A DNA stretch of 64,000 nt from Desulfurococcales archaeon (GTDB lineage Archaea; Thermoproteota; Thermoprotei_A; Sulfolobales; NBVN01). The notes below the pieces were generated by a model. It searched no databases and had not been told where the DNA came from. It saw nothing but the letters and a program-made list of their open reading frames with translations. Below, piece after piece: positions 1 to 64,000 of this stretch. The stretch spans positions 196 to 64,195 of the forward strand of contig JALWZB010000052.1 in the NCBI GenBank assembly GCA_027002995.1. Reading direction: 5' to 3'. Positions within the stretch are counted from its first letter, which is position 1. Each line of letters starts with the position of its first letter. The position numbers and the translations under genes were made by a program.

Positions 1-20
1 TTAAAGCCTTTGGTGTTGCT

Positions 21-1961
21 TTACACTCGTTCCAGAACGTCCATGCCTAGCGCCTTCATGCTGTTGGCTAATACTACAGACACGCCGTACGTAATGGCTA
101 GTTTGAGCGCCCTTAATCCCTCATCTACCTCTTTAGCTATGGGTTCGGCGCCGTACCACGTGTTGAAGGTGTCCGCAACCTTATTCATGTACGCAACCAG
201 ATCCTCAGGCCTTAGGCTCTCGAGCACTCTCTTCATGACGTGCGGGAACTTACCAAGTAACCATATTAGTTCACGACGTAGTCCCTTCCCCGCACCTTTG
301 AATTCCAGCTTATTCCATGGAACCCCTCCTGCCTTGGTGAGCACCGCTTTAGCCCTGGCGTAGGTGTACTGTATGTAGGGGCCTGACGCCTGACGTATGT
401 TCAGGGCTTTACTCACGTCGAAGACTAAGGTCTTGTTAGGTGATGTCGAGAGCATCATGTACCTGAAGGCTGACCTGGCCATCTTCTCCGCTATGTCCTC
501 GCTCCGTGACCCTCTCTCACTCATGATGTCAAGTATCCTCTCCTTCATCTGGTCTAGGAGGTCGTCTACGGTGACGTACCTGCCTCTCCTGCCAGCCATT
601 GAGGCGCCGACTAGGTTAACCATTTCGTAGGAGTAGTGAATAGTGTTTTCTGCCTCGAACTTGTGTCCGAGGGCGTAGAGGGCTAGCCTTAATTGAGCCT
701 GCGGTAGCGTTTGCTCTATAGCGATCACGTTGTACACTTTCTTTGCTTGAGCTTCCCTGAACTTCTTTAGGGTGTAGGCTATGTCCCTAGTCGTGTAGAG
801 TGTTGTTCCGTCAGACCTGACGAGTATTAATGGAGGTATCTCCAGTCCTTCAGGTATTCTTAACCTGCGACGCAAGTCCTTATCCTTGAGGAGTTCCTTG
901 AAGTCTAGGGCAGGTACCCCTCTGTGGATTGTGAAGTATTGTGATTTCCTCGCCTCCTCAAGAACTTTCCGGACTAATCCTTCCCGAACTAAGTCGCTTT
1001 CCCAGTCCCATACATCCATGTTGATCCCTAACCTGGTTAAGGTCTCCTTAATGCCTTCCATAACCTTCTCTGAGACCTCACGCATTACCTGCGCTTCCTC
1101 ATTACCGAATTCATAGTTGCGCATTAACGTGGCTATGGAGGCTCTCGGATCCTCATCCTTCGATATCTCCTCTATTAGCTCGTCAACCTCCTCGGGTATT
1201 CTCTCTCGTATCCTTGCTAAGTCACCCATTAGGGAGTCAAGTTCCCTTAACGCGTCACTGTATTCATGTCCGCCCTTCTCCTTCAGTGCCTCGACCTTCT
1301 TTTTTGCTTCGAGTAGGTCTACTATAGTTGCGGCAGCGGCGTAGATTAGGCCGTAGTACTTGTCCGGCTTCATTCCTTCAGGCGGGTTCGGCCTACCTAG
1401 TTTGAGGTAACCGTACGCTAGGTAAGCCACCTGAAGACCCATATCGTCGACGTAATACCTACGCTCAACGTTGTGGCCCGCCATGCTTAGGATCCTGTAG
1501 ATGAAATCACCTATCGCGGCGTTCCTCCCTGAACCGATGTGAAGCGGGTGGACAGGGTTCGCTGAGACGTACTCTACAACGATCTTTTGCGGCTCTTCAA
1601 CTCTCGGCACCCCGTAATTTTCGCTAAGCTCCTTAAGCGACTCGAGGACTTTGGACGCGTACTTCTCTGCGTCTATGAAGGCGTCGACGTAAGGCCCTAC
1701 GCGCGTGACCTTACTTATTACGTTGACATTCCTTAAGCCGGCCTCAACCGACGCAGCAACTTCCTGGAACTTCAGCCCCAGTTCCTTAGACAATCTAGGC
1801 ACGGGTATGCCTAGGTCTCCAAACTTTCTCAGCGGTGGTTCCTCGATCACTCTTACGATGAGGTCTGATGGCACGTCAGTACCTAGTGATTGCGAGAACT
1901 CCCTGGATATGGACTCAGCTATCGTTTTAAGTAAGTCCCTGTAGGGGTCGGCAGTCGTCAA
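21..1961 (-). CDS. argS: arginyl-tRNA synthetase
   Basis: 646-aa ORF; class I HIGH-type motif SANPVHPLHIGSGRN; ArgRS-like N- and C-terminal domains. Confidence 0.95.
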   Translation of the reverse strand: MTTADPYRDLLKTIAESISREFSQSLGTDVPSDLIVRVIEEPPLRKFGDLGIPVPRLSKELGLKFQEVAASVEAGLRNVNVISKVTRVGPYVDAFIDAEKYASKVLESLKELSENYGVPRVEEPQKIVVEYVSANPVHPLHIGSGRNAAIGDFIYRILSMAGHNVERRYYVDDMGLQVAYLAYGYLKLGRPNPPEGMKPDKYYGLIYAAAATIVDLLEAKKKVEALKEKGGHEYSDALRELDSLMGDLARIRERIPEEVDELIEEISKDEDPRASIATLMRNYEFGNEEAQVMREVSEKVMEGIKETLTRLGINMDVWDWESDLVREGLVRKVLEEARKSQYFTIHRGVPALDFKELLKDKDLRRRLRIPEGLEIPPLILVRSDGTTLYTTRDIAYTLKKFREAQAKKVYNVIAIEQTLPQAQLRLALYALGHKFEAENTIHYSYEMVNLVGASMAGRRGRYVTVDDLLDQMKERILDIMSERGSRSEDIAEKMARSAFRYMMLSTSPNKTLVFDVSKALNIRQASGPYIQYTYARAKAVLTKAGGVPWNKLEFKGAGKGLRRELIWLLGKFPHVMKRVLESLRPEDLVAYMNKVADTFNTWYGAEPIAKEVDEGLRALKLAITYGVSVVLANSMKALGMDVLERV

Positions 1962-1999
1962 TAAGCATCACCATAGTGTCCGAAGTGCCGTCGACACGC

Positions 2000-2329
2000 T
2001 TACACGAACATCGTAAGGTCCCTGAAGTCCACCGGAGGCGTCTGGCCTGATGACTTAAACCACTCGTACTTCTCCTCGAGGTATTCGACGAAGACTGGGC
2101 AACCGTCGAACCTGCCGTCCCTGTCACACCTGGTGTTCTTGGTGAACTTCAGTTGCTTTATGAAGCAGTTGCCGGTCTTCTTGTCGAAGTATGGGCATAT
2201 CTTGTGGTACTTCTTAGCTGACCTAAGCATTCTGTCTATCCATCTCTTCTTCGGGTCCGCCTTCTCCTTAGTGGGTGCCGTGGTTGAAAGCATCTTGTTC
2301 AGCTCTTCCTCACTTATTCGGGAGCTCAT
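2000..2329 (-). CDS. small cysteine-motif protein, function unknown
   Basis: 109-aa ORF directly upstream of argS on the same strand; motifs ICPYFDKKTGNC and GCPVFVEY. Confidence 0.6.
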   Translation of the reverse strand: MSSRISEEELNKMLSTTAPTKEKADPKKRWIDRMLRSAKKYHKICPYFDKKTGNCFIKQLKFTKNTRCDRDGRFDGCPVFVEYLEEKYEWFKSSGQTPPVDFRDLTMFV

Positions 2330-2484
2330 GGGATACCACCTCCTCTAACGCATGTCTAATAAGGTAAGGGAGTACAGATTATTAATAAATTGCGCCTTTA
2401 TACGGGTTCCTCCTGCATCAAATATTCTATTATCATTCTTAGGAAAACTGTTTTCGTCGCCATCGACTCCCCGTAGTATTTCTC

Positions 2485-2766
2485 TTATTCTAGACCCACT
2501 ATAGTGAATCTCCCGTCCTCAAGCACGTACACTCTTCCTTCATTGACTAGCCTTGTTAGGGCCCTTCGTATCTTATCCTCGCTTGCTAGTCCTGAAAGGA
2601 ATGAATGGAGTTCCTTAACTGACATTGGTCTGTCCCTAAGCAAGTCCGTCAATATATCTACAAGCTGATCCTCTGTTGGCGCCCTTACCACGACGACCTC
2701 AGAGTCTTCGTAAACCACCTGCAACCCGAGTCGCCTACTAGGATCGAGGTCTCTCTCGCCACCCAT
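2485..2766 (-). CDS. small winged-helix (wHTH) DNA-binding protein
   Basis: 93-aa ORF; C-terminal SVKELHSFLSGLASEDKIRRALTRLVNEGRVYVLEDGRF resembles a winged-helix recognition helix plus wing. Confidence 0.55.
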   Translation of the reverse strand: MGGERDLDPSRRLGLQVVYEDSEVVVVRAPTEDQLVDILTDLLRDRPMSVKELHSFLSGLASEDKIRRALTRLVNEGRVYVLEDGRFTIVGLE

Positions 2767-2829
2767 TTTTAAACCCTTATAGCCTACTGGGTTTACAGCT
2801 TATAAGTTATTAACCTCCCCTCTTACTGG

Positions 2830-3237
2830 GTGTTAGTCTTGCCATGCCCTTGGTATCGAGACGGTTATTGTCACTCTCCCGCATTAGGCGAGCCTTCAAG
2901 CGACCCCGTCATAAACGCTGTTTGTTTGGGTAGTGAGGCCGTATACAAGAAGTGTCCCTTCTATAGGGAGAGGGCGGAGGTGAGGAGAGAGGAGGAGGGT
3001 GTTAGGAGGAGAAGCGGTAGGTATGGGAGGCCCCTGCTACTCATACATTCACTGAAGAAATGCCCGAAGTCAGGTTGTGAGTTCTTCGTTGTTGAGGAGG
3101 ATGAGAGCGGTGCGTACCTAGCAGCATGTAACGTCCTGAGAAGATACTTAACGAGGTATGAGGTTCCTCTCTGTGAGAATCACTGGAAGGACTGCCCCTA
3201 CCGAAGAATAGGCGTAACCATAGAGTCAAGTGAGTGA
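2830..3237 (+). CDS. cysteine-rich protein, function unknown
   Basis: 135-aa ORF (GTG start); repeated Cys-Pro-aromatic motifs PCPWYRDGYC, KKCPFYRER, KDCPYRR; divergent from the wHTH gene across an AT-rich spacer (CTTATAAG). Confidence 0.55.
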   Translation: MLVLPCPWYRDGYCHSPALGEPSSDPVINAVCLGSEAVYKKCPFYRERAEVRREEEGVRRRSGRYGRPLLLIHSLKKCPKSGCEFFVVEEDESGAYLAACNVLRRYLTRYEVPLCENHWKDCPYRRIGVTIESSE

Positions 3238-3252
3238 AGGAGTGCGGCACCC

Positions 3253-3429
3253 TTACTTGATCTCCTCAATCACTACTGAAGGTATTGAGAGCCTGTCAAG
3301 CACTGCCTGCCTGCTTTCCGGGATCTGGACAATGGTTACTTCATCGAACCAGTCCTTGTACCTTCGGACTCTACGCAGAACCGACCTGCTTTTCTTGTCG
3401 TACCCAACGTAAACCACTAACCTCCTCAC
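3253..3429 (-). CDS. possible small protein (58 aa), unknown function
   Basis: GTG-initiated ORF below the track length cutoff: VRRLVVYVGYDKKSRSVLRRVRRYKDWFDEVTIVQIPESRQAVLDRLSIPSVVIEEIK; TTTTAAGG-like box about 35 nt upstream on the minus strand. Confidence 0.3.
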   Translation of the reverse strand: MRRLVVYVGYDKKSRSVLRRVRRYKDWFDEVTIVQIPESRQAVLDRLSIPSVVIEEIK

Positions 3430-3505
3430 CAGAACTCCCCAGGTGAGGGTTGGAAGCGTTAATACCTTAAAAGGCTGGAGACCGCGTGCACTGCTTAAGT
3501 GAGGG

Positions 3506-4732
3506 TTAGCGGAGGAAGTCGTCGAGTTTCCTGTACTTCACCGGTACTAGTAGTTCAACAACTTCCCTGCGTGTTGAAGGATCCATGCCGGCGACGGCGT
3601 CCTTCACGGCATCCAGTAGTGTGCGGTACTTGCGTGGTGGCTGAGATAGGGCATTCCGAACGGTTTCACGTATGTGCCAATTCCCGACACTTGCGTAGTA
3701 CTGCGGAGTTATCTCCCTAATCACTATTGCCGCCGCCTTCCTCCCTCTTCTGCTTAGGTGTTCAATCACGGCGAACTTGGCCGCGTCGAAGCCACCGTCC
3801 AGCGTCTCGGTTCTTCCTAAGGGCGTTGCTTTGTTGTATATTATGAGGGGTTTTAGCGCGGTCTGCGTGAATACCGTTAGCGGATACCATACCTCAACCC
3901 ACTCTATTAGTGGTCTGCCGGGATACAGGATCACCTTGAACTTATTGCCTAGATATTCGCCCTCGTAGAGCTCGACGTCACTTATTTCCGGTAATGTCCT
4001 CACCCTCCTCAGCATGTAGTTAGTTAGTGTTCTGTCGACAGCCGTTATAGCCCACCTAGTAGGCACTAGCTTCCTCCTGCGGACACGTCCTAGCAGGCCT
4101 AAGCTAAACGCCCTGATGATCGTGTACATGTCAACATCTCTCCTGTACAGCTCCACAGCACCTTCGGACGCTGGTAGGTCGTCCCACATCAGTCTCTCAA
4201 GGGGGCGAGGAAGGTGTGCATTACCAACCACGCGCACTTCCTCCGCCTCGGCCGCCGGCCCCACAGGGTCTAGCCCGGCGCTAAAGGTTAGTTTAGGCTT
4301 GGGTGGCTTACGTAGCACGGCTTCACTCTCAACAGGCTTTAATGATACTGCAGCCACACTTACCTCATTGTCGTAGAGCTTGAAGGGATCCGTAACCTTG
4401 ACCTTGACTATTGATGCTACTTGCTGAGCCCTCCTCATGATTATCTCGTCGAGGCTTACTCTTCCCCACCATCCTAGCGGGTCGTCGAACCCCTTCGCCG
4501 CATCACCCCGTACGTTAGGTGGGACATTAAATATTACGGGCACGTTAGGGTAGTGCGCCTCCCCCACTATCACGCTCGGCGGTGTTGCGCCCTCAACTTC
4601 CCTTCCTTTCACTGACATGATTGCCTTGATGTTCGCTCTGAACCTCTCCATAATAGGGCATACGGGGAGACCACAGAGTTTCCTGTAGCCCTTGCACTTC
4701 ACACATAGGTGCGGTGGGACCTTATTCATCAT
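3506..4732 (-). CDS. Nre-family (DUF650/DUF651-like) putative DNA repair protein
   Basis: 408-aa ORF; N-terminal Cys cluster CVKCKGYRKLCGLPVCP; C-terminal PIP-box-like YRKLDDFLR; family assigned from memory of archaeal Nre proteins. Confidence 0.55.
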   Translation of the reverse strand: MMNKVPPHLCVKCKGYRKLCGLPVCPIMERFRANIKAIMSVKGREVEGATPPSVIVGEAHYPNVPVIFNVPPNVRGDAAKGFDDPLGWWGRVSLDEIIMRRAQQVASIVKVKVTDPFKLYDNEVSVAAVSLKPVESEAVLRKPPKPKLTFSAGLDPVGPAAEAEEVRVVGNAHLPRPLERLMWDDLPASEGAVELYRRDVDMYTIIRAFSLGLLGRVRRRKLVPTRWAITAVDRTLTNYMLRRVRTLPEISDVELYEGEYLGNKFKVILYPGRPLIEWVEVWYPLTVFTQTALKPLIIYNKATPLGRTETLDGGFDAAKFAVIEHLSRRGRKAAAIVIREITPQYYASVGNWHIRETVRNALSQPPRKYRTLLDAVKDAVAGMDPSTRREVVELLVPVKYRKLDDFLR

Positions 4733-4870
4733 CCTTCTCGCTCACTCTACGGTATGTGTGTTTGCAGAGTGTTTAAAACTGGCTGGGGGGTAAGGAATAA
4801 GAATTTAAGACTAGTCTAACTTACCTTAGACGGGGGATACGAAACGGGTGCTACTAAGCAAGAATGCGAC

Positions 4871-6976
4871 ATTATCGTAGCGTTAGTCGGAAACCCGAAC
4901 GTCGGCAAATCCACACTATTTAACGTACTTACCGGGGAGACAGCACATGTAGGCAACTGGCCCGGCGTGACGGTCGAGCTGAAGCTGGGTATGCGCAAGT
5001 ACGAGGGCAGGAGGATATGCTTCGTTGACCTCCCTGGAACTTATGGAATCAGCGGCACTAGCCTCGAGGAGGTCGTCGCCCGGGAATTCATTGTTTCCAG
5101 CGAACCAGACGTCGTTATGGTGCTCGTCGACTCCACAGCCCCTGAAAGGACGCTCTACCTGGCGATCCAGGTGTTGGAGTTAACGCCGAACGTGATACTG
5201 GTTTTCACGAAGACTGATGAGGCACACCCGAGGGGAATTCACATACATTACGATAAGTTGGAGGAGTACCTAAGCGTCCCGGTAATCCCCGTCTCCGCGC
5301 TTAAGGGTGAGGGCATTAGGGACCTTCTCGAGGCACTCCTCAACTATAAGTCCAGGATTAAGCGGTCGGAACCCCTCACAATCGATTACGGCCCGCTGGA
5401 ACACTTCATACGTGAAATAGCGTCACTAATTGAGGAGGAGGGAGCCCTTCGCCAGTATCCCTCGAGATGGGTTGCTATTAGGTTGTTAGAGGGCGACATG
5501 CGTATTGAGGATCTGCTGAAGCAGGAAGGGAAGAAAGCCCTACTTAAGCGTGTGTGGAGCATCATCGACTCAGCGAGGAGGGTCCTCGGCGGCGACCTCA
5601 CGGAGCTCGCGATAAGGCAGCGTTTTGCGTTCGTTGATTCCCTGATAAGGAGGGTCGTGGTTAGGACGAAGGTTGAGGGAGGAAGTAGCCTTGAGAAGGT
5701 ACTACGTAGGCCGTTGGCTGGCCTCCTATTCAGTACGGCACTAACGCTGGGTGTCTTCCTGCTCATATTCTCGATAAACACAGGCTTCCCGCTGAACATC
5801 CTGCTTGAGTTGGCTGGGCAGGAGGGCTTAGCAGAGGCGGTGAGTACGTACAGCTTAAGCGGGATAGTCAGCATGGGATTCAACGAGCTCTCATCGCTGG
5901 CAGAGTCTGGGTTAAGTGCTGTGAACGCGCCCCACTGGTTCGTGTCCTTAGTGGCGAACGGCATCATACCGGGTGTTGGGTCTGTGCTCAGCTTCTTCCC
6001 CCTCATACTCATGGTGTTTCTGTTCCTGGCGATGCTTGAGGATAGCGGACTAATGCCTAGGATGGCCGTGGCGTTCCACTCCACCTTATCTAAGTTTGGT
6101 CTTTCCGGGAGGGCTGTTTACCCGTTAGTCATAAGCGTGGGCTGTAACGTGCCGGGCGTCATGACTAGCCGAACATCCCTCGACGATGTTGAGAGGCATG
6201 AGCTAATCTTCTCAGTTCCCTTTATCCCCTGCCAGGCTAGGTTAGTGGTTGGCTTAGCTTTCGCTATGGCTCTCTTCAAGAGCGCGGTCATGCAAGCAGT
6301 TGCCGTTGTATTCATCTATGCGCTAGGCACCGCGGCCGCCTTGCTGACAGCCATTATCATCCGTAGGGCTATCTACGGTATTCGCGAATCGCCTGAACTC
6401 ATAATGGAGTTACCACCCATACATAAGCCTAAGGCTAAGGTGGTGTGGTGGCTCACGTGGGACAACACTAAACACTTCCTCCGTAAGGCCGGGTTGATAA
6501 TATTCTCGCTAAGCATCGTTGTGTGGGCACTCCTCTACACGGGGCCTGAAGGGTACTTGCCTGACGTGTACGGAGAGAACTTCTTTCAGCACAGCTTCGC
6601 GGCAATCATAGGGAATGCTGTGGCCCCTGCCCTCACGCCTTTCGGGCTGAACTACACGCAGGCATGGAAAGTTGGGTTCGCGTTAGTGAATGGTTTCGTT
6701 GCGAAGGAAGTCGTGCTTGACAGCTTGTCCGTCCTGCATGGTGGCGCTAACCCGATAGTAGCCATTAGGGCGTTAGGGCTCAATGTTGCTCAAGGCCTCG
6801 GGATACTGGCGTTCATAACGCTTTATCTGCCCTGCTTAGCTACGCTCGCCGTCATGTATCAGGAGAGCAAGAGTTTAAGGAAGACCCTAATCTCCTTGAT
6901 GTACATGATGGGGTTAGCATACATTATCGCATTACTTGTTTACTACATTACAACCGCCCTACTCACCCTATTGTGA
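4871..6976 (+). CDS. feoB: ferrous iron transporter FeoB; 5' end unresolved
   Basis: P-loop VALVGNPNVGKSTLFN encoded at 4877-4924, then DLPGTYG and TKTD G-motifs and a polytopic membrane domain. The track start GTG 4967 lies downstream of the P-loop, and there is no ATG/GTG/TTG in frame between TAA 4817 and 4967. Confidence 0.85.
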   Translation: MIVALVGNPNVGKSTLFNVLTGETAHVGNWPGVTVELKLGMRKYEGRRICFVDLPGTYGISGTSLEEVVAREFIVSSEPDVVMVLVDSTAPERTLYLAIQVLELTPNVILVFTKTDEAHPRGIHIHYDKLEEYLSVPVIPVSALKGEGIRDLLEALLNYKSRIKRSEPLTIDYGPLEHFIREIASLIEEEGALRQYPSRWVAIRLLEGDMRIEDLLKQEGKKALLKRVWSIIDSARRVLGGDLTELAIRQRFAFVDSLIRRVVVRTKVEGGSSLEKVLRRPLAGLLFSTALTLGVFLLIFSINTGFPLNILLELAGQEGLAEAVSTYSLSGIVSMGFNELSSLAESGLSAVNAPHWFVSLVANGIIPGVGSVLSFFPLILMVFLFLAMLEDSGLMPRMAVAFHSTLSKFGLSGRAVYPLVISVGCNVPGVMTSRTSLDDVERHELIFSVPFIPCQARLVVGLAFAMALFKSAVMQAVAVVFIYALGTAAALLTAIIIRRAIYGIRESPELIMELPPIHKPKAKVVWWLTWDNTKHFLRKAGLIIFSLSIVVWALLYTGPEGYLPDVYGENFFQHSFAAIIGNAVAPALTPFGLNYTQAWKVGFALVNGFVAKEVVLDSLSVLHGGANPIVAIRALGLNVAQGLGILAFITLYLPCLATLAVMYQESKSLRKTLISLMYMMGLAYIIALLVYYITTALLTLL

Positions 6977-7023
6977 GTTCTGAGTTACGCTGGAAGCATG
7001 GAATTTTGTATCATAGCAAATCA

Positions 7024-7031
7024 CTTAAAAG
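7024..7031 (+). promoter_or_regulatory. TATA-box-like element upstream of the aRF1-family gene
   Basis: CTTAAAAG; a start about 26 nt downstream would fall at 7053-7058, next to GTG 7058. Confidence 0.4.
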
Positions 7032-7061
7032 GGCGGCTAGTGAGACTATGAGATAGGGTGA

Positions 7062-8168
7062 TCGGCATTTAGTGATAAGTTCAGGATATCGAAGAGCGAG
7101 CTGAAAAGGCTCCTGAGGGAGCTGAAGAAGTGGAGTGCCCATGCAACCACGCTCCTGAGCCTCTACATACCTCCGGGTAGGCCGATTGCTGACGTAGTTA
7201 ACGTTCTGCGTCAAGAGCTGTCCATAACCGAGAACATAAAGCTGAAAGCAACTAGGAACCGAGTTCAGACAGCGTTGAAGGCAGCCATAGATAGGCTTGT
7301 TAAGATACCGAAGGTCCCTCCGAATGGCTTAGTAATATTTGCGGGAGAGCATGATGAAACTGGTGAGACCATAGCCCTAGTGTTTGAGCCTCCAGAGCCC
7401 ATTAAGGCGTTCTTCTATAGGACCGACAAGTTCTTCCACACGGAGTTCCTTGAGGATATGGTTGCGGAGAACGACGTGTACGGCCTTATAGTAATTGAGA
7501 GAGATGAAGCAACAATAGGTCTGCTTAAAGGCAATGCCATAAGGGTTCTGGACGAGATCGAGGGCTACATACCGGGTAAGCATAGCCGAGGTGGGTGGTC
7601 TCAGAGGAGGTACGAGAGGATCATAGAGGAACTAACTAGGGACTTCTTCAAGAGCGTTGGGGAGAAAGCTACTAACCACTTCCTACCGCTCCTCCAAGAT
7701 GGTAAGCTCAAGGGAGTAATCATTGGAGGTCCCGGCTACACTAAGCTAGACTTCGTTAAGGGCGACTTCCTAGATTACAGACTTAAGCGCTTGGTGCTCC
7801 CCAAGACCATAGATGTGAGTGACCAAGGAGAGCCCGGGCTCAAGGAGCTGGTTATGAGGGCTGAAGACATGATAAAGCAACACATCTACATAAGAACCCA
7901 GAAGGCCCTTGAGGAATTTAACTACCACCTAGCCAAGGACGATGGCCTAGCAATCTACGGTGAGAAGGAAGTTATCGACGCCTTAAACCTCGGCGCTGTT
8001 AAACACATTATAATAACGGAGGATCACCCCAAGTTCGAGGAGATAGTTAAGCTTGCCGAGAAGAAAGGTGCTGAGGTCTACGTGCTCACTGATGAAGTAC
8101 CAGACTATATGTGGATTAAGAAGACGTTCAACGGCTTAGTAGGTGTTCTCAGGTACCAGATCTACTAG
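7062..8168 (+). CDS. prf1: aRF1-family protein (class I release factor homolog) with atypical motifs; 5' end unresolved
   Basis: Frame is open from 7062 (TGA at 7059-7061). Residues upstream of the track start TTG 7275 encode the conserved aRF1 N-domain (LLSLYIPPGRPIADVVNVLRQELSITENIKLKATRN). The middle domain has GKHSRGGWSQRRYERIIEE. No in-frame canonical start before 7275. Confidence 0.8.
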   Translation, partial: SAFSDKFRISKSELKRLLRELKKWSAHATTLLSLYIPPGRPIADVVNVLRQELSITENIKLKATRNRVQTALKAAIDRLVKIPKVPPNGLVIFAGEHDETGETIALVFEPPEPIKAFFYRTDKFFHTEFLEDMVAENDVYGLIVIERDEATIGLLKGNAIRVLDEIEGYIPGKHSRGGWSQRRYERIIEELTRDFFKSVGEKATNHFLPLLQDGKLKGVIIGGPGYTKLDFVKGDFLDYRLKRLVLPKTIDVSDQGEPGLKELVMRAEDMIKQHIYIRTQKALEEFNYHLAKDDGLAIYGEKEVIDALNLGAVKHIIITEDHPKFEEIVKLAEKKGAEVYVLTDEVPDYMWIKKTFNGLVGVLRYQIY

Positions 8169-8291
8169 GAAGAACCCTAACCCACTATTCCTCAGGTTGC
8201 TGGGTGTCCTAAATTCCCTATGTCGTTTTACTGCTGCTTAGTCAATCCACTTATAATGACTGTCTCGTAACGTTATGACAGGTGTGGAGGT

Positions 8292-11228
8292 ATGGTCAGC
8301 ACTAAGGACGCAGGTAAGAAGGGAGCTAAGCTAAGGTCACCAATAGTTACCGTGCTAGGACACGTAGATCATGGCAAGTGTCTTCACCCAGACGAGAGGG
8401 TGGTGTTAGCCAATGGTAGGTTAGTCAAGGTAAAGACGCTCTTTGAGGGTGTCGCAGGAGGCAACATCATTAATGCTGGGGATGGATATGAGTTCATTAA
8501 GAGAAAAATTGGGGTGACGACCCTCACCCCTCAAGCACGCGTGAGGCGCGGCAGGACGAGTAAAGTGTGGCGCGTTTGGTATGAAGGGTACCTATACGAG
8601 ATTACCCTAAGTGATGGAAGTAGGGTAAGGGTGACGCCAGAGCATCCGTTCCTGACTCTTGATGGATGGATTAGAGCGGGGGACATTACCGTGGATGACG
8701 CGGTCGCCGTAGCTACGAGCGTACCCAACCCGGAGAACTCGTGGAGCATTCTGGCCCGCATCGCACGCCTAGCGGGGATTAAGGAAGGTTTAGGACGTGT
8801 CGGTAGGGCCGCCTGGCGCCGTGCATTCGAACTCGTGGGCCTCAGGTGCGCTGGCCGGGTAATCGACTCGTCACTTAACGACACCATTGAAGCGGTAGCT
8901 GTCGCTAACGCTACGTCGGAGGTGCTCGCGGCCGCACTAGGGCTTAAGGTGAGTACCTCGGCTAAGCTCGCGGGGTGCGTACTCGCAGCCAGTAAGGCAT
9001 GGGGCGATAGTGTATTCGTGCCTGCCTCAGTCCTTCAAGCCCCGAATACCTTGCTTGGAGACTTCATCCGCGGCTTAGTGAAGGGGTCCGGAATCATAGA
9101 CCCTGAGACGCCTGAGATCCTGATCCCCGTCCCAAGCCTTGAGGCTGGTGTGGAGGTTAAGTATGTCCTAGCCCGCTTAGGCGTGTTCTCCTCCATCACC
9201 GAGTTAAGGACGCACCACTACGTTAGGGTTGCTGGCGTGAAGGACGTTGACTTACTCGCTAGGAAGGCAGGATTGAGAATCGATGTTATTGGTGAGGGTA
9301 GTATTGATGATGGCAGGGTCCTCAAGCTAGGTGACGTGCAGTTCATCAGCGTCAAGTCCATCCGCAGGATCCCGTATAAGGGATACCTTTACGACCTCTC
9401 CGTACCGCCAACGCAGTGTTTCATCGCCAATAACGTTGTAGTGCATAACACCACGCTCCTCGATAAGATACGTGGTACGGCAGTCGTTAAGAAAGAGCCT
9501 GGCGAAATGACCCAGCACGTCGGCGCATCAATGATTCCTGCCTCAGTAATAGAGAAGATCGTTGAGCCGCTCAAGTCAATGTTCCCAATAAAGCTTAAGA
9601 TCCCGGGCCTGCTCTTCATAGACACGCCTGGCCACGAGGCCTTCTCTAACTTAAGGAAGCGCGGAGGAAGCATAGCTGACTTCGCAATACTAGTCATCGA
9701 TGTTATGGAGGGCGTTGAGAAGCAAACCATCGAGAGTATCCAGATACTCATGAGTAGGAAGGTCCCCTTCGTTGTCGCCGCTAACAAGATAGATAGGATC
9801 TACGGGTGGAGGCCTCAGCCCGATCAACCCTTCCTCTTCTCAATGAGGCAGCAGAGCAAGAGGGCTTTAGAAGAGTTGGAACGGAGAATATATACCATCG
9901 CTGGACAGCTCTCTAGCTTAGGTATCCCTGCCGAGAGGTTCGACAGGATCAGGGACTTCACGAAGGCAATAGCGATCGTGCCAGTCTCAGCCAAGACAGG
10001 GGAGGGTATCCCCGAGCTACTTGCCGTCTTAGCCGGCTTGACGCAGAAGTACTTAACGAAGAGGATACTATTCACGGAGGGTCCGGCGAAGGGCGTTGTG
10101 CTGGAGGTTAAGGAAATACCTGGTCTGGGGACGTGCTTAGACGTCGTGATATATGACGGGATCCTGAGGCGTGGCGACATAATAGTCGTGGGCGGAATGA
10201 AGGAACCCATAGTTACTAGGGTTAGGGCCCTCCTCATGCCAAGGCCCCTCGAAGAGATGAGAGCCGCTAGTGAGTCGGCATTCAAGAACGTTGACGAGGT
10301 CGTGGCGGCGGCGGGCGTTAGGGTCAGCGCCCCCGGCCTTGAGGAAGCAATAGCTGGCGCGCCGCTGTACGCAGTGGAGAGCGAGGAGAAGGTTAAGGAG
10401 TATGTTGAGAAGGTGAGAGAGGAAGTAACGCAGGTGAGGTTCTCCAAGGACATTAACGGCGTCATAGTTAAGGCTGATACCCTAGGCACACTTGAGGCTG
10501 TCGTGGGCATGCTTGAGTCCAAAGGCATACCGGTTAGGCTAGCAGACGTAGGTCCCTTAACTAAGAGGGAGGTAATTGAGGCGTCAATAGTTGCGAAGCA
10601 GAACAGGTACTACGGTGTGGCGCTCCTGTTCAATGTCAAGCCACTACCAGACGCCGAGGAACTCGCTAGGAAGGAGGGTGTGCGCATATTCCAAGACTCG
10701 ATAATCTACAGGTTAATCGAGGCGTACGAGAACTGGGTGGCAAAGGAGAAGCAGAGGGAAGAATACTACGAACTCCTCAAAACGGTGTTCCCGGCTAAGT
10801 TCCAGGTGCTTCCCGGGTTCGTGTTCAGACGCAGTGACCCGGCAGTCGTCGGCATACGGGTGCTGGCGGGCGTGATCAGGCCTGGCTACCCGATAATGCG
10901 TGACGACGGAAGACCCCTTGGTAAGATATATCAAATCCAGAGCAAGGGTAAGAACTTAGATGAGGCGAAGGCTGGGAAAGAGGTCGCTATTTCAATTGAG
11001 GGCAACGTCTTAGTGGGTCGCCACTTCGATGAAGGCGACGTCCTCTACACCGACCCCAGCGAGAAGGATTTGGAGACTGTGTTAACTAGGTTCAGGAAGT
11101 ACGTGACTAAGGACATGCTACCCTTGATCGAGGAAATCATTAGGATCAAGAGGAAACGAGATAAGAGGTTCGGGTTACCTATACTCCTCAAGCTGAGGAG
11201 TTTGAAGAAGGAGTTTGAAGGTAAGTGA
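8292..11228 (+). CDS. infB: translation initiation factor aIF5B (IF2 homolog), intein-containing
   Basis: 978-aa ORF; GTPase P-loop GHVDHGK interrupted after Lys29; DTPGHEAF, NKID; extein is 621 aa after intein removal. Confidence 0.95.
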   Translation: MVSTKDAGKKGAKLRSPIVTVLGHVDHGKCLHPDERVVLANGRLVKVKTLFEGVAGGNIINAGDGYEFIKRKIGVTTLTPQARVRRGRTSKVWRVWYEGYLYEITLSDGSRVRVTPEHPFLTLDGWIRAGDITVDDAVAVATSVPNPENSWSILARIARLAGIKEGLGRVGRAAWRRAFELVGLRCAGRVIDSSLNDTIEAVAVANATSEVLAAALGLKVSTSAKLAGCVLAASKAWGDSVFVPASVLQAPNTLLGDFIRGLVKGSGIIDPETPEILIPVPSLEAGVEVKYVLARLGVFSSITELRTHHYVRVAGVKDVDLLARKAGLRIDVIGEGSIDDGRVLKLGDVQFISVKSIRRIPYKGYLYDLSVPPTQCFIANNVVVHNTTLLDKIRGTAVVKKEPGEMTQHVGASMIPASVIEKIVEPLKSMFPIKLKIPGLLFIDTPGHEAFSNLRKRGGSIADFAILVIDVMEGVEKQTIESIQILMSRKVPFVVAANKIDRIYGWRPQPDQPFLFSMRQQSKRALEELERRIYTIAGQLSSLGIPAERFDRIRDFTKAIAIVPVSAKTGEGIPELLAVLAGLTQKYLTKRILFTEGPAKGVVLEVKEIPGLGTCLDVVIYDGILRRGDIIVVGGMKEPIVTRVRALLMPRPLEEMRAASESAFKNVDEVVAAAGVRVSAPGLEEAIAGAPLYAVESEEKVKEYVEKVREEVTQVRFSKDINGVIVKADTLGTLEAVVGMLESKGIPVRLADVGPLTKREVIEASIVAKQNRYYGVALLFNVKPLPDAEELARKEGVRIFQDSIIYRLIEAYENWVAKEKQREEYYELLKTVFPAKFQVLPGFVFRRSDPAVVGIRVLAGVIRPGYPIMRDDGRPLGKIYQIQSKGKNLDEAKAGKEVAISIEGNVLVGRHFDEGDVLYTDPSEKDLETVLTRFRKYVTKDMLPLIEEIIRIKRKRDKRFGLPILLKLRSLKKEFEGK
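8379..9449 (+). mobile_element. intein (357 aa) in the aIF5B P-loop
   Basis: Starts with Cys (CLHPDERVVLANG) right after GHVDHGK, has block B VTPEHPF, ends VVVHN followed by Thr (TTLLDKIRG); central LLGDFIRGLVKGSG resembles a degenerate LAGLIDADG motif. Confidence 0.9.
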
Positions 11229-11254
11229 TTTTCCTGTTATACATAAACACGTCC

Positions 11255-11674
11255 TTAAAACTCACCGCAATCGGGGGAGAAGACCACGCTTATTTCATAT
11301 TCAGCTCTTTCAGGGCTGTCGGCTGCGTGCACTATGTTTTCTTGAATCGATAAGGCGTAATCGCCCCTAATGGTTCCCGGAGGTGCTTTGCGCCCATCGG
11401 TCGGGCCTATTAGGTTCCTGACGACGCTTATTGCCTCGTCACCCTCAACGATCATCGCTACTATGGGTCCGGAGCTCATGAAGGTTACTAAGTCCTCGAA
11501 GAATGGCTTGCCCTTATGGATGTCATAGAGCCTCTCCATGCACGCGCGTGTTGCGCGTATCATCCTTAGCTTAACTATTTTCAGGCCCTTGGCTTCCAGC
11601 CTCCTTATGACTTCGCCGATTAAGCCGCGCCTAACGCCGTCAGGCTTGACGATAACCAGCTCGCGCTGGTTCAA
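11255..11674 (-). CDS. ndk: nucleoside diphosphate kinase
   Basis: 139-aa ORF; [27 protein letters not shown] active-site region. Confidence 0.95.
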
Positions 11675-11679
11675 TCAGT

Positions 11680-11871
11680 TCACCTTCTTGACTTCTTGCC
11701 AAGGTAATACGCTGTCCATGGTAGCCTCTTCGGGTCCCTGCCTAACTTGAAGTTCTTGAAGCACTTGCTTGAGCAGAACCAGAGTATCGTGCCGTCATTC
11801 TTAACGTACATTATCCCCGTGCCAGGCTCGACAGGCCCCCCGCAGAATGAGCATCGCTTCGGCCTAGGCAT
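11680..11871 (-). CDS. rpl24e: 50S ribosomal protein L24e
   Basis: 63-aa ORF; zinc-ribbon CSFCG...[22 protein letters not shown]. Confidence 0.95.
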
Positions 11872-11921
11872 CCCTTACACCCCCTCAGACTAGTGAATCA
11901 ACTTAAAAGTTTGAGGCTACC

Positions 11922-12188
11922 TTACCTCCTAGTTGAGAGCTTCCTCGCTTCCCTCTCCGTCTCTCTTAGGATCACTATGTCGCCGATCCTCACCGGGCCC
12001 TTAATGTTCCTCGCTATGATCCTTCCCTTGTCCCTTCCTTCAAGAACCCTTACTCTGACCTGGGTTATCTCGCCGGTAACACCTGTCCTACCAACAATCT
12101 GTATTACCTCGGCTGGGAACCCGAACTCCTCGATGACGTTTACCTGCGGTTGACTGACGTCTATCTTCTTCTTACCTTCCTCTGCCAC
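11922..12188 (-). CDS. rps28e: 30S ribosomal protein S28e
   Basis: [57 protein letters not shown]. Confidence 0.9.
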
Positions 12189-12346
12189 GACCCAAGCACC
12201 GTAGTTTCTAGGTTCTGCGGTTTTAAAAGAATTCCTTAGTGCGTGGCATGCAGTTGTTAAGGATTGATGTAACGCTTCTAACTTTTGTGTGAGTAGTTAT
12301 TAAAAATGAGTGGTTCCCGTAGTTGTTTGCTTGCGTTGCCTTAGGT

Positions 12347-12751
12347 TTAGGCTTTAGTCTTGAGTTCTTCGTAGGCTTTGATTAGCTCATCGACTAGGTC
12401 CTTGGCTTCACCGGGGTCGACGATGGCTACTGAAGATGCTTGGACCTCGATGCCCGCCATCTCTCCGAGCTTCTTCTTGCTTGGGACGTATAGGTAGGGC
12501 ACCTTCTTCTCCTCGCAGAGGAGTGGTAGGTGCATGACTACCTCAGGTGGGTCGACGTCTTCGGCTATAAGTACTAGCTTCGCTAGTCCCCTCTCGACAG
12601 CCTTGGTTGTTTCGTTGACGCCCTTCCTAACCTTACCACCGGTTTCCCTAGCCTTCTTGACTGCTTCGTACGCTTTCTCGGCTATTTCAGGTGGCACCTC
12701 AAACCTTACGTATGGGGGCTTGCTCATTCTCATCCACCTCGGTCGTCGCAA
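12347..12751 (-). CDS. rpl7ae: 50S ribosomal protein L7Ae (K-turn binding)
   Basis: [43 protein letters not shown]; the true start may be an internal Met ([12 protein letters not shown]). Confidence 0.95.
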
Positions 12752-12790
12752 TCACTACTCTCTAGGGGCGCTTAAAAGCGTAGCGCCCTG

Positions 12791-14596
12791 TTACTTATGC
12801 ATGAATACTGCCTCGACCCTAACGCCTTCCTTAGAGCGGGTCACGCCCCGCACCTTAATGAACCCGTACCTCACGAACTGATACCTATCTCCCGGTGATG
12901 CCTGCGCTAAGGAGGGTTCCGCCATGCCCTCATCCACCATTAGCTCTAAGCCCTCAGGTACTTTCACACGCACCGTTACGGGGGTCGTTACCGGTACCCA
13001 CTGAATTATCCTCATCCTTTCCTGCTTTGCTTGCTCGACGCTACTTCCTAAGTACCTCGCTACCGCCTTAGTGTGCCCCTCAGTAGCGATTATCTCGACG
13101 TTACATAAGCCCATGAGCCTAACTCTCAACGCCTTACCCTTAGCAGTGAGGCTCTCTAAGTCCTTCTTCGATATGTAGACAACCGGCTTGCCGTTCTCTA
13201 CGCTGACCTCGATTTCCCTTGCGCCTAAGCCCTTATTATCTGGGTGGTATGGCAGGCTTGTCTTTCTTGGACCCTCGTATGATTCTATTACTAGCTTTAT
13301 CGGGTTGAAGACCGCCATTACCCTCCTCGTCGCCGAGTCTATGATACTTCTGTTGAGGGCCGCTATGTTATCCCAGCTTATGGTTGCGTCGTTGGGGTTC
13401 GTCCCTACCTGCAGTATTATCCTGCGCAGTGTTTCTGCCTCTATGCCCCTATTCCTCAGGGAGGCAACGGTCCCGAACCTTATGTCGTCCGGTCCGCTGA
13501 ACTTGCCTGGGTTCTCCTCAATTAGCTTCTTTATTTGCGACTTACTTAGTATCAGTCCCTCCAGCTTCAGCCTACCTAGGTTTATGACGGTTGGGTACTC
13601 CCAACCGAAATGTGTGTAGAGGTAGCCCTGCTTCACCGTGTTCACTGCGTGTTCCTTCCCTCTCAGTATGTGGGTCACTCCAAGGAGGTGGTCATCAACA
13701 GCTGCTGCGAAGTTGTATGTTGGCCACACAACATACTTCGACCCGACTATGGGGTGTGGATGCTTGTCCGTGTCTATTATCCTGAAGGCGACCCAATCTA
13801 TCACTGAGGGGTCCTTATGCGTGATGTCCGTCTTCACCCTCAGCACTGCCTCACCCTCACTGAAGTGGTCTGAGATCATCTTCTCGAAGAGCTCCAGGTT
13901 CTCTTCAACACTCTGGTCCCTGTGCGGGCATGGCTTCCTCCCGAGCTTGTACTTGAGGAACTCCTCTTGCGAACAGAGATCTACGTACGCTCCCCCTCTC
14001 CTAATCAATTCCTTAGCTAGGTCGTAGTATATCTCCATCCTCAGGGACTGGATGTACTCCTCATCCCACTTAACGCCCAGCCACTCAAGGTCCTCCCGAA
14101 TCAGCCTGTAGGCTTCAGGCATTGGGGGCTTGGTCTTAGGGTCGGTGTCCTCGAACCTAAGTATCATCTTCCCTTTGTACCTGCGGGCGTACTCGCAACT
14201 TAGTATTGCTGGCCTAGCGTTGCCTAGGTGTATTAGGAAGTCCGGGTTGGGGGCGAACCTAGTCACTACCTTCCCTTCAGACGCGTTGGGGAGGGGCGGT
14301 AACCCTCCCTTAGCCTTCCTTTCCTCCTTCCTGCTTTCCTCAGGGGGCTTTAGCTCGCTTAGCCTACGTTCCTGCTCCTCTAGGGTTAAGCTATTCACTT
14401 CCTTCACTACCCTAGCCACGAACCTTCCTAACTCCGGCATTACCTCCTTCCTACGTAGCTCAGGGTGCCTGCCTAACACCTTATTTATTACTGGGCCGGG
14501 CCTTGCCTTACCGCCGTGTTCCACCGCGTTCAGTAGTGCGTAGTATGTGACTTCATCGCGTATCTTCTCGAGGATCTCCTTAACATCGTCGCTCAT
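12791..14596 (-). CDS. gltX: glutamyl-tRNA synthetase (archaeal type)
   Basis: 601-aa ORF; HLGNARPAIL (HIGH), ILRFEDTDP, LSKS-type loop. Confidence 0.93.
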   Translation of the reverse strand: MSDDVKEILEKIRDEVTYYALLNAVEHGGKARPGPVINKVLGRHPELRRKEVMPELGRFVARVVKEVNSLTLEEQERRLSELKPPEESRKEERKAKGGLPPLPNASEGKVVTRFAPNPDFLIHLGNARPAILSCEYARRYKGKMILRFEDTDPKTKPPMPEAYRLIREDLEWLGVKWDEEYIQSLRMEIYYDLAKELIRRGGAYVDLCSQEEFLKYKLGRKPCPHRDQSVEENLELFEKMISDHFSEGEAVLRVKTDITHKDPSVIDWVAFRIIDTDKHPHPIVGSKYVVWPTYNFAAAVDDHLLGVTHILRGKEHAVNTVKQGYLYTHFGWEYPTVINLGRLKLEGLILSKSQIKKLIEENPGKFSGPDDIRFGTVASLRNRGIEAETLRRIILQVGTNPNDATISWDNIAALNRSIIDSATRRVMAVFNPIKLVIESYEGPRKTSLPYHPDNKGLGAREIEVSVENGKPVVYISKKDLESLTAKGKALRVRLMGLCNVEIIATEGHTKAVARYLGSSVEQAKQERMRIIQWVPVTTPVTVRVKVPEGLELMVDEGMAEPSLAQASPGDRYQFVRYGFIKVRGVTRSKEGVRVEAVFMHK

Positions 14597-15027
14597 TCCT
14601 CAACGCCCTCCGAAGCAACGTATATGCGGTAGTGATCCGGTTTCTCGCCGAGTACCTCCTCTATAAAGATTATCTTGCCTGCTTTGGGGGTTTTGATTGT
14701 TCTTCCCTCGCCTTTCCCCGTTATTATGTACCCTAGCTTGCTCCAGCGCTCCACGTCCTCGGTCTCGTCCTTTATTAGGTAGACCTCTCTTCCCTCGGCC
14801 TCTATTACTTCGATGCTCGTGCCTTTGGGTGCCTTAACGCATTTGCCTAGGCGTTCGTTGCACACTATCACTGTTTCCTTAGCCGTGCCTTCTCGCAGGA
14901 GTTCAGGTATGCTCTCGCAGGGAACCTCCTCTCTCCTTTCTTCACGCTCTACGTAGCACTTTGTCGCGCCGTAGTATTTCCTGAGTTTCTCGAGTTCCTT
15001 TCTTACGCGTTCGGTTGCGCGTCCCAT
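14593..15027 (-). CDS. conserved hypothetical protein (144 aa)
   Basis: ORF whose stop overlaps the gltX start by 4 nt (ATGA); the C-terminal ITGKGEGRTIKTPKAGKIIFIEEV weakly resembles a lipoyl/biotinyl-like hybrid barrel. Confidence 0.65.
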   Translation of the reverse strand: MGRATERVRKELEKLRKYYGATKCYVEREERREEVPCESIPELLREGTAKETVIVCNERLGKCVKAPKGTSIEVIEAEGREVYLIKDETEDVERWSKLGYIITGKGEGRTIKTPKAGKIIFIEEVLGEKPDHYRIYVASEGVEE

Positions 15028-15030
15028 CGC

Positions 15031-16050
15031 TTACTTTCCTCGCAGGATTACGTACTGGCCTAAATCCTCAAGTAATTTGCGTGCCTCCTCATCAACCGGT
15101 TTCGTGTTACGCAGAGCGCTTAACGCATCCTCAAAGTACTTCCTAGCTTCCTCCCGGGCGTACTCCACCGCGCCCGTCTTCTTTATTAGGTTAGCTGCTT
15201 CCTCCAGCTCCTCCCTAGTGGCGTCTTTCTTGCCTAGCGTGCCCAGCAACTTACTGCGTTCTTCGGGGCTGAGGTGTTTGAGCGCGTAGATCACTAGTAT
15301 TGTTTTCTTGCCTTCCCGTATATCGCTGTATACTGGCTTACCTAGCTTTTCCTCCGTAGAGGTCAGGCCCAGGATGTCGTCCTGTATCTGGAACGCTATC
15401 CCTATTCCGCGGGCGTAGCGGGATAGTTTCTCGAGTTCCTCCTGCGGCGCGCCAGCGAGTATTGCGCCTATTAGTAGGCTTGCTTCGAAGAGAGCCCCGG
15501 TCTTCTTGTAGACCATCGTTACGTACTCATCGAGGGTTACGTTGTCCCTCTTAACCATGTCAAACTCTAGGGCTTGACCCTCGGCTATCGTTGTCGACGC
15601 CCAACTTAGCTTATTGAGGGCCTCCACAACCCTGTCTGGCGGGACGCGCTCCGCTAGCTTACCTAGGGCTTCGAAGGCCTTTGCAAAGAGGAGGTCGCCA
15701 GCTATTATCGCTACGTCGGTGCCCCACAGTACGTGGACCGTGGGTACTCCCCTCCTTAGGTTGTCCCTGTCGATTATGTCATCGTGTATTAGGGTGAAGT
15801 TATGAAGTATCTCGACTGCCGCGCCTGCCTTAACGCCTAGTTCCTCCGGTAATCCGTACATTCGGCCAGCTAAAACCGTGGCTAGGGGCCTTAACCTCTT
15901 GCCCCCAGCCCTTATGAGGTGCATTGCGGCTTCGTAGAGGTACTGGGGTTCACCCTTAACTATCTCCTCTATGGTTCTGTTCGTGAGTTCGGCAATGTAT
16001 TTAGCATACTTTAACAGTCCTCCGAACCTCTCCCTTAACTCTTCGGTCAA
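15031..16050 (-). CDS. idsA: geranylgeranyl diphosphate synthase (trans-prenyltransferase)
   Basis: 339-aa ORF; both Asp-rich motifs, LIHDDIIDRD and FQIQDDILG. Confidence 0.9.
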   Translation of the reverse strand: MTEELRERFGGLLKYAKYIAELTNRTIEEIVKGEPQYLYEAAMHLIRAGGKRLRPLATVLAGRMYGLPEELGVKAGAAVEILHNFTLIHDDIIDRDNLRRGVPTVHVLWGTDVAIIAGDLLFAKAFEALGKLAERVPPDRVVEALNKLSWASTTIAEGQALEFDMVKRDNVTLDEYVTMVYKKTGALFEASLLIGAILAGAPQEELEKLSRYARGIGIAFQIQDDILGLTSTEEKLGKPVYSDIREGKKTILVIYALKHLSPEERSKLLGTLGKKDATREELEEAANLIKKTGAVEYAREEARKYFEDALSALRNTKPVDEEARKLLEDLGQYVILRGK

Positions 16051-16084
16051 GCGTTCAACACCAAGAGTTAGGTGGGGTACTGAA

Positions 16085-17173
16085 TTAATAAGTGAGGTAG
16101 TGACCTGGTTTCAGGCCCCGCGCGCTCACCCAGTGGGTTAGGGGCGGCGTTATTATTGGTTTCAGGCGCTTCAGTTCCTCTACGTTGCGGGCTCCCGTCA
16201 TGAGCACTGCCATCCTGAATGAATGTATTAAGGCTTTCGTGAACTCCCTCAGCTTGCCTGAAGCGTAGGCTTTGAGGAAAGGCAGGGCCATCCCTGCTGC
16301 GTCAGCCCCTATCACTATGGCTTTAACGACGTCGACCGCTGTTCTTATCCCTCCGGACCCTATGATGTAGGCGTCGGGAGCCGCGTTCCTCACCTCAATT
16401 ATTGAGGCCGCCGTCGGTATTCCCCACGTTAGGAGGTTCCTTGCTACTCCCTCCTTAACGTGGTCCCCTGCTTTCATCGCCCTGTACATCTCCACCTTGA
16501 CCCAGTTGGTTCCCCCGGCTCCCTCCACGTCGAAGTGCTTTATCCCCACGGACCTCAGCGTGCTTGCTACCTCCTTTGATAAGCCGTTTCCAACCTCCTT
16601 CACGATCACCGGTACTGGGGATTCGAGGATGAGCCTCTCTAAGCTCTTGATTATGCCTTTCATTGATGGTGTTCCTTCGGGTTGTGCCGCTTCCTGCGCT
16701 AGGTTTAGGTGCACTGCTAAGGCGTCAGCGTCAATCATCTCAACAACCTTCAGGATCTTTGCTGGCGGGTACTTGACCACCTCCACCGCACCTATGTTAG
16801 CTATTATTGGGGCTGTGGGGGCTGCCTTCCTAACTACCTTGAACGTGTATTCTAGGTTCGGGTTCTCCAGTGCCGCCCTCTGGCTACCGACGCCCAGGGC
16901 GAGCCTTTCCTCTTCGGCGATCGAGGCTAGGGCTGCATTTATTTTCTCAGTTCCTGGAGCGCCGCCGGTCATTCCCGAAATTATTAGCGGTGCAGATAAC
17001 TCCTTGCCTAGGAACCTTACCCTAGTGTCCACATCCTCGGGGCCTGCGTCGATGAGGGCTTGGTGCGGTATGTGAACGCATTCGAGGAGCGTTGTTAGTG
17101 GACCCTCTACGTCCTCCTTGAGAACTACGTCTATGTGCTGCAACTTTCTTTCCGCGTTATCGTCTAGAACCAT
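16085..17173 (-). CDS. fni: isopentenyl-diphosphate delta-isomerase, type 2 (FMN-dependent)
   Basis: 362-aa TIM-barrel ORF; ISGMTGG, VKEVGNGLS, GSGGIRT motifs. Confidence 0.92.
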   Translation of the reverse strand: MVLDDNAERKLQHIDVVLKEDVEGPLTTLLECVHIPHQALIDAGPEDVDTRVRFLGKELSAPLIISGMTGGAPGTEKINAALASIAEEERLALGVGSQRAALENPNLEYTFKVVRKAAPTAPIIANIGAVEVVKYPPAKILKVVEMIDADALAVHLNLAQEAAQPEGTPSMKGIIKSLERLILESPVPVIVKEVGNGLSKEVASTLRSVGIKHFDVEGAGGTNWVKVEMYRAMKAGDHVKEGVARNLLTWGIPTAASIIEVRNAAPDAYIIGSGGIRTAVDVVKAIVIGADAAGMALPFLKAYASGKLREFTKALIHSFRMAVLMTGARNVEELKRLKPIITPPLTHWVSARGLKPGHYLTY

Positions 17174-17967
17174 ACTACAGTACCTCTCACTTTCCTTCCT
17201 TGGAGGGCATTAATTAAGTTGTGAGGTTTGAGCCCGTTAATTATGAGGGCCTTAACCCCCTTCACACCGAGCCTTAACCCTGCTTCGATCTTGAACTTCA
17301 TCGCGCCCGTCACGTCTGCTTTCCCTCTAGTATCGGTCGATAGCGTCGCTAGGCCCCGCACTAGTTCCTGTGCCTGAACCTCAGGTATTAGCTTCGCGTG
17401 AGGATTTAGGCGGGGATCTGCGGTGAATATTCCGTCAACGTCCGTCAGGAATATCACGGTGTTCGCCCTCAATTCCTTCGCAAGCAACCATACTAAGACG
17501 TCTCCTGAGATCACCTTAAAACCCCCGCCCTTCGCGGGGGCTACATCCCCGAACATTACTGGGATCACGCCTGCGTGAACGAGTTCCTTAACCATGCTTA
17601 GGTCGCAGTCCGCTAGGTCATCCTTTAATGCGATACACACAGCGCGGGTGGGTGTGGAGACCGCCGGCACACCACCCAGCACTAAGGCTCTCACGACCTC
17701 TGCGTTCAGTATGGTCATGTAGTGCGCCACCCTCGTAAAGCACTCCCTACTTATCACGCCCCCATGCTCTAAGCACTCCCTAACCAAGGGATGGCCGAAG
17801 GAGCCGCCGCCATGGACTAGGGCAATGTAGGCGTCGCCGCTAGCCCCTCTTAAGTACGTGCTTAGGTCTGCAGCTATGCTGGCTAGGACGTCCCTCCTGA
17901 TGGAGAAGGGCTTGCTCTTATCGGTTATGACGGAGCCTCCTAGCTTGATTATTGTTGCGTTGCTCAA
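17164..17967 (-). CDS. ipk: isopentenyl phosphate kinase
   Basis: 267-aa amino-acid-kinase fold; IIKLGGSVITDK, VHGGGSFGH; TTG start. Confidence 0.88.
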   Translation of the reverse strand: MSNATIIKLGGSVITDKSKPFSIRRDVLASIAADLSTYLRGASGDAYIALVHGGGSFGHPLVRECLEHGGVISRECFTRVAHYMTILNAEVVRALVLGGVPAVSTPTRAVCIALKDDLADCDLSMVKELVHAGVIPVMFGDVAPAKGGGFKVISGDVLVWLLAKELRANTVIFLTDVDGIFTADPRLNPHAKLIPEVQAQELVRGLATLSTDTRGKADVTGAMKFKIEAGLRLGVKGVKALIINGLKPHNLINALQGRKVRGTVVWF

Positions 17968-18746
17968 GGGCTCCTCACCCTTAAAACAATTGCCTTGTCT
18001 CTAAGCCCCTCCACCACTGCGTGTGTTTCCTCGCGCGTCGTCGCGGGTAGTTCCACGCCGTAGAGGGCGTGCCATAGCGCGTTGGCTAAGCGTAGCGCGG
18101 GGATCAGTCCCTGAAGCGTACCTCTCTCCTCCAGGGCTCTAAAGGCCGTCACTACCGCCATGCCTGCCAAGTGTGTTAGGGTGTTGACTTCGACGGGTTC
18201 GTCAAGCATGCTTAGGTCTCTGACTGCTACGGTGTTGATAGCGGTCGTGAACTCCCTTGAGGCTTCAATTATTCCTTCACCTGAACGCCATACGTACGGC
18301 CTGCTCTTAACGGCTGAGAATCTTAAGGCCTTAACACCGTCCCCCACGCCAAGCGCCGAGTCCACAGTGGTGGCTGCCCACAATATTTCCTCATCCACCC
18401 CACCACTTAGCGCCCCTACGACAGCGTTCGTTACCGCTACGTACGCGTAGGGCACGTAAGCCGTGTTCCCGACGTAAGCGGTGATCTCCACCGACGCGTT
18501 TATGCCGACCTCCTCAAGCAACTTCGAGTAGAAGTTAGTAATGATTTCAACTACCCCTTGAGGGATATTCGCGGGCAGTTTAAGGGATCTTCCTTCAGGG
18601 GTTACTTTAACCTCCACCATTACCCTGTTGGTCGTGGGCACTACTAAGACGGGGTTCTGCCTACCGGGTATCAGCACGTGTATTAGTGGGACGTGCTCGG
18701 TGAACTCATACTTAACCCTAACTACTTCTCCGCTCAACCACGGCAC
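17964..18746 (-). CDS. hypothetical protein directly upstream of ipk, the position mevalonate kinase occupies in many archaea
   Basis: 260-aa ORF; its stop overlaps the ipk start by 4 nt (TTGA); no PxGSGLGSSA or GEH GHMP motifs seen. Confidence 0.7.
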   Translation of the reverse strand: MPWLSGEVVRVKYEFTEHVPLIHVLIPGRQNPVLVVPTTNRVMVEVKVTPEGRSLKLPANIPQGVVEIITNFYSKLLEEVGINASVEITAYVGNTAYVPYAYVAVTNAVVGALSGGVDEEILWAATTVDSALGVGDGVKALRFSAVKSRPYVWRSGEGIIEASREFTTAINTVAVRDLSMLDEPVEVNTLTHLAGMAVVTAFRALEERGTLQGLIPALRLANALWHALYGVELPATTREETHAVVEGLRDKAIVLRVRSP

Positions 18747-18787
18747 CTACTTACTTCTTCGGCGGGGCGCTTATTTTGGGTACCGTG

Positions 18788-19636
18788 TTAGAGGGTCCTA
18801 GCCGCTGCGTACCCCACTACCCAGGCCTTCTCTCCCGTCACGTCACCTGACGTCGCGTACTTCAGTACCTCTCCCTTAGTCGCGCCCAAGGACTTGCTGA
18901 AGTACAGCATGACCATTGTGGGGCCGGGACCGCACATTGATATGTCCCTAGTGAGGACGGCGTCGTATAGTCCTTCAGGGTCTAAGGCCTCTATCCTGTC
19001 CAGTACTATGCGGTCCTTCCTCACCGCTAGTTCGTGTGGTTCGTAGTGACTCATGTCCGTTGACGCTATTACCATTACGTCCCTGCCCAGTTCCTTCGCT
19101 GCCTCAACTATTGCGTTGGCTAGGTCCTTAGCTATCTGAGGTGTTTGGTAGAGCATGGCTATCGGAACTATCGATACTTCACCGAAGATGTACTGTAAGA
19201 AGGGCAGCTGCACCTCTATGGAGTGCTCAGACTCGTGAGCCGACTTGTCGGGAGCAGTGACCTTCGACCTCCTGAGTATCTCCGCCGCTAACTCAGCATC
19301 CACTATGGCCTTGCCTAGTGGGGTTAGCCACTCACCGTCCGGGTATACCGCTACGGGAGCACCTCTCCCAGTATGATTTGGACCTAGAATGATGAAGGTG
19401 TCGGGCTTCCCTTCCTCAGCTATTTTGAGGTACGTGTGGGCTGCTATGGGTCCGCTGAACATGTAGCCTGCGTGGGGGGCTATGAAGCCCTTGCTTTCTG
19501 GCTTCCTGGTTCCGCTGGGTCTGGGTAGCTTACCGGGGCCTAGTTTATGTGTGAAGCACCACTCTATCCTAGACCTAAGCCTGTCTGGGTCCGCCTCGTA
19601 GAACTGCCCCGCGACTGCTGGGGGGCGTGTCACCAC
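18788..19636 (-). CDS. Memo-like / AmmeMemoRadiSam system protein B family
   Basis: 282-aa ORF; [34 protein letters not shown]. Confidence 0.85.
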
Positions 19637-20265
19637 CTCATGGTCACCTTGGTCTCAAAAGAGTCTACGCTTACGGGTAGGTCACCGTCGGGCGGTATGA
19701 CTCCGCGCTCCCTCAGCACCTGCCTTGCTAGGAGCCAGTATATCAGTGCTAGGGACTTCCTACCCTTGTTGTTGCCGGGTATTACTAGGTCGACGCTGCT
19801 TAGCTTGGCATCGGTGCTCGCTATCGCTATTACCGGTATGCCTATCTTGGAGGCTTCTAGTATTGCTTGCTGATCTACTCTAGGGTCGGTCGCTATGAGT
19901 ATGTCTGGCTCGACGTAGTGCTTGAGCCAAGGGTTGGTTAGGGTTCCGGGTATGAACCTCCCAGTCACCGCCTTGCCGCCCGTCACCTCGGCGAACTTCC
20001 TTACGGGGGTGTAGCCGTACTGCCTTGCGGAGACCGCTAGGACGGCTTCCTGCGGGTACCTGGCTATGAACTTCGCCGCTATCCTTATTCGCTCGTCTAT
20101 CTTCCTTATGTCGAGGACATAGGGTCCCTCGGGCTTTTGCTTGTAGACGAACTTCTTCATGTGCTTCGTGCACATGTGGGTGCCTATGTGGACACCTGAC
20201 TCTAAATATACGTTTAGGGGAACTAGGAGTTCTATTGATCCACTTCTCTCACCTGACTCACTCAC
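19630..20265 (-). CDS. rps2: 30S ribosomal protein S2
   Basis: 211-aa ORF; [40 protein letters not shown]. Confidence 0.95.
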
Positions 20266-20269
20266 GGCT

Positions 20270-20473
20270 TCACACCCTCCTCGTGTACATCACCATTTCC
20301 TCGATGAGGTTGACGTGTGAAATAAAGACGCGTCTACAGCAGTACCTCTTTATCCCTAGGCTGTCAAGAACTTCCTTTGGATCCTCCCCTCTCTTGACTC
20401 TCTCCGCGAATTGTTCCCACTTGTCCCCTATTACGGCGCCGCAGGTCGGGCACCTTACAGGTATTAGCACCAT
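20270..20473 (-). CDS. rpoN: DNA-directed RNA polymerase subunit N (Rpb10 homolog)
   Basis: 67-aa ORF; [24 protein letters not shown]. Confidence 0.95.
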
Positions 20474-20480
20474 GCACGCA

Positions 20481-20912
20481 TCACCTGTATGACTTCTGCC
20501 TCCACCTCCTGGCGGAGTACCTCATCCACTTTTCTGGCTCCGTCCTTCTGGGGTCACCTGCCAGCATGGGGCGGCTATACTCCTTGTATATCCTTTTCAG
20601 CTCCTCGCTACCAGTGAACTCCACTAAGCCCCTAGCTATGGCTGTCCTCACGGCCTCGGCCTGAGCCATGAAGCCTCCTCCCTCAACGCTTACCTTGATA
20701 TCCACCTGATCCCAGATCTGTCTGCCTGCAAGTAGGAGGGGCTCCATCATCTTCAGCCTAGCCATCTCGACAGGCCATATTTCTAGGGGTATGCCGTTGA
20801 TCCATACTCTGCCCTTGCCTGGCTTGATTATTGCCCTAGCTATGGCAGTCTTCCTCTTCCCCGTTGCAATAACTATTTTTCCGGTTTCCTGCTTTGCACT
20901 CATCCTTTCCAC
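20481..20912 (-). CDS. rps9: 30S ribosomal protein S9
   Basis: 143-aa ORF; GKRKTAIARA, GGGFMAQAEAVRTAIARGL, C-terminal RRWRQKSYR. Confidence 0.95.
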   Translation of the reverse strand: MERMSAKQETGKIVIATGKRKTAIARAIIKPGKGRVWINGIPLEIWPVEMARLKMMEPLLLAGRQIWDQVDIKVSVEGGGFMAQAEAVRTAIARGLVEFTGSEELKRIYKEYSRPMLAGDPRRTEPEKWMRYSARRWRQKSYR

Positions 20913-21358
20913 CCCATGGCTCTCGCGACTTCCGCTAGGGTTACGTATTCCCTCCCGAGGCGGGAGGCATCCGCGTCCGGTACCTTAATGAATTCCTTCC
21001 CTCTTAACTCCTTCGGGACGCCGACATAGACCTTTAGGTTTGTTAGGGCTTCCCTGCCCTTCAGGAAGTTCTTAGGTAGCATTCCCTTGACGGCGCGCTT
21101 AAATAATAATTCGGGGCTTCTAGGCCTCTTCGGTGAGCGCTTCTGTGGGTTGCGTAAGGTCTTTATCCTTAGCCAGACCCTGTAACCCTCAATCACCATG
21201 TTCTTCTTCCCCGAGAGAATTGACTTCTCGACGTTAACTACGTACACTTTGAAGCCCTCCTGTAGAGCCTTAGCTACGTGGGTCGCTAACCTCCCTAGGA
21301 CCGCGCCTTCCGCGTCTATTATTATTGTTCTCTTCAGCTTGGGTTTCCCCTCACTCAT
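20900..21358 (-). CDS. rpl13: 50S ribosomal protein L13
   Basis: 152-aa ORF; IIDAEGAVLGRLATHVAKAL, AVKGMLPKN. Confidence 0.95.
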   Translation of the reverse strand: MSEGKPKLKRTIIIDAEGAVLGRLATHVAKALQEGFKVYVVNVEKSILSGKKNMVIEGYRVWLRIKTLRNPQKRSPKRPRSPELLFKRAVKGMLPKNFLKGREALTNLKVYVGVPKELRGKEFIKVPDADASRLGREYVTLAEVARAMGWKG

Positions 21359-21732
21359 TACGCCATCACCCTAACGCCACTTCCTTTCGGGTTCTCACGA
21401 ATTAAGTCTTCTATGGTTATTGCTTTACCGCCAGCCGCCTTTATTTTGAGGAGGGCTGACTCGCTGAATGCGTAGGCGGCGACCGTTACTTTCTTCGTTA
21501 GGGTTCCTGCACCTAGGACTTTGCCTGGAACAACTATGGTTTCACCTTCCTTGGCGTAGCGTTCTATACGGGAGACGTTAACCACTACCCTCCTCCTAGC
21601 GGGTCTTGAGAGTAGTTCCGCGACGTAATCCCATATTGGTGCGTTATTCTCATTTGCAGCCTTCTTGAGTTTCCTTATGAGTTTCCTTAGCACTATGTTC
21701 GTTGGACCCGTTCTCCTGACCATGTGACTCAC
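21358..21732 (-). CDS. rpl18e: 50S ribosomal protein L18e
   Basis: 124-aa ORF; RRTGPTNIVLRKLIRKLKK, VVVNVSRIERYAKEGETIVVPGKVLG. Confidence 0.93.
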   Translation of the reverse strand: MSHMVRRTGPTNIVLRKLIRKLKKAANENNAPIWDYVAELLSRPARRRVVVNVSRIERYAKEGETIVVPGKVLGAGTLTKKVTVAAYAFSESALLKIKAAGGKAITIEDLIRENPKGSGVRVMA

Positions 21733-22574
21733 CCTCCTGCCCCCTCAATTCCTTCAATCTTGCTTAAAAGTGTGTCCAGCTTGCGGATTATTTCCTTCAC
21801 GGCCTCAACAACTATGGTTTCGGGTTTGAGCGCACCTGACGACTCGATGTAGAGCCTGTACTCGTTCGGTCTCGCCCTAAGCGTTATTGCGTCGTGCTCA
21901 CATACCCTGACACACTGGCGACAGAAAGTGCATTTGTCGTTGTCGGCCACCAGCTTTCCTCCCTCGATCCTTAGGGCGCCTGTCGGGCAGTACCTGACGC
22001 AGGCTCCGCAGAGGGTGCAGTCCTCCTCACTCACCTTTATGTCGGCAACGTATGTTGAGACTGCCACGGTCGCTGGGGACCACTTTATGTGCTCAACTCC
22101 CCTGCCTAGGCGTGCGTAGGCTTCAAGCTCTATTCGCTGTCCAGGGCCGAGCACGACTATTGGGACGCGTTCCGTGACTGGCTTGACATTGGGGTCGGTT
22201 ATTGGTCTCAGCTCACCTGAGTAAACAGTCTTGATTTCGTCCTCCCCAGCTTCAGCCTCAAGCATTAGTATGGCGTAGCATTCCGGGTCATTCTCAGCTT
22301 CCGGCTCCTTGCATTCCTCGGGTTGCTTATACCTCTTGATGGCTTCCTCAGATGTTAGTGGAATTAGCCCTATTCTGTGGGCTATGATTTCGTCGTGAAG
22401 TACTGAGGTGTTAGTGCGGAAGTAAATGAAGTCAACAGCCATTGAGGGGACATACTCTAGGGTTGCTCTCCTAACAGCGTTTACAAGGGGTAGCGGGACA
22501 TTTTTGAGGTGTAGTTTCACGTGCGTGTCGTTTCTCTCTAAAACCCTAATTTCTGGTTTCCCTTCATTATTCAT
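21729..22574 (-). CDS. rpoD: DNA-directed RNA polymerase subunit D (Rpb3 homolog) with ferredoxin-like Cys clusters
   Basis: 281-aa ORF; VNAVRRATLEYVPSMA, CTLCGACVRYCP and CTFCRQCVRVCE. Confidence 0.93.
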   Translation of the reverse strand: MNNEGKPEIRVLERNDTHVKLHLKNVPLPLVNAVRRATLEYVPSMAVDFIYFRTNTSVLHDEIIAHRIGLIPLTSEEAIKRYKQPEECKEPEAENDPECYAILMLEAEAGEDEIKTVYSGELRPITDPNVKPVTERVPIVVLGPGQRIELEAYARLGRGVEHIKWSPATVAVSTYVADIKVSEEDCTLCGACVRYCPTGALRIEGGKLVADNDKCTFCRQCVRVCEHDAITLRARPNEYRLYIESSGALKPETIVVEAVKEIIRKLDTLLSKIEGIEGAGG

Positions 22575-22586
22575 TGCCCGGCACCT

Positions 22587-22988
22587 TCAGACTCTCCTTC
22601 CTCTCCTGCCGCCGGGTCTCCTCGTTGTGTCGTGAGGTATTGGCGTCACGTCCTCTATCCTCCCTATAATGAAGCCGGCCCTCGCTAGGGCTCTGATTGC
22701 TGCTTGGGCTCCGGGTCCAGGTATCTTGGGTCCGTGACCTCCAGGGCCTCTGACTTTAATGTGTATGGCCATTATGCCCTTTTCCATTGCCTGTTGTGCC
22801 GCCCTGTACGCGATCATCATGGCTACGTAGGGTGACGGCTTCTCCCTATCTGCCCTAACAACCATTCCCCCTGACATCCTGGCGACCGTCTCTGCGCCAC
22901 TTAAGTCGGTTATGTGGACTATCGTGTTGTTAAAGGAACTAAATATGTGTGCGACGCCCCACTTAATCTCCCTTGATGCGAACGCCAT
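22587..22988 (-). CDS. rps11: 30S ribosomal protein S11
   Basis: 133-aa ORF; [33 protein letters not shown]. Confidence 0.95.
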
Positions 22989-23007
22989 GCGTGATCACCT
23001 CTATCCA

Positions 23008-23559
23008 TCATGCTTGAGTGGTGAGTGCCTTGGCCTCCCCCTCCTGCTGGGCTAGCCTTTCCTTGATCCTTTGGGCTAGGGGGGAGCCGGGCGCTATGTC
23101 TATTAGGTCTTCCTCCTCCCTCGTGACTAGGTAGCCCGGGGACGTTACTCTACGGCCCGCTATGGCTATGTGGCCGTGCACTATTAGTTGCCTTGCCTCA
23201 TGGATCGTTCTGGCGAAGCCCTTCCTGTAAACTATTGTCTGTAACCTCCTCTCGAGGACGTGCTCTGTGGTTAAGCCAAGGATCTCGTCGATAGTTGCTG
23301 ACTCGCTCTCAAGTAAGCCCATGTGGTAGAGCTTCCTTATTAGCTCGGCCTCCCTAGCGGCTCTAATCTCTGGTGGGAGTGATAGGAGTGCCTTCGCCTT
23401 CTCTCTGATCCTCCTGAGGAGTGTTTGAGCTTTCCAGATCTCCCTCTTGTTCCTTAAACCGTACTTACCCAGTAGCTCCATCTCCTCAAGTAGCCTCTCC
23501 TTGATCCATGGGTGCCCGGGACGTTCCCACTTTTTCCTCGGCTTCTTTGGATCACCCAC
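23008..23559 (-). CDS. rps4: 30S ribosomal protein S4
   Basis: 183-aa ORF; S4 RNA-binding domain [37 protein letters not shown]; GGAGGTGATC SD upstream. Confidence 0.95.
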
Positions 23560-23574
23560 CCACGATCACCTCCA

Positions 23575-24027
23575 TCACTTCTTGCCCTTCGTCACGCCAA
23601 CAACTGGGCCGAGCCTGCCGGTTGTATGTGTCCTCTGTCCCCTTACCTTTAGTCCTAGTGAGTGCCTTATGCCTCTCCAGCACCTTATCCTCTTTAAACG
23701 CTCTATGTCCTGCCTTGCCTCGTAGATTAGGTCAGCGCCAATTAAGTGCCTGTCCTCGCCCGTCACGTAGTCCTTCCTCCTGTTGAGGTACCATGAAGGT
23801 AAGCCAATAGCCTTCGGATTCTTGACGGCTTCTTCTATCTTGGCTACGTCCTCCTCACTGAGGTAACCTATCCTTAGCCTGGGGTCTAGGCCGAGCTTCC
23901 TTGCTATAGCTAGGCCTGTGTGGTAGCCTATCCCCTTAATCTTAGCTAGGCCATACGCGAGGGGGAGTTCCCCCTCAACGTCAACGCCGGCGATCCTGAC
24001 TATGTGCTTGTATGTTTCCTCAGGCAT
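23575..24027 (-). CDS. rps13: 30S ribosomal protein S13
   Basis: IVRIAGVDVEGELPL, KRIRCWRGIRHSLGLKVRGQRT; start taken at ATG 24027 (MPEETYKH), while the track offers an alternative start at 24057. Confidence 0.93.
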   Translation of the reverse strand: MPEETYKHIVRIAGVDVEGELPLAYGLAKIKGIGYHTGLAIARKLGLDPRLRIGYLSEEDVAKIEEAVKNPKAIGLPSWYLNRRKDYVTGEDRHLIGADLIYEARQDIERLKRIRCWRGIRHSLGLKVRGQRTHTTGRLGPVVGVTKGKK

Positions 24028-24102
24028 GATTACTACACCCACGCACCTACCAACCAAGACAGAACATAGTATTTAAGTTTTAAAGGTTGTTCGGCCCGTG
24101 TA

Positions 24103-24891
24103 TCACGTGCTTAGGGGCTTAATGGCCTCCTTTGGATTTATTGAGGTTAGCCTGTAGGCCTCCGTTACGTACCCTTTCCTTACGAGTGCTTCGTAAGTTT
24201 CAGCCACGGCTAGCGGATTTGAGGGATCCCTCCCAGCGTCGCTGTTCACTACTACGTGGCTAAGTACGTCGGGTATGGACTCTACTAAATATTCTAGGTC
24301 CTGCACGCTTGCCTTGCCTGGCTGGATCGTTATGCCTGCCCATGCCCCCAACCCAATCACCTCATTCAGTAGTGCGGGTTCCGGGGTTAGGTGGTCTATG
24401 ATCACGTTCTCGGGCTTGATGCCCGATTCCTTAACCGCGTTGATTATTACTTTAAGCACTTCCCTCTTCCGGTTGCGTGGCGTGTGTATTACCGCTGTTA
24501 GGTCAGCTTCCTTAGCCATGATTAGCTGAGCCCTCAGCACCTCGGCCTCAAGGTTGGAGTCCGGGTTCTCGATCCCTACCTCTCCCAGCACCTGCGCCTT
24601 AGGTAGCCACTTCCTCACAACCTCTAACTGGGCGGATGCATGCTCCGGCTTAATGCACCTAGGGTGCAGGCCCACACCCACAATCACCCTCAACCCCAGG
24701 GACTTGAGCCTCGCCACCTCCGCCCCCAAGTGAGTGAAGTGATCCTCCAGCGACGCTGGGTGCGAGGGCACATAGGGAGTGTAGGCTAACGTGACTACCG
24801 CTTCGTAACCTGCTTCCGCTAGATAGGTTAAGTCCCTCCAGCTAAGGAAAGCTGTGTGCATATGCGGGTCAATTAACCCCGTCTTAACCAC
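24103..24891 (-). CDS. TatD-related metal-dependent hydrolase (amidohydrolase fold)
   Basis: 262-aa ORF; N-terminal LIDPHMH metal-binding motif, later HTPR and DH motifs. Confidence 0.7.
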   Translation of the reverse strand: MVKTGLIDPHMHTAFLSWRDLTYLAEAGYEAVVTLAYTPYVPSHPASLEDHFTHLGAEVARLKSLGLRVIVGVGLHPRCIKPEHASAQLEVVRKWLPKAQVLGEVGIENPDSNLEAEVLRAQLIMAKEADLTAVIHTPRNRKREVLKVIINAVKESGIKPENVIIDHLTPEPALLNEVIGLGAWAGITIQPGKASVQDLEYLVESIPDVLSHVVVNSDAGRDPSNPLAVAETYEALVRKGYVTEAYRLTSINPKEAIKPLST

Positions 24892-25055
24892 CGTTCCGTA
24901 ATGGCTGGTGAGGCATTAACCCTTGCGCTCACTAAAGATACGTTAACTCATATGCATGGGGCTTAAAGCAAGGTAACTACAAGTTAAGGCTAAGGATAGG
25001 GTTCTAATGCGTAACGACACGACTTTTGGAAGCAGAAGTTGCTGGTTTGCTCTTC

Positions 25056-26168
25056 TCATACCTTCTTCTCAGCGCTTGCTTTAGTTCTCGCTTCCCTCCT
25101 TACCCTCCCTGTTTCTCTCCGTTTCTTGGCTTCCTTCCTTATTAGTGTCTCCATGGCTTTCAGCGCTACTCTAACCGCCACTTCCCTCGGTAGTCCCAGC
25201 TTGATGCTTGGTGGATGATGTGGTCCCGTAAGCATCGGTGGGTGCCGCGAGCCTCGCTCAGGGGACGGTATTCCAGGGGCCAGCTCCTCTAACATTGTTG
25301 CAAGTCTCCTCGAGGAATGCTTGGCAGCTGGGCCCGTTACCGTGGTTGCAGCCTTAGCCACCCCACCCTCCTCTAGGATCACGACCACATACGCGGTGCT
25401 TGGTTTATCCAGTAGCTCCTGCGTTATAACTGCGGTTCCATACCTCGCAGGCCTAGCGATCCATCCATCAACGACTAGTTTCGACCCATCATCACCCACG
25501 ACTACGTATCCCATAACACCTCCTAAGCCCACCTGTGCCTCAATCTTAGCGACGTGTCCACAAGCCCTAACAACGCGTTCACCAACACTTCCCAGCACCT
25601 CAAGAACCTCCTCAACACCCTCTAAACCTCGGGAAGCATGATATCTCCACCCCATGTCCTCGGCAAGGGCTGAAAGCCCCACAAACCTGGGATCCCTCAT
25701 AAGGGATGGTGGTGGTGGAAACATCGTTATGGCGGATTCAACAGACTCAGTAAAGTCCATTACAGAGGAAGGCATAGGAAGCCCAACAATAAGGGAAACG
25801 ACGCCCGCAGACCCGCACTTAACCGACCCAAACCTATAAACACTGGCCACGCTCCCACCCCTAAACAGGATCGCTAAGCCATGCCCACCCTCATCAACAC
25901 CTAACGCAAGAGCCTCAACACAACAACCGCTAACTAAGCCAACACCTGGTGGGGGAGCACCCACAAAAACAACCCTCCCGCCGCCAGGAAACGAAGTAGC
26001 GCTACCCAAACCAACGGGTTCAATGGAACCCCTCAAACCACCCTCAACTAGGAGGGCAGCACCAACGAAATCACCCCACCTCAAACCAAACAAACAACCC
26101 TGACAGCCTAACACAAAACCACGAAGAAAGGAAATATCTGAATGAGGGATTAATCCCACACCATGCAC
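25056..26168 (-). CDS. orphan hypothetical protein (370 aa)
   Basis: Long ORF; the N-terminal third is Gly/Val/Leu-rich and coincides with a G+T-skewed coding strand; ordinary-looking middle domain; strongly basic tail KEAKKRRETGRVRREARTK; no family recognised. Confidence 0.5.
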   Translation of the reverse strand: MHGVGLIPHSDISFLRGFVLGCQGCLFGLRWGDFVGAALLVEGGLRGSIEPVGLGSATSFPGGGRVVFVGAPPPGVGLVSGCCVEALALGVDEGGHGLAILFRGGSVASVYRFGSVKCGSAGVVSLIVGLPMPSSVMDFTESVESAITMFPPPPSLMRDPRFVGLSALAEDMGWRYHASRGLEGVEEVLEVLGSVGERVVRACGHVAKIEAQVGLGGVMGYVVVGDDGSKLVVDGWIARPARYGTAVITQELLDKPSTAYVVVILEEGGVAKAATTVTGPAAKHSSRRLATMLEELAPGIPSPERGSRHPPMLTGPHHPPSIKLGLPREVAVRVALKAMETLIRKEAKKRRETGRVRREARTKASAEKKV

Positions 26169-26280
26169 CTACCACCAAACGCGCAAACAAGCCATAAACC
26201 TAACTAACCACAATACAAAAAACGCAAAAGAAAACAAACAACACTAGAACCTAAAAGTCAAACCACTCAACAACACTACT
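25860..26280. other. strand-asymmetric A+C-rich tract (plus strand)
   Basis: Hand count: 100 of 120 nt are A or C in 26161-26280 and 89 of 120 in 26041-26160. The tract covers the 5' part of the 370-aa ORF and continues about 110 nt upstream of its ATG. Confidence 0.7.
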
Positions 26281-26525
26281 TACTGGAAGTAGGTAGGGCT
26301 CGGTCTCCAAGTTATATCATCTTAGGCCGAAAGTGCTTTGCTACCTTTACCTTCTTAATAATAAAAATGGAACTTATAAGAGCGCGTCACCAAACAATTT
26401 TCTTCATGGAACGAAAACAAAGCCGTTTTCGTAAGGTAGTGATGTTGCCGTTCAAAGTAGTGCTCAGCCCGCAATCGCGTCTTAGCAATCTAGCACATAG
26501 TGATGAACTATCTCTACGGACTCTG

Positions 26526-27971
26526 TTACCTGCCTGTTGCTTTCTTAGCTATAGTGGTGATCATGTTTGTTACTTCCCTTAGGTTTACGGTTTTTGTTAT
26601 GTGTATTGCTACTAGGGTTGTTGCTGCGGCGGCCACCGCTGTGGTCGCTGCCTGTGCTAGTGTCGGACTGGGCGTTAGGGTTAGGGCTATGAGTGTTAGC
26701 GTGGATTGAGTGCCCCAAGTTACTAGGAGTGGTTTCAGGGTTCCGGGCGCTTTCCTTGCGGCTATGGGTAGTGGGGTTATGTTAGCTACTAGGTAAGCTA
26801 GGGCTACTCCATCTGTACCTGCCACCTGCGCTAATGGTGGGAGGAGTGCTAGTAAGGTGATGAGTCGCGCTATACCTAGCGCGGCTATCGTTTTGTGGTT
26901 GCCTTCTTTGTTTGCCTTCATTAGGGCGGCCGTGGCTACAGCTGTTGGGGGTATTGTTAGGGTCAATATAGTTAGGGTTGACGCCCCCTTAACCAAGGCT
27001 GGGTTGATGAGGTAGAGAGGTAGAAGAGGTGCGACCGACACCGCCGTTGCGAGGGGGGTGGCGATAGCGAGGGCAAGCCTTAGCGTTTCAGTGAATGGAT
27101 CCATGCCTCTCCTCAGGCTGACTGAGAGAGAGGCATTAAGGGCCGAACCCACGACCGCGTTTAGGATTAGAACGATCATTAAGGAGAGGTAGAGGGTGCC
27201 AGTATCCACAGCCTTACCGGTGAGGATCGCGAAAAAGTACACGCTAAGCATGTTGAGGATCTGCGTGGAAAAGAGGAAGGGGTAGTTGGAGTAGGTTAGC
27301 TTAAGGAGAGGTAGCACACCACTGCCTAAGGATCCCCCACCCCTAGGATCCCCGTGGGGTCGGGTAAAGTACGTGGTGGCGAGGAAGTAGGCAGTGACAA
27401 ACAACACGACGAGAGGGTAAGCGACATACCCTAGGAGAGGGGCTAGGGCACCCCAACCCAGTAAAGCTAGCCCAACACCCACCACAACCTTGGCGAGAGA
27501 TGCGGCTAGAGTTGAGGCGAAGTACTCCATGAAGCGCCCGAGCCCGACAAGGGCTTGAAGTCCGGCCATACTCATGATCGTCATTAAGGATAGGGTCGGC
27601 GGGACCCATAGGGGAACACCGAAGCTGAGAGGTAGGGCAGTAACCATTAGGGTGGCGGTAAGGGCTGAGGCAACACCTAACACAAGGGTCACAAGAACTG
27701 CTGAGGGGAGCACCTTGAGTCCCTTTGCGGCGAACTCACGCATGATAGCTATGGGTAGACCTGCAGCGATGAGGGTTGAGGCCACACCTGCAGCGCTTAC
27801 TGCGGCCGAGGTGACGCCCACGACCTCGACGCCTAGGAGGCGAGAAACAATTACCCATAGGACGAAGCCTGAGGCCGAGATCACGAGGGTCGCGAAGAAG
27901 ATCCATGCACCACCAACGACAACCTCAGTGATACCGAAGTCATCACTAATTGCTAACCACCTCACCAGCAC
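26526..27971 (-). CDS. polytopic membrane protein, probable oligosaccharide flippase (MOP/Wzx-like)
   Basis: 481-aa ORF that is hydrophobic throughout (about 12-14 predicted TM segments by eye); sits in a glycan-locus context. Confidence 0.55.
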   Translation of the reverse strand: MLVRWLAISDDFGITEVVVGGAWIFFATLVISASGFVLWVIVSRLLGVEVVGVTSAAVSAAGVASTLIAAGLPIAIMREFAAKGLKVLPSAVLVTLVLGVASALTATLMVTALPLSFGVPLWVPPTLSLMTIMSMAGLQALVGLGRFMEYFASTLAASLAKVVVGVGLALLGWGALAPLLGYVAYPLVVLFVTAYFLATTYFTRPHGDPRGGGSLGSGVLPLLKLTYSNYPFLFSTQILNMLSVYFFAILTGKAVDTGTLYLSLMIVLILNAVVGSALNASLSVSLRRGMDPFTETLRLALAIATPLATAVSVAPLLPLYLINPALVKGASTLTILTLTIPPTAVATAALMKANKEGNHKTIAALGIARLITLLALLPPLAQVAGTDGVALAYLVANITPLPIAARKAPGTLKPLLVTWGTQSTLTLIALTLTPSPTLAQAATTAVAAAATTLVAIHITKTVNLREVTNMITTIAKKATGR

Positions 27972-28132
27972 CTCAAATCTCTACACTGGGATGACTAATT
28001 AAAGGTACTACATAAGTAATACAAACGAACGAAGTAAACAGGATTGAAGCACATAACTCAAGAAAGGACACGTTATTTTTAATCATCTCTTGGTAGGAAC
28101 GTTTATATGTAATTATGCCTAAAGAATAGGTA

Positions 28133-28783
28133 GTGGAGGTGCTGAATGACATGAGGCTTATCAAGGGTAGGAGCCCTGTACTCATAGCGATGCTTGCAGT
28201 AGTGGCGGTAGCGATAGCTGGGTACTCAGTTAACTCCGCATTACTGCCAGTACCTCCAAGCCTTATGGGATACTATTATTACTACACGACAACGTACTAT
28301 TACACAACAACTATAACAACAACCACAACCGCGACCGCAACTACCACTTCGTCAGTACCAATAACCACGACCGTAACAGTACCGGTAACGGTCACTAGGA
28401 CAAACTATGTAACGACCACAATAACAACCTCATATCCCGTCATAACAACAGTAACGTCTGTCGAAACCATAACTTCACCAACTAAAACCTACATAACGAA
28501 GACTATGACTAAAACTAACTACATAACCGTAACCACCGTAACCACAATGCCAGTAACGCGTGTAAGCACAACAACGACAACATCACCAGTAACCATAACC
28601 TCCTCAGGAACTGTGACGAAAACCTTAGTGAGCACAGCAACGACTACATCCCAAGTCACTAAGACCGTCACTAGCGTTGCTGGCCCACCAGCCTTCACAC
28701 CACTTGACGCTGGTCTAATAGTAGCCCTTGTCGTGGTGTTAATAGCCCTCTTCGCCATAGCTCGTAGGAGACCCGCCACGTAA
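28133..28783 (+). CDS. Thr-rich, membrane-anchored surface protein
   Basis: N-terminal signal/anchor LIAMLAVVAVAIAG, long Thr/Val/Tyr-rich core, C-terminal TM plus basic stop-transfer (GLIVALVVVLIALFAIARRRP); the start is possibly ATG 28151. Confidence 0.75.
   Translation: MEVLNDMRLIKGRSPVLIAMLAVVAVAIAGYSVNSALLPVPPSLMGYYYYYTTTYYYTTTITTTTTATATTTSSVPITTTVTVPVTVTRTNYVTTTITTSYPVITTVTSVETITSPTKTYITKTMTKTNYITVTTVTTMPVTRVSTTTTTSPVTITSSGTVTKTLVSTATTTSQVTKTVTSVAGPPAFTPLDAGLIVALVVVLIALFAIARRRPAT
28271..28675 (+). repeat. low-complexity Thr-codon (ACN) rich coding tract
   Basis: YYYYTTTYYYTTTITTTTTATATTTSS...TTTTTSPVTITSSGTVTKT; no exact tandem period seen. Confidence 0.75.
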
Positions 28784-28910
28784 TTGCTTAGTTTTTAACC
28801 TGACCTCTTAACGTGATGATGATATCGTTATTTTCCTTAAATAACTCAGATACTTAAGCATATCATATCCCTGAGTCCCTTACACGAGCGCTTGGCCCGG
28901 TGACTGAGGT

Positions 28911-29591
28911 ATGGATGAAGCTAGAGAAACAAATGCCGTCCCGACCCACCTCCTCCTCACGACCATCTTAGCACCTATGTTTCCCGTAAGCGTCATTACA
29001 GCCGGTTACGTTGCATACGTTTCATGGAGGCGACGTGACCTTGCCTTCCTTGTTGGGTCGATCGCTTGCGTTGTGCTAGCTGCTCTCAGGAACGTGTTTG
29101 TCGGTGCAGTAGCCGCTACGTCCGTGGCCATGCTTTACTATATTATTAATAGGAGGCTACCTAAGGGTGTTGAGGTAATTCTGTGGATTGCGGCTTGTCT
29201 ATCGCTCACATCCACTTACTTCATGAGGGGTGCATGGGGGCTTCCAGAGTATGTAGCTGGGTTTAGAGCGTGGTGGTCTGGGTCGGCTGGCCAGTCTTCA
29301 CTGGTACCAGCTCATTTTGTCTTAGCGTTCACATCGTTGTCAGTAGCGTATACCTCAGGGCTTAGGGTTAGGGGTGGGAGGTTAGGGATTCTCGCTAATT
29401 ATCTGAGGGAGAATCCGGGTGCTGTACCGGTTATTGCGTTCATGGTGTTGCTTATAATGGCTGCAGGGTGGCTTGCGCTGGGATTAGAGGGAACTGCGAA
29501 TAAGGCGGCAGAGCTTGCGTACTACTTCCTAGTTGCTGGAGTCGCGCTTCAACTTTACGCAACCCTTAAGGAGGGTGAGGCGGAGGATTGA
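28911..29591 (+). CDS. integral membrane protein (226 aa), unknown function
   Basis: ORF with multiple hydrophobic segments; its stop overlaps the start of the next ORF. Confidence 0.65.
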   Translation: MDEARETNAVPTHLLLTTILAPMFPVSVITAGYVAYVSWRRRDLAFLVGSIACVVLAALRNVFVGAVAATSVAMLYYIINRRLPKGVEVILWIAACLSLTSTYFMRGAWGLPEYVAGFRAWWSGSAGQSSLVPAHFVLAFTSLSVAYTSGLRVRGGRLGILANYLRENPGAVPVIAFMVLLIMAAGWLALGLEGTANKAAELAYYFLVAGVALQLYATLKEGEAED

Positions 29592-31153
29592 GTTACTTCA
29601 GTCTCCACAACATACTTCGAGGAATTATTAGGACCCTAGCTGAGCATCCTAGATCTGCTGGGTTTGGGGTAGCCTTAATCTTAGGAGCGTGTGTATCCCT
29701 CGCCTTTAGCGGGCCACATCCATTCGTAGTTGTTCAGAGAGTTTCGGTTCCCTACGGCCTTAGAGTTGAGGGTGTTTGGGTGACGGCCTTAATAGCGTCT
29801 TGGGTAGCTATGGTTGCGGGTGCGGCTCCGTTCCTTAGAATTAAGTCAATACTTGGGTATTGGGTGACCCTTGCCTACCTCGTATTCATAGTCGGGTTTA
29901 TTGGTGGTGTGACAGCGTTAAGTGGTGGGCGTTGGCTTGCGTACGTTCTCCTGTCATTGTATGTTGCGGGCATGCCTTCCGCTAAGGTATGGTACGTTAC
30001 CTTGGCTGTGTGTACTGGGTTGTTAGTTGCTTCATTACTAAGGCAGGTTAGGAGGCTTAAGTGGAGCTGGTTGCTTAGGGTTAAGGTATTAGGTAATATA
30101 GATAGTAATTCCTTAACACTTGGTGAGGCGGTTACTGCTTGGCTGGTTGCTTTCATAGTGCTTATGGCTCCTTATTACCCATGGCTGAATCCTAGGGGTG
30201 TGTTAGTGGATGTTGATCATATTTACTATTGGCGCTGGCTACGGAGCACTGACTGGGGCAACATAACAGTTAGGTTACTGGAGTTCAATCAAGGTGATAG
30301 ACCACTCTTCGTGGGGTTCGTCTTCCTGATAACTAGGCTTATTCCGTTCAGGGTATTCGACGTGCTCTACACAGCTGGTGCTGGTGCCTTAGTGACGGTG
30401 CTTGCGGAAGGCGTTTGTAGGAGGGTGGGGATCGGGAAGTGGTTTGGGTTCATGGCTGCACTCCTTGCCTCTGTTCCCCTTTACTTCGTCTTTGGCGGTT
30501 ACCACGCTAACCTCGCGGCAATGTGCTTAGCGTTAGCTACCCTTTATTGGCGGCTTGGATGGCGTGAAAGTTCCGTGAAGCTCCGTAGGCTTGCATTGCT
30601 TGGGGCAGCATCCCTAGCTGTAGCAGCTACCCACTCAGAAGCCTGGGTACTGTATACGCCACTCTTCCTTCTAGACGTCCCCACCTTCATTACGTGGGTC
30701 GTTAGCGGTTCCTCGTGGTTAGTGGCAAGGGAGTTGCTAGTATCCCCGAGGTATGCGGTGCTAGCGGGCAAGTTATTGGCTAGTGGCGCACCAACAATAA
30801 CTCAGTTGGACTTCCAGCTAATAATCATGCTTTGGGGGGTTCCAGCAACATGGCTAACTTATTTATTGGCAACGGCCGGGGGCATTAGGGTATGGAGAGA
30901 GGGAGAGTTAAGCAAATACTTACCATTCTTAACCTCGACCGCATTAACGCTTGTCCCGCTACTCACCCTAACCCCTCGATACATGGTTCATAGAGTACTC
31001 ATGAACACCGCGTACTGGTTGTTCGTAGCTTACGCGTTAAGTCAGGCATGGGGATCGAGAAAGTGGAGGTGGGTAATTCCGCTGTATGTTGGACTCCAGT
31101 GGCTGTACGTTGCTTGGCTCTTAAGTAATGCTGTACCTTCTAAGTTACCATGA
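29588..31153 (+). CDS. large polytopic membrane protein, possibly a GT-C-type glycosyltransferase or glycan polymerase
   Basis: 521-aa ORF (TTG start within TTGA overlap); more than 10 hydrophobic segments; acidic loop VLVDVDHIYYWRW after the early TMs. Confidence 0.6.
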   Translation: MSYFSLHNILRGIIRTLAEHPRSAGFGVALILGACVSLAFSGPHPFVVVQRVSVPYGLRVEGVWVTALIASWVAMVAGAAPFLRIKSILGYWVTLAYLVFIVGFIGGVTALSGGRWLAYVLLSLYVAGMPSAKVWYVTLAVCTGLLVASLLRQVRRLKWSWLLRVKVLGNIDSNSLTLGEAVTAWLVAFIVLMAPYYPWLNPRGVLVDVDHIYYWRWLRSTDWGNITVRLLEFNQGDRPLFVGFVFLITRLIPFRVFDVLYTAGAGALVTVLAEGVCRRVGIGKWFGFMAALLASVPLYFVFGGYHANLAAMCLALATLYWRLGWRESSVKLRRLALLGAASLAVAATHSEAWVLYTPLFLLDVPTFITWVVSGSSWLVARELLVSPRYAVLAGKLLASGAPTITQLDFQLIIMLWGVPATWLTYLLATAGGIRVWREGELSKYLPFLTSTALTLVPLLTLTPRYMVHRVLMNTAYWLFVAYALSQAWGSRKWRWVIPLYVGLQWLYVAWLLSNAVPSKLP

Positions 31154-31239
31154 TGAGAGCCTATAAGGAAGCGTCATCCTTTAATAATCCCACCCTTAAT
31201 ATTTCTCTTTGAATAAGTTCTGAGGAGGAGGGACAGGGA

Positions 31240-31566
31240 GTGAGTAAAGATCAAGTAGTTGGGGCTGGCTTAGTTGCGGTTTCCATAGCTGTAATCGTGG
31301 TTTACGTGTGGCTCGTGTTTTTCCCTCCATGGGCTGGGATTGACTTAATTGTGCTGAAGTTAACCGGGGCAATAGCGGTTGCAGGAGTCTTCGGGATCCT
31401 AGCGTGGATAGGGTACACCCTAGCAACCACGCCTCCGCCGAAACCCATTGAGGAGATTGAGAAGGAGCTGGAGGAGGAGCTGAAGAGGCTGGAGAAGGAG
31501 TTAGAAAGTGGTGAAAGCACGTCAACACCCCCTACTGGGCAGGCAGGTGGTGAGGAGGGAAAGTAA
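31240..31566 (+). CDS. small two-TM protein with acidic coiled-coil tail
   Basis: 108-aa ORF; two hydrophobic segments, then PPPKPIEEIEKELEEELKRLEKELESGE. Confidence 0.55.
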   Translation: MSKDQVVGAGLVAVSIAVIVVYVWLVFFPPWAGIDLIVLKLTGAIAVAGVFGILAWIGYTLATTPPPKPIEEIEKELEEELKRLEKELESGESTSTPPTGQAGGEEGK

Positions 31567-31803
31567 GCCCTTAATGTTCCCCTACCACTTTTTCGGTGTC
31601 TCCATAACCTTTAGGTTTACTGAGGAGGGGCATTGATTAGGTGATTACCTAGTAATGTTACCTTAACTAACGAGCATGAAACTAGCGTAGAAGCTCACAA
31701 GAGGTCTTTTGGAAGAACTCGAAGTGAGTGCACCACGGTGTCCATAAGGGAGCAAGTTAAACTATAATTCCACTCCACTAGAATGAATGGAGGCTGAATT
31801 CGC

Positions 31804-32418
31804 GTGAGTGGGTCTGGGAAGAGCAGGTCTTACTTTGTACACCCTACTGCCATCGTTGAGGAGGGAGCTGAGATAGGTGAGGGGACGAGGATATGGCACT
31901 TTGCACATGTACGCACGGGCGCTAAGATAGGGAGGAACTGTAACATAGGTAAGGGCGTGTACATTGATGTTGGTGTCGAGATAGGTGATAGGGTAAAGAT
32001 ACAGAACTTCGTCTCCGTCTACAGGGGAGTTAAGGTTGAGGACGATGTTTTCCTCGGCCCGCACGCCACGCTCACGAACGACCTGTATCCGAGGTCTTTC
32101 AATGAGGATTGGGAGGTCGTGCCGACTCTGATTAAGAAGGGTGCGTCCATAGGTGCGAATGCGACGATCGTGTGTGGTGTGACTATAGGGGAGTATGCGA
32201 TGGTTGGTGCTGGGGCGGTCGTCACTAGGGACGTGCCTCCGCACGCCCTAGTTTACGGGAATCCTGCACGTGTTAGGGGTTTCGTGTGTTACTGTGGTAG
32301 ACCGTTAGACTTGAGTAAGCCTGTTAAGGAGGATGAGGAGGCGGTGACGTTCAGGTGCACGCACTGCGGGAAGGAGGTGAGGATACCTAGGAAGCACCTA
32401 GCACTCCTTGAGAGGTAG
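31804..32418 (+). CDS. sugar N-acetyltransferase, left-handed beta-helix (WbpD/WlbB-like) with C-terminal zinc ribbon
   Basis: 204-aa ORF; hexapeptide repeats ([45 protein letters not shown]), GNPARVRGF, then CYCG...CTHCG. Confidence 0.85.
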
Positions 32419-32424
32419 TGAGTA

Positions 32425-33366
32425 GTGAGGGTAGTTGTCACTGGCGGTGCTGGTTTCATAGGGCACCACATAGTTGCGAAGTTAGTGGGGCGAGGTCATG
32501 AGGTAGCCGTTATAGACAACCTTTCAAGACCCTCTCCGGGAGGGTTAGCGATACTCAAGCAACTCAACGTAGACCTGCTTAAGGTAGACATAACGGACTA
32601 CGCCGCAATGCTTGAAGCCCTAAACCGCTTGAGGCCCGACGCGGTAGTGCATTCGGCCGCATTAATAGATGTTGCTGAGAGCGTTGAGAAGCCGCACACG
32701 TACATGCACGTCAACGCGGAAGGAACGGCCGCGGTGGCTAGGGCCGCAATTAGCGCTGGCGTAGAGAAGGTGATCTACCTGAGTTCGGCCGCGGTGTACG
32801 GTGTCCCGAAGTACCTACCCATAAATGAGGAGCACCCGACGAAGCCAATATCACCTTACGGAGCTTCGAAGCTCGCGGGGGAGCTCGTCCTCGAGAGCTT
32901 TATGGAAAGCTTGGGGAAGCCTAAATACGTTATCTTACGCTTATTCAACGTGTACGGTCCGGGGCAAAATCCCTCAAGCCCTTACTCTGGAGTCATAACG
33001 AAGTTCATCCACGCAGTGACGAGCGGGAAGGAAATAGTAATATATGGTGACGGTGAGCAGAGCCGGGACTTCATACATGTTGAGGATGTGGTGGAGGCGG
33101 TGATTAAGGCGCTAACCGCTACTGAAGCGTGCGTAACCCTAAACATAGGGACGGGAATGAGAACGACTATCAACGAGCTAGCTAAGTTGGTAATGAGCGT
33201 GGCGGGGAGGGAGGTTCCGGTTAGGCACGCCCCGCCCAGGAAGGGTGACATAAGGCACAGTGTCGCGTCGGTGGAGAGGGCCAGGAAGGTATTGGGGTGG
33301 GAGCCTAGGATAGGGCTTGTTGAGGGGCTAAGGACGCTTCTCAAGGTCACCGACACCCAGCACTAG
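32425..33366 (+). CDS. NAD-dependent nucleotide-sugar epimerase/dehydratase (GalE-like SDR)
   Basis: 313-aa ORF; VVVTGGAGFIGHH Rossmann motif, catalytic YGASK. Confidence 0.9.
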   Translation: MRVVVTGGAGFIGHHIVAKLVGRGHEVAVIDNLSRPSPGGLAILKQLNVDLLKVDITDYAAMLEALNRLRPDAVVHSAALIDVAESVEKPHTYMHVNAEGTAAVARAAISAGVEKVIYLSSAAVYGVPKYLPINEEHPTKPISPYGASKLAGELVLESFMESLGKPKYVILRLFNVYGPGQNPSSPYSGVITKFIHAVTSGKEIVIYGDGEQSRDFIHVEDVVEAVIKALTATEACVTLNIGTGMRTTINELAKLVMSVAGREVPVRHAPPRKGDIRHSVASVERARKVLGWEPRIGLVEGLRTLLKVTDTQH

Positions 33367-34722
33367 TAGCCTGCCCTCAACGCTGTAGCTAACATCGTCG
33401 TGGAGCACATTAACGGCGTCAACGATCAGTGGCTCACGCCCGGAGAACTCGGTTATGCTGGACACCTTAAGCCCCCTGTAAGCTGAGTGCCTAACACATA
33501 CGATTACCAGTAATGAGTCCTTGAGGGCCTCACGTAGGTTGTTGGTTAAGCCCACACCTAACTCACTAAAGTAGTCATCCTTAGCCACGAGTGGGTCGTG
33601 CACGATAATGTCCCTATACCCCTTACTGAGGAGGGCGGAAACCACGCCATGTGTCGGTGATAAGCGTGGGTCGTCGATGTTCCCTCTGAAGGCATCGCCA
33701 AGGACAGCTACCCGCACATCCCTAGGCTTCAGTCCATGCTTAACCACAAGCCTGTGGGCTAAGTCAGCGACGATCGAGGGCATGGACTCGTTAATGATTC
33801 TAGCAAGCCTCGTTAACTCCATCGGGACCCCAACCTTCATTGCCTCACCCATCAGGAAGTATGGATACGAGGGTATGCACGGCCCACCCACGCCGGGGCC
33901 TGGCAGGAGTAGGTGGCAGTAAGGCTGAGTGTTAGCTGCCTCCATAACCTCGTAGTAGTTAACGCCTAGTGCTTGGGCCGCTAAGGCAAGCTCATTAGAA
34001 AGCGCTATCACTACGTCCCTATACACCCCCTCAGCAAGCTTCTCGAACTCCGCCGCGATCGTCGAGGAAAGCCTCACGACGCCCTTACGAGCGACTAGCG
34101 AGTAGAGGCGCGCTACCGCGTCAAGGCTGTGGGGACCAATTCCAGCCACGATCTTGGGGTAGTTCTCCTCAATGTCCCTTAAAGCTCTGCCAACGTAAAC
34201 GCGCTCCGGACTGTAGGCGAGGAGAAAGTCCTCCTCAGCTCTTAACCCACTTATGGATTCAAGGACCGGTCTAGCGACACGCTCAGTAGTGCCTGGCGGT
34301 GCGCTGGACTCGATCACCACTAGGTCTCCGGCGCTTAGCCCCTCACCCACGGATGTTACTGCGTCAATGAAAGCATCGAACCTCACAGTCCTGTGGCTCC
34401 AGTCGAAGTGTATAGGGACCGTAACTACCTTAACCCTTGATTGACGGGACGCCTCGACAGCATCACTCGTTAATTTCAAGGTACCTACCTTAAGACCTTC
34501 AGCAATAGCCTCCCTGACCTCTGCTTCAAAGAACTTCACACGGCCCTCTCGAATGTCATTTAGCTTACTCCTATCAATATCGACGCCGATTACCCGCAGA
34601 CCACGTCTGAGGAAAGCCGCGGTTAATGCCCTGCCGACGTACCCCATGCCGTAAATAGCTATCCACGCCTCCCCACTAATGACTGCGTCCACCGGGTCAC
34701 GGTTGCTTACGCTCAATATCAA
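33328..34722 (-). CDS. UDP-sugar 6-dehydrogenase family (UDP-glucose / UDP-N-acetylhexosamine dehydrogenase)
   Basis: 464-aa ORF; IAIYGMGYVGRALT, GPGVGGPCIP catalytic Cys region. Confidence 0.88.
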   Translation of the reverse strand: MILSVSNRDPVDAVISGEAWIAIYGMGYVGRALTAAFLRRGLRVIGVDIDRSKLNDIREGRVKFFEAEVREAIAEGLKVGTLKLTSDAVEASRQSRVKVVTVPIHFDWSHRTVRFDAFIDAVTSVGEGLSAGDLVVIESSAPPGTTERVARPVLESISGLRAEEDFLLAYSPERVYVGRALRDIEENYPKIVAGIGPHSLDAVARLYSLVARKGVVRLSSTIAAEFEKLAEGVYRDVVIALSNELALAAQALGVNYYEVMEAANTQPYCHLLLPGPGVGGPCIPSYPYFLMGEAMKVGVPMELTRLARIINESMPSIVADLAHRLVVKHGLKPRDVRVAVLGDAFRGNIDDPRLSPTHGVVSALLSKGYRDIIVHDPLVAKDDYFSELGVGLTNNLREALKDSLLVIVCVRHSAYRGLKVSSITEFSGREPLIVDAVNVLHDDVSYSVEGRLLVLGVGDLEKRP

Positions 34723-34815
34723 CTCCTCAAGAGGTGGTTGCTCAACCCAAATTAACGTTGGCGGGGAACCTCATCCTTTTAAGTAAAGTGTCTAAGTAGG
34801 TTAGGGTCGGTAGCC

Positions 34816-35361
34816 ATGAAGTGCATAGAGAAAGGCTTAGTCGCGTGGTTCACGGGGCTCCCCGCAAGCGGTAAGACGACCGTGGCTTCCCTAGTTAAGG
34901 AGGAGTTAAGTAAGGCGGGGTATAGGGTGGAGCTCCTAGACGGGGACTGGGTCAGGAAAACAATAAACGTTGGGGCCGGCTTCACGAAGGAGGAGAGGGA
35001 ACGCCACCTCCTCAGGGTCGCATGGATAGCGAGGCTACTAGCGAGGAACGGCGTGATAGTTCTATGTAGCTTCGTGTCGCCCTACAGGGACGTGAGGAAG
35101 AAAATCAAGGACATTATAGCTGAGGAGGTCCCCTTCCTGGAAATCTGGGTTAAGTGTAGTGTCGAGGAATGCATAAGAAGGGATCCGAAGGGGCTCTACA
35201 AGAAGGCCTTGAAAGGGGAGATACAGCACTTCACAGGCATAAGCGACCCATACGAACCGCCGGAGAACCCTGACTTAGTAATAGACACTGAGCACGATCC
35301 GCCAGAGAAGAATAAGGAGGCTGTGCTCAACCTACTTAGGAAGCACGGGATCGAGATTTAA
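34816..35361 (+). CDS. cysC: adenylylsulfate (APS) kinase
   Basis: 181-aa ORF; WFTGLPASGKTTVA P-loop, LDGDWVRK, SFVSPYRDVR. Confidence 0.93.
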   Translation: MKCIEKGLVAWFTGLPASGKTTVASLVKEELSKAGYRVELLDGDWVRKTINVGAGFTKEERERHLLRVAWIARLLARNGVIVLCSFVSPYRDVRKKIKDIIAEEVPFLEIWVKCSVEECIRRDPKGLYKKALKGEIQHFTGISDPYEPPENPDLVIDTEHDPPEKNKEAVLNLLRKHGIEI

Positions 35362-35432
35362 GTCCGGGGCAATGTTTTCTTGACCGCTTCTTCAGGCATC
35401 CCGTACATGAGCCTTCTCCGCGACATTAAGAG

Positions 35433-35448
35433 TAATTATTTTTAATTA
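35433..35448 (+). promoter_or_regulatory. AT-rich palindromic 16-mer upstream of TSUP-1 (copy 1)
   Basis: TAATTATTTTTAATTA, followed by two ATAATTAT copies (35452-35459, 35462-35469); 14 of 16 identical to 36627-36642. Confidence 0.35.
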
Positions 35449-36255
35449 GTGATAATTATAGATAATTATGGGGAGAGAATGCTGTTAGAGCCAGTATCGC
35501 TAGCGTGGACCGCGACCCTAATCACCTTAGCACTAGTGACACAGTACGTCAGTGGCGTCATAGGGATGGGGTACGGGACAATCTTAACGCCAGTACTCAT
35601 ACTTCTAGGGGTTGACCCGCTCAACGCTATTTCTTCGGTAGTTGCTTCCCAGCTAGCGGGGAACTCTGTGCTCTCCCTTATGCATCATAGGTTTGGGAAC
35701 GCCGACCTAAGGCCGGGAGGCGAGGAATCGAGGCGAGCCATAATACTGGGGGTCTCAGGGATAGTGGGTCCGCTTGTTGCTGTGATCCTTATGCTACACA
35801 TGCCGGTGAACTTGCTTAAGGCCTACGTAGCCATCTTAATGCTATCCATGAGCGCTCTGGTCGTGTTGAGCAGGAGGGTCAGGGTTAAGTACTCGACTAA
35901 GAAGCTTTTCCTCATAGCCGCTATTGCCAGTTTCAACAAGGGATTAACTGGTGGTGGGTACGGCCCCGTAGTGACTGCTGGGCAACTAATACTGGGGGTT
36001 GATCCGAAGTCGGCAGTTGCTGTCACGTCTATGGCAGAATTCATAACTGAGGTAACCGCAGTTACCCTGTATGGGCTTGCCGGGCTACTTAATCCAGCAC
36101 TCATAGCGCCGATGACCGCCGGAACAGTGCTGAGCGCGCCGTTGGTAGCCAAGACCGTTAAGGTCGCGCCAAACACGACTTTAAGGAAGGTCATAGCGGC
36201 AGGCATGACTTTCCTGGCCTTAGCCGTGCTCGTAAAGGCACTCACCGTAGTGTGA
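35449..36255 (+). CDS. TSUP (TauE/SafE, DUF81) family anion permease
   Basis: Polytopic ORF; two-repeat TSUP topology and Gly-rich TM1 (VSGVIGMGYGTILTPVL); the likely real start is ATG 35479 (MLLEPV). Confidence 0.78.
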   Translation: MIIIDNYGERMLLEPVSLAWTATLITLALVTQYVSGVIGMGYGTILTPVLILLGVDPLNAISSVVASQLAGNSVLSLMHHRFGNADLRPGGEESRRAIILGVSGIVGPLVAVILMLHMPVNLLKAYVAILMLSMSALVVLSRRVRVKYSTKKLFLIAAIASFNKGLTGGGYGPVVTAGQLILGVDPKSAVAVTSMAEFITEVTAVTLYGLAGLLNPALIAPMTAGTVLSAPLVAKTVKVAPNTTLRKVIAAGMTFLALAVLVKALTVV

Positions 36256-36331
36256 GGAGTGCGTCTCCCAACATTAAGCTAGTACTGCGTGTTCATGCAA
36301 ACACTCTTATTGGGAGCAATTCCTCATTAGA

Positions 36332-36562
36332 TTGAGGGCTAATGAGATGGGTGAGGAAACCGTAAGTATTGAGATATCGAAGGAGCTCTATGAGAAGGTG
36401 AAGAAGTATATTGAGGAGAACGGGGGCTTCTCCTCAGTAAGGGAGTTCGTTGAGTTCGTCATTAACGAGGTACTCTCAACTGAGGAGGAAGCTGGTACTG
36501 GTTACACTAAGGAAGAGGAGGAGAAGGTTAAGGAGAGGCTCAGATCCTTAGGGTACCTGTGA
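36332..36562 (+). CDS. small ribbon-helix-helix (CopG-like) protein, paralog 1
   Basis: VSIEISKELYEKVKKYIEENGGFSSVREFVEFVINEVL, acidic linker, tail KERLRSLGYL; likely start ATG 36347. Confidence 0.68.
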   Translation: MRANEMGEETVSIEISKELYEKVKKYIEENGGFSSVREFVEFVINEVLSTEEEAGTGYTKEEEEKVKERLRSLGYL

Positions 36563-36626
36563 GGGCACGTAGTTAAAGTAATACGCTAGCTTTTTAGGAA
36601 TAACTTTCTGCTCAATTAATTACGGG

Positions 36627-36642
36627 TAATTATATTTAATTG
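36627..36642 (+). promoter_or_regulatory. AT-rich 16-mer upstream of RHH-2/sat (copy 2)
   Basis: TAATTATATTTAATTG, about 29 nt upstream of TTG 36671. Confidence 0.35.
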
Positions 36643-36670
36643 CTACTGCAACTTATTCCCGGGTGCCCAC

Positions 36671-36916
36671 TTGCCGGAGGGAGAGAGGAAAAGCGGTAGA
36701 AGCCGCTACACCACGGTCTCAATACCCGTGACGTTGTATAATAGGATAAAGAAACTCATAGAGGGTACGGGCTTCGCTAATGTTTCCCAGTTCGTTACCT
36801 ATGTACTCAGGGAAGTTGTTGTTGAGTATGAGAGGGCTCGTGAGGCTGAGGAGCCGTTCACCGAAGAGGAAAAGGAGAAGATTATTGAGAAGCTCCGTAG
36901 GTTAGGCTACATTTAA
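36671..36916 (+). CDS. small ribbon-helix-helix (CopG-like) protein, paralog 2
   Basis: TVSIPVTLYNRIKKLIEGTGFANVSQFVTYVLREVV, acidic linker, tail IEKLRRLGYI; 14 nt upstream of sat. Confidence 0.68.
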   Translation: MPEGERKSGRSRYTTVSIPVTLYNRIKKLIEGTGFANVSQFVTYVLREVVVEYERAREAEEPFTEEEKEKIIEKLRRLGYI

Positions 36917-36930
36917 GGAGGTGGTGCGGG

Positions 36931-38079
36931 ATGGTGTCTAAACCGCATGGGGGTAGGTTAGTTAACAGAGTTGCTAAGGGGAGAAGGAGAGAAGCCCTCC
37001 TCGAGGAGGCGAAGGAGCTTCACAGTATTGAGGTAACAAAGAATACGGCGTCAGATATCCACAACATAGCGTATGGTGCGTACTCACCCCTCCAGGGATT
37101 CCTGCTTAGGGAGGACTACGAACACGTACTCTACGATATGAGGTTGTCGGACGACACGCCCTGGACCATACCCATAGTACTCGACGTACGCAAGGATGAG
37201 ATCCAAGGAGTCAAGGAAGGTGATGACGTGGCCTTAACGCACGAGGGTCAGATCCTAGCCGTCATGAAGGTCGAGGAGATTTACGAGTGGGATAAGAAGG
37301 AGTTCGCTAGGCACGTGTTTAAGACTGAGGACCCCAACCACCCCGGTGTTGCCCGCACGTACGCCCGTAAGGAACTACTGATTGGGGGCCCGATAGATCT
37401 GCTTAACCCGCTGAAACACCCCTTCGACAGATACGCGCTCACACCGCTTGAGACGAGGGTGCTGTTCAAAGAGAAGGGGTGGAGAACCATAGTGGCGTTC
37501 CAGACACGTAACGTGCCGCACTTAGGGCATGAGTACGTCCAGAAGGCTGCCTTAACATTCGTTGACGGCCTCCTAATCCACCCATTAGTGGGGTGGAAGA
37601 AGCCCGGCGACTTCAAGGACGAGGTCATAGTGGCTGCTTACGAGGCACTAATCAAGCACTACTACCCGAAGGACTCGGTCGTGTTCTCCGTGCTCTGGAT
37701 GCAGATGAGGTACGCAGGACCTAGGGAAGCAATACACCACGCGATAGTTAGGAAGAACTTTGGCTGCACACACTTCATCGTGGGCAGGGACCACGCCGGC
37801 GTAGGTAATTACTACGGACCGTACGAGGCGTGGGATCTCTTCAACGAGTTCCCCGACCTAGGCATAACGCCGCTATTCATACGTGAGTCATTCTACTGCA
37901 AGAAGTGTGGAGGCATGGTAAACGCTAAGATCTGCCCGCACAGCGACGAATTTAGGGTGAGGATAAGCGGGACCAAACTCAGGAAAATGATAAGGAATAA
38001 GGAGAAACCACCGGAATACATGATGAGGCCGGAGGTAGCGGAGGTTGTCCTCAGCTTCGACAACCCGTTCGTCACTTAG
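36931..38079 (+). CDS. sat: sulfate adenylyltransferase (ATP sulfurylase)
   Basis: 382-aa ORF; QTRNVPHLGHEY, VGRDHAGVGNYYG, C-terminal Cys cluster CKKCG...CPH. Confidence 0.95.
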   Translation: MVSKPHGGRLVNRVAKGRRREALLEEAKELHSIEVTKNTASDIHNIAYGAYSPLQGFLLREDYEHVLYDMRLSDDTPWTIPIVLDVRKDEIQGVKEGDDVALTHEGQILAVMKVEEIYEWDKKEFARHVFKTEDPNHPGVARTYARKELLIGGPIDLLNPLKHPFDRYALTPLETRVLFKEKGWRTIVAFQTRNVPHLGHEYVQKAALTFVDGLLIHPLVGWKKPGDFKDEVIVAAYEALIKHYYPKDSVVFSVLWMQMRYAGPREAIHHAIVRKNFGCTHFIVGRDHAGVGNYYGPYEAWDLFNEFPDLGITPLFIRESFYCKKCGGMVNAKICPHSDEFRVRISGTKLRKMIRNKEKPPEYMMRPEVAEVVLSFDNPFVT

Positions 38080-39139
38080 GGAAATCCCCGCATGCTCTGA
38101 GTTTATTGAGGGGGTCCTTAGGGAGGGTAGGAAGGTTTACGTGCTACATCACTGGGATGCTGACGGCGTGGCGTCCGCAGCAATACTCCTGCGGGTGCTG
38201 GGACCCCGCATAGTGGGTATGAGCACGCCTAAGATAGGTGTGTATGGGGCAAGCGCCCTGAACCTCAATGAGATTAAGAAGAGCGGAGCTGACGCCCTGG
38301 TGGTGTTGGATTATGGGGCACGCCCCGACGAGGTGTTAGCGCGAGTGCCTCAGGGGCTTCAGACATTCATCGTTGATCACCACGCTGTTGAGTTAAGCTA
38401 TAATGCTCGGGAACGCTGCTGTAACCCCGTAGCACTAGGCATGGGCGAGGCCGAGTACCCCTCAACCACGTGGGTGCTCTACGAACTCCTCAACACACCC
38501 TCTGACATCGTTGATTTAGTGGCGCTAGGTATTGTTGGAGACCTTGGGCCAGCACTCGCTACGAGCGAGCACGTGACGTTTGTTGATAACGTTGCTGCTG
38601 AGCTCAACATGACCCTCAACGACTTCGTTAGGGCGGCTGAACTCATAGACTCTTGCTACAGGATTATGAACAGCGAGTGTATCGAGCACGCGGTTCAAGT
38701 GCTTGCAGAGGAGGGTGTTAAAGGTGTTTTACATGACGAAGTATTAATTAATGCTCATGAGTCAGCGTCACGTTACGTTGATAGTGCCTACGACCGTCTC
38801 CAAAGCCTTGAAGAACCCTGTCCCGGTGTGAAGCTATGGAAGTTAAGCCTAGACTCCCTAGTGACTTCATACGTTGGAAGGTCGCTAGCACGCGCGTACC
38901 CGGACAACGTGATCTTACTAGCGCACAATATACCGTCGCTCAACGTGACGTACGTGTATGTCAGAAGCTATTCCGTACCGCTGAGGAGGTTCCTTGAGAA
39001 GCTGAGAGAGGAGGGACTGAGCGTGGGTGGTAAGGACATGGTGTTCGTGGTGACGTGCTCCGAGGGAGAGGACTGTGATGAGGTGCTAAGTAAAATAACC
39101 ACACATTTATGCCGTGACCTAAGTAGGGAGGGGCAGTAG
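38045..39139 (+). CDS. DHH-family phosphoesterase (candidate pAp phosphatase / nanoRNase-like)
   Basis: 364-aa ORF; LHHWDADGVAS and FIVDHH motifs; TTG 38045 has GGAGGT 8 nt upstream; 35-nt overlap with the sat 3' end. Confidence 0.72.
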   Translation: MSSASTTRSSLREIPACSEFIEGVLREGRKVYVLHHWDADGVASAAILLRVLGPRIVGMSTPKIGVYGASALNLNEIKKSGADALVVLDYGARPDEVLARVPQGLQTFIVDHHAVELSYNARERCCNPVALGMGEAEYPSTTWVLYELLNTPSDIVDLVALGIVGDLGPALATSEHVTFVDNVAAELNMTLNDFVRAAELIDSCYRIMNSECIEHAVQVLAEEGVKGVLHDEVLINAHESASRYVDSAYDRLQSLEEPCPGVKLWKLSLDSLVTSYVGRSLARAYPDNVILLAHNIPSLNVTYVYVRSYSVPLRRFLEKLREEGLSVGGKDMVFVVTCSEGEDCDEVLSKITTHLCRDLSREGQ

Positions 39140-39141
39140 AT

Positions 39142-40491
39142 TTGAGGAAAGTGTTCGTGCTTGGGCTGGACTCGGCACCGCCGAAAACCCTATATGAGAG
39201 GTACGGTGTCGACATTCCTGCGTTGGGCTCCCTCATAGATGACTCCAGAAGGTGGTTAATGCGCACCTGCCACCCGCCAATAACGATACCGGCGTGGCTA
39301 GTGATGTTCACCGGTAAGACTCCTGGAGAGCTAGGCATTTACGGGTTCAGGCATAGGAAGCCTGGGGACGTTGGACACACCTACATAATAAACTCGAACT
39401 TCATTAAGCACCAGACATTATGGGATACCGTCGGCCGCGCTGGCGGCCGCGTAGGGATTTTCGGGGTGCCCCCAACATACCCGCCAAGGCCCGTGAGGGG
39501 CTTCATGATAACGGACTTCATGACTCCTGGCCCGGAAAACCAGTACGCGTTCCCGCCGTGGCTTAAGCGTGAGCTAGAGTCGAGGTTCGGACCACTCATA
39601 TTCGACGTGAAGTTCAGGAGGCATGATAAGGAGAGGGTTAGGGACGAACTCTTCCAGATGACTAGGCAGCACCTGAAGATAATCGAGTACCTAGTTAAGC
39701 GCAAAGCGTGGGACCTCTTCATATACGTTGAGATAGGTATTGATAGAATACACCACGCCTTCTGGAAGTACTTCGACGTCTCCCACCCTAGGTACGAGGA
39801 GAACGAGGAGCTATCACGTGTGATCCCCGACTACTACAAGTTAATAGACGAGGGATTCGAGAGGATCAGGAAAGCATTGCCGAAGGACACGATAATAGTT
39901 GTTGCGTCCGACCACGGCGTTAAGTCAATGGCCGGCGCGTTCGCCGTGAACGAATGGCTCATTAAGGAGGGGTACCTGAAGCTGAAGGAGAAGCCGAAGA
40001 AGCCCGGCACTGACCTAACCAGAGAGATGATTGACTGGGACTCAACAATAGCTTGGGGCTGGGGAGGCTACTACTCACGCATCTTCATCAACCTAAAGGG
40101 CAGAGAACCGAAAGGAATTGTCGGTAGGGAAGAATTCGATGACATCATAACGCAACTCTCCAACGACTTACGGAGAGTGAAAGGCGATAATGGCGCGTTA
40201 TGGCGCAACATAGTGCTTAGACCAGAGGAAATATACCCTGAAGTGCGGGGTGACCCGCCTGACCTGATGGCGTACTTCGACGATCTAAGCTGGCGCGCTG
40301 CTGGAACCGTTGGGTGGGACACTCCGTTCCTTCCGGAGAACGATAGGGGGCCTGACGACGCGGTTCATGACTGGCATGGCGTGTTCACGGTCTACGACCC
40401 TGAAGGGACGGTGTCTCGCGGGATGGGTGGTGAGATGCCTATAGAGCGCATAGCTGATTACTTGAGGGAACTGATACTCTCTAAATCCTAA
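39142..40491 (+). CDS. alkaline-phosphatase-superfamily hydrolase (type I phosphodiesterase / nucleotide pyrophosphatase family)
   Basis: 449-aa ORF; VFVLGLDSAPP, PPITIPAW (candidate Thr nucleophile), VVASDHG; starts 2 nt after the DHH gene stop. Confidence 0.78.
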   Translation: MRKVFVLGLDSAPPKTLYERYGVDIPALGSLIDDSRRWLMRTCHPPITIPAWLVMFTGKTPGELGIYGFRHRKPGDVGHTYIINSNFIKHQTLWDTVGRAGGRVGIFGVPPTYPPRPVRGFMITDFMTPGPENQYAFPPWLKRELESRFGPLIFDVKFRRHDKERVRDELFQMTRQHLKIIEYLVKRKAWDLFIYVEIGIDRIHHAFWKYFDVSHPRYEENEELSRVIPDYYKLIDEGFERIRKALPKDTIIVVASDHGVKSMAGAFAVNEWLIKEGYLKLKEKPKKPGTDLTREMIDWDSTIAWGWGGYYSRIFINLKGREPKGIVGREEFDDIITQLSNDLRRVKGDNGALWRNIVLRPEEIYPEVRGDPPDLMAYFDDLSWRAAGTVGWDTPFLPENDRGPDDAVHDWHGVFTVYDPEGTVSRGMGGEMPIERIADYLRELILSKS

Positions 40492-40545
40492 AGGCGATTT
40501 CAATGCAGGTTTAACTCAACCACTAAGTAAGCGGGTGCATGCGCC

Positions 40546-41319
40546 ATACATTGGTTAACGTACGTTGCCTACGCCGGCATCGCCGTTGCTATATCCTTGC
40601 TCTCCTCCATGGCCGGAATTGGGGGCGGGGTATTCATGGTCCCCCTATTCTACTTCTTAGGGCTAGGAATGAGCAACGCCGTGGGAACCAGCAAGTTCGT
40701 AATCACCTTCATAAGCTTCGTGAGTATGGTGAGCTACTTAAGAAGTGGTAAGGTGAACTACCGCGTAGGGCTAGTGGCTCTCGCAACAATGATACCATCA
40801 TCATACGTTGGCGCCTGTCTTTCAGGGCTCCTGAACTCATCGATACTGAAGTTCATCGTCGGTTCATTCATAATGATCTACAGCCTCAGACTCCTCTCCA
40901 CGTACATCAGGAAGAAAGTGAGAAAGGAAGGGGAGGGAAACGACTATGGCACCAGCCCATCACTAAGCACGTTACTTAGGTGCGCCTTCGTAGGCCTCAT
41001 AGCAGGCTTCATAGCAGGAATAACAGGGACGGCGGGCGGCTCCGTGAACATGCCGCTCTACACCACGGTTTTAGGTATGCCCATACACAACGCCGTGGCT
41101 ACGTCGTTCTTCACGATATTCCCCACAGCAGTGATAGCTACAACCCAACACATACTCCATGGCGAGGTAATTTACAATGTCGCTATACCTTTCGTTACTG
41201 GGTCGCTTGTAGGTGCGTCCATAGGGTCCCGGCTGGCGGTTAAGATGAAGCCTCAAACACTCAGGTTAATTATCGGTTGCGTGCTTCTCGTAACGTCCGT
41301 TAAGATGTTGTTACCGTGA
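40546..41319 (+). CDS. TSUP (TauE/SafE) family anion permease, second copy; 5' end unresolved
   Basis: MAGIGGGVFMVPLFYFLG signature. TM1 (WLTYVAYAGIAVAISLLSS) is encoded upstream of the first canonical in-frame start TTG 40597. The frame is open from 40531; ATA 40546 has GGGTG 8 nt upstream. Confidence 0.72.
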   Translation: MHWLTYVAYAGIAVAISLLSSMAGIGGGVFMVPLFYFLGLGMSNAVGTSKFVITFISFVSMVSYLRSGKVNYRVGLVALATMIPSSYVGACLSGLLNSSILKFIVGSFIMIYSLRLLSTYIRKKVRKEGEGNDYGTSPSLSTLLRCAFVGLIAGFIAGITGTAGGSVNMPLYTTVLGMPIHNAVATSFFTIFPTAVIATTQHILHGEVIYNVAIPFVTGSLVGASIGSRLAVKMKPQTLRLIIGCVLLVTSVKMLLP

Positions 41320-41383
41320 CTTCCTAGGAGGGTACCTAGATTAACGCCTTTATCCCCTCAAAACCATACCTCACTTGGGCGGG

Positions 41384-41437
41384 ATGACGCGAACCGGGTT
41401 GCCTGAGAATAAAAATGATGCTCCTTCAGCGGATAGA
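41384..41437 (+). ncRNA. weak C/D box sRNA-like element
   Basis: AUGACGC-12nt-CUGA-8nt-AUGAUGC-12nt-UAGA. The spacing is canonical but the terminal boxes are degenerate; lies between convergent genes. Confidence 0.25.
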
Positions 41438-41459
41438 CCGCCCACGCCACGCATTGCCT

Positions 41460-43817
41460 TCAAGCGCTGCATAGCACGCTTAGCGGTACAGTGAAGTAAA
41501 TTACGCCATCCTCAACCCTAGCGTCAACCCTTACCCCATTAAGGCTTACTTCCCTAATCACTCCTGAACTGAATACCTTGAACACCACGTCCTTTATTTC
41601 AGGTGAGTACCTCAAGGATTTTGGCTCTGTGCTTACCTTTAGCATGTCCTCACGCTTCCTGAGGGTCACAGCTAGTTCGAAGTACTCGCCGTTAAGGCTC
41701 TCGCCATCATCATCGTAGATAATTACCTCGGCATCATGATTAACGAAGGACTCAACATATAGCGGATCCCACACTTCATGCGCTGTCCGTTTGGGATCCG
41801 TGGTTATGACGGCTGTGTCCTCCCTAATGAATAAGGGAATCCTGTCTAAGGGAGCGTTAACGAGTTTCCAACCCGGTTCAAGAACTTCGCCTGTCCAGTA
41901 ATTAACCCACTTAACCACCGGTAAGTACGCCGCCCTAGCCTCCTTCCCTGGGGCCGTCACTGGCGCCACGAGTAATGACTTACCAACCATGAATTCATCG
42001 CTTATGGTGTAGGACCGCTCATCCTCGGGGAACTCCAGAAAGAGTGCACGCATGACTGGCTTACCGCTCCTGCTAGCTTCAACAAATACGCTGTAGATAT
42101 ATGGTAGGAACCTGTACCTCAACTTAATGGCATCAGCTATTAGCTTCTCCCACTCAGGACCGAAGACCCACGGTTCTTGTCTTCGCGTACCTTTACTGCT
42201 GTGGTTCCTGAAGAATGGGTAGAAGGCGCCTAACTGCGTCCATCTTAGGAGGAGTTCCGGTTCTGTGTCACCCTCGAAGCCTCCTACGTCCGCGCCGACG
42301 AAGTGAAGTCCACTTAAACTCATATTCAATAATATAGGTATTGAGATAGAGAGGTGTTCCCAGCATGACTGATTATCTCCTGACCATACCGCCGCGTACT
42401 TCTGTATGCCAGCGTAGGCCCCCCTACTGAGGATGAACCACCTGCTTCCGGGGCTATGCTTCTTGAATGCTCGGAGGGTTGCTTCCGCCTCTAATAGCGG
42501 GTACGCGTTGTGAATGCTGTCATGATGCACCTTAAGCCCGTTACCAGTCTCATGGACGGCGTCTATTCGCGGCACACCCAGCCAGGGCCATCCGTACGTG
42601 GAGATCAGTGCTGGGGCATTGCGAAGAAGTTCGCCAAGCTCGTGCGTTCTGCCCTCACTCAGTAGAGCACTCGCTTTCCTGACCACGGACTCGACGTCGC
42701 TTACCTTGTAAAATATTGCCGGTTCATTCATGTCTAACCAAATGCCGCTAACACCCTTTGAGAGCAACTCACACGCTACCAGCTCTCCCCACCACTCACG
42801 CACGTCCTCACGAAGGAAGTCTGGGAACACACATACCCCCGGCCACACACCACCGCGGAATAGTTCGCCGTTAGGGGTCTTCATGAATGCGTTGATCGCC
42901 ACGCCTTCCTCAAACACTCTGTACCCTCGCTCCTCCTTAACACCTACGTCCAGTATCGTTACCAGTCGAATGCCTAGCTTACGTAACTCCTTAGCTAGCT
43001 TCTCAGGCTCCCTGAAATCCCTACTCCACGTGAATATCCTGTACCCTTCCATGTAGTCTATATCAAGGTGTATGGCGTCGCAAGGTATGCCTCTCTCCCT
43101 GAAGGCCCTAGCTATGTTGAGGACCTCCTCTGAACTCATGTAGCTGTACCTGCTTTGGTGATAGCCTAACGCCCACTTAGGCGGTAAGTAAGGCTTCCCG
43201 GTTAGGGATGTGTACGCCTCGATAACCTCTAACGGGTTCCTGCCAGCCATTACGTAAGCTACTAACGCATCACCGTAGATTGAGGTCCTCACCAGACCCG
43301 GGGACCTAGCACCTACGTCAATCTCTGCGTACCCCGTGTGGTTTACGAATACGCCAAGGTACCTTCCAGGCTTTAGTGCTAAGTAGAAGGGGATTGACGC
43401 GTACATCGGCTCCCCCAGCGGAAGATGAACTGGCTGGTCAACGTTCCATAGCCTGTACGTCCTCCCCCGCCTATCGAGTGGACCATATTTCTCGCCTAAG
43501 CCATAAATGTGTGAGTCCCCCACATAATGCTCGAGTACAAGCATGCCGTCCTTTGGGGACGTGACGCTGAGTTCTGTTAATGCCTTGCCCTCCCAAGCTA
43601 TCTTGAGGCTTGCTTCCTCGATCCTCACATCCCAAGCCCTGACCGTGCGTTGAGCGCTTGTTACAGTAGTTGCTGGTATTAGCTTTAGTAATTCCTCAAG
43701 TTTTCTTAATGATTCTTCACGCCCTTCACGGCACGCGCTTATCTTGAGGATGTTGTTACTTAGAGGTTTGTAAGTGAGGCGCACTGCTTCTTTCCTGAAG
43801 GTCCCCTCGTTTATCAA
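41460..43817 (-). CDS. GH31 alpha-glucosidase
   Basis: 785-aa ORF; GIWLDMNEPA catalytic nucleophile region, WSGDN motif. Confidence 0.9.
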   Translation of the reverse strand: MINEGTFRKEAVRLTYKPLSNNILKISACREGREESLRKLEELLKLIPATTVTSAQRTVRAWDVRIEEASLKIAWEGKALTELSVTSPKDGMLVLEHYVGDSHIYGLGEKYGPLDRRGRTYRLWNVDQPVHLPLGEPMYASIPFYLALKPGRYLGVFVNHTGYAEIDVGARSPGLVRTSIYGDALVAYVMAGRNPLEVIEAYTSLTGKPYLPPKWALGYHQSRYSYMSSEEVLNIARAFRERGIPCDAIHLDIDYMEGYRIFTWSRDFREPEKLAKELRKLGIRLVTILDVGVKEERGYRVFEEGVAINAFMKTPNGELFRGGVWPGVCVFPDFLREDVREWWGELVACELLSKGVSGIWLDMNEPAIFYKVSDVESVVRKASALLSEGRTHELGELLRNAPALISTYGWPWLGVPRIDAVHETGNGLKVHHDSIHNAYPLLEAEATLRAFKKHSPGSRWFILSRGAYAGIQKYAAVWSGDNQSCWEHLSISIPILLNMSLSGLHFVGADVGGFEGDTEPELLLRWTQLGAFYPFFRNHSSKGTRRQEPWVFGPEWEKLIADAIKLRYRFLPYIYSVFVEASRSGKPVMRALFLEFPEDERSYTISDEFMVGKSLLVAPVTAPGKEARAAYLPVVKWVNYWTGEVLEPGWKLVNAPLDRIPLFIREDTAVITTDPKRTAHEVWDPLYVESFVNHDAEVIIYDDDGESLNGEYFELAVTLRKREDMLKVSTEPKSLRYSPEIKDVVFKVFSSGVIREVSLNGVRVDARVEDGVIYFTVPLSVLCSA

Positions 43818-43856
43818 GAGGGATGTTCACCTCCCCCAATGTGTTGATAGGGTTTG

Positions 43857-44795
43857 TCAGTGTTTCTGCGTTGTTAGGACATACTCGAGTATGCCGCGTA
43901 GGGCTGTCTTGGCAGAGTTCCTGAATATGGGGTTATTCTCGCGGGCAGCCATTATCTTAGCTACTTCGGGATCCTCCTTAAGGATTATCTCGAACACTGC
44001 GCTAGGGTCCGTTAAGCCTTTCCTTACCGCGTTCTCCACTATGTTTAACCACCGCAGTATCTTGTTCTTTGCTTTCTCGAGGGCTTCTTCACCCCGCCAC
44101 GGCAGGATCCCATAGTGTGAGACTGTCACTACGTTAGGGCGTTCCTCCTTAATCTTCTCAATGCTTGCTAGCGCTAGGTCTGCCTGGAAGGGTGGTGGGG
44201 TGACGGGGTGTAGCTTGCCATCGTGGTGAATGGCTAACGCGTCGCCAGTCACCGCAACTGAGTCGGGGATCACTATGTATGCTACGTGGTGTGGTGCGTG
44301 GCCTGGCGTGTATATCGCCTTGACCTTAACGTCCCCTAAGTCGATTATCTCGCCGTCCTCCACGCCACGCACGTACTTAGGGTCTATGGGTTCCGGCTTA
44401 CCCATGGCGTTCGCCCTTTCCTCCCCAAGCACTGTTAGTGCTGATGACCACAGCTTCGTTGGGTTGACGACGTGTTTGACACCGCGGGGGTGAACTAGGA
44501 TCTCTCCCTCGTATCCTTCATTGATTAGGGTTTTGAGGAGTGAGGCTGCGGCGCCCCCATGGTCTAGGTGTATGTGGGTCAGTGCCACGAAGAGCTTCCT
44601 AACGTTATTACTGCTTAGCAGTGGCCTAAGTTCTGTTATCAGGTTCCTCAATCCCGTCATTGCTCCGGCATCAATTAGTGCCGCCTTGCCTTCACCCACA
44701 ACTAGGTAAACCCCTATCAACTGAGGCACACCCAAGGGCTTCGTGTCTATCAAGTAAACGTGGTTAGTCACTTTCTCCGCACTCACCCTGATCAC
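43857..44795 (-). CDS. metallo-beta-lactamase superfamily hydrolase
   Basis: 312-aa ORF; LTHIHLDHGG metal-binding motif, TPGHAPHH. Confidence 0.85.
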   Translation of the reverse strand: MIRVSAEKVTNHVYLIDTKPLGVPQLIGVYLVVGEGKAALIDAGAMTGLRNLITELRPLLSSNNVRKLFVALTHIHLDHGGAAASLLKTLINEGYEGEILVHPRGVKHVVNPTKLWSSALTVLGEERANAMGKPEPIDPKYVRGVEDGEIIDLGDVKVKAIYTPGHAPHHVAYIVIPDSVAVTGDALAIHHDGKLHPVTPPPFQADLALASIEKIKEERPNVVTVSHYGILPWRGEEALEKAKNKILRWLNIVENAVRKGLTDPSAVFEIILKEDPEVAKIMAARENNPIFRNSAKTALRGILEYVLTTQKH

Positions 44796-44797
44796 CT

Positions 44798-45979
44798 CTA
44801 GATTTTTGCGAACGCCTTGCCTAAATCCTCTATTAAGTCGTTGACGTCCTCCAGCCCGACGGAGAGCCTTAGTAGCGTGTCCTTAATGCCTAACTCCTCC
44901 CTAACGTCTGGCGGTATGTACTTGGCTGCGGAGGCACTTGCTATGGATATCAGTGATTCAGGCCCGCCTAGGCTTGGTGACGGTGTGATTACCTTAAGTT
45001 CCTTAAGGAACCTTATGATCGAGTCCCTACCACCGCGCGGGACGAAGCTAACTACGGCGCCGTAAAGCTTCGTGCGGAATATCTTATTGGCTATGCTGTG
45101 GTAGGGACTGCTAGGCAGTCCGGGGTACATAACGTCCTCAACTTTCGGGTGATCCAGGAGATATTCTGCTATGGCTCTAGCGTTCTCGCATTGCTTAACG
45201 AACCTCACCCGCAATGTCTTAATCCCACGTATCGTTAGGTACGCCTCGAAGGGCTGCATTACGGTCCCCAACATCCTACGCCAATCCCAGAGATCCTGGA
45301 TGACGGCGCTTGATGCCGCCACCGCGCCCCCGATAACATCGTTATGCCCGGCTAAGTACTTCGTGAGGCTATGGATCGTCGCTGAGGCACCATAGTCCTT
45401 AGGATGCAATAGAATAGGGGTGGTGAAAGTATTGTCAACAACTAATGTAGTGTCTCCACGGTCTCGCACGACCCTCGATATTCTATCCAAATCTATTACC
45501 TTCAGCGTCGGGTTACTCATAACTTCCAAGAAAACCACAGTTTTTACTGCCCTGTCGTCACCCTCTAACGCGTCTATTATCGCATCAGCAGAGGGCCAGA
45601 CCTTGATGACGTCAAACCCCATCTTCCCGGATAGCGACTCCAGAAGCTGAAGGGTGGTGCTATACATCTCTAGCGGCACGATCAACCTGCAACCTGGCTC
45701 AAGAACCCTTAACATTAACGTAGATATTGAAGCCATCCCACTCGAGAAGGCTAGGGCGTCATCGTAACCCTCTAACGACGCGATCACACGCTCCAGGGCC
45801 CGTACGGTTGGTGTCTCTTCCCGAGCGTATTTAATTACCTTACCCCTATCGCTCACCATAGCATGCTCCTCGTCTAGGTACCTGTAAACAGTGCTGAGGT
45901 ACACTGGCGTAACTACTGAACCAAACTGCTCTTCACTCCACTTCCACCCATGCACAGCACTCGTATCATCCCTAACCAC
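44798..45979 (-). CDS. PLP-dependent Cys/Met metabolism enzyme (cystathionine gamma-synthase/lyase or O-acylhomoserine sulfhydrylase family)
   Basis: 393-aa ORF; HSLTKYLAGHNDV with the PLP lysine, LGGPESL. Confidence 0.87.
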   Translation of the reverse strand: MVRDDTSAVHGWKWSEEQFGSVVTPVYLSTVYRYLDEEHAMVSDRGKVIKYAREETPTVRALERVIASLEGYDDALAFSSGMASISTLMLRVLEPGCRLIVPLEMYSTTLQLLESLSGKMGFDVIKVWPSADAIIDALEGDDRAVKTVVFLEVMSNPTLKVIDLDRISRVVRDRGDTTLVVDNTFTTPILLHPKDYGASATIHSLTKYLAGHNDVIGGAVAASSAVIQDLWDWRRMLGTVMQPFEAYLTIRGIKTLRVRFVKQCENARAIAEYLLDHPKVEDVMYPGLPSSPYHSIANKIFRTKLYGAVVSFVPRGGRDSIIRFLKELKVITPSPSLGGPESLISIASASAAKYIPPDVREELGIKDTLLRLSVGLEDVNDLIEDLGKAFAKI

Positions 45980-46113
45980 TCTACATCACTAGTTACGAAT
46001 ACCATGACGCGCCTTTTTAGTTAATTCTCCGCAGTTACGCCATTCAAGCCAGAACACAATTAGTTAGGCTAATCCTGTAGCACAAGAAAATTAATGGGTA
46101 ACTAAGGAAATTC

Positions 46114-46162
46114 TCAGTCGAAAACTCCGCGATCATCCATCACTACTCTACGGGCTCATCAT
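46114..46162 (-). ncRNA. C/D box sRNA candidate
   Basis: Minus strand: AUGAUGA-GCCCGUAGAGUA-GUGA-UGG-AUGAUCG-CGGAGUUUUCGA-CUGA (7-12-4-3-7-12-4). Same internal GUGA-UGG-RUGAUCG unit as 63662..63709. Confidence 0.55.
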
Positions 46163-46286
46163 CGATAATGCCCTAAGATAACCCTGCGTCACCCTTATTC
46201 TCCTTAACCCTGGAGCTGAAGTTAACCCGAATCGATAAGGCCAGAGATAACTTGGTACAAGCATGGTTGAACGAGCATGATTGAGG

Positions 46287-46374
46287 TGGCGCCGGGGGCG
46301 GGATTTGAACCCGCGTGGGCGCGTAGCCCACCGGCTCTCCAGGCCGGCCCCTTGGGCCGCTCGGGCACCCCGGC
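46287..46374 (-). tRNA. tRNA-Ser (anticodon GGA), type II long variable arm, CCA encoded
   Basis: GCCGGGG acceptor pairs with CCCCGGC; anticodon stem CCGGC/GCCGG with loop CUGGAGA; variable arm UGGGCUACGCGCCCACG; T arm CGGGUUCAAAUCCCG. Confidence 0.93.
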
Positions 46375-46399
46375 TCCAAGTAAGTTATTTGTTGTGTGG

Positions 46400-46407
46400 T
46401 TTTAAAG
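46400..46407 (-). promoter_or_regulatory. TATA-like box for tRNA-Ser
   Basis: CTTTAAAA on the minus strand, centred about 29 nt upstream of the tRNA 5' end. Confidence 0.4.
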
Positions 46408-46465
46408 CATGGGGTTCATTAAGGGAGTTGTTCTGCTTACCGGAAATAATTTAGGGTTTTTCCTC

Positions 46466-46777
46466 TTACCTTAAAAGTTCTAGTTCTATGTATACGTCGT
46501 CCGGTACCCTTACCCTCATTATTTGTCTCATCACTTTCTCGTCGGCCGCTATGTCTATGAGGCGCTTGTGTATCCTCATCTCCCACTTCTCGTAGACTTT
46601 AGTGCCTTCACCGTGCGGTAGCCTCAGCACTGGGACTACTAGCCTCTTAACTGGTAGGGGGACGGGGCCCCTTACCTCGACACCCGCTTTCTTCGCTATG
46701 CTCACTAGCTGCTCTGCTACGGCCGTTAGGTGCTGAACGTTAGTGCTCCACAGCCTGATCCTTACTTTGCTTGTCAT
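46466..46777 (-). CDS. rps10: 30S ribosomal protein S10
   Basis: 103-aa ORF; [33 protein letters not shown]. Confidence 0.95.
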
Positions 46778-46823
46778 GACGGCATACCCTTAAGGTTTGT
46801 GAGGTTGATTAGTTAAAAGGCTT

Positions 46824-48143
46824 TTACTTCTTCCTAATCTCTACAGCCCTGGGCTTAACGTCCATTACGATGCCAATGCCAATGGTCTTACCCATGTCCC
46901 TCATGGCAAACCTGCCAAGTTGCGGGAACTCTGAGTACTTCTCCAGTACCATCGGCTTTATCGGCTTGAACTTTATGATTGCTGACTCGCCTGGCCTCAC
47001 GAACTGCGGGTTCTTCTCAGCTACCTTACCGGTCTTCGGGTCCAGCTTGCCGGGTATCTCAATGATTCTAGACGCTATTGAGGCTGTGTGGGCGTGGATC
47101 ACCGGGCTGTAACCTACGTGGATCGCTGTTGGGTGCCATACGACATAGACCCTGGCGGTGAATTCATCTACTACGGTCGGTGGGTTGTCTAGGTGACCCG
47201 CCACGTCACCTCTCCTAATCTGGTTCTTAGCGACGCCTCTGACGTTGAAGCCTATGTTGTCACCAGGTATGGCCTCCTGAAGCTTCTCATGGTGCATCTC
47301 GATTGACCTGACCTCGCCGACGACGCCTGGAGGCATGAAGACTACCTTGTCACCGACCTTCAGCTTGCCGGTCTCTACCCTACCGACAGGGACTGTGCCG
47401 ACGCCGGAGATACTGTAGACCTCCTGTATCGGGATCCTGAGTGGCTTGTCAATGGGCTTTGGTGGCGGAGTTACTGAGTCAAGGGCTTCCACGAGGGTTG
47501 GACCTTTGTACCAAGGCATGTTCGGTGACTTCTCGATGATGTTGTCGCCAGTCCAGCCAGAGACAGGTACGAAGGGTATCTTGTCGACCTTGTAGCCGAG
47601 CCTCTTCATGAAGTTCTTAAGGATCGTCACTACCTTATTGTACCTCTCCTGGCTCCATGGCGGATCAGTAATATCCATCTTAGTAACAGCAACGATCACT
47701 TGGTCGATACCCATGGTTCTAGCCAGCACGATGTGCTCCATTGTCTGGCCTTCCCTGCTCATGCCGGCCTCGAACTCACCGGTCTTTGCGGAGACTACGA
47801 GTAGTGCTACGTCGGCTTGGCTGGTTCCGGTGATCATGTTCTTGATGAAGTCTCTGTGGCCGGGGGCGTCGATGATGGTCCAGTAGTACTTTGGTGTCTC
47901 GAACTTCATGAAGGTTAGCGCGATGGTTACGCCTCTGTCACGCTCCTCCTTGAGCCTGTCAAGGAACCATGCGTACTTCTCCGATTCCTTGCCTCTCTTC
48001 TTAGCCTCCTCCTCTACCTCCTTAACCAGCTTGGGATCTAGAGCACCTAGCTTTAGTAGCATATGACCTACTAGGGTACTCTTACCATGGTCGACGTGTC
48101 CTATGACGACCAGGTTTAGGTGTTCCTTCTTTGGCTTGCTCAT
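46824..48143 (-). CDS. tuf: translation elongation factor EF-1 alpha
   Basis: 439-aa ORF; GHVDHGKSTL, DAPGHRDF, TKMD; GGGGTGAT SD 5 nt upstream of the ATG. Confidence 0.97.
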   Translation of the reverse strand: MSKPKKEHLNLVVIGHVDHGKSTLVGHMLLKLGALDPKLVKEVEEEAKKRGKESEKYAWFLDRLKEERDRGVTIALTFMKFETPKYYWTIIDAPGHRDFIKNMITGTSQADVALLVVSAKTGEFEAGMSREGQTMEHIVLARTMGIDQVIVAVTKMDITDPPWSQERYNKVVTILKNFMKRLGYKVDKIPFVPVSGWTGDNIIEKSPNMPWYKGPTLVEALDSVTPPPKPIDKPLRIPIQEVYSISGVGTVPVGRVETGKLKVGDKVVFMPPGVVGEVRSIEMHHEKLQEAIPGDNIGFNVRGVAKNQIRRGDVAGHLDNPPTVVDEFTARVYVVWHPTAIHVGYSPVIHAHTASIASRIIEIPGKLDPKTGKVAEKNPQFVRPGESAIIKFKPIKPMVLEKYSEFPQLGRFAMRDMGKTIGIGIVMDVKPRAVEIRKK

Positions 48144-48221
48144 TACGCATCACCCCTACACGGCATCAAGTAGTTATGGTGGGTACCTTATAAAAGTTTT
48201 TTAATGAGAGTTGAAGCCGCC

Positions 48222-48824
48222 TTATCTGGAGCTTAGGGCTATCCTCTCTATCTCCTCTTTTCTTGCGACTGCATAGCTCTTCGGATCATTGTTGGCGGCG
48301 TTTATGATCTCATCAGCTAAGCACTCGGCTATACTCTTCGGGGATCTGAAGGCCGCGTTCCTAGCCCCCTCGGTGAGGTGTCTGAGAGCTAGGTCAACGC
48401 GCCTTAAGGGGGCAACGTCCACGGCGACGTGGTAAATGATGCCACCGTACATTATCCTTGTGGTTTCCTCCCTAGGGGCAGCGTTCTCTATTGCCCTAAC
48501 CAGCACCTGTATCGGGTTCTCCCCTGTCTTAATGTGAATTATTTCAAAGGCGCGTTTCACTATGTTGTAGGCTAGGTGCTTCTTACCGGCGTTCCTTCCA
48601 TGCCTCATGAGGTTGTTTATCAGGCGCTCAACGATGGGTACCTCAGCCTTACCGAACCTCCTGTGCTCATGCCTTCCGCCAGTGTGGGGTAGGTACACTG
48701 GCCTCAACGATATGTACTTCTTGAGGCTCGGGTCCCTAACCACCACGCCCTCGAAATTCCACTTACCGAAGAGCTTTATCTCAATAGTTCTTGTCGTGTA
48801 CTCACCCGCACTCATGGTTACCAC
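48222..48824 (-). CDS. rps7: 30S ribosomal protein S7
   Basis: 200-aa ORF; [29 protein letters not shown]. Confidence 0.95.
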
Positions 48825-48909
48825 TCAACCCTAGGCAATTCCTCTGCAGAGCTTTAAAAGATTTTAAGTGTGACACGAAGCACAGAGAGGCTATTGGATT
48901 CTAATCGGA

Positions 48910-49434
48910 GTGTGCAATGTCATGTGGGCTGATGAAGCAGGAGGTAACCTCGTAAGGGTAACGGACGTGGAACCCTTCGTTACTGAGGCAGACGACTTCA
49001 TGAGTGGGGCACTTACGTGTTACCTAGAGCGCGGAGGCAGCGTCGTCCTATATTATGTACCACTGGAAGTGGCTAGAGCCATAGCTAGGCTCAAAGCGAT
49101 GGAGGAGGTAATTGAGGCTGCCCAAGACTTTAGAGACAGTATTTACGAGTTACTGATAATGATGGCGCCAAAACTCCGTGACCTCGGAGAATCCATAGAG
49201 ATGGTGGTGATAGACGGGTATAACGAGAAGAACGCAACATACAGTGCCAGCCTTTACCTAAACGCTGACGGAATCAAAGTTAAGTACACGTTAATTCCCA
49301 GCCACGCAATATTCCTCGCAATGCTCTTCAACAAACCTATATACGTCACGGAGGAAATCGTTAAGATTTCGCAGGAGCTTGAGAGCATTAGCGAAGAAGA
49401 CGAATTCTATGATGAGTTCGAAGACGAATTCTAG
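48910..49434 (+). CDS. bifunctional-nuclease (BFN, DUF151-like) domain protein with acidic tail
   Basis: 174-aa ORF; LIPSHAIFLAMLFNKPIYVTEEIV resembles the RPSDAIALA...PIYV core of BFN domains; tail EEDEFYDEFEDEF. Confidence 0.6.
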   Translation: MCNVMWADEAGGNLVRVTDVEPFVTEADDFMSGALTCYLERGGSVVLYYVPLEVARAIARLKAMEEVIEAAQDFRDSIYELLIMMAPKLRDLGESIEMVVIDGYNEKNATYSASLYLNADGIKVKYTLIPSHAIFLAMLFNKPIYVTEEIVKISQELESISEEDEFYDEFEDEF

Positions 49435-49535
49435 CATAGATGCGGCAGGGATCTTTGTAAAGCAACCTTGACCTAAGCTAAAGCTAGGAAAACCGTTAAG
49501 AGGAGCTAAGGGTATGAGTTGCTATTGCTTAAGTA

Positions 49536-49979
49536 TTAACGCACTGGCTTCTGCTTCTTGCCTTTAATTAAGGCATCTAGTGAGACGCCGTTAACCATTA
49601 TTACCTTATACCTGACTCCGGGTAGGTCGCCGAGGGACTTACCCTGGCTACCACCTATGCCCGCTATTATTACTTCGTCGTGCTCGTCAATGAACGTCAC
49701 ACCACCGTCATAAGGGACGAATGCCGTGACCACTTTCCCGTTCTTCACTAATTGCACCCTAACACACTTCCTGAGTGCTGAGTTAGGCTGTCTAGCCTCG
49801 ACACCTACTTTCTCAAGCACTATTCCCCTAGCCATTGGAGCGCCGCCTAACGGGTCGTGCTTCTCCTTAAGCCTAAGCATCCTTATCCTGAACTCCTTCT
49901 GACTCCATCTGAACTTCAGTCTCTTCTGCCTTAACTTCCTCGCTGCGTAGAGGCCGTAGGGTGATTTCTTGCCAGGCAT
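49536..49979 (-). CDS. rps12: 30S ribosomal protein S12
   Basis: 147-aa ORF; [26 protein letters not shown]. Confidence 0.96.
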
Positions 49980-50043
49980 ACCGACACCTCCATGCCTAGT
50001 AGGGGTTACCTTTCATTTCCTTATAAGCATTTACTTGCATCAT

Positions 50044-50487
50044 TCACGCGACGGAAACAATGTCTATGTCGTAGTACCTCTTTAGTATTAGCTTCGCTTT
50101 AGCGACGTTCCTTCCTCCCCTACCTATTGCTATTCCTCTGTCCTCAGGCGCTACCCTAACGTACAGTACCTTCCTCCCGTCGGGCATCTTGTTCAGTCTT
50201 ATGCCGAGAACCCTGGCCGGCAGGAATATGTTCTTGACGAAGTCCTCCAGCGTGTCGGCCCACTCAACTATCTCTACTCTCCTTCCTAGGATCTTAGATA
50301 ATCTCTTCACGTTCCTACCCTTAGCACCGACGGCTAAGCCTGCCTGACCTGGCGGGACAACGAATACTATGGTCCCAGTGTCGTCATCGATTATGCAGTC
50401 CTTAGCGGATACTCCCGTGATGTCGCTCAGCAACGCGATGTACCTTAGTTCCTCTGCCGTTAGCTTTACTGGCAAGCCTTCACTCAC
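50044..50487 (-). CDS. nusA: NusA-like transcription termination/antitermination factor (two KH domains)
   Basis: 147-aa ORF; GLAVGAKGRNVKRL and GIAIGRGGRNVAKA GXXG loops. Confidence 0.9.
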   Translation of the reverse strand: MSEGLPVKLTAEELRYIALLSDITGVSAKDCIIDDDTGTIVFVVPPGQAGLAVGAKGRNVKRLSKILGRRVEIVEWADTLEDFVKNIFLPARVLGIRLNKMPDGRKVLYVRVAPEDRGIAIGRGGRNVAKAKLILKRYYDIDIVSVA

Positions 50488-50788
50488 CCTCTTCCAGCAG
50501 GTTTGAGTCGCCCGGGTCTATTATCGCTATGGTCGTTATTGGGAACGGCTTACCTACCACCGTCCCCAATTCATAACTACTGCCTGGGAACCTAATGACT
50601 TTAATGCCACTGAGCTTGGCGTAGTAGAGGACGTCGTCCTCAATGTACTTCGGTAGCTTCGTTGCTAAAACGACTCCTTTAGCCTTACCTAGCCTTATCG
50701 CGTCTAAAGACCTCTTAGCGCCTATCACGACTTTCCCGGTCTTTAGGAGACGCCTCAGTTCGTTATCCAGCGAGGATGTCCTAGGCAC
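50480..50788 (-). CDS. rpl30e: 50S ribosomal protein L30e
   Basis: 102-aa ORF; LLKTGKVVIGAKRSLDAIRLGKAKGVVLA. Confidence 0.93.
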   Translation of the reverse strand: MPRTSSLDNELRRLLKTGKVVIGAKRSLDAIRLGKAKGVVLATKLPKYIEDDVLYYAKLSGIKVIRFPGSSYELGTVVGKPFPITTIAIIDPGDSNLLEEGE

Positions 50789-50804
50789 TCCTCCTCACCT
50801 CCCC

Positions 50805-52271
50805 CTACCTCTTACTCAAGGGTTTTATTTTAGTTGGGTCCATTTTAAGCTGTACTTTCGCGGTTCCGACAGGGGCTAGCTGACCTATAATCACGTTCTC
50901 GGTCACGCCGCGAATTAAGTCTACCTCGCCGCGTGCGCTGGCGTCGAATAGGTGCTTCACTGTGACCTCGAAGGCGGCCCTAGCTAGGACGCTGGGCTTT
51001 TCGCCAGCGACTCCATGCCTACCTATTTGCCTAACGACTCCCGTCCTAGTCATCATGTCTGCTAGCAACATTATGTGGCGTATGTCCACGTCAAGACCTT
51101 GCTCATCCAGTGTATTCTTTATTTCCCTGACAAGGGCCTCCCTAGCCGCCTCGATCCCAAGGACGTTTTCTATTTCATGGACACTATTGGACTTCGTGTG
51201 GGTTGGGTCAACACCCTCCACCTTCATTACGGCCGCTAGGTTGGTTCCGTCAGTTATTAGGACGTAGTATTCCCTCCCTGTTTCTGGGTCTTTCCGTTTT
51301 TGCGGTATGACCTTCTTAATGTCCTTTATCCCCTTAAGCTTCATCCTAAGTATCCTGTCCCTGAATTTCTGCGCCTTTATGGGGTCCTTCGTAGGCATGT
51401 CAATTATTATGGTATAAGGATCGTCCGGATCTGGGTTCACCTTACCTGCTAGGGACTTGCTCTTAGAAAGCACCCGTATTATGTCGTCCCTCGTGAGACC
51501 CTTGTCCTGAAGCATGATGGGGTCTAGCTTAATCACTAGTTGCTTGGTAGCAATGGATATGTCGACGACGTCCACCACATTCTCTATGCGGGTCATCTCT
51601 ATCCTTCTAGCAACCTCTATTGCCTTCTCCCTGTCGTACTTATGTTCCTCATCTAGGTGTATCTCCATCATCGGTGTTTCAGGGGTTTTCCTTGCGTCAA
51701 CTAATTCTATTAGCCTAGGGAGACCTAGGGTTACGTTTAACTCCTTAACACCTGCGTAGTGGAAGGTTCTCAGAGTCATCTGCGTGCCGGGCTCACCTAT
51801 TGATTGAGCGGCAACAGTCCCTACAGGCTCCCCTGGATCAACTATGGCTCTCAGGTACGTCCTTACCACGTCATCACGAATTGTCCTTAATTCATCATCG
51901 TCTAACTCTATCCTTGTGTTGACTCTAAATAAAGACGTTACTAGCTCAAGGTAAATACCCTCTGGGAGCACTTCCCTAGCTACCTCTGAAATTGCGATGA
52001 TCTTCTTAGCTTTATCAATGAACTCGTTAAGCTTCTCCTTTAACGCGTCTTCATCTTCAACACTGAAATCTAAGACTTCCCTCAGGAGGGCCCTGCGTAT
52101 CTCCTCCCTGAGTTCCTCTGGTATTTTCCTTCTCGTTAACTTCATCACGCGCTCGACTAGTTTGTCCGGCCGCGTTATCTCCTCTAGAATCTTCTCCGTC
52201 TTAGCTCTCTTTGCTTCAGTCTCGGTCTTCTTTTTCTTCTTACTTGTTTTCTTACCTGTCATTTCTTCCAC
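50805..52271 (-). CDS. rpoA2: DNA-directed RNA polymerase subunit A''
   Basis: [22 protein letters not shown]. 488 aa with a Lys-rich N-terminal extension; the alternative start ATG 52262 forms an ATGA overlap with the rpoA1 stop. Confidence 0.93.
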
Positions 52272-54907
52272 CCCACGTGCTTCTCAATGATCCTCTCTAC
52301 GTTGACTGCCTTGCCGAAGGACGTGTTCTTCGGGTCAACACCGTCCTCACCGTACCTGAACTGCACCAGCTCACCGTATGCGCTCCTTACTGTTCCGTCG
52401 TACTCGACGACTAGGTCTATGAGTGAGTTTATGAGTCGGCGCTGCATGTAGCCACTCTGTGATGTTCTGACAGCGGTGTCCACTAAGCCTTCCCTACCTC
52501 CGGCTGCGTGGAAGAACATTTCTATGGGGCTTAGCCCTTTAACGAATGAGCTTGCTACGAAGCCTCTTGCCTCCGGACCTATGTCGCCGCGCTTGAAGTG
52601 CGGTAAGGTCCTCCCTCTGTAGCCTCTGGAGATTCTCTGACCGCGTACTGACTGCTGGCCCAGCATGGCGGTCATCTGCGTTATGTTTAACGCGCTTCCC
52701 CTAGCGCCAGTCTTAGCCATTATGAAGACATTATTGAACGGGTCTAGGTACTTAACAGCCCTTTCACCCGCCTTGTCTCTCGCTTTCGAGAGGACGTCGA
52801 GAATCTTGATCTCTAGGGTCTCCTCAAGCGTTCTTCCGGGCATGGATTCGAGCTTCCCTTCCCTATACATCTTTATTAATTCCTCGATCTCCTTCTTAGC
52901 TTCCTCAACCACTTCCTTGATTTCCTCGTAAGCTTGCTCGGGTATCATTATGTCGGTGAGCGCCATCGTGAAGCCTCGCATTTCAATGAATCTTAGGAAT
53001 AGCTTGAATGCCCTATCCATGAACTCCTTGCCGAACGCGTTCCCGTATTCCCTGACAAGGAAGTGGAGCATTGATTCGGGCTGCTGCGCACCTATTGCTG
53101 CTTTATCGAGTACTCCTAGGAGTAGCTTGCCCTTCTTGACGACTAAGTATGAGTCCCAGAAGCACTCCTCATCCGTGCACTTAAGGACACCGCTCGAGAT
53201 CTTGGCTTCCTTCGAGAAGTTGAAGTTCTCTGGTAGGAGCAGGCTTATTATTTGCTTGCCGGTCCACACTCGCTTCGGGGAGAGTACGGCAGGTTCTGGG
53301 ATCTCGCCGTCGTAGTTGATGCTTGCCAGCAGGTCCGAGACCTGATCCTGCGTTAGCAACGTCACCTTGGATGAGAGCAGGTAAGCACCGCTGATGTAGT
53401 CCTGGATACCCCCTATTATTGGGCCTCCGTACCTGGGGCTCAGGATGTGCTCCTGCACCAGAAGTAACGTCTTAGCCTCCGCCCTAGCCTCGATGTTCTG
53501 AGGTACGTGGAGGTTCATCTCGTCCCCGTCGAAGTCTGCGTTGTATGGCGGGCACACAGCTAGGTGGAGTCTGAAGGTCCTGCCTGGCAGGACCCTAACT
53601 ATGTGACCCATTATGGACATCCTGTGAAGTGATGGTTGCCTGTTGAACAGCACTATGTCGCCGTCAATTAAGTGCCTCTCAACCACGTAGCCGGGCTTAA
53701 GGCTTTCGGCAACCGCCTTCAGGTCCCTGATGAACCTTAAGTCTATCCTCCTTCCTGTGGGATCTATAACGTAGTTTGCGCCGGGGTACTTGTTAGGGCC
53801 GTTGAGGACGTACTTCCTTATCTCATCAATGTTCCATGGCGTCACTCTGACAGGGACCGTCACAGTCTTAGCGATCTCTATGGGGACGCCTACCTCATTT
53901 ATGCTTATGTATGGGTCCGGGCTAATCACCGTTCTAGCGGAGAAATCTACTCTCTTGCCCGATAGGTTCCCTCTGAACCTGCCTTCCTTACCCTTCAGCC
54001 TCTGCGCCAAGGTTCTTAACGGCATTCCGGAGCGTCTTCTTGCAGGCGGCACACCAGGCACTTCGTTGTCTATGTACGTGGTTATGTGGTACTGGAGGAG
54101 TTCCCAGAGGTCCTCGACTATGACTTCAGGCGCGCCAGACGCTATGCTTTCCCTTAGCTTCTCGTTAGTTCTGACGATATCCACTAGCTTGTGGGTGAGG
54201 TCGTCTTCGGACCTGATGCCGGTCTCGAGAAGTATTGAGGGCCTCACACAGATTGGCGGGACAGGGAGAACGCGAATGATCATCCACTTCGGGTGGGAGA
54301 AGTTGGGGTCGTACCCGAGGAGGCGTAGGTGGTCGCTGGGGATCTGGTCGAGCCAGTTGAAGATCTTATTTGGCCAGAGCCTACCCAGCGGTCCTTCCTC
54401 AATGAATGTTGTGGGCTTCTCCAACCTGATCTTGTATTGCTTGGCGTGGCAGTGGGGGCACTCCATATTCTTTATTGCTTTACGCTTGACGAACTCTGAA
54501 AGACTGCGGGCTAGTTGCGGCCACTTGTCCTTTAGCCTTTCGTACAGGTTCAAGTACTTATCTATCTCGTCCTTCGGTATCTTTAAGTGCCCGCACTTCC
54601 TGCACGTGGCTCTCAAGAGGTCATATATGTGCTTGACGAACCCTATGTGGATTACCGGTCTTGCGAGCTCAAGGTGGCCGAAATGACCTGGGCATCTTGC
54701 TAGGGTGTTGCCGCAGGTGGCGCATCTCTGTCCTGGCTCTATGACACCTAGCCTCGGGTCCATGACGCCTCCCTCTACAGGCAGTCCGTTTTCGTCGTAA
54801 ACCTCTGAAGTAACTATGGCTGTTGCTGACATCTTCCTTATAAGGTCTGGGGATAGTATCCCGAACTTAATGGCTCCTATGAACTTCTCTTCCTTCATCA
54901 CTGTCAC
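52259..54907 (-). CDS. rpoA1: DNA-directed RNA polymerase subunit A'
   Basis: 882-aa ORF; zinc motifs CATCGN...CPGHFGH, catalytic [10 protein letters not shown]. Confidence 0.97.
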
Positions 54908-57900
54908 TCACCCCCGAACCTGTCTTTGAGTATTAGCTTGGGATAGATTAGCATGCTCATCATCTCCTGTATGAGGAGTTTGAAGGCGTACGAAACTGTT
55001 ACGGGGTGTAGCTTGCCTTTATCGCCGTGTATCGGGCACACTAACTTACCGCGGCGCCTGTCGTACCACCCTATCATGCCGCACTCCTCACACACGTATA
55101 TCACGGTCTTGTCGGAGTTCTCAAGGAGCCTCTCCCTTAGGAGTATCGGGGCTCCGTGACCAATGATACAGTCCCTCTCCATCTCACCGAACCTTAGACC
55201 ACCTTCCCTTGCCCTGCCCTCGGTTGGCTGCCTGGTAAGTAGCTGTACCGGGCCTCTTGCCCTAGCATGTATCTTGTCCGTCACCATGTGGTGCAGTCTC
55301 TGGTAGTATACTATGCCTATGAAGACCGGGGTCATTATGAGTTCACCTGTCCTACCATCGTACATGGGCTCTGTGCCGTCCGCTGGATACCCGAGGAGTA
55401 GTAGCTCCCTCTGCAGATCCTCAACCTTCTCGCCGTAGAATGGCGTACCGTCAACACTCCTTCCAGCAAGGGCCGCGACCTTACCAGCTATGGTTTCTAT
55501 GAGCTGACCCACGGTCATTCGTGAGGGCAGTGCGTGCGGGTTAATTATGAGGTCAGGTGTTATCCCGTCTGGCGTGTAGGGCATGTCGTACTGAGGCACT
55601 AGGAGACCTATGACACCTTTCTGTCCGTGCCTTGATGCGAACTTATCTCCTATCTCAGGTATCCTTAAGTCCCTCACCTTTATTCTCACTAACCTGTTAC
55701 CCTCGCCGCTGACGGTTATGACGACGCTGTCCACTACACCCTTATCACCGTGTCTTAGCGTTACTGATGTGTCCCTTCTCGAGACGCCGGTTAAGCCGAA
55801 CTCCTTGTATTCCTCAAGGAACCTGGGCGGGGATGTTTTACCTACTAAGACGTTACCTGCGTTCACCTCAATCTCCGGGCTTATTATGCCGTCACTGTCG
55901 AGGAGGAGGTAGTTGTCCCTGCCCTTGTATCCCCTAACGCTGGGGTCAGGTATCTCTATTCTATCCCTCTGCCCTCCAGCGTACCTTAACTCCTCTGTGC
56001 TGTACTCACGGAAGAATGTTGAGCGGGCTAAGCCACGCTCGACGGATGACTTATTCATTATTAGGGCGTCCTCCATGTTGTAGCCAGTAAATGAAAGCAC
56101 AGCAACGATGAAGTTCTGCCCTGAGGGTCTGTCGTTGTATCCGGTGACGTCCAGGAACTTCGTCTGGACTAGTGGTCTCTGCGGGTAATGTAGGAAGTGA
56201 CCGCGGCTATCGAACCTCAAGTGGAAGTTAGCTGCATAGAGACCTACTGCCTGCTTAGCCATGGCTGACTGGTACGCGTTTCTGGGTGACTGGTTATGCT
56301 CAGCGTAAGGTATTGTTGCGGCCGCTATCCCGACTATGGCTGGCGGCCATATCTCTAGGTGCGTGTGCTCCGGGGTTAGATCCTCTGGGTCTATCGCTAT
56401 GTACGTGTCCTCTTCCTCCTCCGCGTCAAGGTATTCCACTACACCCAACCTTACTAGGTCGGAGAACCTTAACTCACCACTCTTAAGCTTCTCTATGATC
56501 TCCTTGGTTATCTTTGGCTTACCGTTCTCCACTATCAGCAACGGCCTCCTAACACGGCCGGGATCGCAGTTGACGTAAACTTCATTCAGGTATTCAGTCT
56601 TGAGGTACGATATGTTGACCTCGTGATGTAGCCTTCCTGACCTCCTTAACTCACGCACTTTCTTGACAAGGTCCGACGCGTCCTCCTTCAGATAGTACCC
56701 AACTAGGGTTCCGTTGAGGAAGACCTTAGCGTAGCGTGACAGGTTCGTTAGGAGGTTGACGTCACCGTTCCTTAGCCGCTCATATACCTCAACCGCCGGG
56801 ACTACGCCTAACTCCTTCAGGACGGCAAAGACTGCCCTTTCGTCAGTGCCTACCGAGATGTACGCGCTGAGGGCTAAGTTCTTGACTAAGCCACAGTTAG
56901 GACCTTCAGGGGTCTCGAATGGACAGATTCTACCCCACTGAGTTGGGTGGAGATCACGTGCCTCGAAGTGGGGTTGCCCCCTGCTTAGTGGGGCTACGGT
57001 ACGCCTTAGGTGGCTGTGCATTGAGACCCAGTTCATCCTATCGATTATCTGGCTCACACCTGTTCTTCCGCCTACCCAATTGCCTGTGGCTAACGCGTGC
57101 TTTATCCTGTCTGTAACTAAGTCGGGTCTCGCCAGGGCTCTTAAGTTGAGTCTCCTTCCCTTGAGCCTATGCTTCTCGATTTGGTACCTGAAGTCCTTTA
57201 TGAACTGCTTGAGCGCAACCCTGAAGAGCTGCGCCATTAGGTCACCTGCTAACCTCAGCCTCCTGTTAGCATAGTGATCCTTATCATCAGGTTCTCTACG
57301 CCCTAGCGCGAGTTCAAGGAGCTTACACGCCATCTGCCCTAGGTAGAGGGCCTTAGCTAACCTAGCCTCAGGCGTCGTACCTAGGTGCGGTAGGAAGTAA
57401 TTGTCCAGTATCTGTAATGCCCTCTCAATCCTTGCTTCCCTCGCTTGACCTAATGCTACCCTGGAACCGATGAAGTCTAACGCATCCTCCTGTGTTCTTA
57501 TCTCCCTAGCGTGATATAGTGAGGGTATTAGCTCATTCTGTATCTCAGGGTCAGTCGAGACAGCTAAGGCAATATCCCTGTCTTTCTCCAACCCCAGCGC
57601 ACGCATCATGACGACAAACGGCACCTTAGTGGGTATTGGCGGGAAGTTAATCATTAATACGCCGTCCTTATGCCTGTCGAGGATTATCGGCACTCTGTAC
57701 CCTGCCGATGCTGAGATTACTTTAGCTGAGTGCGTGATGTTTGAGCCCTCTTTAGAAACATCCACGAATACTCTGTTGTGAGCTAGGTCTTCCTGAGTAA
57801 CTATCACTTTCTCAGAACCATTGACTATGAAGTAACCTCCAGGATCTCTCCAGTCCTCCCCTATACGTATTAGCTCCTCCTTACTCATCCTCGATGTTGG

Positions 57901-58326
57901 GTCGAGGACTGACCTAACCATGACTGGCAAGTTACCGAGCGGTATTTCCTGCCTAGCTACTTCGATCCCGTTCTCGTAGAGCACCACCGTTAACCGCATG
58001 GGGGCTGCATATGTTAGGTTCCTTATCCTAGCAATCATGGGTGTTAGGCGTTCAATGTTCCCTTCGACCTCACGGAACTGCGGTTCACCAATCTTTATGT
58101 CTTGAATCTCTATGTACACACCCGCTTGATTAGTCTCTATTCGACCGAATTCCTTAACTATGCGTTTAATCCATGAGGTTACGAAGGCGTTGAAGGAGTC
58201 GAGGTGCTGCCTGACCAGCCCCTTCTCCTGCAGGAAAGCCTGCATTAGCACCCAACGATCCTCGGGTGTCAGCACATCATCATTCTTTTTACTTACTTCC
58301 TGCGCCACTCTCCCATCACCCCGCAA
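54904..58326 (-). CDS. rpoB: DNA-directed RNA polymerase subunit B (unsplit)
   Basis: 1140-aa ORF; [24 protein letters not shown]-terminal Zn ribbon CEECG...CPIHG. Confidence 0.97.
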
Positions 58327-58564
58327 TCACGAACCTGTAAATAACTATCTTGCCCGCGGTTGGCGAATTCCTAATTATCCTAACAACATCGCCTGGCTTA
58401 GCCCCAATTTCCCTAGCAACGGGGTCTGATGCCCTAAGTAAGGGGAGCTGCTGAGGCGTTACACCCAATTCCTTCAATATTTTAATAGCTTCCTCTTTCG
58501 GCACTACCTCATGCTTCGGGACGAGCTCATGATCCATGATTCTGATTTTCTTCTTTCCGGACAT
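58316..58564 (-). CDS. rpoH: DNA-directed RNA polymerase subunit H (Rpb5 homolog)
   Basis: 82-aa ORF; [35 protein letters not shown]. Confidence 0.94.
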
Positions 58565-58684
58565 GAATTATCAACCCGCTACTCCCAGCTAACTAGGAAA
58601 TCTGGAATCCTAATTATAAGCTTTAACGCGTGAATCAACGCCTCACTCGATAAGTTTAAGTTTGCGATATAATAAAGATGTTGG

Positions 58685-58799
<115 letters not shown>

Positions 58800-58868
58800 C
58801 AATTACCACTCATATGGATCCTCTGGAGGGAATGATTTTTACTTTGTAAGGAACCGCATTAATGAGGG

Positions 58869-58918
58869 ATGATCTAGGTCTATAAGCGCTGAATAATGAT
58901 GAGAAACCCACGCGGTGA
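58869..58918 (+). ncRNA. C/D box sRNA candidate with swapped box quality
   Basis: AUGAUCU-AGGUCUAUAAGCG-CUGA-AUA-AUGAUGA-GAAACCCACGCG-GUGA. The canonical boxes are internal and the degenerate ones terminal. Confidence 0.35.
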
Positions 58919-58967
58919 CTTCGTTCGTTCTCGACCCTAGTTTGCTTTTAATTGCACAGGATAATTA

Positions 58968-59022
58968 TCAGGCAAATGCCTTCTCATCAACCACGTAGGT
59001 CAGTACCGGAGGTACTCATCAC
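58968..59022 (-). ncRNA. C/D box sRNA (canonical architecture)
   Basis: Minus strand: GUGAUGA-GUACCUCCGGUA-CUGA-CCUACGUGG-UUGAUGA-GAAGGCAUUUGC-CUGA (7-12-4-9-7-12-4). AATTTAAG TATA-like box is centred about 32 nt upstream of box C. Confidence 0.8.
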
Positions 59023-59088
59023 GTGATGCTCTACTATCGAGTCCTCCACTTAAATTAGGTTTACTATAACCTTATTTAGGGCTTAAGT

Positions 59089-59334
59089 ATGGTGAGCATC
59101 ACGCGAATACTGCGGGCGATTGAGATACCCTTGATGCTGGTGCTTTACGGCATTGTCTGGATTGCCGTGCAACCATTTCTGATTATGGGTTTACGTATAC
59201 TTGATACCGGCACGCCCGTCCTACGTCAAGTCATCAGTGTCGTTGCGTACCTGTTAATTAATGCTGCCTGGCTCTTCCTATGGTACAAGCTTACGAAGTA
59301 TATACGTGATCGTTCACTTCTGAAGCAAAAATGA
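59089..59334 (+). CDS. small membrane protein (81 aa), unknown function
   Basis: ORF with two hydrophobic segments (LMLVLYGIVWIAV, VVAYLLINAAWLFLWY). Confidence 0.5.
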   Translation: MVSITRILRAIEIPLMLVLYGIVWIAVQPFLIMGLRILDTGTPVLRQVISVVAYLLINAAWLFLWYKLTKYIRDRSLLKQK

Positions 59335-59338
59335 GGGC

Positions 59339-59388
59339 TCAGCGCTACAGTGGTTCATCACGTTCAGTCCGCCCGTCGTAGACATCAT
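59339..59388 (-). ncRNA. C/D box sRNA candidate immediately downstream of leuS
   Basis: Minus strand: AUGAUGU-CUACGACGGGCGGA-CUGA-AC-GUGAUGA-ACCACUGUAGCG-CUGA. The 3' half is perfect; the 5' guide is 14 nt and the K-loop spacer 2 nt. Starts 13 nt after the leuS stop. Confidence 0.6.
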
Positions 59389-59401
59389 AGCCCAAGAGTA
59401 G

Positions 59402-62395
59402 TTACTTAGCACCGGTTACATAGATTCCGGGTTTCCACGGAAGGGCTTGCTTCTTCTTCCCGCTCATGTCTGGAGCTTCGGGGTCGTCGGCTCGGTAGAT
59501 CCCAACAACCTTCACCCCAACCTCACGCTCTACGTAATGCCTTAACTCGCTAATAGCTTCCGCCTCGTCGATCCCGCCTGCCTTCTTGAGCATATTCATT
59601 ACCTCAGGATCTATCGACACTGCGAGCTCTAGTAATGCCTTGCCTACTCTCGGAACTTCCTTCCCCTTCACACCCATTTCTTTAGCAACGTACCGCATTA
59701 CGTCCCCGATCTTGCCTCCTGCGTTTATGATTTCAGCTACCTTGAGGAGGTGAGTGTATGACTCCTTAGGAACTACGTAAACCACGATACCCTCACCCTT
59801 GCCGATGACTTTCAGTACCTCCTTGACGTCCTGAATTAGCCTCCTAACGTACTCGACCTTCAGTAGCGCATCCTCATGCGTCATCCTCCTTAACTCGTCC
59901 TCCGGAAGCCAGCGCTCCCTTACAACTAGCGTATCCTTGCCGATAGCGTGCCATAGTTCCTCAGCTATGAAGGGTGTATAGATCGACATCAGTTTTATCC
60001 ATTCCTCAATAATTCTCTTGAGGATCTTTGAAGGCTTATCAACCATCTTGAGGTACTCCTCAATGTCTTGGGGTATTAGGTAGAATATCCTGATCCCAGC
60101 CGCCCTTACGCGGACGTTCTCCAACTCGCCGATCGCTCTCCTCACATGTAACGCGAATCGGGACATTATCCACTTCTCAGCTATGCCCTCACCCTCCGCA
60201 TCGCACTTGCCGTACAGGTCCCTAATCATGGTCTCCACTTTCCTGAGCCTACTGCCGACGTTATCCACTAGCTCTACGGTGAAGTTCATGTCTGCTTCAA
60301 CTTCAGCACCTAACGTCATTGCTAACCTAACTACGTCTGGCGAGAACGTGTTCACTAGACCGTGTAGGATCATCACGTTACCTTTTGACTTCGACATCTT
60401 CTCCCCTTTAACGAGGACCCAACCGTTGGCCACTATCTGCTTAGGCCACTTTTCCGGTGGGTATATGGCTGCGTGGTTGAATATGAAGAACGTTAGGTGA
60501 CTAGGTATTAAGTCCTTACCGCTGTTCCGGGAGTCTAGGGGGTACCAGTAGTTGAATTCTTCCCTTAACTCCTTAAGCACGTCCTCACTGACACCTGTCT
60601 TGATGGACACTTCCTTAGCGTCTCCTTCACCTAGCATTACGTAATCCCAGAACTCCGGTGTTAGCTGAGTGTCGCTTATCCCATATTTCCTTACTTTATG
60701 TATAACTGTGTAGAACGCCATGTAGATCGTCGAGTCGCTTAAGGACTCTATTATCCATCCTTTATCCCACGGTAACTCCGTGCCTAGCCCCCGGCTCCTA
60801 GCGCATGCCCTCGCCTTAAGCCATTCTATGGTTGCTATGAACTCACTACGTCTTGCCTCAGGTATTATCCTCATCCTAGCTAGTAGCTTCCTTGCTAATT
60901 CCTTCCATTCGGGGTTACCGTAGTCTAGGAACCACTGATCTCTCAGTAACTTAACAACGATTTCAGCACCGCACCTGCAGTATACTGGGGCATTCATTAA
61001 TTCGTACGCGATGTACGCATAATTATTCTTCGTTAGGTACTCCTTTATCCTCTCCCTAGCCTCCTGTACTGGTACGCCGTTAATTGACTCAGTGATGAAT
61101 TGCCTCGCGCCTGGAATTATCTCCTTAACTACTAGCTTTTCTAAGCCCTCCCTCATGATGCCCTTACTGTGTTCTGCCCTGTATATCTCCTTCGTGGCGT
61201 CCTCGAGCTTCTCTGTATCCTCCTGAGACTTTACGCCCCTACGCTCTACCGCATCCTTCGCAGGAACATCACTGTAGCCCTCAACGACTATTAACGGAAT
61301 GGGCGTCAGATCGCCCCACTCTCTCTCTCGGAACTTCATCACGTAGTCCCTGAGAGCCGCGTAGTCGTAGGGTGCATGGGCCGGCACACTCATCACTATG
61401 CCCGTTCCGAAGCCCTCAGACACGAACGTTGCGGGCAGTATCTCAGCCTCACGCCCTGTTAAGGGGTTAATGACCTTCCTACCTACCAGTTCTTTCCCAG
61501 GAACCCTCTCAACCACCTTAAGGTCTAGCTGGAAGGACAGGCGCCAGGCCGCCTTACATGCAAGGAACCACTTCTCAGTCCTCCCACCTACGTTAACATC
61601 GCAGATGCAGTACTCTACGTTAGGGTTGACCCAGATGTTCGTTACTCCAAGCACGGTTTCCGGCCTTAACGTGGCTGTGGGGTAGAACTTCCCTGAATTA
61701 TCCACGAACTTTATGAGGGTGACTTCCCCAATCTCCGGTTCCACGTCGTCCTTGGTGTCATGCATCCCAACAGGCATCTCGTCCCTAGGGCACCATCCAA
61801 CCGGGTGTGATCCCTTAACTAGGTATCCCTTCTCCTTTAGCTTACTGAACTGCCACCGGATGAATGCCTTGAATTCAGGGTCTACTGTAGTGAATTCACG
61901 TCTCCAGTCTATTGACAGGCCGTAGAACCTCATGGCATCCTTCGATATGCTGTGGAAGTACCTGGCTAGCTTCAGTGGCTCCGTTAACTTGCGGAACTCC
62001 TCCTCAGGTATTCCGAAGGCTGCAGCCATGCTCCTTATGAAGTTCTCATCGCCTGACGCTACCTTGCTTGCTGTTGAGAGTATTGGCGTGCCCGTGTAGT
62101 GAAAGCCCATTGGGAACAGCACGTCGTATCCTAAAGCCCTCTTGAACCTGGCGATGACGTCGGGTATCACGTAGGTCCTAGCATGACCTATGTGCGCTGG
62201 TCCGTTGGGGTACATGAAGGCAGCCGTTATGAAGTACTTCCTCCTGCTTGGGTCTGGGTCTGCTTCGTAAACTTTCTCCTTCTCCCAAACCTCAAGCCAC
62301 TTCCTTGCGATACTCTTTAAATAATCGATGTAAGAAGCCATGTCATTGACATTACTTGGAACCTGCGTTCCTTTACCGCTATTCTCGTTAACCAA
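59402..62395 (-). CDS. leuS: leucyl-tRNA synthetase
   Basis: 997-aa ORF; PNGPAHIGHARTY (HIGH), KMSKSKGN, CP1 editing domain. Confidence 0.96.
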   Translation of the reverse strand: MVNENSGKGTQVPSNVNDMASYIDYLKSIARKWLEVWEKEKVYEADPDPSRRKYFITAAFMYPNGPAHIGHARTYVIPDVIARFKRALGYDVLFPMGFHYTGTPILSTASKVASGDENFIRSMAAAFGIPEEEFRKLTEPLKLARYFHSISKDAMRFYGLSIDWRREFTTVDPEFKAFIRWQFSKLKEKGYLVKGSHPVGWCPRDEMPVGMHDTKDDVEPEIGEVTLIKFVDNSGKFYPTATLRPETVLGVTNIWVNPNVEYCICDVNVGGRTEKWFLACKAAWRLSFQLDLKVVERVPGKELVGRKVINPLTGREAEILPATFVSEGFGTGIVMSVPAHAPYDYAALRDYVMKFREREWGDLTPIPLIVVEGYSDVPAKDAVERRGVKSQEDTEKLEDATKEIYRAEHSKGIMREGLEKLVVKEIIPGARQFITESINGVPVQEARERIKEYLTKNNYAYIAYELMNAPVYCRCGAEIVVKLLRDQWFLDYGNPEWKELARKLLARMRIIPEARRSEFIATIEWLKARACARSRGLGTELPWDKGWIIESLSDSTIYMAFYTVIHKVRKYGISDTQLTPEFWDYVMLGEGDAKEVSIKTGVSEDVLKELREEFNYWYPLDSRNSGKDLIPSHLTFFIFNHAAIYPPEKWPKQIVANGWVLVKGEKMSKSKGNVMILHGLVNTFSPDVVRLAMTLGAEVEADMNFTVELVDNVGSRLRKVETMIRDLYGKCDAEGEGIAEKWIMSRFALHVRRAIGELENVRVRAAGIRIFYLIPQDIEEYLKMVDKPSKILKRIIEEWIKLMSIYTPFIAEELWHAIGKDTLVVRERWLPEDELRRMTHEDALLKVEYVRRLIQDVKEVLKVIGKGEGIVVYVVPKESYTHLLKVAEIINAGGKIGDVMRYVAKEMGVKGKEVPRVGKALLELAVSIDPEVMNMLKKAGGIDEAEAISELRHYVEREVGVKVVGIYRADDPEAPDMSGKKKQALPWKPGIYVTGAK

Positions 62396-62473
62396 CTCAG
62401 CGCCACCTAACCTACTAGTACTGGCGTCATTTAAGCATTTAACGCATGCGAACCTAATACTGCGGGAGGACGG

Positions 62474-63658
62474 TTGTCAAGGTATATAGAGGCACGTAAG
62501 TTCCCTGCAAGGGGGTTGGGGGAGAAGGTGTTTGAGCTCCTAGATGAGTTGAGTGAGCGTGAACCCGAGCTAGGGGACCACCGCTCTTTAGGTCCGATGA
62601 TGTCCGCACCTCTGCCCGTGTCGTTGAAGGCACACATGGTTTTTCTCAGAAGGAATTTGAATGACCTTCACTGGTTTAGGGTGTCGGCTGACCTTCTTCA
62701 CGAAACAGTCACTATGCTAGGAGACCTTCTCGGCAACCCTGAGGCTCGAGGCATATCGACGTATGGCGGTAGCGAGTCTAACCTAACGGCCCTCTACGCG
62801 TTGCGGGAGGCGGGTTACGAGAACGTGGTTGTGCCGCGCTCTGCACACGCCTCTGTTTTCAAGGCATGCAGAGTGTTGCAGATGCGTATATTCGTTGCTG
62901 ACGTAGATGAGGAGCTTAGGGTTGTGCCTGAGAGCGTCCGTGCGGTCGTTCGTGAAGCGGATGGTGATTCAGTAATCCTCCTCACTGCAGGCAATACTGA
63001 GACGGGGGTCATAGATGATGTGAGGGCTGTTCATGACTTAGTACCGGATGCTCCGATATTCGTTGATGCCGCGTTCGGCGGTTTAATAGCCCCATTTATT
63101 ACAGGCTTAAGGAAATTACCTGATTTTGACTTCCGTATTGATGGCGTTGTCGCGCTGAGTTTGGATGGGCATAAGGCTGGGTTGACCCCCATACCCTCCG
63201 GCATGCTATTATTTGGAAGGGAGGATCTGTATGATAACGTGGTCTTCGAGAGCGAGTACATGGGGTCTGAAAAGCAGTTAAGCTTGCTGTGGACTAGGAC
63301 AGCTGCGTCAGTTGCGTCGCTTTGGGCCTCAATAAAGTACCTTGGGCGTGAGGGCTTCGAGAAAACCTACAGTGAGTGTATAAGGATAGCTGACTACGCG
63401 TATGAGCGCCTCCTCAGTGAAGGCTTTAACCCTACTAGGCCGGAACTTCCCCTCATGTGCATACGGCATGATGAGTTACCTGGTATAGAGCTCCTTTGGA
63501 GGCTACGTAAGATGGGGTGGTACGTGTATTCATGCCCTAGCCTTGGCGGGATCAAGATCACCATAATGCCTCACATAACAAAGGAAGTGATTGATGCTTT
63601 CATCGATGACTTAGTGAGGGTGGCTAGGGACATTAAGGCTTCAAGCGTGAACAGTTAA
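62474..63658 (+). CDS. mfnA: group II PLP-dependent decarboxylase (MfnA-type L-tyrosine/L-aspartate decarboxylase)
   Basis: 394-aa ORF (TTG start); SLDGHKAG with the PLP lysine, GGSESNL, TAGNTETG. Confidence 0.82.
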   Translation: MSRYIEARKFPARGLGEKVFELLDELSEREPELGDHRSLGPMMSAPLPVSLKAHMVFLRRNLNDLHWFRVSADLLHETVTMLGDLLGNPEARGISTYGGSESNLTALYALREAGYENVVVPRSAHASVFKACRVLQMRIFVADVDEELRVVPESVRAVVREADGDSVILLTAGNTETGVIDDVRAVHDLVPDAPIFVDAAFGGLIAPFITGLRKLPDFDFRIDGVVALSLDGHKAGLTPIPSGMLLFGREDLYDNVVFESEYMGSEKQLSLLWTRTAASVASLWASIKYLGREGFEKTYSECIRIADYAYERLLSEGFNPTRPELPLMCIRHDELPGIELLWRLRKMGWYVYSCPSLGGIKITIMPHITKEVIDAFIDDLVRVARDIKASSVNS

Positions 63659-63661
63659 GTT

Positions 63662-63709
63662 TCAGAAATGCGGGGTCGATCACCCATCACGCCGTGTTCC
63701 GCTCATCAT
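63662..63709 (-). ncRNA. C/D box sRNA candidate
   Basis: Minus strand: AUGAUGA-GCGGAACACGGC-GUGA-UGG-GUGAUCG-ACCCCGCAUUU-CUGA (7-12-4-3-7-11-4). Its 3' end lies 4 nt from the convergent mfnA stop. Confidence 0.6.
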
Positions 63710-63811
63710 CGAACATCACTGCCGTCTGAAGGGTAAAAATTGTTTTGTACTATGCTTGAGGAACCTTCTTTACTTCATTTTCCACCCTAATCGTTGGGGG
63801 AATCTTGGCAC

Positions 63812-64000
63812 ATGTCGTTAAGGGCACTTGTTAAGGTGGACAGTAAGGGAAGGGTAACCATACCCCTTTACTTAAGGGAGGCTATCGGCATAGAGCCTGA
63901 ATCGTACGTGGAGCTTGAGGTAAACAGGGATGAGGGCGTGATTATCCTGCGACCAGCATCGACGCCTGGAGAACTTGCTGTCGACTTCGAGGTGCTCCTG
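63812..64000 (+). CDS. AbrB/SpoVT-type (MazE/VapB-like) DNA-binding protein, partial at the window edge
   Basis: ATG 63812; KVDSKGRVTIPLYLREAIGIEPESYVELEV is a swapped-hairpin AbrB motif; the ORF is still open at 64000. Confidence 0.7.
   Translation, partial: MSLRALVKVDSKGRVTIPLYLREAIGIEPESYVELEVNRDEGVIILRPASTPGELAVDFEVLL

Follow-up and report, generated by a model that had tools for sequence, protein, structure and literature searches.

A conserved cassette for sulfate activation

The eight genes between positions 34816 and 41319 of the window, by which we mean the whole 64-kb stretch of DNA analyzed here, belong to a cassette that is conserved and horizontally shared among archaea, many of them heat-loving. 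With considerable confidence, we read it as a cassette for making PAPS and disposing of pAp (3'-phosphoadenosine 5'-phosphate) under the control of ribbon-helix-helix (RHH) proteins. Its purpose is more likely sulfation than assimilation or respiration, and we hold it an even bet that its AP-superfamily protein is the missing archaeal sulfotransferase.

All eight ORFs of the originally predicted island are present, on the + strand and in the order cysC, TSUP-1, RHH1, RHH2, sat, DHH, AP, and TSUP-2. The cysC product (34816 to 35361) is an APS kinase (APS + ATP -> PAPS + ADP) that matches PF01583 (APS_kinase) at 5e-58 and TIGR00455 at 200.9 bits (cutoff, 138.7), and its translation contains the P-loop GLPASGKTT and an LDGD motif. 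The sat product (36931 to 38079) is a homo-oligomeric ATP sulfurylase (ATP + sulfate -> APS + PPi), with matches to PUA_2 (1.5e-58), ATP-sulfurylase (1.3e-95), and NF003166 (567 bits; cutoff, 387) and with the motifs QTRNVPHLGH and GRDHAG. The prediction that Sat and CysC make PAPS is thus borne out by homology, with family matches above the cutoffs. The two TSUP/TauE-family permeases, TSUP-1 (35479 to 36255; PF01925 [TauE], 3e-29) and TSUP-2 (40636 to 41319; PF01925 [TauE], 4e-50), may take up sulfate; TSUP-2 is present in close relatives only. For TSUP-1, RHH1, and TSUP-2, we used the shorter starts (35479, 36347, and 40636) from gene calls on identical public contigs. The GC content of the cassette (0.51 to 0.535) resembles that of the remaining window, and we rejected the idea of a compositional island.

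Linkage across archaeal genomes

Linkage was counted in 34 species-level archaeal genomes with enough flanking sequence, from Thermoproteota, Nitrososphaerota, Methanomethylicia, Culexarchaeia, and Njordarchaeota. The AP gene lies beside sat in 29 of these 34 genomes, beside small RHH proteins in 28, and beside cysC in 26; of all partners of sat, the AP-superfamily protein (orthologs, 49 to 76% identity) has the tightest linkage. In 27 of the 34 well-flanked loci, no more than 6 kb separates the AP gene from an RHH1 homolog; a DHH gene is near it in only 15 genomes. The order sat-(DHH)-AP recurs in related loci. Because the arrangement recurs in dozens of species-level genomes, in keeping with the expectation that gene order would be kept in relatives, it is far beyond chance. 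The core module, overlooked in the original prediction, is RHH-sat-AP-cysC, with the DHH and TSUP genes as accessories.

The RHH pair and a putative operator

RHH1 (36347 to 36562, + strand, in an ORF opening at 36332) has an acidic linker and a C-terminal tail ending in RLRSLGYL. RHH2 (36671 to 36916, + strand), whose gene lies 14 nt upstream of sat here and precedes sat in most loci, ends in KLRRLGYI. The earlier assignment of these small proteins to the RHH fold draws support from alignment and from sub-threshold RHH_1, NikR, and fold matches, but neither protein of the window matches Pfam at an E value of ≤0.01. Fifteen of 26 members of the RHH family match RHH_1 (best, 2e-4), and the NikR RHH domain aligns at an E value of 0.1. 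RHH2 has 363 homologs, some of them labeled RHH/CopG/Arc/MetJ by NCBI or JGI. Its AlphaFold model consists of a strand, a helix, and a helix plus an extra C-terminal helix, and its top seven Foldseek matches are all RHH proteins, none of them significant, with NikR and ParD domains the best.

We also found a putative operator, the 18-bp palindrome TTAATTAAATTTAATTAA (TTAATTA-N4-TAATTAA). Site 1 (35433 to 35468) consists of four TAATTA hexamers in a 10-bp phase, with 10 nt between its end and the start codon of TSUP-1, and site 2 (36617 to 36642) has three phased hexamers upstream of RHH2-sat. The motif TAATTA-N4-TAATTA occurs five times in the window, always within the cassette (0.06 expected), and 31 times over ~1 Mb of related loci (~0.2 expected), always just upstream of cassette genes. 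It precedes cassette genes in 29 related loci, and the position of the site directly upstream of RHH2 is kept across phyla. This palindrome, a conserved element that had been overlooked, is the probable target of the RHH pair, and RHH2 is the probable repressor of the operon.

The pair resembles the CopG, Arc, MetJ, and NikR repressors in its N-terminal strand-helix-helix, its small size, its place at the head of the operon that it putatively controls, and the palindromic operator with 10-bp phasing. It departs from them in falling below Pfam thresholds, in its acidic linker, in a conserved C-terminal helix ending in LGY[ILV], and in the presence of two paralogs per cassette. The LGY[ILV] tail is a portable C-terminal element that some CysC and AP-family enzymes carry as well.

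The DHH protein as a predicted pAp phosphatase

The DHH phosphoesterase (38045 to 39139, + strand; PF01368, 9e-10) had been proposed to be a pAp phosphatase of the NrnA type. The activity now has stronger evidence than was assumed, and the type does not hold. NrnA aligns only partially (E value, 5.5e-4), whereas MtPAPP (PDB 8a8k) is matched at 3.7e-17 by the single sequence and, over its full length, at 2e-59 by the family profile. MtPAPP is a characterized archaeal pAp phosphatase of known activity and structure (PMC10322725). All of its metal ligands are kept in identical metal-binding motifs, and H36, D38, D40, D89, D111-H112-H113, D166, and G328-G329-K330 are invariant in the family alignment. 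Identity of the DHH protein among Thermoproteota relatives is only ~35 to 42%. By homology, we predict an MtPAPP-type phosphatase acting on pAp.

The closest known system is the Methanothermococcus thermolithotrophicus locus, which encodes ATPS, APSK, MtPAPP, and an APSR-like PAPS reductase (Jespersen & Wagner 2023, PMC10322725). Both loci bring together a stand-alone homo-oligomeric ATPS, an APS kinase, and a DHH-family PAP phosphatase. The present cassette lacks the PAPS reductase, likely serving sulfation rather than assimilation, and adds the NPP-like AP enzyme, two RHH proteins with their conserved operator, and TSUP permeases.

The AP-superfamily protein as a candidate sulfotransferase

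The AP-superfamily protein (39142 to 40491, + strand; PF01663, 3e-41) is NPP-like and cytoplasmic, and its two-metal site and Thr nucleophile are both preserved. Residues D10, T48, D201, H205, D257, H258, D406, and H409 are invariant in the family alignment, with T48 aligning to the nucleophilic Thr of PhnA, and the subfamily has a signature of its own (F69-R70-x-R72, YYxR313, R385, and N400-D401). A single-sequence search of the PDB gave no match for this protein. Its model (pLDDT, 92) has the NPP fold; the closest solved structures are those of nucleotide pyrophosphatases, and AMP-bound NPPs match best. NPP1, NPP3, NPP5, the Xanthomonas NPP, and PhnA share this fold (Foldseek TM, 0.57 to 0.60), the seven metal ligands, and the Thr nucleophile, but at only 12 to 15% identity. 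These enzymes are of a secreted type and span ~380 aa, in contrast to the cytoplasmic 449-aa protein with its extra inserts and its gene obligately partnered with sat and cysC in the genome.

The original prediction held that the sulfotransferase was not identifiable in the window. We instead regard the AP protein as the best candidate: no other protein accompanies sat and cysC so constantly, its subfamily is fused elsewhere to CysC and GT2, and AP-superfamily sulfotransferases have an archaeal precedent. In Halobacterium salinarum, Agl30 (VNG1056C) and Agl31 (VNG1057C) were shown in 2025 to be N-glycan sulfotransferases; genetic evidence indicates that they sulfate lipid-linked or N-linked sugars, with no canonical P-loop sulfotransferase involved (PMC11980604). 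Like the window protein, they belong to the AP superfamily and lie in a glycan biosynthesis neighborhood, and one of them is soluble and cytoplasmic. Because these are AP-superfamily archaeal sulfotransferases, and in view of the linkage and the fusions, the AP protein may be read as one too. Its subfamily is fused to CysC in P0215 (CysC-AP) and to a GT2 glycosyltransferase in P0186, within an operon Sat-CysC-(AP-GT2). A canonical sulfotransferase was not found in any of the 1133 ORFs of the archaeal loci.

In the proposed mechanism, TSUP permeases would import sulfate, Sat would form APS, and CysC would convert it to PAPS. The AP protein would consume PAPS (or APS) as a noncanonical two-metal sulfotransferase, in which Thr48 would accept the sulfuryl group, forming a covalent intermediate, before handing it on to a conserved cytoplasmic acceptor, probably a sugar carried by a nucleotide- or lipid-linked glycan precursor that the neighboring genes produce. 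The DHH protein would destroy pAp, the toxic product left after PAPS gives up its sulfate. RHH1 and RHH2 would bind the palindrome, whose sites overlap with the TSUP-1 and RHH2-sat-DHH-AP promoters, and repress these operons.

Several observations weigh against a sulfotransferase. Compared by family only, Agl30 and Agl31 fall in the sulfatase-like branch (PF00884/arylsulfatase type), whereas the AP protein is a PF01663/NPP-like enzyme with a Thr nucleophile; linkage of Agl30 and Agl31 to sat or cysC, unlike that of the AP protein, is not reported. The nearest solved folds attack phosphorus, not sulfur. The conservation of the AP protein (50 to 60% identity across phyla, equal to that of Sat and CysC, and 1:1 with sat) is easier to reconcile with a small, universal substrate than with a lineage-specific glycan. 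The literature describes no sulfated glycan or lipid from these organisms. Thr-type PF00884 proteins beside the cassette in L001, L011, L021, and L084, at the level of family, share the Pfam assignment of Agl30 and Agl31, unlike the core AP protein. The one in L021 lies between sat and AP and could be the real transferase.

Alternative explanations

The main rival, which we consider unlikely, is that the AP protein helps sulfate activation, hydrolyzing PPi or passing its phosphate to AMP so as to pull the unfavorable Sat reaction and recycle adenylates, with the sulfotransferase encoded elsewhere, for example, by a Thr-type sulfatase-like protein or an AP paralog. Other AP-superfamily transferase candidates do adjoin the cassette in some loci, and the AP protein, itself highly conserved, is tied to sat more than to cysC, with the recurrent sat-(DHH)-AP order and a Sat-AP fusion (P0196). 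NPPs have an Asn in contact with the transferred phosphoryl group; in our own motif alignment, its place is taken by F69, followed by a basic R70-H71-R72 cluster. Fusions of a sister AP subfamily, to a pyruvate-kinase barrel with Sat (AP-PK-Sat) or to a PPi-releasing NTP_transferase, hint at PPi or adenylate handling. Fusions of ATPS to inorganic pyrophosphatase in stramenopiles and haptophytes have been explained as pulling the reaction (PMC2275785). These fusions, eukaryotic APSK-ATPS (PAPS synthase), and the Entamoeba mitosomal pathway likewise activate sulfate for sulfation without reduction, and helpers are physically coupled to ATPS there as in the natural Sat-AP, CysC-AP, and AP-PK-Sat fusions; the coupled enzyme is, however, a family I pyrophosphatase in eukaryotes and an AP-superfamily protein here. 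We know of no PPi-specific enzyme in the AP superfamily. The sister subfamily lacks the signature residues of the window protein. The subfamily of the latter is joined to GT2 in an operon whose only other members are Sat and CysC, and GT2 does not release PPi. The sole Sat-AP fusion has a degenerate active site (two metal ligands lost, SAYG for SDHG), yet Sat would still need PPi removal there; its cluster includes canonical sulfotransferases. A mobile cassette without its own PAPS consumer would also give a new host nothing.

Plain assimilation, in which PAPS would feed a PAPS reductase and a sulfite reductase from other parts of the genome and the role of the AP protein would be unrelated or accessory, strikes us as quite improbable. 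MtPAPP was characterized within an assimilatory pathway, a Cys/Met PLP enzyme of the cystathionine-gamma-synthase family (44798 to 45979) lies 4.5 kb away, and in L002, cysC follows the gene of a PALP enzyme. However, a scan of the window ORFs of at least 140 aa (all except 62474 to 63658) revealed no family of the cysH, sir, aprAB, or dsrAB type, no reductase was found among families recurring in at least 3 of ~80 related loci (~1 Mb), and the CysH-type ECGLH motif was absent from 1133 neighboring ORFs; M. thermolithotrophicus has its reductase in the same locus. The predicted lack of reductive genes in the island extends to the window and to the recurrent neighbors. Those neighbors are glycan genes (epimerase, Alg13/14-like GT, GT2, and flippase, together with additional AP or sulfatase paralogs of the Thr type). 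In the window, the predicted glycan locus is real, spanning 26526 to 34722 with a weak flippase match, and the adjoining nucleotide-sugar genes encode a NeuD-like acetyltransferase (31804 to 32418, + strand), a GalE-like epimerase (32425 to 33366, + strand), and an NDP-sugar dehydrogenase (33328 to 34722, - strand). A homologous epimerase adjoins the cassette in 10 related loci. Taken with the absence of reductive genes, this makes PAPS production for sulfation, as first proposed, the more likely purpose. Cultured carriers such as Hyperthermus, Pyrolobus, and Pyrodictium inhabit sulfide-rich vents, where sulfate assimilation would presumably be of little use.

Least probable, and in our view very doubtful, is the earlier proposal that the AP protein cleaves phosphosulfate or phosphoanhydride bonds in recycling, as a nucleotide pyrophosphatase/phosphodiesterase and APS/PAPS safety valve with no sulfotransferase here: its PF01663 family, NPP fold, AMP-bound best matches, and full catalytic set fit such a role, but hydrolyzing APS or PAPS would be futile beside makers that cost 2 to 3 ATP, and the GT2 and CysC fusions of this most conserved sat partner point to a productive step. 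Nor is it the pAp phosphatase, since the DHH protein here and the PHP-domain genes in L084 and L085, presumably pAp phosphatases as well, already cover that product.

A noncanonical sulfotransferase has been postulated for archaea that have ATPS, APSK, and PAPP but lack a reductase (PMC10322725). If the sulfotransferase reading is true, the AP protein would be the archaeal enzyme for sulfating sugars that has long been sought.

The sulfate-activation cassette and its surroundings

The eight co-directional genes at 34816-41319 (+) follow the order that the original prediction gave (cysC, TSUP-1, RHH1, RHH2, sat, DHH, AP, TSUP-2), as confirmed by the ORF list and by Pfam and NCBIfam searches. 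CysC matched TIGR00455 with 200.9 bits (cutoff 138.7), and its translation carries the P-loop GLPASGKTT. Sat, which is composed of PUA-like and ATP-sulfurylase domains, matched NF003166 with 567 bits (cutoff 387) and TIGR00339 with 427 bits (cutoff 323), and the motifs QTRNVPHLGH and GRDHAG are present in its translation. The two TSUP/TauE permeases scored 102.7 and 171.2 bits with PF01925 (gathering cutoff 32.6). Pfam identified DHH (38045-39139) as a DHH-domain protein and AP (39142-40491) as a member of PF01663 (type I phosphodiesterase/NPP). RHH1 and RHH2 are ORFs of ~75 to 80 aa without a family match in Pfam or NCBIfam. Gene calls on identical public contigs moved the starts of TSUP-1, RHH1, and TSUP-2 inward, to 35479, 36347, and 40636, respectively. 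Among genomes, the nearest is a Desulfurococcales MAG of hydrothermal origin, whose AP protein is 99% identical. The base composition of the region is the same as that of its surroundings, and the idea of a compositional island was rejected.

A glycan block lies directly upstream of the cassette. Three ORFs that match no Pfam or NCBIfam family (216, 226, and 521 aa, the last a polytopic membrane protein; 28133-31153 [+] and 26526-27971 [-]) adjoin a weak Polysacc_synt flippase match between ribosomal-protein and nucleotide-sugar genes and are probably uncharacterized glycan-assembly proteins. On the opposite strand after the cassette (41460-45979 [-]) are a MalA-like GH31 alpha-glucosidase (598 bits, under the cutoff of 800), a metallo-beta-lactamase-fold protein, and a cystathionine-gamma-synthase-family PLP enzyme, a trio that accompanies the cassette only in close relatives (L004 and L093 to L097). 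A link to sulfoquinovose was also rejected, as the epimerase is GalE-like (56 bits as UDP-sulfoquinovose synthase, against a cutoff of 575) and the GH31 protein is MalA-like.

The remainder of the 64 kb is housekeeping in character, with genes for ribosomal proteins, RNA polymerase, aminoacyl-tRNA synthetases, aIF5B, EF-1alpha, and isoprenoid synthesis. Within it, the 978-aa aIF5B/IF-2 product (8292-11228 [+]) contains an intein, with an Intein_splicing domain at residues 82 to 386, before the GTPase domain. The Rpo3/D-like RNA polymerase subunit (21729-22574 [-]) has an inserted 4Fe-4S ferredoxin-type domain. The isoprenoid block (15031-18746 [-]) encodes a polyprenyl synthetase, an FMN-dependent dehydrogenase-family protein (IDI-2-like), an amino-acid-kinase-family protein (isopentenyl-phosphate-kinase-like), and a 260-aa ORF without a Pfam match.

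Conservation of the cassette across archaea

We collected 80 loci by searching a single genome for each GTDB species and analyzed neighboring genes by tblastn with the window proteins and by all-against-all clustering of 1133 neighboring ORFs. The order cysC-(TauE)-small-small-sat-DHH-AP is kept in three contexts at only 35 to 42% DHH identity. AP is far better conserved than DHH, with 60 to 62% identity in Hyperthermus butylicus, Pyrodictium delaneyi, Pyrolobus fumarii, and Pyrofollis japonicus. A homolog of AP or RHH2 was detected in Stetteria hydrogenophila as well. Co-occurrence was counted in the 34 loci whose sequence extends ≥4 kb upstream and ≥2.5 kb downstream of AP. Counting genes no more than 6 kb from AP, we found sat in 29 of the 34, an RHH protein in 28, cysC in 26, DHH in 15, and TauE in 3 by tblastn (7/27 in the clustering subset). 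These counts define a core of RHH2-sat-AP-cysC together with RHH1, with DHH and TSUP as accessories, and many carriers have sat-AP-cysC without an intervening gene. AP accompanies sat and cysC in five or more archaeal phyla and also in some bacteria. Among the carriers are Desulfurococcales, Pyrodictiaceae, Acidilobaceae, Thermofilaceae, Nitrososphaerota, Methanomethylicia, Culexmicrobium, and Njordarchaeota.

Glycan genes recur beside the cassette, namely, those for a GalE-like epimerase and an Alg13/14-like glycosyltransferase (10 loci each), GT2, and a Wzx-like protein, and so do tandem PF01663 paralogs (22 to 24% identity). PF00884 "sulfatases" also recur there, and in these Thr (WT[AV]PS or IPTHP) replaces the C/S-x-P-x-R formylglycine motif. 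Cytoplasmic proteins of this Thr type are encoded at L001:13226-14629, L011:17769-19082, L021:1130-2515 (between sat and AP), L048:2204-3565, and L084:5602-6876, and are possible Agl31-type sulfotransferases.

The DHH protein resembles a known pAp phosphatase

The best solved relative of DHH is 8a8k, the structure of MtPAPP, the PAP phosphatase from Methanothermococcus thermolithotrophicus (E value of 3.7e-17 with the single sequence). A 22-member DHH family profile matched 8a8k with an E value of 2e-59, with query positions 15 to 343 aligned to chain residues 12 to 332. H36, D38, D40, D89, D111-H112-H113, and D166 are invariant across the 22 homologs, and the metal ligands align with HHWDTDG, LD, DHH, and GD of 8a8k. 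The GGK motif of the DHHA1-like substrate domain is likewise invariant. RecJ and NrnA match the N-terminal DHH domain only and far more weakly (for NrnA, a partial match to the profile with an E value of 5.5e-4). MtPAPP hydrolysis is fast, Mn stimulated, and PAP specific, and the enzyme has 168 archaeal homologs (PMC10322725). By these sequence criteria, DHH is a predicted MtPAPP-type PAP phosphatase. The originally proposed pAp phosphatase function is thus upheld, while its NrnA-type basis gives way to the better one of a full-length MtPAPP match. The DHH homologs form a small family of 57 clusters, mostly from Thermoproteota.

Small, probably RHH-type proteins and a conserved putative operator

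RHH1 and RHH2 are 37% identical paralogs. In both, a YTTVSIP strand and two helices are followed by an acidic linker and then by a C-terminal helix that ends in LGY[IL]. Neither has a Pfam match at an E value of ≤0.01. RHH_1 matched 15 of 26 homologs (lowest E value, 2e-4) and the NikR RHH domain aligned with an E value of 0.1, all of which are sub-threshold. The model topology is strand-helix-helix, and the top seven Foldseek matches are all RHH proteins, but with E values of >1. These sub-threshold signals are consistent with a tentative assignment of both small proteins to the RHH type.

A repeat search surfaced phased TAATTA hexamers. The window contains five copies of TAATTA-N4-TAATTA (0.06 expected), all of them at cassette promoters, in one site directly before TSUP-1 (35433-35468) and another ahead of RHH2-sat (36617-36642). 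Across ~1 Mb of related loci (L001 to L075) there were 31 exact matches, compared with ~0.2 in simulations, and all 31 directly precede RHH2, TauE, or cysC; the loci concerned belong to Thermoproteota, Nitrososphaerota, Culexarchaeia, and Methanomethylicia. The consensus is an 18-bp palindrome, TTAATTAAATTTAATTAA (TTAATTA-N4-TAATTAA). The motif also precedes an AP-PK-Sat operon (L084:7162). As the sites are 2 to 45 nt from start codons, they should overlap promoters. We infer that RHH1 and RHH2 bind the putative operator and repress the cassette. The cross-phylum pair of putative operator and predicted repressor is newly recognized.

The RHH C terminus, an acidic stretch followed by RL(R/K)xLGY[ILV], is present in 60 of 60 RHH homologs. 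The same LGY tail ends four CysC proteins (those of L076, L078, L080, and L082) and 15 of 149 AP-family representatives, including a CysC-AP fusion (P0215), an AP-PK fusion (P0308), and an AP paralog at L085:5079-6671. It resembles the ordinary CysC C-terminal helix and looks like a portable docking peptide. An HbYX-type proteasome motif was considered and dropped, as Gly precedes the Tyr and several tails have residues beyond it.

AP is a distant NPP-like enzyme with informative fusions

AP has neither a signal peptide nor a membrane segment. D10, T48, D201, H205, D257, H258, D406, and H409 are invariant or nearly so in alignments of 14 and 54 sequences, and the two-metal site of the AP superfamily (three Asp and three His) and a Thr nucleophile are present on the core fold. 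In the family profile, T48 aligns with the nucleophile Thr of phosphonoacetate hydrolase PhnA, a position marked by the T-to-A mutant entry 3t02. A PDB search with the single AP sequence gave no match. The AlphaFold model (pLDDT of 92) matches NPP5, NPP1, and the Xanthomonas NPP (Xac NPP) with TM scores of ~0.57 to 0.60 at 12 to 15% identity. When the NPP/PhnA pattern TG..P....G...N is set against TGKTPGELGIYGF in a manual motif alignment, which is not a superposition, the Asn position corresponds to F69 of AP. The intact residues, the lack of a signal peptide, and the NPP-fold model together indicate a catalytically complete, cytoplasmic, distant NPP-like enzyme.

An exhaustive search for AP relatives (10,592 representatives) revealed natural fusions of Sat-AP (P0196), CysC-AP (P0215), AP-GT2 (P0186), AP-pyruvate-kinase barrel (P0308), AP-PK-Sat (P0208), and NTP_transferase-AP (P0260). 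The signature F69-R70-x-R72, E197, YYxR313, R321-E322, R385, and N400-D401 is common to the window AP, P0196, P0215, and P0186. The residue comparison places the PK and NTP_transferase fusions, which do not have it, in a sister subfamily (P0308/L089 to L091, P0208/L084, and P0260/L092), where the PK barrel occurs alone or together with Sat. Of these, the NTP_transferase-AP fusion lies inside a PEP-mutase/LicD phosphonate-glycan cluster, and in L084 and L089, Sat and an RHH-like protein accompany AP-PK, and no cysC is in view.

Two of the signature-bearing fusions bear on function. The P0186 operon reads Sat-CysC-(AP-GT2), and here the AP domain is the sole candidate for sulfating the GT2 product. 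In P0196 (L085/L086, 8001-10571), the AP domain has SAYG against SDHG, with two metal ligands lost. Its bacterial cluster contains two canonical sulfotransferase genes (Sulfotransfer_1/3), cysC, a PHP phosphoesterase gene, and an AP paralog with an LGYI tail. A decayed AP site beside canonical sulfotransferases fits a transferase job that has been taken over by the latter rather than a PPi-removing helper.

The fate of PAPS and the role of AP

Taken together, these data very probably describe a cassette that makes PAPS, clears pAp, is controlled by RHH proteins, and serves sulfation. No scanned ORF in the window had a Pfam match to the canonical sulfotransferases (PF00685, PF13469, and PF03567), and phmmer searches with the two canonical sulfotransferases of L085 found no match in the 1133 ORFs of archaeal loci. 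The original prediction held that no sulfotransferase was identifiable in the window; AP is a candidate for this "missing sulfotransferase," which is probably in plain sight. That AP itself is the sulfotransferase is a proposition we regard as evenly poised. It is favored by the constant linkage, the CysC and GT2 fusions of the same subfamily, the glycan neighbors, the Agl30/Agl31 precedent, the decayed site beside canonical sulfotransferases, the lack of another consumer in archaeal loci, and the logic of a mobile, self-sufficient cassette.

Alternatively, AP could be a PPi or adenylate helper of sulfate activation, which we consider unlikely. AP is conserved and tightly coupled to sat, as a helper would be, and eukaryotes offer a precedent in ATPS-pyrophosphatase fusions, explained as pulling the reaction (Patron et al.; PMC2275785). 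The sister-subfamily PK and NTP_transferase fusions also point this way, but we down-weighted them as evidence of PPi handling by the window AP, given that they lack its signature. The loss of metal ligands in P0196 is unexpected for a PPi-removing helper.

Assimilation through reductases encoded elsewhere seems quite unlikely. PAPS/APS reductase, sulfite reductase, AprAB, and DsrAB were not found among the scanned window ORFs, so that the predicted absence of reductive genes from the island is borne out within the 64-kb window. Nor were reductases found among the families recurring near the cassette in related loci, and the ECGLH motif of CysH was not found among the neighboring ORFs there. 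CysH-like candidates picked up by PP-loop/ECGLH patterns turned out to be TtuA-like, Asn-synthase-like, or AIR-synthase-like proteins or the GGK motif of DHH.

The original prediction saw in AP an APS/PAPS hydrolase, which is compatible with its NPP fold but very unlikely, since cleavage of APS or PAPS would be futile. AP as a pAp phosphatase was rejected, as DHH (15/34 loci) or PHP-domain genes (L084 and L085) co-occur with it. As a whole, then, the original interpretation is sustained for DHH and for the lack of reductases in the island and is not sustained for the role of AP.

Discussion

ATP sulfurylase and APS kinase occur without a reductase in many anaerobic, sulfide-bathed archaea, and the fate of their PAPS is an acknowledged question (PMC10322725). 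Jespersen and Wagner suggested that methanogens with ATPS, APSK, and PAPP, and without working reduction, may use "a non-canonical sulfo-transferase" (PMC10322725). In Halobacterium salinarum, Agl30 and Agl31, both sulfatase-like members of the alkaline-phosphatase superfamily and one of them soluble, sulfate the N-linked tetrasaccharide, and they confer sulfation on Haloferax volcanii (Zaretsky et al., mBio 2025; PMC11980604). PAPS goes unmentioned in that paper (PMC11980604). Agl30 and Agl31 share an alkaline-phosphatase-like core with the window AP. However, they are set apart from it by Pfam family and description, being of the PF00884/arylsulfatase type, whereas AP belongs to PF01663 and has no PF00884 match. 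Our search of the published literature found nothing on the cassette, on the PF01663 subfamily of AP, or on sulfated glycans in Desulfurococcales.

We tentatively propose that AP could found a widespread sulfotransferase class and be the non-canonical enzyme postulated for archaea that have ATPS, APSK, and PAPP but no reductase. PAPS or APS would serve as the sulfate donor, and catalysis would pass through a covalent sulfo-threonine on the two-metal alkaline-phosphatase core. The tandem AP paralogs and the Thr-type sulfatase-like neighbors would be further class members with other acceptors. In the same scheme, CysC, the transferase, and the RHH repressors would each use the LGY tail to attach to a common hub, perhaps Sat, and such a shared hub would couple assembly of the cassette enzymes to transcription.

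The cassette is a variant of known sulfate-activation systems whose key enzyme is clearly testable, and it narrows the question of PAPS use to one purifiable 449-residue enzyme, AP. If AP is a PPi or adenylate helper, it would represent a new way to drive sulfate activation. If it is the sulfotransferase, the 2025 haloarchaeal discovery would be extended to a second branch of the AP superfamily, with its chemistry tied to PAPS, and sulfated glycans or lipids would be predicted in Desulfurococcales, Pyrodictiaceae, Thermofilaceae, and others. In both cases, the conserved pair of RHH proteins and operator offers a ready-made archaeal regulatory system for study across phyla.
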